Assembly: GCA_017935195.1 (NCBI GenBank)
Contig: JAGBIB010000065.1
Span: 1 to 45,163 of the forward strand
DNA length: 45,163 bases
Direction of reading: 5' to 3'
DNA from: Clostridia bacterium
GTDB lineage: Bacteria > Bacillota > Clostridia > Oscillospirales > CAG-272
Shown here: in pieces, positions 1-45,163 of the stretch
Layout of the letters: every line of letters starts with the position of its first letter
Numbering within the stretch: position 1 is the first letter of the stretch
The notes under the pieces: generated by a model
Told to the model about the DNA's origin: nothing
Seen by the model: only the letters and a program-made list of their open reading frames with translations
Databases searched by the model: none
Made by a program: the position numbers and the translations under genes

Positions 1-61
1 CACTATTGCGGTAGCAATAATATCACTCTTTGCGAAAGCAAAGAATATCACTCATAGACAG

Positions 62-119
62 CAGAAAAAGAGAGAGCTTCACGGAATTTTGTAACCGCGT
101 TACTCTCTCTTCTGTTTTT
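62..119. terminator. Weak bulged hairpin plus T-run downstream of the DHHW gene
   Basis: CAGAA(AAA)GAGAGAG ... CTCTCTCTTCTG followed by TTTTT. The loop is about 27 nt, so this is a weak call. Confidence 0.3.
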
Positions 120-226
120 AAAGCAAGTTAGGGCTATGCCCATACCCCTTATAAAATTTCTCCGATAAGAGCATCACCTTTTGCGTTCGGGTCTGTTTTT
201 CATTTCATCGTCAAGGATCGCCATGC

Positions 227-1453
227 TCACCAAAGAGTCTCTTCGTTCATCAAAACCAACACCCCGTCGATCTCCCCCTTTTCAAGCAAGGTGGGCAGAG
301 TGAAGTTTTTGTGGCGGACGTCCACGGTGATCAGATCAAATTCTCTTGCCAAAAAGGGCAAAGCACTGTGGGCAAAGCTATCTTTGATGACAAGCAGGGT
401 GGGGCGCTCCTCCCCCGCCTTCGTGATGCGTACCACGGGCGTGTCCACACCCGCCACGAAGGAATCGTACGCTGTACCCGGATGCTCCTCCTTCAGCGCC
501 TCAAGGTTATAAAAGCCCTTTCTTCTTGAAATCTCCTTGCCAAGGGCATTACAAAGGGTGACGGTATAGTCCTCATCCCCCTCGTAGCGGAAATATTCAA
601 GCTCCTCCCCCTCAAGGAAGTAAAGACCTGCGGAATTATACGCCGTGCCTCTGAAATCATCGGTGGCGGTTTGCACCGTGTAGTCCGAAAGGGGAGCGGG
701 GGTCTTGCCGTATTCCTTTAAGATGGCGGCGGTGGCGTAGTATGCCCCAAGGCTCGTCCAGTGGTGGTCGGTCTTGTAGTAAAGTCCCTTTTCCACATAA
801 GGCAGCATTGCCTCCTTCAGACTCAAAAAGGTCTTGCCGCTTGCCTTTAAAATGCTTTCGGTGCGGGAAGAATTGTCCTTCATCAGGCTGACGGGATAGT
901 CAAAGGGCAGTTTTCCTTCGAGAAAGGCACTCTTCTTGCCTGCCAGGGCGATGACCGTTTCATATTTTCCGCTGTGCGCTTCGCTCTGCTCATATGCCTT
1001 GATGGTGTTCATCAGAAGAGCATAGCTTGAGGGCTCGCCCTCCTTTAAGATCGGCTCCTCGGGCAGCAGAGTGCCGTCCGAAAGAAGGAACACCCCGCCC
1101 TGCTTGCCAAAAAACAGAATGCTCTGCCTCAGGGCATCGATTGCCATAAACTGATCTCTAAGGGGAAACTGATCCTCAAGGTAGCCACCGATAAACGATT
1201 CCTCCGCCCCCTTGTCGTCCTCCTTATTTAAAAGGGCGGACAACGAAAAGGAAGGAAAGGAGGCAAGGGTCTTGTTTTCCCTCTTGGAGTAGTCCTTGTC
1301 GGGCAGTGCCACATGAAGTGCCAGCATTCCGAAAATAAAGACGAGAAAAAGAGCAACAAAGACCGCCTCAAGGGGCTTGCTCTTGCGGTAATGCCGCCGT
1401 TGCAGCTCTATATACTCGTTTGCCGCTTTGTCGGCAGGATGCATTTTTTCCAT
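227..1453 (-). CDS. DHHW-motif AlgJ/AlgX-like (SGNH-type) O-acyltransferase partner protein with an N-terminal membrane anchor
   Basis: 408-aa ORF. An N-terminal TM helix (LEAVFVALFLVFIFGMLALHV) is followed by YYKTDHHWTSLGAYYA, the DHHW signature. RBS AAGGAAAA sits about 6 nt before the ATG. It lies downstream of an MBOAT gene on the same strand. Confidence 0.75.
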   Translation of the reverse strand: MEKMHPADKAANEYIELQRRHYRKSKPLEAVFVALFLVFIFGMLALHVALPDKDYSKRENKTLASFPSFSLSALLNKEDDKGAEESFIGGYLEDQFPLRDQFMAIDALRQSILFFGKQGGVFLLSDGTLLPEEPILKEGEPSSYALLMNTIKAYEQSEAHSGKYETVIALAGKKSAFLEGKLPFDYPVSLMKDNSSRTESILKASGKTFLSLKEAMLPYVEKGLYYKTDHHWTSLGAYYATAAILKEYGKTPAPLSDYTVQTATDDFRGTAYNSAGLYFLEGEELEYFRYEGDEDYTVTLCNALGKEISRRKGFYNLEALKEEHPGTAYDSFVAGVDTPVVRITKAGEERPTLLVIKDSFAHSALPFLAREFDLITVDVRHKNFTLPTLLEKGEIDGVLVLMNEETLW

Positions 1454-1479
1454 GTTCGTTTTCCTTATTTTTTGATTAT

Positions 1480-1624
1480 AATCGGGACTCCGTCCCGATA
1501 CCCTGCCAATCCCTTTTTGTAAAAAGGGATTGGAGCCCCAAAAACTTTTTGAGGCTTTGGTTTGGCTTGCTCCCGCTTTGCTTAGGGCGTTTCAAATCTT
1601 CATTATTTGACCATTTAAGGTCAA
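1480..1624 (-). other. Structured spacer of four consecutive stem-loops between the MBOAT and DHHW genes
   Basis: Hairpins: ATCGGGAC-TCC-GTCCCGAT (1480..1498); CCAATCCCTTTT..AAAAGGGATTGG (1505..1532, 12-bp stem); GCCCCAAAAA-C-TTTTTGAGGC (1534..1554, a C.A mismatch on plus but a G.U pair on minus); TTTGACC-ATTTAA-GGTCAAA (1605..1624). Confidence 0.5.
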
Positions 1625-1670
1625 AAAACCACCTAAACTCCGCATTCTGCACTCTATATTCGGTTTTCAC

Positions 1671-3086
1671 TCAAAACGTGGAGTAAATAAAGGGATTAAA
1701 GCCCGAGCTGACCAGCGCCGCCACCGAAAGGACAAGCAGAAGCAGTCCGCCCGCCGCCAAAAGGGCGCGCCAGCCCCTTCCCTTTTCATAAAGGCGGTAG
1801 TAGAGCCTCTTTGGCAGAGGAGTGCATGAAACGGCAAGGATGAACAGGGTGGGCAGAGAACGAAGCAACAGAGAAAGCACCGTTTCGTTGATAAAGTCGG
1901 TACCCGCACCGAACATACGGGAAAGCCAGGTCATCCCTGCCGACAGATCCTCGAAGCAGAATAAAAGCCAAGAGAACATCACGGCAAGCAGGGTGTAGAT
2001 ATGCCCGAAAAAGGCGGGAATGCGGTCAAGAATCTTTAAAAGGAAGGTCTTTTCCATCACCAGCATCACGAAGAAGAAGAGTCCCCACAGAATATAGTTC
2101 CAATTTGCCCCGTGCCAGAAGCCGGTGAGGAACCACACCACCAAAAGATTGCGGAAGACCTTCCATTTCTTGTCGGTGCGGCTTCCTCCAAGGGGAAAAT
2201 AGACGTATTCACGAAACCAAGTGGACAGCGAGATGTGCCATCTGCGCCAGAACTCGGTCACGCTCTTTGCAATATAGGGATAGTTGAAGTTTTCAAGGAA
2301 GCGGAAGCCGAACATCTTGCCAAGACCGATCGCCATATCCGAATAGCCCGAAAAGTCGAAATAGATCTGGAAGGTGTAGAAAATGATGCCCAGCCACGCC
2401 CCCACCGCCGTCAGCTCCGCGGAGGGCAGAGCCTTCAGATCGGCAAAAAGGGCTGCCGCGGTGTTGGCAAGAAGCACCTTTTTGGCAAGTCCCGCCAAAA
2501 AGGTCTTTAAACCCGAGGAAAAAAGGAAGAGGCTGTGCTCTCTTTCCTTTAACTGATCGTCCACGTCCTTGTAGCGCACGATGGGCCCTGCGATCAGCTG
2601 GGGGAAGAGGGTCACGTAGGTACCCACCGTCAGGGGGTTCTTTTCCGCCGCCGTGTCGCCTCTGTAGACGTCGATGACGTATGAAAGGATCTGGAAGGTA
2701 TAAAAGGAGATGCCGATGGGCAGGGCGATGCCCGTTTTTTCAAGATCGGGCAGGGGCAGGGCGTTGTAGATGCCGATGAAAAAATCCGTGTACTTGAAAA
2801 AGCCCAGCAATCCCAGATTGGTCACCACTGCGGCAACAAGCCACCCTCTTGCCTTCTTGGGAGCAACGTCCCGATGCTTGCCCACCATAAAGCCGTAAAA
2901 GTAGGAAAAGAGGATGGATGCCACCATCAAAAAGACGTATAAAGGCTCTCCCCAGCCGTAAAAGAGCAGGCTGACGAGAAGCAATGCCACGTTGCGAAAG
3001 GCGATGTATTTTTTGGGGATGATGAAATAAACGGTCAGCGTCAGAGGCAAAAACAAAAACAAAAACTCAAGACTTGAAAAAACCAT
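1671..3086 (-). CDS. MBOAT-family membrane O-acyltransferase (AlgI/DltB-like)
   Basis: 471-aa polytopic membrane ORF carrying the MBOAT histidine block FWRRWHISLSTWFREYVYFPLGG. Confidence 0.9.
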   Translation of the reverse strand: MVFSSLEFLFLFLPLTLTVYFIIPKKYIAFRNVALLLVSLLFYGWGEPLYVFLMVASILFSYFYGFMVGKHRDVAPKKARGWLVAAVVTNLGLLGFFKYTDFFIGIYNALPLPDLEKTGIALPIGISFYTFQILSYVIDVYRGDTAAEKNPLTVGTYVTLFPQLIAGPIVRYKDVDDQLKEREHSLFLFSSGLKTFLAGLAKKVLLANTAAALFADLKALPSAELTAVGAWLGIIFYTFQIYFDFSGYSDMAIGLGKMFGFRFLENFNYPYIAKSVTEFWRRWHISLSTWFREYVYFPLGGSRTDKKWKVFRNLLVVWFLTGFWHGANWNYILWGLFFFVMLVMEKTFLLKILDRIPAFFGHIYTLLAVMFSWLLFCFEDLSAGMTWLSRMFGAGTDFINETVLSLLLRSLPTLFILAVSCTPLPKRLYYRLYEKGRGWRALLAAGGLLLLVLSVAALVSSGFNPFIYSTF

Positions 3087-3203
3087 ACGCCCTCCCTCTC
3101 TTTCCTTTTTCAGAATGCCCGCTTATTTTATCATAAGATTGGAAATAATGCAACATTTCTATATTATTTTTTATTATTTTTTCAGATTTATCACATTTGC
3201 CCC

Positions 3204-3232
3204 TTTAAAAATTCAAAAAAGTGTGCTATAAT
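3204..3232 (+). promoter_or_regulatory. sigmaA-type promoter for typA with an extended -10
   Basis: TTTAAA-N17-TATAAT, with TGc immediately upstream of the -10, in an AT-rich region about 55 nt before the typA start. Confidence 0.45.
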
Positions 3233-3288
3233 AAGCCGTTTTGAAATGGAAGTCCCACATTATCGGAAAACAAAGGAGAAACCGAACC

Positions 3289-5112
3289 GTGAAAAGAGAA
3301 GATTTGAGAAATATAGCCATCATCGCCCACGTTGACCACGGCAAGACCACGCTGGTCGACCAGATGTTGAAGCAGGGCGGTGTGTACAGAGAAAACCAGG
3401 CAACCGAAGAGCGGGTAATGGACAGCAACGACCTTGAAAAGGAAAGAGGCATTACCATCCTTGCCAAAAACACCGCCGTCCACTACAAGGACGTGAAGAT
3501 CAACATCATCGACACCCCCGGCCACGCCGACTTCGGCGGCGAGGTGGAGCGTATTCTGAAAATGGTAAACGGCGTTCTGCTTCTCGTTGATGCGGCAGAG
3601 GGTCCCATGCCCCAGACCCGCTTCGTTTTGCAAAAGGCACTGGAGATGAACCACCGTGTGATCGTGGTGGTCAACAAGATCGACAAGCCCGACGCCCGCA
3701 TCTTGGAGGTGGAGGAAGAGGTTTTGGAGCTTTTAATGGACTTAAACGCCACCGACGAGCAGCTCGACTCCCCCATGATCTTCTGCTCGGGCAGAGCGGG
3801 CACCGCCTCCTACTCGGATATGGAGCAGGGCAGTGACCTGACTCCCCTCTTTGAAACCATCCTTGAATATATGCCCGCCCCCGAGGGCGATGCGGAAAGA
3901 CCCCTGCAGATGCTGGTTTCCTCCATCGACTACAACGAATACGTGGGACGTATCGGTATCGGCAGAGTGGAAAACGGCAGTATTGCCGTGGGTGACTCGG
4001 TGGCGCTGTGCAACTACCACACCCCCGACGCACCCGCAAAGCGCACCAAGGTGGTTTCCCTTTACCAGTTTGACGGTCTTGGACGTACCGCCACAGAAAG
4101 AGCCTTCCCCGGCGACATCGTCTGCTTCTCGGGCGCAGAGGAGATCTCCATCGGTGACACCCTCACCTCCCCCGACTGCCCCGAGCCCCTGCCCTTCGTG
4201 AAGATCAGCGAGCCCACCCTTGAAATGACCTTCCAGGTCAACGACTCGCCCTTTGCAGGCAAGGAGGGCAAATTCGTCACCTCAAGACACCTCCGCAAGC
4301 GCCTTTACGACGAGCTGATGAAGGATGTCTCTCTGCGTGTAAGAGACGGTGACACCACCGACAGCTTCATCGTTTCGGGCAGAGGCGAAATGCACCTGTC
4401 CATCCTGATCGAAAACATGAGAAGAGAGGGCTACGAGCTTGCCGTTTCCACCCCCAAGGTCATCACCAAGAGAATCGACGGGGTGCTGTGCGAGCCGATG
4501 GAGCGCCTTTTCATCGACGTGACAAACGAGTACGTGGGTGCGGTGATGGAAAAGTTAGGTGCAAGAAAGGGCGATCTGCTGTCTATGGATCCCCATGGCA
4601 ACCGCACCAAGCTTGAATACGTCATCCCCTCCCGCTGCCTCTTCGGTTACCGCTCCCACTTCCCCACCGACACCCACGGTGAGGGCGTGATGAATTCGCT
4701 CTTCGAGGGCTATCAGCCCTACAAGGGTGAGATCCCCACCAGATTTACCGGATCCCTCATCGCCTCCGAATCGGGCATCACCACCTCCTACGGCCTTTAT
4801 AACTCTCAAGACCGCGGTGCCCTCTTCATCGGTCAGGGCATCCCCGTATACGAGGGCATGATCGTGGGCGAAAACCCCAAGATGGGCGATATTGCGGTAA
4901 ACGTCTGCCGCAAGAAGCATCTGACCGCCATCCGCTCTGCAGGTGCAGACGAGGCGCTTCGTCTGGTTACCCCCGTGAAGATGTCCCTTGAGGAAGCCAT
5001 CGAGTTCATCGCTGACGATGAGCTGATTGAGGTCACCCCCAAGAACATTCGTCTAAGAAAGAAGATCCTTGACAACTCCTTGCGCTTAAAAGAGCAGTTC
5101 AAAAAGAAGTGA
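3289..5112 (+). CDS. typA: Translational GTPase TypA/BipA
   Basis: NIAIIAHVDHGKTTLVD (G1), DTPGHADFGGEV (G3) and NKID (G4). GTG at 3289 is preceded by AAAGGAGAA, giving 607 aa. The 3241 start in the ORF track adds 16 non-conserved residues. Confidence 0.95.
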   Translation: MKREDLRNIAIIAHVDHGKTTLVDQMLKQGGVYRENQATEERVMDSNDLEKERGITILAKNTAVHYKDVKINIIDTPGHADFGGEVERILKMVNGVLLLVDAAEGPMPQTRFVLQKALEMNHRVIVVVNKIDKPDARILEVEEEVLELLMDLNATDEQLDSPMIFCSGRAGTASYSDMEQGSDLTPLFETILEYMPAPEGDAERPLQMLVSSIDYNEYVGRIGIGRVENGSIAVGDSVALCNYHTPDAPAKRTKVVSLYQFDGLGRTATERAFPGDIVCFSGAEEISIGDTLTSPDCPEPLPFVKISEPTLEMTFQVNDSPFAGKEGKFVTSRHLRKRLYDELMKDVSLRVRDGDTTDSFIVSGRGEMHLSILIENMRREGYELAVSTPKVITKRIDGVLCEPMERLFIDVTNEYVGAVMEKLGARKGDLLSMDPHGNRTKLEYVIPSRCLFGYRSHFPTDTHGEGVMNSLFEGYQPYKGEIPTRFTGSLIASESGITTSYGLYNSQDRGALFIGQGIPVYEGMIVGENPKMGDIAVNVCRKKHLTAIRSAGADEALRLVTPVKMSLEEAIEFIADDELIEVTPKNIRLRKKILDNSLRLKEQFKKK

Positions 5113-5131
5113 TCCATCAAGATCACACCAT

Positions 5132-5164
5132 AAAAAATCCGACCTTGACGGTCGGATTTTTTTA
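5132..5164. terminator. Bidirectional intrinsic terminator between typA and the P-type ATPase
   Basis: AAAAAATCCGACC-TTGAC-GGTCGGATTTTTTT between convergent genes. Confidence 0.8.
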
Positions 5165-5170
5165 TTCTTC

Positions 5171-7117
5171 TCAGATCTTCATCGCTCTCATGGCGTTTAA
5201 AATAGCGATCACCGAAACGCCCACGTCCGCAAAGACGGCAAGCGTGCCGGCAAAGGCAGAAAGCGGCGCAAGCATCGGCAGGACCGCCATCATGGCCAGC
5301 AGGAGCATCACCCCCACCTTCACACCGATGGCAAGAACGATATTTTGCTTGACGATGCACATGGTCTTTCTTGCGATGCGCAAGGCGGTGACAAGATCAG
5401 AGGGGCGGTCGTTCATCAGAACGATGTCAGCGGCTTCAATGGCCGCATCCGAGCCCAAAGCCCCCATGGCAACACCCACATCGGCAAGGGTCAAAACGGG
5501 TGCATCGTTGATGCCGTCTCCCACATAGACCGTCTTTTCGCTCTGCTCTCCGTTTATAAGCTCTTCAACGATGCGTACCTTGTCCTCAGGCAACAGCTCA
5601 GCTTCACAGCGCGCAACGCCCAGCTCCGCCGCCGTTGCCTCCCCGTTTTCCCTGCGATCTCCCGTCAACATCACCGTCAGAATTCCATAGCTTTTCAATG
5701 TCTCAACGCTTTTTCCGCTATCCTCCTTCAGCGTATCTCCCGCCAGCAAAGCGCCCAGATATCGTCCGCCTTGGCAGACATACAGCGCACTTCCCGCCCC
5801 TTCAAGCAGGGGTGCCTCAATTGCCAGCTCTTCCATCAGAAGGCGGTTGCCCACATAGATCTCCTGCCCTTTCATCCGAGCATAAACGCCCTTCCCCGCC
5901 AGATTGCGGTGCTCCTCCACCGAATAAAGCGTCTGCCCCTCCGTGGCCTTTTTCAGTGCCAGTGCCAAGGGGTGGGTGCTATACTGCTCTGCCGAAGCAG
6001 CCACCAAAAGCAGCTCCTCCTCAGGAATACCCTTTACGGGATGCACCTCTTTTACAGTGAAATCCCCCGAGGTGAGCGTGCCCGTTTTGTCAAAAACAAC
6101 GGTCTTGCACTTTGCCAGCGTCTCAAGATAGCCCGAGCCCTTAACAAGGATTCCCTTCCTTGAAGCGCCTCCAATGCCCCCAAAAAAGGACATGGGCACC
6201 GAGATGACCAGCGCACAGGGACAGGAAACGATGAGGAACATCAAAGCCGCATGGACAAAGGGATAAAAGGTGTGATCAAAGCTCCACTTTCCACTGAAAA
6301 GTCCCACAAACAGAGGAGGAATCAGCGCAAGAAAAAGCGCCAGCAAAGTCACTGCGGGGGTATATCTTTTGGCGAAGGAGGAGATGAAGCTTTCGCTTTT
6401 GGATTTGTTCATCCCCGCATTTTCCACCAGCTCCATGATCCTTGAAACAGTGCTTTCCGAGTACGGCTTTGACACCCTGACCCGAAGCGTCCCCTCTCCG
6501 TTGATGCATCCCGAAAGGACACTGTCGCCCTCCTTCACATCCTTGGGCAGGCTCTCGCCCGTGAGGGAGGCGGTATCAAGGGAGGATGTGCCCGAGAGCA
6601 CCACTCCGTCAAGGGGGATCTTTTCACCGGGCAGGATGATGATCTGCTGCCCCACCTCGATCTCCTCGGGGTCAAGATGGACGATCTGTCCCTCCCGCTC
6701 TACCCCTGCGTAGTCGGGCATCATGGAAAGCAGATCCTTTAAAGACCTTCTGGATCTGCCCACCGCCACCGACTGAAATAGCTCTCCCACCTGATAAAAG
6801 AGGAGAATGACCACCGCCTCGTGGGCGTTGTGGGCATCTTTTTCCACAAAGCAGAGGGCAAATGCACCCAAGGATGCCACCGTCATGAGAAAATGCTCAT
6901 CAAAGACCTTACCGCGCACGATCTTCTGCGCTGCCGAAAGCAGCACGTCATATCCCACCGTCAGATAGGGCACCAGCATCAGCAGTACCCCCACCCACCA
7001 CACGGGATGAAGGGTCAGATTCACGGTCAGCACTGCGGCAAAGAGTCCGCCCGCAACAAGGATGCGCCACAGCAGTTTTTTCTGTTTTTTGCTCATATTC
7101 TCACTCCCAAACGACAT
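5171..7117 (-). CDS. Heavy-metal P1B-type ATPase, Zn/Cd/Pb-type (CadA/ZntA-like)
   Basis: DKTGTLT, SCPCALV (CPC), MLTGD and GDGINDAP. A Lys in LAIGVKVG and the DVG in the last TM fit the P1B-2 pattern. The ATPase has no N-terminal HMA domain. Confidence 0.9.
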   Translation of the reverse strand: MSFGSENMSKKQKKLLWRILVAGGLFAAVLTVNLTLHPVWWVGVLLMLVPYLTVGYDVLLSAAQKIVRGKVFDEHFLMTVASLGAFALCFVEKDAHNAHEAVVILLFYQVGELFQSVAVGRSRRSLKDLLSMMPDYAGVEREGQIVHLDPEEIEVGQQIIILPGEKIPLDGVVLSGTSSLDTASLTGESLPKDVKEGDSVLSGCINGEGTLRVRVSKPYSESTVSRIMELVENAGMNKSKSESFISSFAKRYTPAVTLLALFLALIPPLFVGLFSGKWSFDHTFYPFVHAALMFLIVSCPCALVISVPMSFFGGIGGASRKGILVKGSGYLETLAKCKTVVFDKTGTLTSGDFTVKEVHPVKGIPEEELLLVAASAEQYSTHPLALALKKATEGQTLYSVEEHRNLAGKGVYARMKGQEIYVGNRLLMEELAIEAPLLEGAGSALYVCQGGRYLGALLAGDTLKEDSGKSVETLKSYGILTVMLTGDRRENGEATAAELGVARCEAELLPEDKVRIVEELINGEQSEKTVYVGDGINDAPVLTLADVGVAMGALGSDAAIEAADIVLMNDRPSDLVTALRIARKTMCIVKQNIVLAIGVKVGVMLLLAMMAVLPMLAPLSAFAGTLAVFADVGVSVIAILNAMRAMKI

Positions 7118-7166
7118 GTGCCGTTTTTTCGACCCATTTTCGGCTTTTTATCGAATCATTTGCAGT

Positions 7167-7388
7167 TTATCTCACGATACTGCAGTTCTTGTCCACCGAC
7201 TTGACCGTCTTTTCGATCTGTGAAAGCAGGTCGTCCTTATCCGTCCCCTCTGTAATCTGCAGAATCATCTTCTGCGCCATAAAGCTGACCGAAACGCTCT
7301 CCACGCCCGAAAGCTTGCAGATTTTGTCCTCCATCTTCTGTGCGCAATGTGCGCAGTCCAAATCTTCCATTCTCACTACCAGCTTCAT
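7167..7388 (-). CDS. Stand-alone heavy-metal-associated (HMA) domain protein
   Basis: 73 aa with a ferredoxin-like HMA pattern and metal motif DLDCAHCAQKME (CxxC). It lies directly upstream of the ATPase. Confidence 0.8.
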   Translation of the reverse strand: MKLVVRMEDLDCAHCAQKMEDKICKLSGVESVSVSFMAQKMILQITEGTDKDDLLSQIEKTVKSVDKNCSIVR

Positions 7389-7492
7389 CGTTGTTTCTCC
7401 TTTTAAGTTTTGTTATTTGATGTTGTTTATGTTTTTTGTATTATATTGTTTTTTGTATTGCCATACTGCGGGATGCCGTCCGCACTCCGCCC

Positions 7493-7900
7493 TCATTCCG
7501 CCACGTGATCCAGTCCCATTTCAAGGATCTTCTTCACGTGCTCGTCGCAAAGGGCGTAATAGACACTCTTGCCCTCTCTGCGGCATTTCACAAGACGGGC
7601 ACTCTTTAACACTCTGAGCGAATGGGAAACGGCAGACAGCGTCATTTCCAGCCGTCCCGCCAGCGCCCCCACCCCCTGCTCACCGTCCATCAAAGCGGAC
7701 AGAATGCGCAGTCTCGTTTCATCTCCAAACACCTTATAAAGCTGTGCCAGCTCGAAAAGCAGCTCCTCTCTCAAGACCTGCTCCTCTTCGCTCCCGCCCC
7801 TTTCAAGGATGGCAGAGGCTCCGTGATCGTGCATCTGCGGCCCCTGCTTGTCATGGCAACAACAAAGTGGTGAATTGCAAAGCTCCTCGTTCCTTTCCAT
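7493..7900 (-). CDS. ArsR/SmtB-family metal-sensing repressor (CzrA/SmtB-like alpha5 site)
   Basis: wHTH region ETRLRILSAL...LSAVSHSLRVLKSARLV. C-terminal DEHVKKILEMGLDHVAE matches DxHx10HxxE. The N-terminal extension is Cys/His-rich (CNSPLCCCHD...HDHG). ATG 7900 has AAAGGAG 5 nt upstream; the 7921 start is GTG with no RBS. Confidence 0.85.
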   Translation of the reverse strand: MERNEELCNSPLCCCHDKQGPQMHDHGASAILERGGSEEEQVLREELLFELAQLYKVFGDETRLRILSALMDGEQGVGALAGRLEMTLSAVSHSLRVLKSARLVKCRREGKSVYYALCDEHVKKILEMGLDHVAE

Positions 7901-7925
7901 ATGCGCTCCTTTCTTGAACACTTGA

Positions 7926-7941
7926 ATAGTTGTTCAACTAT
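7926..7941. promoter_or_regulatory. Candidate ArsR/SmtB operator palindrome
   Basis: ATAGTTG-TT-CAACTAT (7-2-7 inverted repeat) lies between the predicted TSS and the repressor gene RBS. Confidence 0.5.
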
Positions 7942-7950
7942 CTTGCATTC

Positions 7951-7979
7951 AGTATACTCCTCTTGCCCTTTTTTGTCAA
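7951..7979 (-). promoter_or_regulatory. sigmaA-type promoter of the metal-efflux operon
   Basis: Minus strand TTGACA (7974..7979)-N17-TATACT (7951..7956). Confidence 0.6.
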
Positions 7980-8177
7980 CCCCATTTTGGAGTTTTTTAA
8001 AAAAAGATCTTTGCCTCTAAAAAAGGGCGCTCATTCACAAGAAGTTTAAAAATAATTTCGATATGATGCTTGTCTTTTGCTCCGTTTGCAGGTATAATGG
8101 GAAAAGATCGGGAGAATCCTCGTCCCGACTGCCCCAAATGTATATAAATGTATATTTTTTGTCGAAAGGACTGCCTC

Positions 8178-9920
8178 ATGATCAAAAAAGGACTCTCCCT
8201 TTTTCTCACTATACTCTTCCTGCTTTCCGCCCTTGCGGGCTGTACCGCCTCTCCCCAAACCACCGTGGACGAGGACGACGGCAGTAAGCTCCCCTTCTCT
8301 CCCTCCATCCAGCAGGATGATTGGGAATTGCCCGAAAACAGCTCTATGCCCGAGCCCACTCCCGCCAAGGATCCCGCAAACGGTGTGAAGGTCAGCTATC
8401 TTTGCGAGCCTTCCCATGCCGGCACCATTGACGGCAAGGGCACTCAGTATATCATCCCCGGCGGCTACACCGAAACGGTCAGCGCCGTTCCCCTTTACGG
8501 TTATCAGTTCGTCGGCTGGAGCGACGGCAGTACCGCACGCACCCGTCCCACCGACAAGGTGGAAAAGGACACCGTCATCGTTGCCAACTTTGAAAAAGTG
8601 GAGGTGCCCTACAGGGTCACCGTGCCGCAGGTGCATTTGAACACCGCAAACGGTGATGACATCAAAAGCAAAAATTACGTAAACGCCACCATCTCCATTT
8701 CGGGTGCCGACAAGGACAAGCACAACATCGAAAACGTGGTCACCAAGGTCAAGGGCAGAGGAAACTCCACCTGGAGCTCCTCCTATATCGGCAAAAAGAT
8801 CGGGGACGTGCGCTGGTCTTCCACAAGAAAGGAATTCCACTACGTTTCCGAAACCGATGCCTACGCCTCCAAAAACTCCTACACCCTTAAGCTCTCCGAG
8901 GGGCTCAACCTTCTGGGTATCGGTGACGGAAAGAACAAGGACTGGGTGCTTCAATCCAACAAATACGATCTGACGATGCTGCGAAACTGGTTCATGTGGT
9001 CACTGGCAAACAGAATGGGCACCTTCAATTTCGTTCCCTCCTGCGCTTGGGTAGACCTGTTTGTCAACGGTGAATACCGAGGGGTATACATGATCGTTGA
9101 AAAGGTGGAGGCGGCAAGCGAGCGCGTCAACATCGACGACAGCGGCACCGATCCCGACAAGGGCTATCTGCTGGAATTAGACTTCCGCGCGGGAAACGAT
9201 GCCACAAAAAAAGAAGGTCTGGACTATTTCTACATCCCCGGCTTTCATGAGGATGATGCCAACAAGAGAGAATTTGACATCCTAAGCGACCATTCCACAG
9301 AAGAGGAGTGCGCCTTCATTAAGGACTACATGACAAAGGTCCACAATGCCATCGTCTCGGGAGACAGAGCAGCCATCGAGGAGCTGGTCGACATCTACTC
9401 CATGGTGGACATCTTCATCATCGAGGAGCTGGGCAAGGACTGCGACTGGGGCGCTACCTCCTTTTATATGTGCAAGGAAAAGGGCGGAAAGCTCTATTTT
9501 ACCGCTCCTTGGGACTTTGACTTCTGCATGGGCAGTTACTCCTCGGGCATCAACGAGGAGGGCCTGATCTCTGCGGGCAGCTACGGCAACGAGTGGTTTG
9601 AGGCGGTGCATGATCTGCCCTGGTTCGTGGAGCTGGTGAGAGCAAGGATGAACTCGCTGGAGGACGACATCACCGATCTGACAGTGGACCTTCAGAAAAT
9701 GGCACTTGCCCTGAAGGTGCATGCCGAAAGAAATGATGAAAAATGGCAGGTTTTCGGAGTAGGCTACCACGAATACGTTTCCCCTCAGGTCTCCTCCCTG
9801 CTGGCAACCTACAACGAGCACGTTGCCTTCATCTACGACTGGATCTTCTATCGTTGGAACATCATAAGGGAGTGGTATCCCATTTTAGAAACACCCTCCT
9901 CCCCCTTTTACAGCAAATAA
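8178..9920 (+). CDS. Exported CotH-family (atypical kinase-like) lipoprotein with an N-terminal Listeria/Bacteroides-type repeat
   Basis: Lipobox LSALAGC after MIKKGLSLFLTILFLL. GYQFVGWSDGS repeat motif. CotH-like core ...VYMIVEKVE...DWGATSFYMCKEKGGKLYFTAPWDFDFCMG. RBS GAAAGGA 7 nt before ATG 8178. Confidence 0.8.
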   Translation: MIKKGLSLFLTILFLLSALAGCTASPQTTVDEDDGSKLPFSPSIQQDDWELPENSSMPEPTPAKDPANGVKVSYLCEPSHAGTIDGKGTQYIIPGGYTETVSAVPLYGYQFVGWSDGSTARTRPTDKVEKDTVIVANFEKVEVPYRVTVPQVHLNTANGDDIKSKNYVNATISISGADKDKHNIENVVTKVKGRGNSTWSSSYIGKKIGDVRWSSTRKEFHYVSETDAYASKNSYTLKLSEGLNLLGIGDGKNKDWVLQSNKYDLTMLRNWFMWSLANRMGTFNFVPSCAWVDLFVNGEYRGVYMIVEKVEAASERVNIDDSGTDPDKGYLLELDFRAGNDATKKEGLDYFYIPGFHEDDANKREFDILSDHSTEEECAFIKDYMTKVHNAIVSGDRAAIEELVDIYSMVDIFIIEELGKDCDWGATSFYMCKEKGGKLYFTAPWDFDFCMGSYSSGINEEGLISAGSYGNEWFEAVHDLPWFVELVRARMNSLEDDITDLTVDLQKMALALKVHAERNDEKWQVFGVGYHEYVSPQVSSLLATYNEHVAFIYDWIFYRWNIIREWYPILETPSSPFYSK

Positions 9921-9928
9921 CCCAAATA

Positions 9929-9972
9929 AAAAGGATCTTCCAAAGCCGTTTCTTTGAAAGATCCTTTTTTGT
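9929..9972 (+). terminator. Intrinsic terminator after the CotH gene
   Basis: AAAGGATCTTCCAAAG-loop-CTTTGAAAGATCCTTTTTTG with one mismatch. Confidence 0.75.
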
Positions 9973-10146
9973 TTTGCATTTTGTTTTCTTCGATTGATCC
10001 TCGCCGTCGGCGCCCTCTTCGTCAAAATCCGCCTTGCTTGCAAGGGACTTTTTGCAAAAGCGTCCGTTCATAAAGAAAGGCAAAAAAGGAAGGGCTCCGT
10101 CCGTCTTCAAGCCTCAAAAGGGGTGGAAGGCGGGCAGAGCCTGTTT

Positions 10147-10839
10147 TCAGCAGTATTCTTCAGAACGCAGAAAGCGGGCAAGAACGGCAGTGGAATGCTC
10201 TGCCGCCAACTCCTTGAAGCGCTCGTAGTCAAGGGCAGTGCCGTCGGCACTGTCCGAAATGGATCTGAGAATGGCGCAGGGCTTGCGGTTGACATAGCAC
10301 ACCTGCGCAATTGCCTGACCCTCCATCTCGCAGGCGATGGCAGAAAAGGTATTGCGGATCCAAGCCTTTCTTTCACCGCTGTCCACAAATTGATCTCCCG
10401 ATGCGATCACCCCCGAAAGATGGCGCACGCCCTCCTTCTCACAGCACTCTTCAAAAGCCTCTCTCATCTGCCCGTCAAGAGGAATTTCCACCATATTGAT
10501 GCCCGAAATCAGCCCCACGGGGTCACCCAAGGGCGAGGTGTCCATGTCGTGGCAGACGGCAAAGGAGCCGATTGCCATATCACCGATGGAAAGACCGTCG
10601 GTCAGTGTGCCCGCCACCCCCACGTTGATGATCATTTCGGGGTTATATCTTAGGATCATGGTCTGGGCGCACAGGGCGGCAAAGGTCTTGCCGATGCCGC
10701 AGACGGCAAGCACCGCAGGTCTGCCGAAAAGACTGCCCACCGTGAAGCGCACGCCCGAGATCTGCTCCTCCTTTTTTTCGTCCATCATTTCCCGGAGTCT
10801 TGCGATCTCCAATTCCATTGCTCCGATAATTCCGATCAT
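10147..10839 (-). CDS. mtnN: 5'-methylthioadenosine/S-adenosylhomocysteine nucleosidase
   Basis: MIGIIGAMELEI..., GIGK, SGDQF and ACEMEG...LRSISD match Pfs/MtnN along the full length. The start overlaps the luxS stop (ATGA). Confidence 0.9.
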   Translation of the reverse strand: MIGIIGAMELEIARLREMMDEKKEEQISGVRFTVGSLFGRPAVLAVCGIGKTFAALCAQTMILRYNPEMIINVGVAGTLTDGLSIGDMAIGSFAVCHDMDTSPLGDPVGLISGINMVEIPLDGQMREAFEECCEKEGVRHLSGVIASGDQFVDSGERKAWIRNTFSAIACEMEGQAIAQVCYVNRKPCAILRSISDSADGTALDYERFKELAAEHSTAVLARFLRSEEYC

Positions 10840-11312
10840 TCTTCGCTCTCTCCCTTCGGATATTCAAAATTCATATGTTCAAAGTCCAACACCCTTAAAT
10901 AGCCCTCACAGCATTTTTTGCCCTCCTCAAGGGACAGCTCTCTGTAGTTGCCGCACTGGATTTCGTCCTGTCCGAACATCTCGTCCGCCTCGTTGACGAT
11001 GGCTTCAAGAGTCCTTTTGATCAGCGCCCTCACCTGCCCGTCCTCGCAATCGCGCAGTAGCAGATAAAAGCCGGTCCTGCAGCCCATCGGTCCGAAATAA
11101 AGCACCTTGTCCCCGCCGAAGGAGCGGACGTAGGTGGCAAAAAGATGCTCCACCGAGTGCATTTCCAAATTGCTTAAATAGTCACCCGCGTTGGGCTTTT
11201 TGAAGCGCAGGTCGAAGGTGCGTACCTCACCGTCGGTCCTTGACAGGTACACCCCCGGCACGATGTAGCGGTGATCCACCTTAAAGCTTTCGATCTTTTG
11301 GATATTTCCCAT
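10836..11312 (-). CDS. luxS: S-ribosylhomocysteine lyase LuxS
   Basis: HSVEHLFATY (HxxEH metal site) and GPMGCRTGFY (catalytic Cys). ATG 11312 has an AGGAAAGGAA RBS. The 11348 start would overlap a consensus promoter on the other strand. Confidence 0.9.
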   Translation of the reverse strand: MGNIQKIESFKVDHRYIVPGVYLSRTDGEVRTFDLRFKKPNAGDYLSNLEMHSVEHLFATYVRSFGGDKVLYFGPMGCRTGFYLLLRDCEDGQVRALIKRTLEAIVNEADEMFGQDEIQCGNYRELSLEEGKKCCEGYLRVLDFEHMNFEYPKGESEE

Positions 11313-11341
11313 TTTATTTCCTTTCCTGCGGGTATACGCCC

Positions 11342-11370
11342 TTGACAATTCAGTTTTTTTATCGTATAAT
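11342..11370 (+). promoter_or_regulatory. Perfect consensus sigmaA promoter for the VTC-DUF4956 operon
   Basis: TTGACA (11342..11347)-N17-TATAAT (11365..11370). Confidence 0.7.
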
Positions 11371-11388
11371 GATTGAAGTCACGGTAGA

Positions 11389-11417
11389 AGTATATCACAA
11401 AAATGCACGCTTGTCAA
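11389..11417 (-). promoter_or_regulatory. sigmaA-type promoter for luxS-mtnN
   Basis: Minus strand TTGACA (11412..11417)-N17-TATACT (11389..11394). Confidence 0.6.
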
Positions 11418-11517
11418 ACCAAAAGATTTCAGTGTGTCTTCACCTGTCCGTCACGGAAGGGTGATATACTGTGTGCCGTCCCACTCTGCACCTCAAAAAA
11501 AGAAAGGAGGCTCCGCG

Positions 11518-12273
11518 ATGGCTGTATTTCAATTCACCTTCAAACGGTATGAAAAAAAGTATCTGCTGACGATGGAGCAGTACGATCTCCTTTTAGAACG
11601 TCTTGAGGGACGGATGGTGGACGACAAATTTGCTCATTCGCTGATCAACAACGTCTATTACGATACCCCCGAGTTTCTCCTCATCCGCCGCTCCATTGAA
11701 AAGCCGGTTTACAAGGAAAAGCTGAGGGTGCGAAGCTACGGTGTGCCCACAAAGGACGACAAGGTCTTCGTGGAGATCAAAAAGAAATACAAAAGGGTGG
11801 TCTACAAAAGGCGCATCCACGTGCCTTTAAAGGAGGCAGTCCCCTTCCTTGAAGGAAAAACCCCCTGCCCCAAGCCCGGACAGATCGGCAACGAGATCTC
11901 CTATTTCATTTCTTATTATAAGGGCATCGCCCCCGCCATGTTCATCTCCTACGAGCGCTACTCTTTGGCTTCGCCCACCGACAGCGTTTTGCGCATCACC
12001 TTCGACAAAAACATCATCTGGCGTACCACCGATCTGGATCTGACCAAAGGGGTGTACGGAGAAAAGCTGGATCTTGACGGAAAGATCTTAATGGAGGTGA
12101 AGATCCCCGACGCCATGCCCCTGTGGCTGTCGGCCCTCTTTGACGAATTAAAGATCGTGCCCACCTCCTTTTCCAAATACGGAAAAGCCTACGGCAAGGC
12201 GCTCAAGGACGGCGTCCTTGATCCGCAGGCGGCGGCAAAAGCCTATTTCCTTGCCGAAATGGCAGGATCGTAA
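11518..12273 (+). CDS. VTC-domain / triphosphate-tunnel (CYTH-like) protein, putative polyphosphate polymerase domain protein
   Basis: 251 aa, soluble. FKRYEKKYLL...YYDTPEFLLIRRS...EKLRVRSY...FVEIKKKYKRVVYKRR shows the alternating charged beta-strands of tunnel metalloenzymes. RBS AAAGGAGG precedes ATG 11518. Confidence 0.7.
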   Translation: MAVFQFTFKRYEKKYLLTMEQYDLLLERLEGRMVDDKFAHSLINNVYYDTPEFLLIRRSIEKPVYKEKLRVRSYGVPTKDDKVFVEIKKKYKRVVYKRRIHVPLKEAVPFLEGKTPCPKPGQIGNEISYFISYYKGIAPAMFISYERYSLASPTDSVLRITFDKNIIWRTTDLDLTKGVYGEKLDLDGKILMEVKIPDAMPLWLSALFDELKIVPTSFSKYGKAYGKALKDGVLDPQAAAKAYFLAEMAGS

Positions 12274-12351
12274 ACAAAAAGCACCCAAGCACAAAAACGC
12301 AAGAAAACACAAAAAATACAGAAAGGACGGCAGTTTTGCCGATCACCGATC

Positions 12352-13044
12352 ATGACACTGAATATTTTTGGATTGACCCTCGTTGACCTGCAGGCATATC
12401 TTGTCTGCGCCGCCATCGCTCTTATTCTGGGCGCACCTATGGCTCTTTCCTACACCGTAAAGAACCATCGCTACAGCAAGGGGTTCCTTTTGACCCTCTT
12501 TGCTCTGCCCGTTTCGGTTATGACCGTAATGATGATGGTCAACATCAACAATCAGATCGGCACCTCCATCACCATTGCGGGTGTCTTCGCTCTGGTGCGC
12601 TTCCGTTCTTTCCCCGGCACGGCAAAGGAGATCATCAACGTCTTTATGTCGATGATCGTGGGCGTGGCGCTTTCTTGCGCAGGAGAGAACAGCTCTGCGC
12701 TGATCATTGCCCTCATCTTCACCCTGCTTTGCACCCTGGTCAATATCCTCTTCAACCTCACCTCCATCGGCAGAACCAAGAAGGCGGAAAAGACCCTGCG
12801 TATCACCATTCCCGAAAGCCTTGACTACACCGATGTGTTCGAGGATCTCTTCGTGAAGTACACCTCCTCCCACGAGCTGACCCGTGTCAAGACCACCAAT
12901 ATGGGCAGTATGTTCCAGCTGACCTACGACATCGTCTTAAAGGACGAAAAGGAAGAGCGCAACTTTTTAAACGATCTGCGTTGCAGAAACGGCAATCTGG
13001 ACATCATCTGCGCCAAGACCCTGCAGGACGAGCACGGACTGTAA
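12352..13044 (+). CDS. Polytopic membrane protein with a C-terminal soluble domain (DUF4956-like)
   Basis: 230 aa with about 4 TM helices, then ITIPESLDYTDVFEDLF...LTYDIVLKDEKEE. It lies 78 nt downstream of the VTC gene and has a weak RBS. The family name is recalled from typical annotations of VTC neighbours. Confidence 0.6.
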   Translation: MTLNIFGLTLVDLQAYLVCAAIALILGAPMALSYTVKNHRYSKGFLLTLFALPVSVMTVMMMVNINNQIGTSITIAGVFALVRFRSFPGTAKEIINVFMSMIVGVALSCAGENSSALIIALIFTLLCTLVNILFNLTSIGRTKKAEKTLRITIPESLDYTDVFEDLFVKYTSSHELTRVKTTNMGSMFQLTYDIVLKDEKEERNFLNDLRCRNGNLDIICAKTLQDEHGL

Positions 13045-13060
13045 GAAGTGAAGTATATCA

Positions 13061-13095
13061 AAACGACCCGTCACAAGTTGACAGGTCGTTTTTTT
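13061..13095. terminator. Bidirectional terminator between the DUF4956 and AraC genes
   Basis: AACGACCCGTCA-CAAGT-TGACAGGTCGTTTTTTT. It overlaps the AraC stop codon. Confidence 0.75.
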
Positions 13096-13954
13096 ACGCT
13101 CCGCTATCGAACGTCCCCTCGGACATCCGCTTTTTGTATTTTAAGGGGGTGCATCCGAACTTCTTTTTAAACAGCACGATGAAGTGGGAGCAGCAGGGGA
13201 AGCCCGCCTTCATACAAGCGTCGGTCACCGTTTCGCCCCGTTGTAACAGCTCCACCGCGCAGGCAAGCTTTTTGGACTCCAGATAATCTCTGGGAGAGGT
13301 GTGCAGATACCCCCGAAACCAGCGGTTCAAGGTGGCGTGGCTGATGAAATACTTGTCGGTGAGCTGATTTACGTGATGGATCTCCGAAAAATGCTCGTGG
13401 ATATCGTCAAGGATGCGCTGAAAAAGGGGGGGAATGCCTGCCTCTTGTCTTGCAGGCGGGGCGCTATGCTCAAAAAAAGAAAGGATCTTCAAAAAGCACG
13501 CCGTCTTTTCAAGGGTGCTGCCCTGCCCCGTAACAAGGCGGTGCAGATCGAAAAAGAGGTCGGCAAGCGCCTCTGCCCCCTCCTTTTCAAAGCGGAAAAG
13601 GGCATCCTCCCGTTTAAAATACAAAAAGGGAAAAAGCTCCTCTCCTCCCTCGATCCACAGACAGAAATGCTCGTGAATGTGGCTCTTGTTAAAAAGGCAC
13701 ACGTGCACGTCGCTGGGGCGGGAGAGGATGGCGTCGCCGTAAAGCAGGGGGTAAAGGCGGTTGTTGACCAAAAAAGAGGCGTCGCCCGAAACGTTGAAAA
13801 AGATCTCTATGCAGTTGTGGATGTGGGGTGGGGAGAGGGTGGCTCTGTCCTTGTCGGGATTGAGGAATTCTTTGCTGTGGGACAGCTCAAAGCGCACCGA
13901 CAGATAGGGGGCAAGGGACTGGGTGGCATAAAGAGGGATGCTGGATTCTGCCAT
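13094..13954 (-). CDS. AraC-family transcriptional regulator (cupin sensor plus HTH)
   Basis: 286 aa with an N-terminal cupin-like region. C-terminal dual HTH: ...ISHATLNRWFRGYLHTSPRDYL...ACMKAGFPCCSHFIVLFKKKFGCTPLKY. It is divergent from the GH36-like gene. Confidence 0.85.
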   Translation of the reverse strand: MAESSIPLYATQSLAPYLSVRFELSHSKEFLNPDKDRATLSPPHIHNCIEIFFNVSGDASFLVNNRLYPLLYGDAILSRPSDVHVCLFNKSHIHEHFCLWIEGGEELFPFLYFKREDALFRFEKEGAEALADLFFDLHRLVTGQGSTLEKTACFLKILSFFEHSAPPARQEAGIPPLFQRILDDIHEHFSEIHHVNQLTDKYFISHATLNRWFRGYLHTSPRDYLESKKLACAVELLQRGETVTDACMKAGFPCCSHFIVLFKKKFGCTPLKYKKRMSEGTFDSGA

Positions 13955-14099
13955 AACTGCTCCGTGTGTTCAAATTTTCATATAATCCGATCAAAATCGA
14001 GTAGAAATATCGTTTTATATATGCTATTATAAAAGAAAAAGAAGAGTCTGTCAAGGACCAAAACCCTTCGGACTAAAAAAAGATCTACGGAGAACGATT

Positions 14100-17000
14100 A
14101 TGATGCCCTTTTCCTCCCCCCTCAAGCGGACGGTCGCATCCCTTTTGATGCTTGCCTCCCTCGCCCTGCCTCTTGCCTCCTGCAGTAAGGGCGCAAAGAC
14201 CACCGAGCAAGGCCCTTCCCCCTCTGTGCCGTCCTCACCGTCCTCCTCCCTTTCTGAAGAAAGCGGCAAGGATACCACCTCCAAAGGAGAAGAAAGTATG
14301 TATGGATCTTCAAATTATGTGAATAAATATGCCGATACCGCCGCTATGGACAAGTGGCTTTCGGAAAACGTGGAGGGCAAGACCTCTCCGCCCGTCACCT
14401 TTCAGGTAGGCAGCAAGTCCTCTGCCGACTACGTCTGGCAAAAGACGGTGGGACAAAAAAAGCAGGTGATCTATTTTGAAGAGGAGATGCCCGCAGAAAG
14501 CATCCATCTGCCCATCACCTACCGTTGCCCCGATCTGTCCTTAAGAGTGGAGCTGACGCTGATCTCCTACACGGGATACCCCGTGGTGGAATATACCGCC
14601 ACCCTCTATAACGACGGGGAGGGCAACTCCAAGGCGGTAAGCAACCTTCTTGCCGCCGACTATCAGGTGGAGGGCAAGGAGGGCGACAAAACCCTGCACG
14701 CCTCAAGAGGCGCCACCACCACCTACACCGATTTCGAGCCTCTTTCCTATCAGCTAAACGGCAAAAAGCACTTTGAGGTGACCAACGGCAAGCCCACCAG
14801 CACCTATATTCCCTATTTCAACCTGGAAAACAAGGAGCAGAACACCGGCACCATTGCCATCCTCAATTGGCAGGGCAACTGGAAGGCGGATTTCATCCCT
14901 GAGAAGGAAGGGGTCAGCTTGAAGGCAGGTCAGCACACGGTCAACGTGGTCCTGCAAAAGGGAGAAAGCCTTGATTTTCCCGGCATGGTCCTCCTTTTCT
15001 ATAAGGGCGACAGAATGAACGGGCAGAACGTCTACCGCAGATGGCTTTACTGCTGCAACCAGTTCAGAGAGCAGGGCAAGAAGATGAAGGAGACAAACGT
15101 CTTGGTCTGCCCTGCGGAGTACAACATCAACTCCAACAGAAAGACCATTGCACTCTATGTCAAGACAGGCCTCATCGACTACATCGACAAATTCAACATC
15201 GACGGCGGCTGGTACGATACCGAGGGGCAGACCTGGTATCACACCGGCAACTGGTACACCGTGAAAAGAAACTACCCCCAGGGCATCAAGCAGTTATCAC
15301 AGCTGGTGCACGACGAGGGACTGCAGTTTGCCGTGTGGTTTGAGCCCGAAAGAGTGGCGTGGGGAACTGCCACCACCGAGGCGCTCAAAGCAATGAAGGG
15401 TCTGCTCCTGCCCCCTGCGGCAGGCAAGACCGCCACCGACTACTCCACCGTCCCCGACGGCTACACCGAGGTGATCTTAGACTACTCTAACCCCGAAGTG
15501 GTGCAGTGGGTGATCGATATGCTCAACACCCGGTTTGAAGAAAACGATATCGATCAGTACAGACAAGACTTCAACACCTCCCCCGCCGCCCAGTGGTCTG
15601 CCCTTGACCGCACCCGCAAGGCGGAGCTGGGTATTTCCCGTATCGGCTACACCGAAAACAAATACTGCAAGGGCTATCTGGACGTTTACGCAGGCATTTT
15701 GGCGGAAAATCCCCAAATGTATATCGACGCCTGCGCCAGCGGCGGTATGAGAAACGATCTGTCCACCATCCGCTATTCCTTCATGCACACCCGCTCCGAC
15801 TATTGGGCAGACATTGAAAGCGCACAGCTCCAGACCTACGGCAGCTCTATGTGGTTTATGTATTGGGGCACCGGCTTTTCCTCTGCCGACTGCAACGACT
15901 ACGATGTGCGTTCCCATATCGGCAACAGCATCGGCGTGGGCATTTCAAACGAATCCCAAGCACAGAATTTAAAGGACGCTCTGACCGAGTGGAAGCACTT
16001 TGCAGGCTACCTCTTCTACGATTACTATCCCCTTTCCGACTACGTGGGAAGCACCAAAAAGACCATGGCGCTCCAGTATGACAGTCCCGAGCAGGGGATG
16101 GGGCTGCTCATCACCTATTTCCGCAAAAACGACACCTTCACCCTCCGTCCCGAGGGTCTTGACCCCAAGGCGCTTTACGAGGTCTGGGACTTTGACGACA
16201 AGAAGGGCAGCTTGAAGACCATGACGGGCGAAGAGCTGATGGCAGGCATCAGGATCACCTCCACGGCAAGCACCGCCATCGTTTACGAATATAAGCTGGC
16301 AGAGGGTCAGGACACCACCGCCTTCCAGACCGAAGAGGTACCCACGGGCAAGGGCTGGGGCGGCTACGATCCCGACGGCGGCAAGGACGATAAAGAAGAG
16401 CTTACCGACGTAACTATTCCCACGGTAACCACGCCCTACGAAAACCCCATGGCAGACGAAAGGTTAGGCGCACTTTACGATCTGAAAGAAGCCAACACCA
16501 TCAAGCTCTTAACGGCAGATTACCGCACCACCGGACTCGTCTACGCCATCAGCAAGGATATCTACGACGAGCTGATCTTCACCGACTACGAGGCAGACGG
16601 CTGGAAGGCGATCAACGAAGGAGCGCTCTTCGTCTCGGCAGACGGCAAAAGCTTCTACCCCTTCACCACATGGGATGGCAACGGCAGTCTTTTTAAAAAC
16701 GTGGAGCCTTTTGCCAAGAAGATCGGAAACGGCTATTTCCTGTGGCTTGCAAACCTTCTGCCCTTTGCCGACGGCGACGGCGGCTGGAAGAGCAGTGAGG
16801 GGGCCCTCAAATGGAACAAGAAGAGCGGCGGTGTCGGACAAAGTGCGCTGACCTTAGACTTTTCAGAAAGCGGCGGCAGGATCGTTTCGGCAGGCTCCGA
16901 CGGCTTTGAGAAAAACGGCACGGTCTATAAGATCGACAAAGCCATTTTTGAAAGCTTTGCCTATACGGGCAAGGGCATCAAAAAGGGTGAGGTGACCCTT

Positions 17001-17282
17001 TATCAGATCGACTCCTCCAAGGTGGGTCTGGTGAGCGTTCAGGAAAAAGCGCCCAGAGAGGGCAGTGACCTTTCGGCTATGACCAAATGGTTTTCCCGGC
17101 TTTCGGGCGATGAGGTGGGTGTTTACAGCTACGAACAGGCGGGCATATACTATCTGCTCATCGAAAACTCCGCCGCAGTGGAAGCCCTTTCGATATGCAC
17201 GGCACAATCGCCCCGCGCCCTGCTTGTCTGGAAGGATCGAGACGACAGCCTTTGCGTGCAGAGTATGCTCTTTCCCGCATAA
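14100..17282 (+). CDS. Lipoprotein glycoside hydrolase of clan GH-D (GH36/alpha-galactosidase-like) with a ~300-aa uncharacterised C-terminal extension
   Basis: Lipobox LPLASC plus an S/P-rich linker. IDQYRQDFN resembles the KWDxN nucleophile block. IDACASGGMRNDL resembles the CSGGGGRxD acid/base block. Confidence 0.7.
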   Translation: MMPFSSPLKRTVASLLMLASLALPLASCSKGAKTTEQGPSPSVPSSPSSSLSEESGKDTTSKGEESMYGSSNYVNKYADTAAMDKWLSENVEGKTSPPVTFQVGSKSSADYVWQKTVGQKKQVIYFEEEMPAESIHLPITYRCPDLSLRVELTLISYTGYPVVEYTATLYNDGEGNSKAVSNLLAADYQVEGKEGDKTLHASRGATTTYTDFEPLSYQLNGKKHFEVTNGKPTSTYIPYFNLENKEQNTGTIAILNWQGNWKADFIPEKEGVSLKAGQHTVNVVLQKGESLDFPGMVLLFYKGDRMNGQNVYRRWLYCCNQFREQGKKMKETNVLVCPAEYNINSNRKTIALYVKTGLIDYIDKFNIDGGWYDTEGQTWYHTGNWYTVKRNYPQGIKQLSQLVHDEGLQFAVWFEPERVAWGTATTEALKAMKGLLLPPAAGKTATDYSTVPDGYTEVILDYSNPEVVQWVIDMLNTRFEENDIDQYRQDFNTSPAAQWSALDRTRKAELGISRIGYTENKYCKGYLDVYAGILAENPQMYIDACASGGMRNDLSTIRYSFMHTRSDYWADIESAQLQTYGSSMWFMYWGTGFSSADCNDYDVRSHIGNSIGVGISNESQAQNLKDALTEWKHFAGYLFYDYYPLSDYVGSTKKTMALQYDSPEQGMGLLITYFRKNDTFTLRPEGLDPKALYEVWDFDDKKGSLKTMTGEELMAGIRITSTASTAIVYEYKLAEGQDTTAFQTEEVPTGKGWGGYDPDGGKDDKEELTDVTIPTVTTPYENPMADERLGALYDLKEANTIKLLTADYRTTGLVYAISKDIYDELIFTDYEADGWKAINEGALFVSADGKSFYPFTTWDGNGSLFKNVEPFAKKIGNGYFLWLANLLPFADGDGGWKSSEGALKWNKKSGGVGQSALTLDFSESGGRIVSAGSDGFEKNGTVYKIDKAIFESFAYTGKGIKKGEVTLYQIDSSKVGLVSVQEKAPREGSDLSAMTKWFSRLSGDEVGVYSYEQAGIYYLLIENSAAVEALSICTAQSPRALLVWKDRDDSLCVQSMLFPA

Positions 17283-17306
17283 TCCCATATAACCCATATA
17301 AAATCA

Positions 17307-17340
17307 AAATGACCTGCTTGATGCAAAGCAGGTCATTTTT
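17307..17340 (+). terminator. Intrinsic terminator after the GH36-like gene
   Basis: AAAATGACCTGCTT-GATGCA-AAGCAGGTCATTTTT. Confidence 0.85.
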
Positions 17341-17356
17341 GATTTATCGTATAACG

Positions 17357-17395
17357 AAAAGACGAGCCGCGGCACAAAATCTGCGGCTCGTCTTC
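17357..17395 (-). terminator. Intrinsic terminator after the GDPD gene
   Basis: GAAGACGAGCCGC-loop-GCGGCTCGTCTTTTCG on the minus strand. Confidence 0.8.
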
Positions 17396-17400
17396 CTTTT

Positions 17401-18210
17401 TCAAAAGGTAAATCCCTCAAAGATCACCCCGTGCCCCCGTTCAAAAGCGGTCTTTGCGGCGGTCTTATCCTTCACCGTCCAGAAAAAGAGGGGGACGCCC
17501 GCCATTTTGGCAATCCGCAGGGGCAGGCTTTTTTCGTCCTCCAGACGGTAGGCAATGAAATCGGGGCGGGTAAAAAGATTCAGGATCATCAGATAAAGGG
17601 GGATGCGCAAATAAAGGGGCTGTCCCTTCATTTTCATAAAATTGCAGGAAAGCTGTCCTCTTGCCATCTGCGGTGCCTGCTTTTTGAGCGCCAGCAGGAT
17701 GCGGGGATCAAAGGACTCCAGAATATAGTCGCCCTCGTACCCCTCCAGCACCTTCACCGTGGCGGCGACGAGGGCGTCGGCATTGCTCCCGTCGTGCTTG
17801 AGCTCTATCAGCAGAGGCACTCTGCCCTTCACCACCTCCAGCACAAGGGGCAGGGTGGGCAGTGGCTCGCCGTTTGAAAGGGGATGGCGCATCAGCTCCG
17901 CAAGAGGACACGCACACACCTTCAAGTCCACCCCGCAGGTACGGGCAAGGCTGTCGTCGTGCATCACCGCAAGCTGACCGTCAAGGGTCAGATGCAGGTC
18001 AAACTCGATGCCGTAGCCCTCGTTTACCGCCCTTTTGATGGCGGCAAGGGAGTTTTCGGGTGTTTTTTCATCGTGAAGCCCTCTGTGGGCAAAGGGGACG
18101 CCCTGCAGCTTTTTTACAAGCGGATGCTTTTTTCTAAAGCAGGCGGGGGCAAAAAGGACGGTCAACGAGGCAAGCGTCGCCAATAAAAGAAGGACGATGA
18201 CCCACTCCAT
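17401..18210 (-). CDS. Membrane-anchored glycerophosphodiester phosphodiesterase (GDPD)
   Basis: N-terminal TM helix. FAHRGL, PENSL, IEFDLHLT and AVMHD give a complete GDPD catalytic set. The ATG lies 1 nt after the MFS stop. Confidence 0.85.
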   Translation of the reverse strand: MEWVIVLLLLATLASLTVLFAPACFRKKHPLVKKLQGVPFAHRGLHDEKTPENSLAAIKRAVNEGYGIEFDLHLTLDGQLAVMHDDSLARTCGVDLKVCACPLAELMRHPLSNGEPLPTLPLVLEVVKGRVPLLIELKHDGSNADALVAATVKVLEGYEGDYILESFDPRILLALKKQAPQMARGQLSCNFMKMKGQPLYLRIPLYLMILNLFTRPDFIAYRLEDEKSLPLRIAKMAGVPLFFWTVKDKTAAKTAFERGHGVIFEGFTF

Positions 18211-18211
18211 C

Positions 18212-19732
18212 TCAGTCTCCCACGTCCATCTGCTCTAAAACCGACTGCTTCCTTCCGGGCTTGCTATCGCCGTGCTTGACGAAGAGCATGGTGAGGAAGG
18301 ACAGCGCCACGAAGAGCGCCGAATAGGGGAAGAGGGTGCGCATATCAAGATCCATCAGCGCCCCCGAAAAGACGGGCGTGACCGTCTGCGCCGCCATGGA
18401 GGCGGTATAGTAATAGCCGGTGTATTTGCCCACGCTTCCGCCCTTGGCAAGCTCCACCACCATGGGGAAGGAGTTGACGTTGATCATCCCCCACCCAAGA
18501 CCTGCCACGATGAAGCAGGCAATGGGCAAAAAGGCGGGGGTCTGCTTGCCCACAAATGCCATCACCGCCATAGCACTACCCAGCATCGCCACGCCGATGA
18601 GGATGGAGCGCTTGCGCCCGATACGGGTGGCGATCATGCCGGCAGGCAGGAAGGAGGCAAGGCCCGCAATCTGCGCCACCAACATGGCAGAGTTGAAGTC
18701 CATATTCAAAACGGGGGCGGCATAGACCGAGAATTTGGTGGTCACCGCATTAAAGCCCATATACCAAAGGGCAACCGAGGCAAGAAGAAGGATGAGCGAC
18801 CGCTTTTCGCCCTTACTGAGCCTTCTGTCGCCCTCCTCGCTTTCCTCCGTTCCCTCAAAAAGACGGTCCTGCGCCTCTGCCTCCCTTGCCCAACGGGGTT
18901 CCTTCACGGTAAAAAGGAAGATGAGCAGTGCGGCAAGCATCACGCCTGCCAGCGCGGCAAAGTATCCGCCGTAGGGCGAAAGGGCGTTTTCCGCCTTGCC
19001 CGTGCCGAAAAGCATTCCGATGCCAATGAGCGACACCGTGCCGCAGGCACCCATCAGGTTGATGACGGCGTTGCCCTTGGAGCGCAGGGGCTTGGGGGTC
19101 ACGTCGGGCATCAACGCCACGGCAGGCGAGCGGAACAATCCCATGGCGAGCAGGACGAAAAAGAGGGTGAGGACGAAAAAGATCAGCGGAGCGGGACTGC
19201 GCCTTGACTGCGCCGCCGCATACGCCCCTCTTGCCGATACCACGTAGGTGGTATAGTCCTCACTTTCGGGATCGGTTAAGGAAAGGAAGTCTTCCTTCTC
19301 AATAAAGGAGGACAGCGCCCCTCTTTTCCCCTCCACTCTGATCTCGGGGTCTGCCTCGTAAAGGGTCTGCAGAGCGGTGGGATTTTGGGGATCTACCGCC
19401 GAAAGACGGTCGCTTTGCACCATATCCGAGCAGATAATACCCACGATGGCAAGGCAGGAAAGGAGGGTGCCGATGAGGATGAAGGGGGTGCGCTTGCCGC
19501 TTTTGTGCTTGCATTTGTCGGAAAGCGCCCCGAAAAAGGGAAGCAGGAAGAGGGCAAGGACGTTATCTAACGCCATTATGACGCCCGAAAGCCACTGCGC
19601 CATTCCGAATTTGTCGGTCAAAATCTTTGGAATGATGGTATCGTACGCCTGCCAGAACGCCATAATGAGGAAAAAGGCAAGTCCCACCAGGATCGTTCTT
19701 TTGGCATTCAGCTTCAAGGGTGTGTTGTTCAT
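18212..19732 (-). CDS. MFS transporter (GPH/SLC45-like) with a large hydrophilic loop
   Basis: About 12 TM helices. ATG 19732 (MNNTPLKLNAKR...) has RBS GAAAGGAA 7 nt upstream. The 19801 start in the ORF track runs through a terminator hairpin. Confidence 0.8.
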   Translation of the reverse strand: MNNTPLKLNAKRTILVGLAFFLIMAFWQAYDTIIPKILTDKFGMAQWLSGVIMALDNVLALFLLPFFGALSDKCKHKSGKRTPFILIGTLLSCLAIVGIICSDMVQSDRLSAVDPQNPTALQTLYEADPEIRVEGKRGALSSFIEKEDFLSLTDPESEDYTTYVVSARGAYAAAQSRRSPAPLIFFVLTLFFVLLAMGLFRSPAVALMPDVTPKPLRSKGNAVINLMGACGTVSLIGIGMLFGTGKAENALSPYGGYFAALAGVMLAALLIFLFTVKEPRWAREAEAQDRLFEGTEESEEGDRRLSKGEKRSLILLLASVALWYMGFNAVTTKFSVYAAPVLNMDFNSAMLVAQIAGLASFLPAGMIATRIGRKRSILIGVAMLGSAMAVMAFVGKQTPAFLPIACFIVAGLGWGMINVNSFPMVVELAKGGSVGKYTGYYYTASMAAQTVTPVFSGALMDLDMRTLFPYSALFVALSFLTMLFVKHGDSKPGRKQSVLEQMDVGD

Positions 19733-19744
19733 AAATATTCCTTT

Positions 19745-19785
19745 CAAAAAAGACGCCGCCTCGGGGCGTTTGCATCGGGGCGGCG
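19745..19785 (-). terminator. GC-rich hairpin plus T-run between the MATE and MFS genes (internal terminator or attenuator)
   Basis: Minus strand CGCCGCCCCG-loop-CGAGGCGGCG-TCTTTTTT, directly abutting the MFS RBS. Confidence 0.55.
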
Positions 19786-19797
19786 AAAAGGGTTTGG

Positions 19798-21393
19798 TCA
19801 ATTGGCGCTTGCCTGCACCTCTTCAAGGGGCAGATCAAGGGGCTTTAACAGCTTTTTGTAGGTACGCACGAAGAGGAAGATGCTGATGATCAGCGCAACG
19901 CCCTCTGCAATGGGATAGGCGGCAAAGATGGCAACCAACCCGAATGTCTTTGCAAAAACGAAGGACAGCGGCAGGATGACCACGATCTGACGGATAAGCG
20001 AAATGATCAGGCTGGGCATACCCAGACCCAGCGCCTGCAGGCTTGAAATGGTGATGATACATACCCCCGCAAAAAGGAAGCACAGGCTGATGATGCGCAT
20101 AGCGGGCTCACCGTATTTCAGCACCGCCTGAGTTTCTGTCAGGTGAAACTCTTCCTCCGCCTCGCCGTCAAGGGAGGGCAGCGCTTCCTCGGGAAGGCTT
20201 TCAAGAGCGCCCGCCTCGGGGGCTTCGTCCTCCTGATAGAAGACCTTCAAAAGGGTGCCCGACATGGTTTGGAAGACCGCAAGGCCGAGGAGCATATAGA
20301 TGACTGCCGCCATCACCGCAATCTTCAAGGTCTTCATGATCCTCTTTTTGGAGCGCATACCGTAGTTGTACGCCACGATGGGGATCATACCGTTGTTCAT
20401 CCCGAAAATGGGCATAAAGACAAAGGACTGCAGACGGAAATACACACCGTAAATGGACACACCCACCAGACGGTCTGCGGCAAGCTTTGCCGCCGTGGCA
20501 GGGGACATCCCTTCCTTGATATAGGTCACCTGTTCGCCGATGGTGAGGATCTTGTTGATCGCCATGGTCAAGAAGGAACCCACCGCCGCCATAAAGATGG
20601 AAGGAAGTCCAACGGTGTAAATGCTCTTGATCACCTGAAAATCGGGCTTGAAGCCCTTAAAGGACAGGCTGATCTCCTTGTTATACTTCAGATTCAAGAA
20701 CAAGCCCACCCCTGCGGCGGTAAACTGTCCGATCACCGTGGCAAGAGCCGCACCAAGGGTTCCCATACCAAGACCGAAGGGCAGAGTGATGCCAAACAGC
20801 TCGTCGCCTGCGCTGAGGATGAAGATGGGGTCCAAAATGATGTTCACAATGGCGCCAAGACCCTGGGTGTACATCGAAAGCTTTGCCTTGCCCGTTGCCT
20901 GCAGAAGCCGCTCGAAGGTCACCTGAAAAAAGACGCCTGCGCAAGCCACCATCACCACGAACAGATAGTCTACGCCCAGATCATAGGTCAGCGTGCCCGG
21001 CTCTGCGTCGGTGAGATAGGTGAAATACGCCTTGGTGCCCACCACGCCCAAAAGCATAAAGAGGACGGTGGTGATGGCAATGACGAACAGACCGTTGGTC
21101 GCCGCCTTGTTTGCCTTGTCGGGACGCTTTTCGCCAAGAGCTCTTGAAAGATAACTATTGATGCCCACGCCCGTGCCGGTGGCAAAGGCGATAAGCAGGT
21201 TCTGGATGGGGAAGGCAAGGGAGAGAGCGGTCACACCCGCACTGTCAAAGCTTGCCACCACCAGACTGTCGTAAATATTATAAAATGCCTGCACCATCAT
21301 GGAGATGACCATGGGGAAAGCCATGGTAAAGAGCAGCTTGCCCTCGGGCATGGTGCCCATGATGTTTTCCCTTGTCTTTTGCGCTTTTTCCAT
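19798..21393 (-). CDS. MATE-family efflux transporter
   Basis: 12-TM MATE pattern (LLFTMAFPMVISMMVQ...). The predicted promoter puts the TSS at about 21446, which argues against the 21444 ATG and for ATG 21393 (AGAGGGA about 10 nt upstream). There is a 36-aa acidic insert near the C-terminal third. Confidence 0.85.
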   Translation of the reverse strand: MEKAQKTRENIMGTMPEGKLLFTMAFPMVISMMVQAFYNIYDSLVVASFDSAGVTALSLAFPIQNLLIAFATGTGVGINSYLSRALGEKRPDKANKAATNGLFVIAITTVLFMLLGVVGTKAYFTYLTDAEPGTLTYDLGVDYLFVVMVACAGVFFQVTFERLLQATGKAKLSMYTQGLGAIVNIILDPIFILSAGDELFGITLPFGLGMGTLGAALATVIGQFTAAGVGLFLNLKYNKEISLSFKGFKPDFQVIKSIYTVGLPSIFMAAVGSFLTMAINKILTIGEQVTYIKEGMSPATAAKLAADRLVGVSIYGVYFRLQSFVFMPIFGMNNGMIPIVAYNYGMRSKKRIMKTLKIAVMAAVIYMLLGLAVFQTMSGTLLKVFYQEDEAPEAGALESLPEEALPSLDGEAEEEFHLTETQAVLKYGEPAMRIISLCFLFAGVCIITISSLQALGLGMPSLIISLIRQIVVILPLSFVFAKTFGLVAIFAAYPIAEGVALIISIFLFVRTYKKLLKPLDLPLEEVQASAN

Positions 21394-21452
21394 TTTTAAA
21401 CAATCCCTCTTCACAAAGAGGCTCCTCTCCTCATCTTTTTCCATACCGTATT

Positions 21453-21481
21453 ATCATAACAGATTTTTCTCTCTTTTTCAA
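21453..21481 (-). promoter_or_regulatory. sigmaA-type promoter of the MATE gene
   Basis: Minus strand TTGAAA (21476..21481)-N17-TATGAT (21453..21458). Confidence 0.5.
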
Positions 21482-21503
21482 GGGTCTGACCAAAAAAAGC
21501 AAG

Positions 21504-21518
21504 GGATTTTCTTACAGA
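21504..21518. repeat. Left copy of the flanking direct repeat (putative target-site duplication)
   Basis: GGATTTTCTTACAGA. It is 14/15 identical to 23001..23015. Confidence 0.7.
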
Positions 21519-23000
21519 GTAAATTCTCAAAGTAAATGCAACAGTGCAATTTAGAAGTTGCATTTAGTGTGAGAAGGATTTTGTGGTACAATTTAGTCTG
21601 AGAAATGGAGGTCTCAGACAATGAAAAACAACGAAAAGAAAAACAAGCATATGACCCTCGATGACAGAATCGAGATTCAAGAGTGCCTAAGCAAAGGGAT
21701 GACCTTTAAGGCGATTGGAGAACGGATAGGCAAAAGCCAAACAACGATTTCCAGAGAAGTGAAAATTCATATGGGACCATACACAAATTCGTTTGTGAGA
21801 ACAGACGAAGTATGTCCCAAACTTTTGAAAGCACCGTTTGTTTGTAATGGTTGCGAGAAGAAAAGCCGCAGTAGTTGTCCGTATAGACGGCAACTATATA
21901 CTGCAAAGAAAGCGCAAGCTGAATACGACACAGTGCTGGTAGAATCTCGTACAGGAATACCGCTGAACAAAGAGAGCTTCTACGAAACAGAACGTATTAT
22001 CTCAGAAGCAGTTCAAAACGGACAACATATCTACCACATCATTCAATCCAATAATCTGCCCATATCAACTGCCACAGTATATCGCCATATCCAAAAGAGA
22101 TATTACTCAATTACTCCAATGGATCTTCCAAGAGCTGTGAAATTCAAGCCTAGAAACTCTAAAGAAAGTGATTATGTGCCCAAGTGGGCTCGCGAAGGTC
22201 GTACATTTGACGATTTCCTTGCTTTTGTGGAAGATAACCGTGATATTCCTCTTGTACAACTGGATACCGTGATTGGAAAGATCGGGGGCAAGGTCATTAT
22301 GACGATTCACTTTGTGAACAGTGATTTTATGATCGGGTTGTTGCTTGAAAACAAAACGGCTGCTGAAGCCGCAAGTAAAATCCAAGGCTTAAAAGCAGAG
22401 TTAAATACTTTAGGCTTTCGCTTCGGAGATATTGCACCGCTTTTACTCACCGACAACGGCGGCGAATTCAGTATTGTTTCTGCTTTTGAAAACGATACCG
22501 AAGGTAACGCTGAATCGAATATGTTCTTCTGCGAGCCGTGCTCGCCTCATGAAAAGGCTGAGATTGAGAAGAACCACACTCTTTTCCGAGATGTTGTAAA
22601 AACCGGAACTTCGTTTGACGATTTCTCTCAAGAAACGGTCAACTTGATCTTCTCCCACGTTAACGCAGTAAAAAGAAAACAATTTAACGGGAAAAGCGCA
22701 TATGATATGTTTTCTTTTTACTACTCAGAGCTTTTAGCATCTGCCTTGGGGATTTCCTTCGTTCCGGCAAATGAAGTTATTCAATCTCCTAAATTGTTAG
22801 CGAAATTCTTCTCATAGTAAACGCAACCATAGTTGCATTTAGTCTGAGAAATTGACCTCTCAGGCTTTTTTGCCATGCTCTTTTTTATCTTTTTCGCTTT
22901 CTTTAGTCGCTTTTTCTTATATTTCTCATACTTATTGCAACCAATTTCTCATAGTAAATGCAAGGGCTTTGCTACTGTTGCATTTACTTTGAGAATTTAC
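21519..23000 (+). mobile_element. Intact IS30-family insertion sequence (1,482 bp)
   Basis: Perfect 27-bp terminal inverted repeats: GTAAATTCTCAAAGTAAATGCAACAGT (21519..21545) and its reverse complement (22974..23000). It carries a single transposase ORF and is visibly AT-richer than the flanks. Confidence 0.9.
21621..22817 (+). CDS. IS30-family DDE transposase
   Basis: 398 aa. N-terminal HTH (LDDRIEIQECLSKGMTFKAIGERIGKSQTTISREV). DDE blocks QLDTVIG, LLLTDNGGEF and PHEKAEIEKNHTLFR. Confidence 0.9.
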   Translation: MKNNEKKNKHMTLDDRIEIQECLSKGMTFKAIGERIGKSQTTISREVKIHMGPYTNSFVRTDEVCPKLLKAPFVCNGCEKKSRSSCPYRRQLYTAKKAQAEYDTVLVESRTGIPLNKESFYETERIISEAVQNGQHIYHIIQSNNLPISTATVYRHIQKRYYSITPMDLPRAVKFKPRNSKESDYVPKWAREGRTFDDFLAFVEDNRDIPLVQLDTVIGKIGGKVIMTIHFVNSDFMIGLLLENKTAAEAASKIQGLKAELNTLGFRFGDIAPLLLTDNGGEFSIVSAFENDTEGNAESNMFFCEPCSPHEKAEIEKNHTLFRDVVKTGTSFDDFSQETVNLIFSHVNAVKRKQFNGKSAYDMFSFYYSELLASALGISFVPANEVIQSPKLLAKFFS

Positions 23001-23015
23001 GGATTTTCTTACAGT
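23001..23015. repeat. Right copy of the flanking direct repeat (putative target-site duplication)
   Basis: GGATTTTCTTACAGT, immediately after the right IR. Confidence 0.7.
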
Positions 23016-23169
23016 ACGATTCAAAACAACTCCAAAGAAAAAGACGTTCCGAATGCGGGGCATTCAAAGAACATCTTTCTTCAAATTCTTCAAATTTCTT
23101 TAAATATTTCCGGTTCCTTAACGCTTTCCGAGCACAAGACTCTTCTGCGTTTTCAGCCCATCTGTCCGA

Positions 23170-23583
23170 TCAGGACTTTTTGGCCTTGGCTCTCATGTAT
23201 TCCCGCCAATCCAAATCCCCTCTGTCAAGGGCCATCACCAGCACCTCTGCTGTGGCGATATTGGTGGCAACGGGAATGTTATACAGATCGCACACCCGCA
23301 AAAGCTCGATATTATGGGTATCCTCCAGCGATTTGGGGGCAGTATCTCTGAAATAGAGCAACAGATCGATCTCATCGTAGCATACTCTGGAAGCGACCTG
23401 CTCCATGCCGCCAAGACTGCCTGCCAAAAGGCTCTCTGTCTTCAGACCCGTGGCCTCCGCAATATATTTCGCCGTCTTTCCCGTGGCGCACAAACGGTGC
23501 TTGGACAAAATGCCGCAGTATGCAATACAAAATTCCACCATCAGCTCTTTTTTCTTGTCGTCAGCGATCAGTGCGATCTCCAT
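23170..23583 (-). CDS. MGS-like domain protein: a methylglyoxal-synthase homolog lacking the canonical catalytic residues
   Basis: 137 aa, apparently collinear without gaps with MgsA (alignment from memory). AHD becomes ADD, ATGTTG becomes ATGKTA, GPxGGDxQ becomes GSLGGMEQ, and PHxPD becomes LEDTH. RBS AGAAAGGA. Confidence 0.75.
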   Translation of the reverse strand: MEIALIADDKKKELMVEFCIAYCGILSKHRLCATGKTAKYIAEATGLKTESLLAGSLGGMEQVASRVCYDEIDLLLYFRDTAPKSLEDTHNIELLRVCDLYNIPVATNIATAEVLVMALDRGDLDWREYMRAKAKKS

Positions 23584-23631
23584 GGTTGCCCATCCTTTCT
23601 TGCCTTTTCATGCCTCTGATCCCTTTGAGGA

Positions 23632-24396
23632 TCAAAGACCTCTTCTCCATTTCTTTCCGTCCTTCATCCCCTCAAAAAGCAGAGGATGCTCGCCAAGCAC
23701 TCTTGAAGCGATATTATCAAAGGGTCGCTCCTTCTCCTCATCATATGCCGCCGCTCTGCCCTCCTCAAGCCGCCTTGAAAGAGGCGGCGCTGCCGGCACA
23801 ATGCCCACAAGCGGCCGTCCCACCAAATCGATCATCTCATAAGGGCGCAAGCTTCCCTCTTCCCGCGGCTCCCAAACCGCCATGCCGTTTAACAGCAAAA
23901 GAGCCTCCTTTTCCGAAGACAGCTCAGCGGACACCCTTTGTGCACCCAAAAGAGCGGTGGGCTCGGTTGTGGAAAGGATCAAATGAAGATCTGAGATCTT
24001 TTCAAAGTATCCCCTTTCAGCGGCCGAGGACGGGGTATCCAAGATGATCAAATCGGGAGCACAGCAGGAAATCATCCGAAAAAGCGCTTCCCTGAGCATC
24101 TCTTCCTCAGGTAACGCTCCCAATGCACCGCAAGGACAAAGATAAAGTCCCTGCTCTTCGTTCAAAGGAAAGAGGACCTTTTCTGCCTCCTTTCCCGAAA
24201 GCAGATCGGAGAGCCCGAACAGAATGCGATCCTCCACTCCAAAAAGCAGATCAAGAGTGTGGATCCGGGGATCGAGGTCCACCAAAAGCACCCTTTTTCC
24301 CTTTCTTGCAAGGGCTGTTGCAAGAAAGCAGGAAACAAACGATCGCCCCACGCCTCCCTTGGGAGAGCAGACAGCGATCACACCGTTTTTCTCCAT
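23632..24396 (-). CDS. MinD/ParA-family P-loop protein with an Arg replacing the Walker-A lysine
   Basis: 254 aa, MinD-like along the full length (LVDLDPRIHTLDLLFGVEDRI, DLIILDTPSS, STTEPTAL, GIVP). The P-loop reads SPKGGVGRS instead of GKGGVGK[ST]. The start is taken at MEKNGVIAV, and a promoter lies upstream. Confidence 0.8.
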   Translation of the reverse strand: MEKNGVIAVCSPKGGVGRSFVSCFLATALARKGKRVLLVDLDPRIHTLDLLFGVEDRILFGLSDLLSGKEAEKVLFPLNEEQGLYLCPCGALGALPEEEMLREALFRMISCCAPDLIILDTPSSAAERGYFEKISDLHLILSTTEPTALLGAQRVSAELSSEKEALLLLNGMAVWEPREEGSLRPYEMIDLVGRPLVGIVPAAPPLSRRLEEGRAAAYDEEKERPFDNIASRVLGEHPLLFEGMKDGKKWRRGL

Positions 24397-24468
24397 GTTC
24401 CGTTCCTTTCCCCACTCCGAAGAGTGCACCGTCCGCCCCAAGCAAAATTCGAAGGGCGTTACCGATTT

Positions 24469-24497
24469 ATGATACCAAATTTGCTGCCGTTTGTCAA
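24469..24497 (-). promoter_or_regulatory. sigmaA-type promoter of the MinD-like/MGS-like operon
   Basis: Minus strand TTGACA (24492..24497)-N17-TATCAT (24469..24474). Confidence 0.55.
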
Positions 24498-24765
24498 GGC
24501 CTTTTCGTCTAAGGAGGCCTCGCATCCCTCCTCTTTTGCCAAAAAACAGACCTGTTTTGCCGTCAAAGCGAAGATATTTCCTCGAAAAACAAACCAAACA
24601 AAAGATCAAAGACGCTTCAATGGCGGCTCTTTTTGTCACATTAAACAAAAAGAAAGGATAAAAATTGTGTACTTTTCACAAAAATTCAGGTAGTTTTTTC
24701 TGCTTTTTTCCTCCCATCTTCGCCAAAAATCCCCGGGAAAAAAGCAAGAACACCCGCTCTGCCTA

Positions 24766-24794
24766 TTGACATTTTTTCAAAAACATTGTATACT
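24766..24794 (+). promoter_or_regulatory. sigmaA-type promoter of the tandem zincin lipoprotein genes
   Basis: TTGACA (24766..24771)-N17-TATACT (24789..24794), followed by the 5'-UTR hairpin GGAGCGCA-TCTCCC-TGCGCTCC. Confidence 0.6.
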
Positions 24795-24851
24795 CAAAGA
24801 AGAAGGAGCGCATCTCCCTGCGCTCCCCTACCACAGAAAGGAATCACTGCC

Positions 24852-26417
24852 ATGAAAAAACTCGTTGCCATTCTTTCGGTACTTCTTGTTGCGCTGTCGG
24901 CCTTCACCGCTTGCAGCAATAAGACGACCACCGAAGAAAACAAGCCCGCATCGCCCACCCCTTCCTCCCCTGAGGAATCGGTCAGCGAAGTGCCCACCCC
25001 CTCCGATCCTCAGTCGGAGCTGCCCACCGAGCAGTCCTCCCCCGCACCCTCTTCCTCCCCCGTCCTGCCCACCCCTACCCCCTCGGACGAGAAGAAGGAA
25101 GGCGATCCCATGACCGAGGAGGAGCTGGGCGTTTTACCCGTGGGACAGTACATCGTAACACCTGTCGGCACCACCACACCCATCAGCTACGCCAAGGAGG
25201 GCGAAGCGGATGACGTGAATGTGGCCTCCGGACTTGGCGGTGCGCTCAACGAGCTGACCATCGTATACCAGACCCACAAGGATCCCTATTATCTGGTCTT
25301 TGCGGGAAGTGACAGTATGCACGTTCTGGGCTCTCCCGACCGTTTCTATGTGAACGAAGGCGAGGACGTGGTCTTCAGAGGCAAAAAATACACCAGCGGC
25401 TCCACCACCTACTACGACGACAAAAGAGAAACACTCCAGTGGCGCATCGAAAAGAACGAAGACGGCTCCTACACCTTCGTGATCAACAAGGACAGAAGCC
25501 TTTGTATGTCCTTAAAGGATGGCAAGCTGGTCTTTGAAAAGAGAGAAAGCGCCACCGGCATCACCTCCTTCAATCTGGAAATGAAGACGAGAGGCGGCGG
25601 AGATGCCTTCATCCAGTACATCAGCGACGAGGGCAACGTGGTGGTTCGCTTGGAGCCCGGCATCAAGAAGGCATCCAAGGCAACCGACGAAATGCTCCAG
25701 ACCTGGGCAAACAATCTGGACGACGCCTACAACCACTATATCGACCTGACCACCTTCACCGCTCACGAGAGCATCGTGGTCAAGGGCTATGAGCCCTCTC
25801 CCCACATCGGTTACGTTTGGAACTCCCTGGAGCATTACAACGTCATCACCATTTCGGCATCCTTCCTCAGAACCGACCTGAACAAGATGGCTACCCGTTG
25901 GAAGAAGGACGGTGTGGTTGACTGGAACTTCTGCGCCCTGCATGAAATGGGACATATGTTCGACAACCAGCAGCCTTGGTACTTTGAAGCAGAGATGATG
26001 ACCGACCTGAAGGTGGGCTACGTTCTGCAGGCAGGCGGCGGCTGCGCCGCTCCCTCCGAATATTCGGCTCTTCAGTACTTCTATGCCGACGGCATCGAAG
26101 GGCACGCACAGATCGAGGAATGCTATCTTGGCCTTTCGGCAAAAAAGCAGCCCATTGCAAAGAGCCTTGAATACGGTGCTTACGGTGCGGCCTTAAAGTT
26201 CATCGAGATCCAGAGAGAGATCGACGATGAGAACTGGACGGTCTACAAGCAGGCATATGCCGAGTTATATAAGGAAGGCAGAACCACTTACGTCAACTAC
26301 GAAAAGTTTGAAAATTTCGTTGCCAAGCTTTCCAAGTTCTCGGGCAAGGATGTCAAAGCGCTGTTCACCGAGAAGGAGTGGAACGTCTACATGACCAAAT
26401 ACGGCTACACAGGTTAA
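24852..26417 (+). CDS. Secreted lipoprotein zinc-metallopeptidase-like protein (HEMGH...E gluzincin), paralog A
   Basis: Lipobox LSAFTAC and a ~90-aa S/P/T-rich linker. The middle module contains QWRIEKNEDGSYTF, a possible beta-trefoil QxW. C-terminal FCALHEMGHMFDNQQPWYFEAEMMTD. Confidence 0.7.
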   Translation: MKKLVAILSVLLVALSAFTACSNKTTTEENKPASPTPSSPEESVSEVPTPSDPQSELPTEQSSPAPSSSPVLPTPTPSDEKKEGDPMTEEELGVLPVGQYIVTPVGTTTPISYAKEGEADDVNVASGLGGALNELTIVYQTHKDPYYLVFAGSDSMHVLGSPDRFYVNEGEDVVFRGKKYTSGSTTYYDDKRETLQWRIEKNEDGSYTFVINKDRSLCMSLKDGKLVFEKRESATGITSFNLEMKTRGGGDAFIQYISDEGNVVVRLEPGIKKASKATDEMLQTWANNLDDAYNHYIDLTTFTAHESIVVKGYEPSPHIGYVWNSLEHYNVITISASFLRTDLNKMATRWKKDGVVDWNFCALHEMGHMFDNQQPWYFEAEMMTDLKVGYVLQAGGGCAAPSEYSALQYFYADGIEGHAQIEECYLGLSAKKQPIAKSLEYGAYGAALKFIEIQREIDDENWTVYKQAYAELYKEGRTTYVNYEKFENFVAKLSKFSGKDVKALFTEKEWNVYMTKYGYTG

Positions 26418-26485
26418 ATAAATAAAAGCAATTCTCCAATCAAGCGATATCCAAAACATAACAAAAAGGAAAGGATACCACCAAA

Positions 26486-27874
26486 ATGAAAAGAATTCTT
26501 GCGATCCTGCTCGTTATACTGTTTTCCTTGACGCTTTTTGCCTCCTGCAACAAGAAACAGGAAAGCACCTCTCCCTCCTCCCCCTCCTCTCTGCCCTCCT
26601 CTTCTGCCCCCTCTCCCGCTCCCGAGCTGAGCACCTCTCTGCCTCAGGGCACCTCTCCCGAGGATGTGGAGGCTGAGCCCGTAAAGATCCCCTTCGGCCT
26701 TTACAAGATCACCTCCAGCGACGGCAAGGTGCTCGGCTACGACAACACCAACACCCCCGGCTATGAGGAGACCGATTACAAGCGCACCTGCTGGACTGTT
26801 GAGTCCTTCTTGGACGCCAAGGGTCGCCGAGGCTACACCCTGTACGCAGGCGATCTGCCCTCCTTTGCACTGACCGCTCAAAAGGCTCTGCCCGGTGGCA
26901 CCACCAAGGTCTTCCAGTCCTCTGCCGTCAATCCCGAAAAGAAGCAGCTCTTCTATCTTGAAGAATATGAGGACGGTACCTTTGCATTAAAGAGTGCCGT
27001 CAACCCCATCTTCGCCCTTGCCGCTACCGACGAAACGCCCTCTCTGGCTCTCTTTGCCGAGGCAGGCGAGGAGATCAAATGGAAGTTTGAGCCTCTGACC
27101 GAAGGGTGTGACCGCTATGTGGAGTGGAGAAGCGTCAACGGTCTGTTCACCGTCCGCATGGGTCCCGACATCCTGAGAAGAGCCCGCATCTCCTCCGAGC
27201 GTATGCAGGAATGGGCCAACCAGATGGAAAACGTCTACTACTCCTACGTTGAGTTGACCGGCTTCGTTCCCTACCAGCACATCATCTTCAAGGCGTATGA
27301 GGGTGAGGAATACCCCGGCTACGTAATGGGCAACTACATGGTCATCTCTGCCGATAAGGACTTCATGTACACCGACCTCGGTAAGATGGCACAGAGAGAC
27401 ACCATGGGCGTGACCGACTACAACTTCTTGCTGCTCCACGAAATGGGTCATATGTTTGACTGGGGCAGACAGTGGGACTTCGAGGGCGAGGCAATGACCG
27501 ACATCAAGGTCAGCTACGCTCTTTACGACAACCCCGAAGCGGTTGCCGCTCCCTCCGAGTTTGGCGCAAAGGAATACTTTAACGGCCAAAACATCAACGA
27601 ATGCTACAACGAGTGCGCAGGCAACAAGCCCATGAACGGCACCTACAACATCTTCCGCACCGCTGCGATCTTCACCGAATTCGGTCAGATGGATAACTGG
27701 GAGACCATGAAAAAGACCTATCACTGGTTCGAGGAATCGGGCTGGAAGGCACAAAACAACACCGAAATGCTTGAAAAGTATGTGGAAAAGCTTTCCGAGT
27801 TCTCGGGCAAGGACATCCGTTCCATGATCGCTGACAAGGAATGGGAAACCATCGTAGCAAAAACCCAAGGATAA
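26486..27874 (+). CDS. Secreted lipoprotein zinc-metallopeptidase-like protein (HEMGH...E gluzincin), paralog B
   Basis: Lipobox LTLFASC and an S/P-rich linker. LLLHEMGHMFDWGRQWDFEGEAMTD. It is collinear with paralog A through the C-terminus (KLSEFSGKDIRSMIADKEW versus KLSKFSGKDVKALFTEKEW). There is no terminator between the two genes. Confidence 0.7.
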   Translation: MKRILAILLVILFSLTLFASCNKKQESTSPSSPSSLPSSSAPSPAPELSTSLPQGTSPEDVEAEPVKIPFGLYKITSSDGKVLGYDNTNTPGYEETDYKRTCWTVESFLDAKGRRGYTLYAGDLPSFALTAQKALPGGTTKVFQSSAVNPEKKQLFYLEEYEDGTFALKSAVNPIFALAATDETPSLALFAEAGEEIKWKFEPLTEGCDRYVEWRSVNGLFTVRMGPDILRRARISSERMQEWANQMENVYYSYVELTGFVPYQHIIFKAYEGEEYPGYVMGNYMVISADKDFMYTDLGKMAQRDTMGVTDYNFLLLHEMGHMFDWGRQWDFEGEAMTDIKVSYALYDNPEAVAAPSEFGAKEYFNGQNINECYNECAGNKPMNGTYNIFRTAAIFTEFGQMDNWETMKKTYHWFEESGWKAQNNTEMLEKYVEKLSEFSGKDIRSMIADKEWETIVAKTQG

Positions 27875-27895
27875 CAACGAATCGTCAACAAAGAT

Positions 27896-27941
27896 AAAAA
27901 GGCTGTCTGCCTGCGGATTCCCGCAGGCAGACAGCCTTTTT
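27896..27941. terminator. Bidirectional terminator
   Basis: AAAAAGGCTGTCTGCCTGCGG-ATTC-CCGCAGGCAGACAGCCTTTTT, a perfect 16-bp GC-rich stem flanked by A and T runs. Confidence 0.9.
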
Positions 27942-27955
27942 ATCTTCTCGTTTTT

Positions 27956-29155
27956 TTAAAAGTGCTTGGCAAGACCGCCCTCGGAGGTCTCTCTGTATTC
28001 AACACCCAAGTCCCGTCCCGTTTCGTACATGGTCTTGACCACCACGTCAAAGGAGATCTTACGGGTACCCACAAGGAAATTTGCCAAAGACAGGGCGTTG
28101 ATGGCGCGCATTGCCGCCACGGCATTGCGCTCGATACAGGGGATCTGCACCAGTCCGCAGACGGGATCGCAGGTCAGACCCAGATGATGCTCTAAGGACA
28201 CCTCCGCCGCGTATTCGATCTGGTGGATGCCCATTTCAAACATCTCGGCAAGTCCTGCCGCCGCCATAGCGCAGGCAGTACCCACCTCGGCCTGACATCC
28301 GCACTCCGCTCCCGAAACCGAGGCGTTTTGCTTGACCAGATTGCCGATGAGCCCCGCCACCGCAAGGGCGCGGATGACCCGCTCGTCGTCAAATCCCTTC
28401 TTTTCCTGCATATACTTCAGCACCGACGGCACCACTGCGCAAGCACCGCAGGTGGGGGCGGTGACGATGGTCTTACAGTCGGCGTTCTGCTCGCTTGCCG
28501 CAAAGGCGTAGGCGCAGACGATGCGGTTTTCCTTGGTCTCGGGTCGCTCGTCGATATGCCCTCTGTTATAAAGAAGCTGTGCCACTCTTTCCACGTTCAA
28601 CCCACCGGGCAAGATCCCCGAGGTGGTAAGCCCCCCTTGGATCTCCTCCTTCATCACCTGCCAGATATCGTAAAGGAAATGGCGAATCTCGGGGCCCTCG
28701 GTTTCAAAAACATAGTCGGAAAGACGGATCTTTTTGGCTTTACACAGCGCAGCGATCTCGGTGAAGCTGTTTTCCTTGTATATCTCGGGCTTTTCCTCTT
28801 CGGGACAGCCCTCAATGCGGATGTCACCGCCGCCCACCGAAAGAATACGGGTGCGCAAAAGCTCCTTCCCCTCCTTATAGGCGATAAAGTCCATGGTGTT
28901 GGCGTGGGGAAGCGTTTCTGCCGGGGTATCGTTATCAAAAACGATCTTCACGGGCTTGGGCGCAATGGTCTCCTCAATGGCGGCATCGGTGCGGTGTCCC
29001 TTGCCCGTTGCCGCAAGGGATCCGTACAAGATCACCTCGTAGCTATCGGCATCGGGGGTCTTTGAAAGAAAATACTTGCTTGCCTTTTCAGGTCCCATGG
29101 TGTGGGAGCTGGAGGGGCCTCTGCCCACCTTGTACAGTTCACGAAGAGATTTCAT
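27956..29155 (-). CDS. sdaA: Iron-sulfur L-serine ammonia-lyase (single-chain L-serine dehydratase)
   Basis: N-terminal LYKVGRGPSSSHTMGP. Cluster-ligand region TAPTCGACAV...SGAECGCQAEVGTACAMAA. Confidence 0.85.
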   Translation of the reverse strand: MKSLRELYKVGRGPSSSHTMGPEKASKYFLSKTPDADSYEVILYGSLAATGKGHRTDAAIEETIAPKPVKIVFDNDTPAETLPHANTMDFIAYKEGKELLRTRILSVGGGDIRIEGCPEEEKPEIYKENSFTEIAALCKAKKIRLSDYVFETEGPEIRHFLYDIWQVMKEEIQGGLTTSGILPGGLNVERVAQLLYNRGHIDERPETKENRIVCAYAFAASEQNADCKTIVTAPTCGACAVVPSVLKYMQEKKGFDDERVIRALAVAGLIGNLVKQNASVSGAECGCQAEVGTACAMAAAGLAEMFEMGIHQIEYAAEVSLEHHLGLTCDPVCGLVQIPCIERNAVAAMRAINALSLANFLVGTRKISFDVVVKTMYETGRDLGVEYRETSEGGLAKHF

Positions 29156-29243
29156 AACGCGTCCTTTCTGAAAAGAATGGTTTTTTCGGTCTTATTTATG
29201 GGGAAATGCCCTCTTCACAAGGGTCTTGTTCGTTGCCAAAAGG

Positions 29244-30746
29244 TCATTCCTCGTCGGCAAGGATCTTGTGGTAGCGGTTTTCGTGATCGTAGATCTGCAT
29301 GGGATCGCAGTATTCCTGCATATTGTTGTAAGAAACCTCAAAAAGGCTGTCGAAATTCTTCTGCGCCTTTTGCTTTGCGGTAGCGTCATCGTTGCCGATG
29401 CTCTTGTAATAATTATAATAATAGTCCATATAGGTGGCAGCGTTGGCGTAGGTTCTCACGGTGAAGCCGGTGATGGTAAAGCGCTCCAGATAAATGGTAC
29501 CGGTGCCGGAGGCGATGCCGCCTTCTTTTGGCTGCTTGCCGTCCCAGATGGTGTTGAGCTGGGAGGTGCCGCAGAACATCACGAAGCCCTCCTTCAGGAG
29601 CAGATCGTGCTTTGCCGTGCCGTGGTTGGTCCATGCACCGTAGGGGTAGATGAAGACCTTGGTCTCACCGATGAGCGGCTTGACGTTTCTGTTCCACATC
29701 TCCACGTCTCTTTCCACACGGGACAGAGCGCAGTTGGTGTAGTTGTTGTGAGAATAGCTGTGGCAGGCGAAGTTGTAGCCGTTGGCCTTGAGCCAATTGA
29801 CCACCACCATTGCCTTTTCTCTTTCCTTTGCCACATCAATGCCCTGCTCGGCGTACTGCTCGTCGGTTCTGTAGCCGAGGATTCCCGCAAAGCCGGTGAG
29901 CGCCAGAGTGAACTTGGCACCGTTATAGGAGAAATCGGGGTGGGTCTTTAAGAACTTTTCAAGGATGGGGAAGACCTCGCCATCAGTGAGGGTGGTGGAA
30001 CCGTCGGCATTGTCGTAGCAACCCATAATGGTGCCGTTTTCAATGACCAGACGGTCAATCATGCCCGATCCCTTCTTTCTGGGATCGTAGGTCACGTCGT
30101 CGATAGAGAAGACCAGCGGCTTCTTGCCCTCCGGCACGGTGACGGTGGGGGCAAGCTTGGCTGTGCCGTTCTTGTGCAGAACGTACATATCGTTGATGTC
30201 GATCAGCACGAAATCGTTATCGTAAAGGGACTGGAGCAGCTTTTCAAACTCCGAAACGGTCAGGCAATCCACATCAAGAGGGCCGGATGCGGTGGCACAA
30301 CCCTTTTTGGGATCGTTGATGAGACAATGGGTAAAAACGTGGCGCACGCTGCTTGCGGGCACCTCCACCGTCTTTACAGGCTCAGGAGGATCAATGGGAT
30401 CATCGGAAGGGGTAGGTGTAGGGGTCGGGTCCTCAGAAGGAGTGGGGGTAAGGGTAGGATCCTCCGAGGGCGTGGGGGTAACAGGCTCCTTTGAGGGAGA
30501 GGAAGGCAGGGGTGCCGAAGAGGGCTCTTCGCTCGTTCCTTCGGAGGGAAGAGGAAGAAGGGAGGGCGAGGTCTGCCCTTCCGAGGGATCGGAGGGCGTG
30601 TTCACGGTAGGCTGTCCCGAAGAAGTGCCTGCCGAGGGGTCGTCCGTGCTGACCGAAATATTGGATTTGGAGCAGGCGCAAAGACCTATTGCCGAAAGCA
30701 GGCTGAGCAGCACTGCGGTAATACGAATGAGAACGGTTCTTTTCAT
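29244..30746 (-). CDS. Polysaccharide deacetylase (CE4/NodB-type) lipoprotein
   Basis: Lipobox IGLCAC (MKRTVLIRITAVLLSLLSAIGLCAC) and a long P/T/S/E linker. FSIDDV (DD motif), FACHSYSHNNY (HSxxH) and IYPYGAW. Confidence 0.8.
   Translation of the reverse strand: MKRTVLIRITAVLLSLLSAIGLCACSKSNISVSTDDPSAGTSSGQPTVNTPSDPSEGQTSPSLLPLPSEGTSEEPSSAPLPSSPSKEPVTPTPSEDPTLTPTPSEDPTPTPTPSDDPIDPPEPVKTVEVPASSVRHVFTHCLINDPKKGCATASGPLDVDCLTVSEFEKLLQSLYDNDFVLIDINDMYVLHKNGTAKLAPTVTVPEGKKPLVFSIDDVTYDPRKKGSGMIDRLVIENGTIMGCYDNADGSTTLTDGEVFPILEKFLKTHPDFSYNGAKFTLALTGFAGILGYRTDEQYAEQGIDVAKEREKAMVVVNWLKANGYNFACHSYSHNNYTNCALSRVERDVEMWNRNVKPLIGETKVFIYPYGAWTNHGTAKHDLLLKEGFVMFCGTSQLNTIWDGKQPKEGGIASGTGTIYLERFTITGFTVRTYANAATYMDYYYNYYKSIGNDDATAKQKAQKNFDSLFEVSYNNMQEYCDPMQIYDHENRYHKILADEE
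30399..30488. repeat. Three tandem ~30-bp units encoding the PTPS(E/D)DP(T) linker repeat of the deacetylase
   Basis: The protein reads PTPSEDPTLT-PTPSEDPTPT-PTPSDDP. The DNA units are visibly related, for example GGATCCTCCGAGGGCGTGGGGGTAA and GGGTCCTCAGAAGGAGTGGGGGTAA. Confidence 0.6.
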
Positions 30747-30885
30747 GTTTTTTCCTTTCGTTATCTCGGGCGATCGCCCTTTTATGAGTGCGTTCACCTT
30801 TATAGTACGTTTTTTTCGACAAACGTCATCGACTTTTTCAAAAAAAACGATTTTTTTACAATTTTTTCTCTTTTATTGCTTCCCC

Positions 30886-30914
30886 TTGCAATTTTGTCCG
30901 TTCGGTGCTATACT
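30886..30914 (+). promoter_or_regulatory. sigmaA-type promoter of the small Cys-rich protein gene
   Basis: TTGCAA-N17-TATACT, with TGc upstream of the -10. Confidence 0.55.
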
Positions 30915-30947
30915 GTAAAAAAGCAAAGAAGCAAAAAGGAGGCTTCC

Positions 30948-31181
30948 ATGAAGGACGGTACGAAAAAGGAAGGCGCAAGAAAGCAGGAAAACACCAAGAA
31001 AGCAGTGGCATCCACGCCCTGCGAGAGCTGTGAATTTTACGATGCCGACGAATACGGTGACTATTCCTGCATTATGAATTTAGACGAGGACGAGTTTTTA
31101 AGCTTTGCCTTTGGCAGCACCTCCGCCTGCCCCTATTATCGCTTTTACGACGAATACAAATTCGTGCAAAAGCAGAACTGA
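30948..31181 (+). CDS. Small Cys-rich, acidic protein (4-Cys, probable metal-binding)
   Basis: 77 aa from ATG 30948 with RBS AAAAGGAGG. CESCEFYDADEYGDYSCIMNLDEDEF...ACPYYRFYDEYK. Confidence 0.6.
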   Translation: MKDGTKKEGARKQENTKKAVASTPCESCEFYDADEYGDYSCIMNLDEDEFLSFAFGSTSACPYYRFYDEYKFVQKQN

Positions 31182-31206
31182 GCAGACGCACATCCAAAAT
31201 CCTTCC

Positions 31207-31237
31207 ACCGCGCGGTCAAAGCACCGTGCGGTTTTTC
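31207..31237 (+). terminator. Intrinsic terminator after the Cys-rich gene, overlapping the exonuclease 3' end
   Basis: ACCGCGCGGT-CAAAGC-ACCGTGCGGT-TTTT, a 10-bp stem with one G.U pair. Confidence 0.65.
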
Positions 31238-32367
31238 TTTACAGGCTTCTGCCGCTCGCTCTTTTCGCCTGCGGCGTTGACTCTGGGGGCGTATTTCTCG
31301 TCTAACAGATAGTCCACCTCGGGCATGGGCATCGCTTCAAATTCCTCTGCGGTCATACCCAAAAGTGCCAAAAAGGAGTCGGGAGTATGGATCTTCACCC
31401 TGAAAACACCCCTCTTTTGCTGAAGACGGGCAATCTCGGGATTGGTCTTCAAGGTGCCGTCATCGTGGTAAACGGGATAGTTGATGAAGAGATTGCAGTC
31501 GGTGGGAGAAATATAGTAGCGTCCGCCGTGGTCGCAGATGAGCCCGATGAGCTTCATGGTGTGACGATAGTGCCGCTCTGCAAACTTTTCGGGAATGGCA
31601 ACCCGTTTGCCCTTCAATACCTGCTTGCACACTCTGTCGGAGGGCTTCACGTGGCGGATGTATCGAAGGTACAGGGTGCGGTTGACACTTTTTGGAGCGA
31701 TGCGATCGGACTTGTCACCGAGGATGCGCTCCACCAGCACCTTTCCTTCAAGCACCCTGATATAGACCTTGCCGTCAAACAGTCTTGAAGAGCAGGAAGG
31801 GAAGGCGGCGACGAGCTGCTCGGGACTGTTGCCCGTTTTGCGGCAGAGCCCCTCTAACACCCGCATGGTGAAATAAGAATCGTCGTCACTCTTATGCACC
31901 TCCTGATTCACCTCGCCCATATACATGGCGGCGGCATCGGACAGCGACACCTGACGGGACTGCTCACCGGGAGTCTCGATGAAATGGTAAAGCTTTTGCA
32001 GATCGCAGTAGTTGAAATTCACGCAGGGCAGACTATATCGCTCAAATTCACTGCGCAGATAGTTGGCATCGTTGTCGGCAGCATAGCCGAAGACCATGGT
32101 ATCGGGACGGGTCAGAAGCTCTTTGATACGATCGTAAACGTAGGGGAAGGTAGGTGCCTTTTTGAACTCCGCCTTGCTGTAGGCAAGCTGGATGAAGGGA
32201 CGGTTTTTTCTGCCCGAAAGCAGGAAGGGGGCCTTGGGATTGACGATCAGATCCTCTCTCTCGATCACGTCAAATTGCTCGTCGGTAACCACGTAGCCAA
32301 AAGAGCAGATCTTGGCCTGCCCCTCTATACAATTTGCGCATTCGATGTCAAAAAATACGTAATCCAT
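31216..32367 (-). CDS. DEDDh 3'-5' exonuclease with a C-terminal BRCT-like region
   Basis: FFDIECAN (Exo I), GYAADNDANYL (Exo II) and HKSDDDSYF (Exo III, H-x4-D). The C-terminal LKGKRVAIPEKF...LICDHGGRYYISPTDCNLFINYP resembles a BRCT fold, at low certainty. Confidence 0.75.
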   Translation of the reverse strand: MDYVFFDIECANCIEGQAKICSFGYVVTDEQFDVIEREDLIVNPKAPFLLSGRKNRPFIQLAYSKAEFKKAPTFPYVYDRIKELLTRPDTMVFGYAADNDANYLRSEFERYSLPCVNFNYCDLQKLYHFIETPGEQSRQVSLSDAAAMYMGEVNQEVHKSDDDSYFTMRVLEGLCRKTGNSPEQLVAAFPSCSSRLFDGKVYIRVLEGKVLVERILGDKSDRIAPKSVNRTLYLRYIRHVKPSDRVCKQVLKGKRVAIPEKFAERHYRHTMKLIGLICDHGGRYYISPTDCNLFINYPVYHDDGTLKTNPEIARLQQKRGVFRVKIHTPDSFLALLGMTAEEFEAMPMPEVDYLLDEKYAPRVNAAGEKSERQKPVKKNRTVL

Positions 32368-32427
32368 AGCCGCTTCTCCCGATCTTTTTTAATACGGTCT
32401 TCTGATCCGACAAAATCTCTACTTTAT

Positions 32428-32456
32428 AGTGTACTTGATTCTTCCCCTCTTGTCAA
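32428..32456 (-). promoter_or_regulatory. sigmaA-type promoter of the exonuclease gene
   Basis: Minus strand TTGACA (32451..32456)-N17-TACACT (32428..32433). The -35 is embedded in the palindrome CTCTTGTCAAGAG. Confidence 0.5.
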
Positions 32457-32458
32457 GA

Positions 32459-32495
32459 GAAAAAGACAAATCCCATGGATTTTTTTGTCTTTTTC
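32459..32495. other. Orphan long hairpin in a divergent intergenic region
   Basis: GAAAAAGACAAATCC-CAT-GGATTT(TTTT)GTCTTTTTC, giving 6 + 9 bp of stem with a T4 bulge. No upstream gene on either strand needs a terminator here. Confidence 0.5.
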
Positions 32496-32580
32496 CACCC
32501 CATTCTTCCTTCGGGCGAGGCTCATACGATAGCCTAAACGAATATTTTTTCACTACAGTTTAAAAAAGGAAGAAAAAGTA

Positions 32581-32609
32581 TTGACAAAAAAGAAATACAG
32601 TTGTAAAAT
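32581..32609 (+). promoter_or_regulatory. sigmaA-type promoter of the large exoprotein gene
   Basis: TTGACA (32581..32586)-N17-TAAAAT (32604..32609). Confidence 0.6.
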
Positions 32610-32645
32610 GTGTATACAATTCTTTTCCAAAGAGAGGAACCCCGC

Positions 32646-35600
32646 ATGAAACGATTTGTAAAATTCACCAGTCTTCTGCTGGCGATCCTGACGGTCCTGC
32701 CCTGCATTCCCGTCTTCGCCGCAGATCTCGGCGAAAGCGTCAGTCTCGTTGAAAACGGACTCGCCGCTCATTACGACGCCTCCAACAACACGGGCGACGG
32801 TCACGATGCCACATCAGAGGTCCTTGCCGACCTTGCAGGCGAAAACGACATTGCCCTCACTCTGTCCGAGAGCGTTTCCTTCACCGAGGATGCCCTGCGC
32901 ATTTCCGCAGCACAGGTAGAATTCCCCGAAGCGATCCTCGACATCGTCAACGGCTCCGAATTCACCGTGGAAATGAAGGTGGGCACCATTGCCGCCATCG
33001 GCTCGTCCTACACCACCATGATCAACTCGGCAAACGATAATTTTGCCCTCTTCCTGCGCACCGCAGGCGATCTGGTGGAATTCAAAAACGGTTCCAACGG
33101 CAGACCCACCGTTCCCGACGGCAAGAATCTTGTGGAAAACTCCACCATCACCCTCACCTTCTCCCTCACCGACCGCTCCTGCGTGATGTATGTGGACGGC
33201 CATGAAAGAGGCAGAGCCGCCGCATCCTCCCTCATCGGTGCCAACACTCCCTTCTTCTTCGGCCACACCGGCACATCCAAGGCGCACACCGCCGACTACC
33301 GGGCATTCCGCTTCTACACCCGTGCGCTCAGCGCCAAAGAGGTAGCACAGAACGCCAAGGCAGACGGCACCTTCGACGAAAGCTATATCCCCTCCAAGGA
33401 CTACACCAAGACCGCACAGACCGCCCTTGACACGGTGGGCGATCTTGCTCTGGTGCAGTGGGCAGACAGTCAGGCAAAGCTGACGGCACTGACCTCCGCC
33501 AAGCAAAAGCCTGCCGTTGCCATCTACTACTTAGACAGTTCCCTGAAGCTGACCGACAAGGACGGCAAGTCCTTTGCAAGCCTTCAGAGCATCCTGACCC
33601 TGCCCATCGTTCCCGCCTTCTATATTCGGGACGCCAAGACCGTTACCGCTTTGCAAAAGGCGGCAGAGGAGATCGGTCTGCTGGACTTCTACGTGATCTC
33701 CGATCAGCCCGCCCTTGTGAAGGCGGCAAGACAGGCTATGCCCCTCAGCTACGGCGCCATCGATTTAAGCGCCCGCTTTGAAGGCAGAACCTACCTGACC
33801 GATCTTGAGCAAAGCGATATCAGACGTCTTGTGAACGTTTCGCTTGCCAAGGTGGTCATCCTTCCCGAAAGCGTTGCCAACAAGGAAGACATCGATGCTT
33901 TAAACAAGCTCCAGCTCTCCCCCTGGATCATGGCAAAAGAAGGTCTTGAAAAGCAGACCGATGCCCTGACCCTGTTGCTCTCCTCGGCACACGGTATCGT
34001 TTCCGACAATACCGCCCTGCTGGTTTCTGCGGCAAACGAGCTGTTGAAGGATAACACCCTTCTTCGTTCTCCCGTGAACATCGGTCACAGAGGCACCTAC
34101 GCCTCCATCGCAAAGGCACCCGAAAACACCCTTGAAAACGCCATCGTTGCCTACGAAAACGGTGCAAACGCGCTGGAAATCGACGTCTTTATGACCAAGG
34201 ATGGCGTGATCGTCCTCCACCACGATTCGGGCACCGGCACGGGCAAGATGAAGAAGCCCGACGGCACCTCCTCCAACTGGAGCATTGAAAACAACAACTG
34301 GAGCTTCCTTTCCACCCTCTACTACACCGGCTACACCGAAACTGACGAAAACGGTGACGAGGTAGAATACACCGGCTTCCACATCTCCACCTTGGAATCT
34401 CTCTTAAAGGAATTCAAGGGCAAGGACGTACAGCTGGTCATCGAGATCAAGAGCAGCAAGGAAGCCATCGTTCCCGAGCTGAAGAGACTGATCGACGCTT
34501 ACGATATGTACGATCAGAGCGTGATCATCTGCTTCCCCTCCTTCGGTCTGCAGGATGACCTGATGACCTACTTCCCCGAAATGCCCGTGGGCACTCTTCT
34601 GGGTGTTGCCGCAGGCTCCGAGCCCGAAACGGTGCTGAAGTATACCGCAAAGGATTCTCTGCCCGTCAACGCCGTGCCCGACATCAACTACAGCGGCTAC
34701 GGTGCAGGATTCGTGCGTGCCGCCTCCCACAGAGGCATCACCGTCTGGGGCTATACCATCAACAATACCGCCTCCATTTATAACGGACTGCTGGACGGTC
34801 TTTCGGGCATCACCACCGACAACGCCCACGTGCTTGGCGCTCTTGCCAAGGGCGTGACGGCAACCACCCCCTATTGGGTGGCTCCCGGCTCTGCCCTGAA
34901 GGTAGACGCCACCGTGACCGCCTACAACCGCACCGCCATCAAGGACGGCGCATTCCTCGTCATCCTGGAGGGTGAAGAGCTGATCGCTTCTGCCGACGGC
35001 ATGAGCCTGCAGCTGAATGAAAATGCAAACGGCAGCATCACCTATATGGTGGGCTACACCCAGTCCTTGGGCGAGCAGGGCGAATACACCCTGTACTGCC
35101 AGCCCGTGACCGTTCTGGTCAGCGAAAACGAGCAGACCGCTCCCGCTCCCGAAAAGGTCACCGAGCCTGCTCTGCTGACCCTGATCGGCGACGGCAGCTG
35201 CTTCTATAACGAAACCGCAGGCGACGCCGTTTCCACGGTACTGGAATTTGCCGTCACCCTCAAGGACGGCTCCTCCGCCAAGGCTCTCTTTGAAAACAAA
35301 GCCTCCTACCTGTGGGAGCTGACCGCAAACGGCAAGAGCTACACCGTTACTCCCGCATCCTTTGACGAAAAAACCGGTGAATTCACCTTCCTGCTGACCA
35401 AAGAGCAGGGCTTCGTTCCCGCAAAGGACACCCTTTACACCCTCTCCCTTGCCCTGTATCAGGGACAGACGGTAAAATACCGCTCTGCAAACGAGCTGAT
35501 TGAAAAGACCCCCGCCGACTTGATGAACGCCCACTCCCACGTGTGGAGCAACGCAATGAGCTACATCGTCAGACCCTCCAACTACGAAAGCGGCATCGGC

Positions 35601-37169
35601 TACTACCCCTGCACCGTTTGCGGTGCAAAGAGCGAAACGGTAACCCTGCCCAAGGTCAATTACACCCTTGGTGACGTCAACGTCGACGGCAGATCCTCCA
35701 TTTCCGACGTGACTGCCCTCTTGAACTACCTGAGCGCAAGCGCAATGGAGCAGACCTATATGCTGAAGACCGGCGTGATCCATCAGGCAGAAGCAAACTT
35801 CGACTGCGATATTCAGGGTACCGTGGCACTCACCGACGTGACCGCCCTCTTGAATTACCTTGCAGGCGATAAGCCCACCCTGCCCTCCATCGAGCAGGAC
35901 GGTCTGGTTGCCTGGTACGAGGGAAGCGAGCACACCGACACCCTGTGGACCGACAAGAAGGGCGACAACGACATCAGCATCACCGCAGGAAGCTTTGAAA
36001 ACGGCGCACTGGTGCTGGAGAATCAGCAGGTCACCCTCCCCTCCGCCGTATACGATGCGGTAAGAGGCAGCGAATACACCATCGAGCTCAATCTGGGCGC
36101 CTTCGCCACCGTATACGCCCCCGCGGGCGGCTCGGGCTACTGCACCTGGCTTTGCAACAGCGGAAGCGAACAGGTTTCTCTGTTCATCACCAACAGCGAC
36201 GGAAAATTCTCTGCAAAGATGTCCGGCGTGGGTACAAGACCCTCACTTAAAAACGCAAACGTGGAAATGCAGAACGCCACTATTGCCGTCACCTATAAGA
36301 CCAGCGGCAAGGCCATCCTGTATGTCAACGGCGTGGAGGTAAGCTCCCAGAACGCCAACGCCACCAACAGCAACAGCAAGGCTGGCGCAGGCTCCACCTT
36401 CATTCTGGGCAACTCGGCATCCAACAAGCTGAGCACCACCGAGTTCCAGGGTCTGCGCTTCTATGGCAGAGCGCTCACCGCCGAGGAGATCGCAGAAAAC
36501 GCCGCATACGATATGAAGAACAGCCCCCTTCCCACCGTGGTAAAGGACGGTTTAGCAGCGTGGTACGACGGCGAGATCTACGATGGCAAGACCTGGGTAG
36601 ATCTGACCGGCAGAAACGATATCGAAACCACCGCAGGTGCTTTTGAAAAAGGTGCCTTCCACCTGCCCGAGGGCACCGAGCAGAAGCTGCCCAAGGGTTT
36701 GATCCCCGCACTTCAGGGCGAGGACTACACCATCGAGCTGAATCTCGGCGCATTTGAAGCCACCGGCACCAACTACACCACCTGGCTTTGCAACCTGCCC
36801 TCCGGCAACTCCGAGGTGCTGTCTCTCTACATTGAGAACCTCAACAGCAAGGATACCTTCTACGGCAAGGTTTCGGGTCTTAGCCGCGGCGCACGTCCCA
36901 ATATCGCCAAGGCATCGGGTGCGCTTCAGAACGCCACCATTACCATCACCTATGAGACTGGCGGAAGCGCCATCCTCTACGTCAACGGCAGAAAGATCAG
37001 CACCATGTCCGCCGCCACCACCCTGAAGCACGGCGGCATTGCAGAGCTGGTTCTGGGCGCCGCCACCGCCACCAACAGCGGCAACACCTACTTCGAAGGC
37101 CTGCGCATCTACGACAGAGCGCTCAGCGCCGCAGAGGTTCGCAGAAACGTGGCAGTTGACAACGGTTGA
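32646..37169 (+). CDS. 1,507-aa secreted multidomain protein: LamG-like, unknown ~220-aa module, GDPD phosphodiesterase, Ig-like region, dockerin, then two more LamG-like domains
   Basis: Signal peptide MKRFVKFTSLLLAILTVLPCIPVFAADL. LamG_3-type endings appear three times (RFYTRALSAKEV, RFYGRALTAEEI, RIYDRALSAAEV). GDPD motifs are NIGHRG, PENTL, LEIDVFMT and VLHHD (about 34068..34830). Confidence 0.8.
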   Translation: MKRFVKFTSLLLAILTVLPCIPVFAADLGESVSLVENGLAAHYDASNNTGDGHDATSEVLADLAGENDIALTLSESVSFTEDALRISAAQVEFPEAILDIVNGSEFTVEMKVGTIAAIGSSYTTMINSANDNFALFLRTAGDLVEFKNGSNGRPTVPDGKNLVENSTITLTFSLTDRSCVMYVDGHERGRAAASSLIGANTPFFFGHTGTSKAHTADYRAFRFYTRALSAKEVAQNAKADGTFDESYIPSKDYTKTAQTALDTVGDLALVQWADSQAKLTALTSAKQKPAVAIYYLDSSLKLTDKDGKSFASLQSILTLPIVPAFYIRDAKTVTALQKAAEEIGLLDFYVISDQPALVKAARQAMPLSYGAIDLSARFEGRTYLTDLEQSDIRRLVNVSLAKVVILPESVANKEDIDALNKLQLSPWIMAKEGLEKQTDALTLLLSSAHGIVSDNTALLVSAANELLKDNTLLRSPVNIGHRGTYASIAKAPENTLENAIVAYENGANALEIDVFMTKDGVIVLHHDSGTGTGKMKKPDGTSSNWSIENNNWSFLSTLYYTGYTETDENGDEVEYTGFHISTLESLLKEFKGKDVQLVIEIKSSKEAIVPELKRLIDAYDMYDQSVIICFPSFGLQDDLMTYFPEMPVGTLLGVAAGSEPETVLKYTAKDSLPVNAVPDINYSGYGAGFVRAASHRGITVWGYTINNTASIYNGLLDGLSGITTDNAHVLGALAKGVTATTPYWVAPGSALKVDATVTAYNRTAIKDGAFLVILEGEELIASADGMSLQLNENANGSITYMVGYTQSLGEQGEYTLYCQPVTVLVSENEQTAPAPEKVTEPALLTLIGDGSCFYNETAGDAVSTVLEFAVTLKDGSSAKALFENKASYLWELTANGKSYTVTPASFDEKTGEFTFLLTKEQGFVPAKDTLYTLSLALYQGQTVKYRSANELIEKTPADLMNAHSHVWSNAMSYIVRPSNYESGIGYYPCTVCGAKSETVTLPKVNYTLGDVNVDGRSSISDVTALLNYLSASAMEQTYMLKTGVIHQAEANFDCDIQGTVALTDVTALLNYLAGDKPTLPSIEQDGLVAWYEGSEHTDTLWTDKKGDNDISITAGSFENGALVLENQQVTLPSAVYDAVRGSEYTIELNLGAFATVYAPAGGSGYCTWLCNSGSEQVSLFITNSDGKFSAKMSGVGTRPSLKNANVEMQNATIAVTYKTSGKAILYVNGVEVSSQNANATNSNSKAGAGSTFILGNSASNKLSTTEFQGLRFYGRALTAEEIAENAAYDMKNSPLPTVVKDGLAAWYDGEIYDGKTWVDLTGRNDIETTAGAFEKGAFHLPEGTEQKLPKGLIPALQGEDYTIELNLGAFEATGTNYTTWLCNLPSGNSEVLSLYIENLNSKDTFYGKVSGLSRGARPNIAKASGALQNATITITYETGGSAILYVNGRKISTMSAATTLKHGGIAELVLGAATATNSGNTYFEGLRIYDRALSAAEVRRNVAVDNG
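35670..35870 (+). other. Internal dockerin-type module (two Ca-binding repeat segments) of the large exoprotein
   Basis: GDVNVDGRSSISDVTALLNYL ... DCDIQGTVALTDVTALLNYLAG. The DNA segment GACGTGAC(T/C)GCCCTCTTGAA(C/T)TACCT is duplicated. Confidence 0.7.
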
Positions 37170-37186
37170 TCGCAACCTACCATCCC

Positions 37187-37224
37187 CTTCCCCCCGAGGA
37201 CTCGTCCTCGGGGGGAAGTTTTTT
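37187..37224 (+). terminator. Intrinsic terminator after the large exoprotein gene
   Basis: CTTCCCCCCGAGGA-CTCG-TCCTCGGGGGGAAG-TTTTTT. Confidence 0.9.
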
Positions 37225-37486
37225 ACTTTAAAAAAACACCTGTTTTAAGGCGGAGGCACCAAGAAAAAGTGTTTGTAAATTTTAAATGAACAAATTGTGT
37301 CGGCGTTCACTGCTTTAGACAATATTTGCTTCAAAAAACGTATTTTTAGGGTAAATTCCCGTTTTTTTAGACAAAACAAGGGAAAAATCGCTTTAGGATT
37401 CAGAAAGGGCGGTATGATATACTGTTGTTGCCATCAGAACTTGGCAAAAAACGACACTGTCTGATATAGACGGAAAGGAACAAAAA

Positions 37487-38260
37487 ATGAAAAAAATCCT
37501 TGCGGTATTTCTCTCCCTCCTCCTTTGCGCATCGGCCTGCGGATGCTCAATGTTCACCGAAAAACTGGATCAACAATACGATAAGGCATATCGCTCCATG
37601 AAACAAGGCAATTATGAAGAGGCTATTGAACTGTTTCTTGACTTAGGCAAGTACAAAGATGCCGCCGAATGTGCAGTGTACTGCGAAGCACTGAGCTACT
37701 GCTCCATTGGCGACTACGAATCCGCTTATGTTGCGCTGGAGGATATTCCCGACTACCCCGGCACAAAGGCCCTTTTGAAAAACATTTACTATGAGAGCCG
37801 TGCAATCGTAGCGCTTCAAAAACTGCGCTCCTATATGAAAAACCCCGATTCGCTTTCCGTTACCTCCATTTCCTTCCGATACGATGAAGAAAACTACGAA
37901 AATCCTCCTTGTATCATGTGGACCACCGGTCAAAACGGCTTAGGCGGATACAGCACCAGCTACGTTCTCTGTACCTATAGCGAGGACACCAAAAGCTATA
38001 TCTACTTGGGAAGCTGTGACACCTTGGACGTCGACGACGCAGACGACTACACCGAAAAAATGATCATTGCTTTGATCAACTATTACCAAGAAGACAGCGA
38101 GGTTTCGGATGCCGTGGATATCGACAGAGTTTCCGATATCATCTCCGAAGGAAAGCTTAAAAAGGTATCGATCATTGACGATCTGTCCTATGATATGATC
38201 GCTGAAAGCACCGATCTCACTCCCGATCCCGAAAGCGACACTTCGACCAAAGACGCTTAA
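37487..38260 (+). CDS. Hypothetical lipoprotein, with AT-richer codon usage than its neighbours
   Basis: Lipobox LLCASACGC. The N-terminus has TPR-like helices (QGNYEEAIELFLDLGKYKDAAECAVYCEAL) and the tail is acidic. RBS GGAAAGGAA. I recognise no family. Confidence 0.6.
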   Translation: MKKILAVFLSLLLCASACGCSMFTEKLDQQYDKAYRSMKQGNYEEAIELFLDLGKYKDAAECAVYCEALSYCSIGDYESAYVALEDIPDYPGTKALLKNIYYESRAIVALQKLRSYMKNPDSLSVTSISFRYDEENYENPPCIMWTTGQNGLGGYSTSYVLCTYSEDTKSYIYLGSCDTLDVDDADDYTEKMIIALINYYQEDSEVSDAVDIDRVSDIISEGKLKKVSIIDDLSYDMIAESTDLTPDPESDTSTKDA

Positions 38261-38273
38261 ACACCCTTCGGTA

Positions 38274-38307
38274 AGAGCCTCAATCCTCCGCTTGAGGCTC
38301 TTTTTTT
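38274..38307 (+). terminator. Intrinsic terminator after the lipoprotein gene
   Basis: AGAGCCTCAA-TCCTCCGC-TTGAGGCTCT-TTTTTT. Confidence 0.85.
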
Positions 38308-38450
38308 AACGAACGATGCGCCTCCCCCCTTTGAACAGCCACCGTAAACTCGACACCCCCAAAGGAGTAAAACTGGTTACAGATGGAACGCTGATCTTCC
38401 ATAAATCAGTGCTACAACGAAGCTTGAACGGAAAGCACCTTTTCCGATTC

Positions 38451-38494
38451 AAAAAGCTCCCCCTTCGTGGGAATCCACGAAGGGGGAGCTTTTT
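38451..38494. terminator. Perfect 20-bp palindromic bidirectional terminator, serving the EamA operon
   Basis: AAAAAGCTCCCCCTTCGTGG-GAAT-CCACGAAGGGGGAGCTTTTT. Confidence 0.85.
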
Positions 38495-38547
38495 CGATTG
38501 ATTCAGAGTTGTTCCGATTGATCTTTGGTCGTTCTGAAACAACGGGA

Positions 38548-39462
38548 TCAATGCTTCCTCGCCTTCCTGCCCGCAAACAGGTCGGGCAGCAGTTCCCCTG
38601 CCATAGCGGAGCCGATGACAAGGATCGCGCCGACGGCGGCAAGAGGGGTCAGGCGCTCGTGAAGGAGCAGGGCTGACCAGAGGATGGCTGTAGCGGGGTC
38701 AAGGTAGGATAAAAGCGCCACCGTCTGCCCCTTTAACTTCATCATCGAGCCGAAATATAAAGCGTAGCAGATGCCGGTATGCACCACGCCGATGATGGCA
38801 AGGAGAGTCCATTCCTGCCATCTGCAGTCCTTTAAGGTGGCAAATTCGCCGCCGAAAAGGCAGAAGGGCAGAAGGGTGAGGGCGGCAACCGAAAGCTGAA
38901 CCACCGTGCGCTCGTAGGCGGAGATCTCCTTCAGCTTCTTATTCAAGATCATCACCGAGGCGTAAAGCAGGGCGGCACCGATGCCGTAAAGGACGCAAAA
39001 GAGGTCAGCACCCCCGCCTGCCTCAAAGACACCCGACACCAAAAGCATTCCAAGCAGGGCGACGACCACGGCAACGAGCTTCGTGGGGGTAAGCTTTTCC
39101 TTTAAAAGCAGGGGGGAAAAGAGGATGACGAAGATGGGGGCGGTATAGTAGCAAAGGGTGCCCACCGACACCGAAATATCCACCGCTTCAAAAAGCAGCA
39201 GCCAATTGAGCCCGATGCAGATGCCCGATGCAAGCAGGACGGGCAGGTTTCGTTTTACTGCACCAAAGGAAAATTTCTTCCTTGTGATCAGCATAAAAAG
39301 AACGAGGAAGAGGGCGCCCAGCGCACCGCGGATGAGTGCCACCAAGGCGGGGGGAAGCTCCAGACTGTTTTTTAAAACCCCCACCGTGCCGAAGATCAGC
39401 ACGGACGTGATCAACGCCGACAATGCACCCACGGGCGTTTTTTCGTTTTTTTGTTTGGTCAT
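38548..39462 (-). CDS. EamA/DMT-family transporter
   Basis: 304 aa with 10 TM helices in two EamA-like halves. Confidence 0.8.
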   Translation of the reverse strand: MTKQKNEKTPVGALSALITSVLIFGTVGVLKNSLELPPALVALIRGALGALFLVLFMLITRKKFSFGAVKRNLPVLLASGICIGLNWLLLFEAVDISVSVGTLCYYTAPIFVILFSPLLLKEKLTPTKLVAVVVALLGMLLVSGVFEAGGGADLFCVLYGIGAALLYASVMILNKKLKEISAYERTVVQLSVAALTLLPFCLFGGEFATLKDCRWQEWTLLAIIGVVHTGICYALYFGSMMKLKGQTVALLSYLDPATAILWSALLLHERLTPLAAVGAILVIGSAMAGELLPDLFAGRKARKH

Positions 39463-39478
39463 ACCATTCCTTTCTGCC

Positions 39479-40441
39479 TCAAACCACTCTGTTTTTCTCT
39501 TCGCCCTTTAAAAAGGCGTCCAGATTCTCTGCCGCAATGCGAGATAGCCGCTCTCTGGTTTCTGTGGGTGTCCAAGCAATATGAGGGGTAATAAAGCAGT
39601 TTTTCAGTCCGAAAAGAGGGCAATCCTTCGCCATCGGCTCGCTTTTGAGCACATCAAGGCAGGCGCAGGAAATCCTGCCCTTCTTTAGCGCCTTTGCAAG
39701 GGCCTGCTCGTTTACAAGACCTCCTCTTGCGGTGTTGATCAGCACGGCGCTTTTTTTCATCAAAGCAAGGCTTTCTTCGTTTATAAAATCGGCAGTCTTG
39801 GGAGTCAGCGGCGCGTTGAGTGAAAGAAAATCGCTCTCCTTTAACAGCTCTTCCCTTGAAACGAAGGTCACGAAAGAGTCGTCCCGAGTCGTTCTCGTAT
39901 GCACGATCACCCTCATCCCGAAGGCACGCCCCAGAGCGGCGACTCTTTTGCCGATGTCGCCGTAGCCAAGAATGCCCAGGGTCTTTCCTTCCAGCTCCAC
40001 CGTTTTGTGAGTGAGCATGGAAAAGGAGGGTGAGGAGATCCAATCGCCCCGACCCGTTTCTTCAATATAAAGGTGGGTACTTCCTGCACTCATCAGAATA
40101 AAGGTGAAGACCAGCTGAGCCACCGCCCCACCCGAATAGCCGGGTACGTTACAAAGGGCAATGCCCCGCTCCTTTGCCGCCTCTACATCCACGTTGTTGT
40201 AGCCGGTGGCAAAAACGCCCACGTATTGAAGGTCTTTGAAGGCATCCATCACCGCCTTGGTGACGGGCGCCTTGCTGCAGACGATCGCCTGCGCCCCACC
40301 TGCCTGCGGATGGGCGGCAAGGGCAAGCATGGTCTGCTCGTCCTTTACCGTGCCGCCGTAAAAAACCTGCCCCAAGGCTTCAAAGGGTGAAAAGTCGATG
40401 CCCTCGCCAAGGGTTTCTGCGTCAAGCAAAAGGATCTTCAT
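39479..40441 (-). CDS. D-isomer-specific 2-hydroxyacid dehydrogenase (glycerate/hydroxypyruvate reductase-like)
   Basis: GILGYGDIGKRVA (NAD fold) plus the catalytic R/E/H set in NTARGGLV, LDVLKSEP and ITPHIAW. The start overlaps the mnmM stop by 4 nt. Confidence 0.85.
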   Translation of the reverse strand: MKILLLDAETLGEGIDFSPFEALGQVFYGGTVKDEQTMLALAAHPQAGGAQAIVCSKAPVTKAVMDAFKDLQYVGVFATGYNNVDVEAAKERGIALCNVPGYSGGAVAQLVFTFILMSAGSTHLYIEETGRGDWISSPSFSMLTHKTVELEGKTLGILGYGDIGKRVAALGRAFGMRVIVHTRTTRDDSFVTFVSREELLKESDFLSLNAPLTPKTADFINEESLALMKKSAVLINTARGGLVNEQALAKALKKGRISCACLDVLKSEPMAKDCPLFGLKNCFITPHIAWTPTETRERLSRIAAENLDAFLKGEEKNRVV

Positions 40442-41034
40442 TTCTTTGCCGCCTTTTTCTCGTATTTGCTAAAATCGGTGCGCTCGGTCTTCTCCACAAG
40501 GAAAAAGAAGGGCGAGGAGGGCGAATTCACGATATGAAATTCAGACACGGTGTAGATATAGCGGCTATAGCCCGAAAGCATCTCTCTGAGCATCTCGCCC
40601 TCAAGAAAGCCCTCCTCGTGGCCGGGATAGACGGCGATGAGCAGTCCGCCGCCGGGGGCGAGCATCTCAATGGCATCGGTGACCGCCTTTGCGGTGGTCT
40701 TGCGCATGGTGGTGCGCACCTTGTTGCTTCCGGGCAGATACCCCAGATTGAACATTCCCGCACAGATGGGGGTCTTGATATAGCTCTTTAAATTGCTGTG
40801 GGAATCCAAGATCAGAGTGCATTTGGAGGGTGCTCCCTCCTCCTTTAACCGCTTGTAGGTGTTCTTTAACGCCCCTGCCTGCACATCAAAGGCATACACC
40901 TGCCCCTCCTTGCCCACCTGACGGGAGAGCCACAGGGTATCGTTTCCGTTGCCCATGGTGAAATCGGCGGCAACGCCCCCTTCCTTTAAGTGGGAGGAGA
41001 GAAAATATTTATGTAATTCTAACAAGTCTACCAT
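40438..41034 (-). CDS. mnmM: SAM-dependent methyltransferase of the YtqB/MnmM type (tRNA mnm5s2U34 methyltransferase)
   Basis: DFTMGNGNDTLWL...GQVYAFDVQ...FNLGYLPG...LIAVYPGHEEG is collinear with B. subtilis YtqB as I recall it. Confidence 0.7.
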   Translation of the reverse strand: MVDLLELHKYFLSSHLKEGGVAADFTMGNGNDTLWLSRQVGKEGQVYAFDVQAGALKNTYKRLKEEGAPSKCTLILDSHSNLKSYIKTPICAGMFNLGYLPGSNKVRTTMRKTTAKAVTDAIEMLAPGGGLLIAVYPGHEEGFLEGEMLREMLSGYSRYIYTVSEFHIVNSPSSPFFFLVEKTERTDFSKYEKKAAKK

Positions 41035-41050
41035 AGAAATCTCCTTTATC

Positions 41051-41114
41051 TAAAAAAACAAGGAGTGCGCCGCGATACCCATCGGTGGGTGCCGGGGGAC
41101 ACTCCGTATCTTGT
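41051..41114 (-). terminator. Structured terminator or attenuator after acpP, abutting the mnmM RBS
   Basis: Minus strand ACAAG(ATAC)GGAGTG...CACTCCTTGT-TTTTTTA, with the inner hairpin ACCCA-CCGA-TGGGT. AAAGGAG of mnmM follows immediately. Confidence 0.5.
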
Positions 41115-41130
41115 TTTTGCTCTTGCAGAT

Positions 41131-41364
41131 TTACGCCTGCTCGGTCTTTTCTTTTACATATGCCAGGATATCCCCGGGCGTTCTGAACTTGACGATCTCT
41201 TCATCGGGAATGGACAGCGAAAAGGTCTGCTCCATCTCCATCAAGATCTCAACGATGTCCAGAGAGTCCGCACCCAGATCCTCCACGATATCGGTATCCA
41301 TCGAAATGCTGGAAGGGTCTATCTGCAACTGCTTTGCCAACACGGCAACGATCTGTTCGTACAT
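41131..41364 (-). CDS. acpP: Acyl carrier protein
   Basis: 77 aa with DLGADSLDIVEILMEME (DSL phosphopantetheine site). Confidence 0.9.
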   Translation of the reverse strand: MYEQIVAVLAKQLQIDPSSISMDTDIVEDLGADSLDIVEILMEMEQTFSLSIPDEEIVKFRTPGDILAYVKEKTEQA

Positions 41365-41410
41365 AAGTACCTCCGGGATTATTTTCCAAAACGTTCTCTT
41401 ACAGTTTTAT

Positions 41411-41439
41411 AGTATACCACATAATTAAAGGAATTGCAA
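41411..41439 (-). promoter_or_regulatory. sigmaA-type promoter of acpP
   Basis: Minus strand TTGCAA (41434..41439)-N17-TATACT (41411..41416). Confidence 0.55.
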
Positions 41440-41500
41440 GTGCATTTACAAAAAAATAAAGTTTTTTGTAAAAACGAGTAGAAAAGAAGGCAAAAAGCAG

Positions 41501-41529
41501 AAAAAATGCGTCAGAAAGGCGCATTTTTT
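41501..41529 (-). terminator. Intrinsic terminator after sigG
   Basis: AAAAAATGCG-loop-CGCATTTTTT. Confidence 0.7.
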
Positions 41530-41574
41530 CACTTCTCCGCTTTCGATGAAAGACAGAGGCAACGGCCTCTGCCT

Positions 41575-42375
41575 TCAAAAAAACTTCTTGATCTTCTCAA
41601 GAGCATTCTTCTCAAGCCTGGATACCTGCGCCTGGGAGATACCGATCTCCCCCGCAATCTCCATTTGGGTGCGCCCTGCAAAAAAGCGCAGCGACACGAT
41701 CTTCTTTTCTCTTTCGTTCAGATGCGCCAGCGCCTCCTTTAAGGCAATGGATTCAAGCCAGCTCTCATCGCAGCTTTGAGGATCGCTTAACTGGTCCATC
41801 AGATAGACCGAGTCGCCCGAGGAGGCATCGGAATAAACCGGATCAAAGAGGGAGAGGGGCTGGGCAATGGCGTCAAGAGCGGCAGAGACCTCCTCACAGG
41901 TATGGGGTTCTTGGGGACGCTCACGGTTGAGTTCCGCAGTGATCTCGCAAGGGCGCACTTCTCTTTCAAGCTTTGCAGATAGCCGATCCCTTGCCTGCAG
42001 GGCTCTGTAGGCGAGATCACGCATGGAACGAGAAACACGAATCGCATTGTTGTCCCTTAAATACCGCCTCACTTCTCCAATGATCATGGGGACAGCGTAG
42101 GTGGAAAATCGGACATCCAACTCGGTGTTGAAATTGTCCACCGCCTTGATCAGCCCGATGCACCCCACCTGAAAGAGATCGTCCATGTTCTCTCCTCTGC
42201 CCGCAAAACGCTGAATAATGGACAAAACCAGCCGCAAATTGCCGTCGATCAGCCTGTTTCGGGCGTGTTCATCCCCCTGCTTTGCCCTTTTCAAAAGCTC
42301 CTCTGTCTCCTCCGCCTTCAAGACCTTTAATTTGGAGGTGTTCACGCCACACAATTCCACCCTTGAAAAATGCAT
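41575..42375 (-). CDS. sigG: Forespore sporulation sigma factor SigG
   Basis: VELCGVNTSKLKVLK, GNLRLVLSIIQRF, DDLFQVGCIGLIKAVDNF, FSTYAVPMIIGEVRRYLRDNNAIRVSRSMRD and ISQAQVSRLEK match SigG rather than SigF. The start is taken at MHFSRVE. Confidence 0.9.
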   Translation of the reverse strand: MHFSRVELCGVNTSKLKVLKAEETEELLKRAKQGDEHARNRLIDGNLRLVLSIIQRFAGRGENMDDLFQVGCIGLIKAVDNFNTELDVRFSTYAVPMIIGEVRRYLRDNNAIRVSRSMRDLAYRALQARDRLSAKLEREVRPCEITAELNRERPQEPHTCEEVSAALDAIAQPLSLFDPVYSDASSGDSVYLMDQLSDPQSCDESWLESIALKEALAHLNEREKKIVSLRFFAGRTQMEIAGEIGISQAQVSRLEKNALEKIKKFF

Positions 42376-42441
42376 CCTTTTCCCCAACGCCCGAGGGCGC
42401 CCTTTCCTTTTTCAACCGAACGCTTCAGCGTCGACAAAAGA

Positions 42442-42471
42442 AGTATTCGCCTCTCGTGCCTCCTCTTATGC
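42442..42471 (-). promoter_or_regulatory. Candidate forespore-type (sigmaF/sigmaG) promoter of sigG
   Basis: Minus strand GCATA (42467..42471)-N18-GAATACT (42442..42448), loosely resembling GHATR-N17/18-CATxxTA. Confidence 0.25.
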
Positions 42472-42759
42472 AAAAAAAGGAGAGCAGAAATTTTTTCCGT
42501 TTCTTAAAAAACGGTGGCTTTTTGAGTTTTTCTGAAAATTTTACTGAATTTTTTCTGCAGCACCCGTCAATTATTCACAAAGAATTCATCTGCGCATGAT
42601 ATAGTGAAAGAAGCGGATGGCCATCCGCATCCGAAGAAAAGACGAAACGTGTCTGCGATCAAGTTTCCTCCAAACGGCCAAATTACTGCCCGTTTCGTCT
42701 TTTGTTCTCGGAGCATCAACAGTATCTGCCCGCAGGGGGCGAAAGGTCAGGTGTTCGGT

Positions 42760-43218
42760 ATGAAGTTTATAGAAAAGCTGCAGAGATTTATGATGGGACG
42801 GTACGGAAGCGACAAGCTGAACCGTTTTCTACTCATCGTTGCTCTGGTCTTCATGGCAGTGGGCTTCGTTTTTACCCTTTTGGGTCTGCCCATCCTTTCC
42901 ATTATATGCTCCCTTGCAGAAACCGGACTGATCGTGCTGGTCTTTTACCGCACTCTTTCAAGAAAGGTGTATGTCCGTGCCGCAGAAAACGCCAAGTTTT
43001 TAAGAGTTTACGGCAAGATATCCTCCTTTTTCAGAAAACCGTGGGGAAAGCTGAAAGGCTTTTTCAACCTGCGCCGTGCCATGTGGAGAGACAGAAAGAC
43101 CCACGTTTTCAAAAAATGTCCCCACTGCAAGTCGGTCCTCCGGTTGCCCCGAAAGAAGGGGCACCACACCGTGAAGTGCATCCGTTGCGCCCATCGGTTC
43201 GAGGTGGACGTGAAATAA
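42760..43218 (+). CDS. Membrane protein with a C-terminal zinc ribbon
   Basis: 152 aa from ATG 42760 with two TM helices. KKCPHCKSVLRLPRKKGHHTVKCIRCAHRFEV has two CxxC pairs. Confidence 0.6.
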   Translation: MKFIEKLQRFMMGRYGSDKLNRFLLIVALVFMAVGFVFTLLGLPILSIICSLAETGLIVLVFYRTLSRKVYVRAAENAKFLRVYGKISSFFRKPWGKLKGFFNLRRAMWRDRKTHVFKKCPHCKSVLRLPRKKGHHTVKCIRCAHRFEVDVK

Positions 43219-43261
43219 ACAAAACGGCTGTGAATGCAATGCATTCACAGCCGTTTTGTTT
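43217..43261. terminator. Bidirectional terminator
   Basis: AAACAAAACGGCTGTGAATGC-AAT-GCATTCACAGCCGTTTTGTTT, a perfect 21-bp arm pair. Confidence 0.9.
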
Positions 43262-43273
43262 GGAAATATTCGT

Positions 43274-44311
43274 TTATTCCTTTGGAGGAGCGTACTTTCT
43301 TCTGCCCTCGCGGTTTCGTTTGATCACGTTATAAATGCTGATGGCAATACCCAAAAGCGCCAGAACACCCACGATCACAAGGAAGAAAAACATAATGACG
43401 TAAAAGAGATTGGTGCCGAGGAAAACGGTGCCCTCCTCGTCCTCCACCACTTGACTGCCCTCGGGAGAGACGGAAAGGTCGTAGCTTTTGCCGTGAAGCT
43501 TTCCGCAAAGGTTGCCCAGATCCGCCGAAAGGTAGAGCACGGGATCCTCGTTTCCGCTGTAGGAGGAGGTAGCCGCAAAGGCGATCTTCCCCTTCTCCTC
43601 TACCGCTGCAACGCCTGCAGCCGTGCGCTTGCCCGCACCGTCCACCACCGAGCCACCGATATAAAAGAGGGTATTTTCAAGATAGCGGTCATCCTTCTCG
43701 TCAAGTAAGGGAGCTCTTCTGGTGCTATCCCCCTTTTCGCCCTCAAGACGGTAAACTCTTGTGGCAAAAAGAGGACGAAGAAGGTCGTTTTCATAGATCT
43801 TTTGCCCTATGATCAGCAGATCCGAGGTGGTAGAAAGGCTGCTTTCAAAGGCAGGATCGTCCAGCTTCATCAGAGCATAAAGCTCCTTTTCTCTGTTCAC
43901 CGCCCCCGTCAGACTGCCAAAGGAGGTGCGGTGAAGCCCCCATTCATCAACAAGGGCGTTCATCTTTTCAAGAAGCGCCTCCGCGCCGCCTGCGGTGTCC
44001 ACCACCTTTTTCATATAGACCTTGCCCAGATCGCCCGAAAAATCGTAGACGATGCGTGCCGCATCCTCTCTGCTCTCAAGCCCCAGCTCGGTTGCCGCAA
44101 AAAGAGTCATGGCACGCACAAGCTCGGGAGGAAGAAGCAGGCTTTCGGTGTTTTTAAAGGAGCGCTCCTCCTGTTCACCCATAAGAGCGGCACTGTAGCC
44201 GGTGCAGGCGTAGCTCACTCCCGCTGTGCCGCCGCAGGCGCAAAGAAGGGGAAAAAGGGTCAGAAGCACCAAAGCAAGGCTCAAAAGCCTGCAGGTCTTT
44301 TTATTTTTCAT
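43274..44311 (-). CDS. PBP5/DacB-like (peptidase S11 fold) lipoprotein lacking the SxxK, SxN and KTG motifs, with a C-terminal TM anchor
   Basis: Lipobox LLCACGG. PPELVRAMT replaces PASLTKxMT, FSGD replaces SGN, LLEKMNALVDEWGLHRTSFGSLTG is a conserved S11 block, and YIGGSVVDGAG replaces KTGxTxxAG. C-terminal TM helix FYVIMFFFLVIVGVLALLGIAISI. ATG 44311 has GAAAGG 9 nt upstream. Confidence 0.65.
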   Translation of the reverse strand: MKNKKTCRLLSLALVLLTLFPLLCACGGTAGVSYACTGYSAALMGEQEERSFKNTESLLLPPELVRAMTLFAATELGLESREDAARIVYDFSGDLGKVYMKKVVDTAGGAEALLEKMNALVDEWGLHRTSFGSLTGAVNREKELYALMKLDDPAFESSLSTTSDLLIIGQKIYENDLLRPLFATRVYRLEGEKGDSTRRAPLLDEKDDRYLENTLFYIGGSVVDGAGKRTAAGVAAVEEKGKIAFAATSSYSGNEDPVLYLSADLGNLCGKLHGKSYDLSVSPEGSQVVEDEEGTVFLGTNLFYVIMFFFLVIVGVLALLGIAISIYNVIKRNREGRRKYAPPKE

Positions 44312-44354
44312 AGGTTTCATCCTTTCGTCGAGCGTTTATCTTTTGGTATGCCTT

Positions 44355-44383
44355 AGTATACCACAAAATGAGAAGGAAGTCAA
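44355..44383 (-). promoter_or_regulatory. sigmaA-type promoter of the PBP5-like gene
   Basis: Minus strand TTGACT (44378..44383)-N17-TATACT (44355..44360). Confidence 0.55.
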
Positions 44384-44496
44384 TGCACCGTTGGGGGGAG
44401 TGCAATCTCATTGGCCGTAAGCTCACATCCTTTGCACCTCCTTTGCCGAAGGCTGCTTCATTAGCGAAGCGCCGCAGGCGCATTTCATTCAAAAAA

Positions 44497-44527
44497 GCAC
44501 ACATTGTCTTGGTAGACAAATGTGTGC
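44497..44527. terminator. Bidirectional terminator at the boundary with the AT-rich right edge
   Basis: AAAAAA-GCACACATTGTC-TTGGTA-GACA(A)ATGTGTGC-TTTTTT. Confidence 0.8.
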
Positions 44528-44595
44528 TTTTTTCTGCGAAAGAGTAACCAAACGGAGCATAATTGAGGTAAAAGTAAGCAAAAGTAGTGTAGCAA

Positions 44596-44973
44596 TCAAA
44601 AATATTGCTTATACTCCGGTTCTGCTTTTAATTCATTAAGCAATTCGTCTATATTTTCAAAAACGGATTTCCCGACAATTCCTCTAAATGGCTCCCAAAT
44701 AGCAGGCAGCACATTGTCATGTGAACAAATATATTTCCATTCGTCTTCATCATACTGATGGATTGCTTCCAGCTGATAAGTGAAAAAATCATTTTCGTCC
44801 TTCAGTACAACATACCTCATCGAGCGATCTTTTGAATAAATCACTTTTGCAATTTCATCGGAAAATGCATCCAGATGTTTGTCGTACATCATTTCAACGA
44901 CAGTTTCCCAAGAGGGCATTGGCGGTGTTTCTTCCTTTAATTTCTTCTTAAACAATTTTGTAAAGAAGTTCAT
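44596..44973 (-). CDS. Hypothetical small cytoplasmic protein in an AT-rich segment (immunity-protein-like in flavour only)
   Basis: 125 aa with RBS AAAGGAGAA, acidic and Trp/Tyr-rich (DEDEWKYICSHDNVLPAIWEPF). I recognise no family. Confidence 0.5.
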   Translation of the reverse strand: MNFFTKLFKKKLKEETPPMPSWETVVEMMYDKHLDAFSDEIAKVIYSKDRSMRYVVLKDENDFFTYQLEAIHQYDEDEWKYICSHDNVLPAIWEPFRGIVGKSVFENIDELLNELKAEPEYKQYF

Positions 44974-45163
44974 TTTACATTCTCCTTTGCGGTTTTACAA
45001 GATGCAATCAAAAGCCTGCGGATATTGCCACAAAGTTTCTCTGCGTGTTGATATGTTGCATTATCTATCCGTTTGGTTTCAAACATAAGTTTTAGCCAAT
45101 AGCTTGTTTCGTTGGATTCTTTCAATGGAGTGGTATAATTAAAGTAGAGTCGACAAACTCACG

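Follow-up and report, generated by a model that had tools for sequence, protein, structure and literature searches.

MinD and methylglyoxal synthase (MGS, MgsA) are the closest described counterparts of the two proteins considered here. The K16A variant of B. subtilis MinD does not bind ATP, is monomeric and behaves like a minD deletion while retaining membrane binding (PMC13246001). In Firmicutes the MRE/MIN cluster of cell-shape and division genes has been inferred to be ancestral, and the survey of Firmicute cell division in which this was proposed does not mention mgsA (PMC8136486). For the active MGS of C. difficile the roles of the active-site residues, including D60, have been described (PMC7843640). 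No description of a MinD-like/MGS-like gene pair was found in the published literature searched, nor was any paper addressing the linkage of an MGS gene with rod-shape and division genes.

The window, i.e., the whole analyzed stretch of 45,163 nt, contains such a pair, the features of which are collected in Table 1. Both open reading frames of the initial annotation, the 48-nt gap between them and a ribosome-binding site for each were confirmed on the minus strand. The ATG at 24396 as the start of the MinD-like gene agrees with the N-termini of its orthologues, and AAAGGA lies about 10 nt 5' of each of the two ATG codons. The promoter-like site, with TG preceding its second hexamer, lies about 70 nt ahead of the MinD-like start codon, and comparable TTGACA-17-TGnTATnAT sites are present just upstream of the MinD-like gene in two related loci (L027 and L055). 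No terminator-like hairpin was found in the 48-nt spacer. The order promoter, minD-like, mgs-like, terminator, as read from these signals, supports a single bicistronic transcription unit. Scanning of the window for minC, minE, a second minD and a second mgsA gave no detectable match, in line with the earlier statement on minC and minE, and scans with Rfam and for tRNA genes gave no match either. It is also worth mentioning that an IS30-like gene lies directly downstream of the pair.

Table 1. Coordinates of the gene pair, its motifs and the putative expression signals in the window.
Feature	Position	Strand	Remarks
Promoter-like site, sigma-70-type: TTGACA, 17 nt, TATCAT	24469..24497	minus	11 of 12 matches
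MinD-like gene, 254 aa	24396..23632	minus	stop codon included in coordinates
Deviant Walker A, S11-P-K13-G-G-V-G-R18-S19	24340..24366	minus	direct reading
Walker A' / switch I, D40-L-D42-P-R-I-H46-T-L-D49	24250..24279	minus	alignment
Basic C-terminal tail GMKDGKKWRRGL	23635..23670	minus	after the MinD-like 'LGE.PLLFEG' motif
Intergenic spacer, 48 nt, with AAAGGA ribosome-binding site	23584..23631	minus	direct reading
MGS-like gene, 137 aa	23583..23170	minus	stop codon included in coordinates
T34-G-K36-T37-A38	23470..23484	minus	in place of phosphate-binding TGTTG (34-38)
G58-G59-M60-E61	23401..23412	minus	Met60 at the catalytic-base position (E. coli D71, C. difficile D60)
Loop T81-N91 (TAPKSLEDTHN)	23311..23343	minus	replaces the P-x-x-x-x-P-H-x-P-D loop
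Terminator-like hairpin, then T-run	23048..23068	minus	about 100 nt past the MGS-like stop codon

The MinD-like protein had been proposed to be homologous to MinD over its whole length, and this holds: its best family is TIGR01968 minD_bact (78.8 bits, E = 4e-22, residues 6-239), with a score below the 212.9-bit cut-off of that model, and its best sequence match in the PDB is Aquifex MinD (4v03, 81 bits). The AF2 model, a single domain with a pLDDT of 85.0, superposes best on MinD (Foldseek, TM 0.75-0.81). The signature Lys13 is kept, as are both Asp residues of Walker A' (D40 and D42) and the Walker B Asp D120. The P-loop Lys is replaced by Arg18, encoded by CGA at 24345..24343, so the Walker A motif SPKGGVGRS reads as initially annotated. 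The switch-I Arg (R44 in E. coli) is replaced by His46, encoded by CAC at 24261..24259; the loss of this Arg in the clade of the window had not been recorded in the initial annotation. The tail, ending in the KDGKKWRRGL noted earlier, has a hydrophobic moment of 0.64 and a net charge of +3, which places it near the membrane-targeting sequence of E. coli MinD, albeit less hydrophobic; it is conserved within the clade, and a short low-confidence helix is modeled by AF2 at residues 247-253.

Nine independent MinD-like relatives carry Arg (P0122, P0123, and P0337 among them) or Cys (including L004, L010, P0335, P0336, and P0338) at the position of the P-loop Lys, so the substitution is not a sequencing error, and all nine members of the clade lack both K16 and R44 (MinD numbering). 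In about 40 other MinD-like partners that were read out, KGGVGKST and the switch-I Arg are kept in nearly all. The six-residue switch-I motif is GLRNLD in the MinD of E. coli and B. subtilis and xxR[SC]LD in about 38 partners, while in the window's clade the aligned motif reads RIHTLD, CIHTQD, VRHSLD, or RGYAQG, with His or Pro at the Arg position in further members. Some of them have a further replacement at D40 (E. coli numbering), which is Asn in P0335 and His in P0337. The motifs KGGxGxS, EMID, GIxP, and LLFEG..RRSL are invariant in the clade, and Ser19 and the glycine-rich loop are conserved. MinD is the best family match for every MinD-like relative, along a gradient from 184 to 60 bits. 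Two relatives apparently devoid of a P-loop (L027 and L055) proved to be artefacts of ORF calling, with KGGVGKST in frame just upstream. On the alignments, the loss of the P-loop Lys and of the switch-I Arg is confined to the small clade of the window. The initial description of the locus as two pseudoenzymes is thus apt for this clade and does not extend to the MinD-like partners elsewhere.

The MGS-like protein matches the NCBIfam MgsA models with E = 3e-32 and B. subtilis MgsA (6f2c) with 110 bits at about 46% identity. It scores 111 bits with NF003559, above the cut-off of 84, and 111.8 bits with TIGR00160, below the cut-off of 146.9. Its AF2 model (pLDDT 86.6) superposes best on MgsA (Foldseek, TM 0.81-0.9 with B. 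subtilis 6f2c), and in the Foldseek search of the PDB the top 26 matches are all MgsA, with a TM of 0.75-0.82 relative to the query. The length of 137 aa, recognized earlier as that of MgsA, is identical to that of the active MGS of C. difficile, with which residues were compared in a shared numbering (PMC7843640). H8, D60, H87, and S54 of the latter correspond to D8, M60, E87, and A54, D8 and E87 being the equivalents of H19 and H98 of the E. coli enzyme. The codon of Met60 is ATG at 23406..23404, and Glu61 directly adjoins it. In the phosphate pocket T47, G49, and S65 of E. coli are replaced by K36, A38, and A54, respectively, Lys36 being clade-specific; K12, T34, T37, and G55 are kept, and so are D9, D80, and R96. 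The loop T81-N91 carries E87 for His98 and H90 for Asp101 (E. coli numbering). The signature substitutions (D8, TGKTA, M60, E87, and H90) of the initial annotation are real in the comparison with the C. difficile enzyme, and so is the wider claim that the MGS-like protein lacks the residues used by active MGS enzymes and the MinD-like protein the P-loop Lys.

Loss of the catalytic positions extends to each of the 120 closest MGS-like relatives, none of which has the catalytic Asp, so a sequencing error is not the explanation here either; K23, T45, T48, G66, D20, and R107 (E. coli numbering) show little or no variation in the same 120. The loop 92-103, which includes position 98, is hypervariable across the family, and position 71 may be A, E, M, T, I, L, K, or V. 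Position 71 or 72 is acidic in 117 of the 120 close relatives, neither is acidic in 25 of 86 loci, and Glu71 and His19 are conserved in the clade with unpaired genes (all in E. coli numbering). The full catalytic set is retained in only about 8 of the 150 nearest cluster representatives at 50% identity, and the sequence patterns of the family were found in at least 592 GTDB species genomes. Judging by these comparisons, the loss of catalytic residues in the MGS-like family is widespread, much broader than the gene pair. Since the catalytic base and both His residues are lost, the protein of the window is most likely not a methylglyoxal synthase. Whether a different register could restore the Asp had been raised at the outset: Met60 does replace it, but an acidic residue adjoins, as in most of the close relatives, and the conserved Glu61 might keep some chemistry or ligand binding. 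Public records still annotate the protein as 'methylglyoxal synthase'.

In a set of 85 non-redundant loci, drawn from GTDB species and from metagenomes, the MinD-like and MGS-like genes are adjacent in about 43 of the sampled species of uncultured gut Clostridia. The order and strand of the paired genes are constant, with a median spacer of 49 nt (45 loci), the genes flanking them differ widely between loci, and even distant partners, of about 33% identity, remain together. The pairing is old and common to dozens of related species, and its recurrence in related genomes, on which the initial annotation had made its own interpretation depend, is established. In 41 loci the MGS-like gene, often upstream of thrS, has no MinD-like neighbor; as about half of the species keep it in this way, the partnership is not obligatory, and the role of the MGS-like protein cannot depend strictly on the MinD-like one. 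Same-strand ORFs upstream of two unpaired MGS-like genes (L038 and L082) were considered as hidden MinD-like genes and dismissed as spurious, since they have no Pfam match, no match to the MinD-like profile and an odd composition. The neighbor in L032 was also rejected as a pair member, being a tyrosine-kinase-type ATPase.

One locus, L087, has the gene order mreB-mreC-(mreD?)-PBP2-minD-like-mgs; in L009 PBP2 is located upstream of the pair, and P0243 is a gene call joining the C-terminus of RodA to the MGS domain. No minC or minE was found beside the paired loci examined, and no fusion to a MinD/ParA domain was found among the long MGS-domain proteins scanned, the long ones joining unrelated neighbors. 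Because L087 places the pair at mreB-mreC-PBP2-minD-mgs, the pair is likely a diverged remnant of the Firmicute MRE/MIN cluster with no minC, minE, or rodA beside it. A link of mgsA to the min/rodA cluster, mentioned in the initial annotation, gains indirect support from L087 and P0243.

Within the clade of the window the amino-acid identity is 47-52% for the MinD-like and 70-81% for the MGS-like protein, against 80-99% for their neighbors. The dN/dS ratios are 0.22-0.37 and 0.06-0.13, respectively, and at least nine independent lineages carry intact, full-length ORFs; both genes are under purifying selection. The dS of the pair, a rough estimate given its saturation and the shortness of the genes, is 1.2-3.2 versus 0.05-0.75 in the flanking genes and rises toward the pair from the upstream side. 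Within the syntenic block DNA identity is mosaic (96% and 81%), and the high dS could reflect the exchange of the module between lineages rather than faster evolution in place. Rates of evolution outside the clade are ordinary or slow for the pair, and in lineages keeping the MinD Lys no gene of the neighborhood is better conserved than the MGS-like one (93-99%). An apparent lack of acceleration of the MinD-like gene in the clade, obtained with MGS-like identity as a clock, was discarded as misleading, since the MGS-like gene is itself accelerated there and the flanks show both genes as outliers. In the six loci where both genes were read, loss of the P-loop Lys is always accompanied by the ATGKTA and GG[M/L/I]EQ motifs.

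We tentatively favor, at a little short of an even chance, a non-catalytic binder of a phosphate ligand working with a MinD-derived, ATPase-dead membrane scaffold in an operon derived from the MRE/MIN cluster. The MGS-like protein would bind a small phosphate-containing ligand: a triose phosphate, a sugar phosphate or free phosphate. In most lineages its MinD-like partner appears to be a working ATP-dependent dimerization switch whose C-terminal tail is basic and amphipathic. In the clade of the window, where the P-loop Lys and the switch-I Arg are lost, it most likely has no normal ATP cycle and would be a static, probably membrane-associated scaffold. For the Arg type 'ATPase-dead' is a likely rather than a proven description: a P-loop with Arg may retain nucleotide binding, and Ser19 is conserved together with the glycine-rich loop. 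The two proteins would act together, the ligand state of the MGS-like protein modulating the MinD-derived role in envelope growth or division. An extension of this scheme, which we regard as improbable, is that, in a large group of gut Clostridia with no MinC or MinE next to minD, a former enzyme of the glycolytic by-pass has turned into a non-catalytic triose/sugar-phosphate sensor, which with the MinD-derived membrane protein couples carbon flux to envelope growth or division; in the clade of the window the ligand-controlled partner would have replaced ATP hydrolysis as the switch, permitting the loss of the P-loop Lys and the switch-I Arg.

The adjacency of the genes may instead be inherited synteny and nothing else, the MGS-like protein working alone as a regulator or binder and the MinD-like protein as an orphan ATPase that positions some other cargo. 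The 41 loci with no MinD-like neighbor fit such an explanation, as do the high conservation of the MGS-like protein whether paired or unpaired and the lack of MinD/MGS fusions among the proteins scanned; we hold it to be rather unlikely, because the order and short gap of the pair persist amid reshuffled surroundings in dozens of species, and in the window's clade the two genes change together (six of six loci) and both outdiverge their neighbors. That the MGS-like protein is still an enzyme, either a methylglyoxal synthase with Glu61 as the base or one acting on another phosphorylated substrate, and that, as in other Clostridia, it is merely co-expressed with a relative of MinD, is improbable. 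The replacement of H8, D60, and H87 by D, M, and E speaks against it in view of the roles of these residues (PMC7843640), as do the score below the TIGR00160 cut-off and the 25 of 86 loci with no acidic residue at 71 or 72; a freely varying position 71 and a hypervariable 92-103 loop are unlike a selected active site. In its favor are the NF003559 score of 111 against the 84-bit cut-off, the conserved D9, D80, and R96 of the phosphate pocket, the acidic 71 or 72 in 117 of 120 close relatives, and Glu71 with His19 in the unpaired clade.

Both genes in the clade of the window might also be decaying, non-functional remnants, given that each has lost catalytic residues, that the pair is the most diverged part of a syntenic block otherwise 80-99% identical and that D40 (E. 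coli numbering) is also missing from some members of the clade (Asn in P0335, His in P0337). With dN/dS at 0.06-0.37 and not near 1, full-length ORFs in at least nine independent lineages, Arg or Cys fixed within sub-clades, many invariant motifs and an intact promoter, ribosome-binding sites, and terminator, such decay is very improbable. Equally far-fetched is the idea that conflict-type or balancing selection drives a fast diversification of the pair, which would pass between lineages as a matched module with a role unrelated to cell division. It would account for the peak of divergence at the pair (dS 1.2-3.2 against 0.05-0.75 in the flanks, a rough estimate from saturated dS and short genes), for the mosaic of 96% and 81% DNA identity and for the IS30-like gene directly downstream, yet the pair evolves ordinarily or slowly outside the clade, L087 points to an origin in the MRE/MIN cluster, and matches to defense systems amount to generic P-loop similarity. 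In the PADLOC scan for anti-phage defense the MinD-like protein gave only a local P-loop match to PDC-M28B (34.9 bits, residues 6-42), which was rejected, and the MGS-like protein gave no match.

The pair offers a testable lead on the unexplained linkage of MGS to rod-shape and division genes in these Clostridia: the pairing outlasts the loss of enzyme chemistry, which points to the MGS fold and a MinD-type protein being linked by something other than catalysis. The relatives form a natural series for the MinD/ParA switch, with intact Lys, Arg, or Cys next to a constant partner gene, which could show what MinD/ParA proteins are capable of without ATP turnover. There is also a problem of annotation: with the full catalytic set in about 8 of 150 cluster representatives that are nevertheless named 'methylglyoxal synthase', estimates of methylglyoxal production by the gut microbiome based on counts of mgsA would be inflated (for context, see PMC12291648).

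Of the known systems, MinD is the best match of the MinD-like protein in both sequence and structure. Shared with it are the signature Lys, the Walker A' Asp pair, the Walker B Asp, the 'LGE.(V)PL' motif preceding the tail and the basic tail itself, as well as the location of relatives of the gene in the mreBCD-PBP2 cluster. The differences lie in the score (79 bits against the 213-bit cut-off of the model), Arg at the P-loop Lys and His at the switch-I Arg, a tail less hydrophobic than known membrane-targeting sequences, the lack of minC and minE beside the gene in the window or in any relative examined, and an MGS-fold gene as the constant neighbor. NCBIfam NF047398, the 'KGGVGR-motif variant AAA ATPase', resembles the MinD-like protein in the Walker A variant of its name, which provides a natural precedent for Arg at the P-loop Lys position. 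Membership was rejected, as the match covers residues 6-70 only, at 42.4 bits against a cut-off of 90, and reflects generic P-loop similarity, since KGGVGK orthologues score 48 bits. TadZ/CpaE is a localization hub of the MinD/ParA family with an atypical ATPase domain; the MinD-like protein has no receiver domain, scores 64.7 bits with TIGR03815 (cut-off 154) and is accompanied by no tad/cpa or pilus genes in the window, so that membership was rejected and any resemblance is at most one of possible mode of action.

With MgsA, as represented by the C. difficile MGS, B. subtilis MgsA (6f2c) and the E. coli enzyme (1b93), the MGS-like protein shares the fold and the conserved K12, T34, T37, and G55; it differs by the replacement of H8, D60, H87, and S54, by TGKTA in place of TGTTG and by a catalytic loop that is hypervariable in the family. 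The allosteric MGS-like domain of carbamoyl-phosphate synthetase, a non-catalytic element whose equivalent site accommodates the phosphate of IMP or UMP, is the second-best structural group (TM about 0.6-0.68). As that domain is part of a large enzyme and is 14-22% identical to the free-standing MGS-like protein, the resemblance would be only an analogy of mechanism, not membership.

The MinD-like and MGS-like genes appear from their layout to constitute a two-gene operon, and no terminator-like hairpin was found in the 48-nt spacer separating them. A longer, TTG-started ORF is also open for the MinD-like protein; the ATG at 24396 agrees with the N-termini of the orthologues. In each of the two paralogous predicted lipoproteins, encoded divergently from the operon, a signal peptide with a lipobox-like Cys is accompanied by a Pro/Ser-rich linker and a zinc-protease-like HEMGH motif; no Pfam family matched either of them, and both are kept in the closest relatives (cluster c6), with a fairly high dS of 0.59–0.75. 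It is also worth mentioning that the CotH-kinase-domain protein and the sigma-70-family factor encoded elsewhere in the window would fit a spore-forming host if the latter is a sporulation sigma factor.

Features of the window and their positions
Feature	Position	Strand	Remarks
MinD-like ORF	24396..23632	-	254 aa, ATG start
Sigma-70-type promoter-like match	24497..24469	-	TTGACA, 17 nt, TATCAT with TG before it; strong match, ~70 nt upstream of MinD-like ATG
MGS-like ORF	23583..23170	-	137 aa; 48 nt downstream of MinD-like; own AAAGGA ribosome-binding site
Terminator-like hairpin	23068..23048	-	~100 nt past MGS-like stop
IS30-like transposase gene	21621..22817	+	between MGS-like and MatE genes; only HTH_38 detected by Pfam
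Predicted lipoprotein	24786..26417	+	543 aa
Predicted lipoprotein	26486..27874	+	462 aa
CotH-kinase-domain protein	8148..9920	+	InlB-type repeats
Sigma-70-family factor	41575..42387	-	270 aa, regions 2 and 4
Downstream block (MatE, MFS, GDPD, melibiase)	14808..21377		96% identical DNA to L001, dS ~0.1
Upstream block	24766..31629		~81% identical DNA to L001, dS 0.4–0.75

The MGS-like protein has the MGS fold, keeps K12, T34, T37, and G55 of the phosphate pocket, and lacks the MGS catalytic residues. NCBIfam MgsA models match it at E = 3e-32; its 111 bits exceed the cut-off of NF003559 (84), whereas the 111.8 bits obtained with TIGR00160 remain below 146.9. The B. subtilis MgsA 6f2c matches it with 110 bits, and its AF2 model (pLDDT 86.6) superimposes on MgsA structures with a TM of 0.8–0.9, a second group of structural matches being the non-catalytic allosteric domain of carbamoyl-phosphate synthetase. 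The active C. difficile MGS, also of 137 aa, uses H8, K12, TGTTG34-38, S54, G55, D60 (the base), and H87 (PMC7843640), whereas the window protein has D8, K12, TGKTA, A54, G55, M60, and E87. This comparison confirmed the altered signatures described in the initial annotation, and among the 120 closest relatives (67–100% identity, from many assemblies) the catalytic Asp is absent from all 120. At position 71 (E. coli numbering; D60 in C. difficile) these relatives have A, E, M, T, I, or L, and His98 varies; K23, T45, T48, G66, and D20 never change, and R107 is found in 116. Glu61 immediately follows the position of the lost Asp. At 71 or 72 (E. coli numbering) 117 of the 120 close relatives have an acidic residue, though only 61 of 86 loci do so in the wider family.

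Bacterial MinD (TIGR01968, E = 4e-22, residues 6–239) is the family that the MinD-like protein matches best, although the score of 78.8 bits is below the 212.9-bit cut-off; among proteins of solved structure it is closest to Aquifex and E. coli MinD (AF2 model at pLDDT 85). Its Walker A motif, SPKGGVGRS, retains the signature Lys, and the P-loop Lys is replaced by Arg (codon CGA), as originally read. A P-loop Arg can support nucleotide binding. A profile search delimited a clade of nine distinct members (35–52% identity), all without the P-loop Lys: the Arg type, SPKGGVGRS, comprises the window protein, P0122, P0123, and P0337, and the Cys type, SLKGGVGCST or AGKGGEGCS, comprises L004, P0335, P0336, P0338, and L010. 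The switch-I Arg (E. coli R44) is likewise lost in all nine, being replaced by His, Pro, or Tyr. The proteins of this clade are MinD-derived and lack two residues conserved in MinD. Still conserved are the glycine-rich loop and the signature Lys, the first Asp of Walker A', the Asp of Walker B, and, at the C terminus, the motif 'LLFEG..K..RRSL'. The substitutions in both genes are conserved and are not sequence errors. The K16A form of B. subtilis MinD neither binds ATP nor dimerises and is non-functional, yet it still binds membrane (PMC13246001). Sister species with a conserved P-loop Cys (KGGVGCST) are represented by L004 (7080..7856), L010 (5185..5958), L092 (7001..7789), P0335, and P0338; their switch-I residue is a conserved His, or Tyr in L010.

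The two losses differ in reach. That of the MGS catalytic residues is broad: H19, D71, and H98 are all present in only ~8 of the 150 nearest MGS cluster representatives (50% identity), among which large subgroups lack His98 and others lack Asp71, and close relatives of the window protein are named methylglyoxal synthase in public records. In this set of representatives, P0184–P0333, large subgroups of Clostridial 'MgsA' have lost part of the catalytic residues: one keeps D71 and carries H98S and D101N ('RDPINAKPSEPNE'), and another has V, K, or S at 71 and keeps H98 and D101 ('GGVQQ...PKSHEPD'). The MinD-like protein has lost its P-loop Lys and switch-I Arg only in the monophyletic clade of the window, where ATGKTA and GG[M/L/I]EQ are invariably present in the MGS-like partner; nearly all of the ~40 other MinD-like partners examined have xKGGxGKST with Arg44 intact.

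The pair is a conserved bicistronic module derived from the MRE/MIN cluster. When GTDB species genomes were scanned with MGS-like motifs, at least 592 of them gave a match; the 80 top loci all belong to uncultured gut Clostridia (Oscillospiraceae, 'Eubacteriales', Clostridium sp. CAG:448, Ca. Flemingiibacterium, and Ca. Avispirillum). The pairing, whose absence from relatives would in the initial annotation have spoken against the proposal, was found at ~43 of 85 non-redundant loci (GTDB and metagenome contigs) as a same-strand MinD-like gene directly upstream, with a median gap of 49 nt and widely varying flanks (thrS, glyA, DUF436, and many others). An MGS gene follows even MinD-like genes as distant as ~33% identity; in about half of the sampled species, mostly one clade with H19, I47, and E71, the MGS-like gene occurs without MinD-like. 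At locus L087 the order is mreB-mreC-(mreD?)-PBP2-minD-like-mgs-prfB, and PBP2 also lies upstream of the pair in L009; this arrangement is the MRE/MIN cluster that the ancestor of Firmicutes is inferred to have had (PMC8136486), minus minC, minE, and rodA. The MGS proteins of both loci are nearly canonical (H19, TGTTG, D71, and H98 kept, D101 replaced by Asn) and basal in a rough NJ tree. The MinD model scores form a gradient from 184 bits in L087 through 159 (L052, L008), 142 (L018), 137 (L009), and 88 (L004) to 79 in the window and 60 in L010. The linkage of mgsA to the min/rodA cluster in Clostridia mentioned in the initial annotation fits P0243 (202 aa), probably a frameshift or merged call, in which the last ~50 residues of an FtsW/RodA/SpoVE protein are joined to an MGS domain, showing that some Clostridia have rodA immediately ahead of an MGS gene.

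Rates were compared among three genomes sharing the window synteny: the window, L001, and L090. Flanking genes are 80–99% identical in amino acids (dN 0.004–0.14, dS 0.05–0.75, dN/dS 0.04–0.28), MinD-like 47–52% (dN 0.47–0.51, dS 1.3–2.2, dN/dS 0.22–0.37), and MGS-like 70–81% (dN 0.15–0.21, dS 1.2–3.2, dN/dS 0.06–0.13); blastn of the window against L001 gave no match for the MinD-like gene, the flanks being 81–96% identical. In Lys-keeping lineages MinD-like divergence is about that of the neighbours, and MGS-like is the most conserved gene of the block (93–99%). Since both genes diverge beyond their flanks in the window clade, either strong acceleration or exchange as a unit is indicated. Both genes in this clade are under purifying selection, and decay into pseudogenes was rejected. 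Relative to L001 the window is a mosaic, the downstream block suggesting, from its DNA identity, recent recombination or transfer. L001 and L090 carry a 73-aa membrane ORF and a TatD-type DNase gene at the IS30-like position; tblastn of the window found neither, which suggests that the insertion took their place.

The literature searched yielded neither a conserved MinD-like/MGS-like module, nor an account of the extensive radiation in which MGS homologues lack catalytic residues and yet carry the annotation 'methylglyoxal synthase', nor a clade whose MinD partner has Arg or Cys for the P-loop Lys. As both proteins belong to well-known superfamilies, the pair does not represent a new type of system. 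By analogy with the allosteric domain of carbamoyl-phosphate synthetase, the MGS-like protein may bind a phosphate-containing ligand. It may also act together with its MinD-derived partner, which in the window could be a static scaffold, probably associated with the membrane, comparable to TadZ/CpaE.
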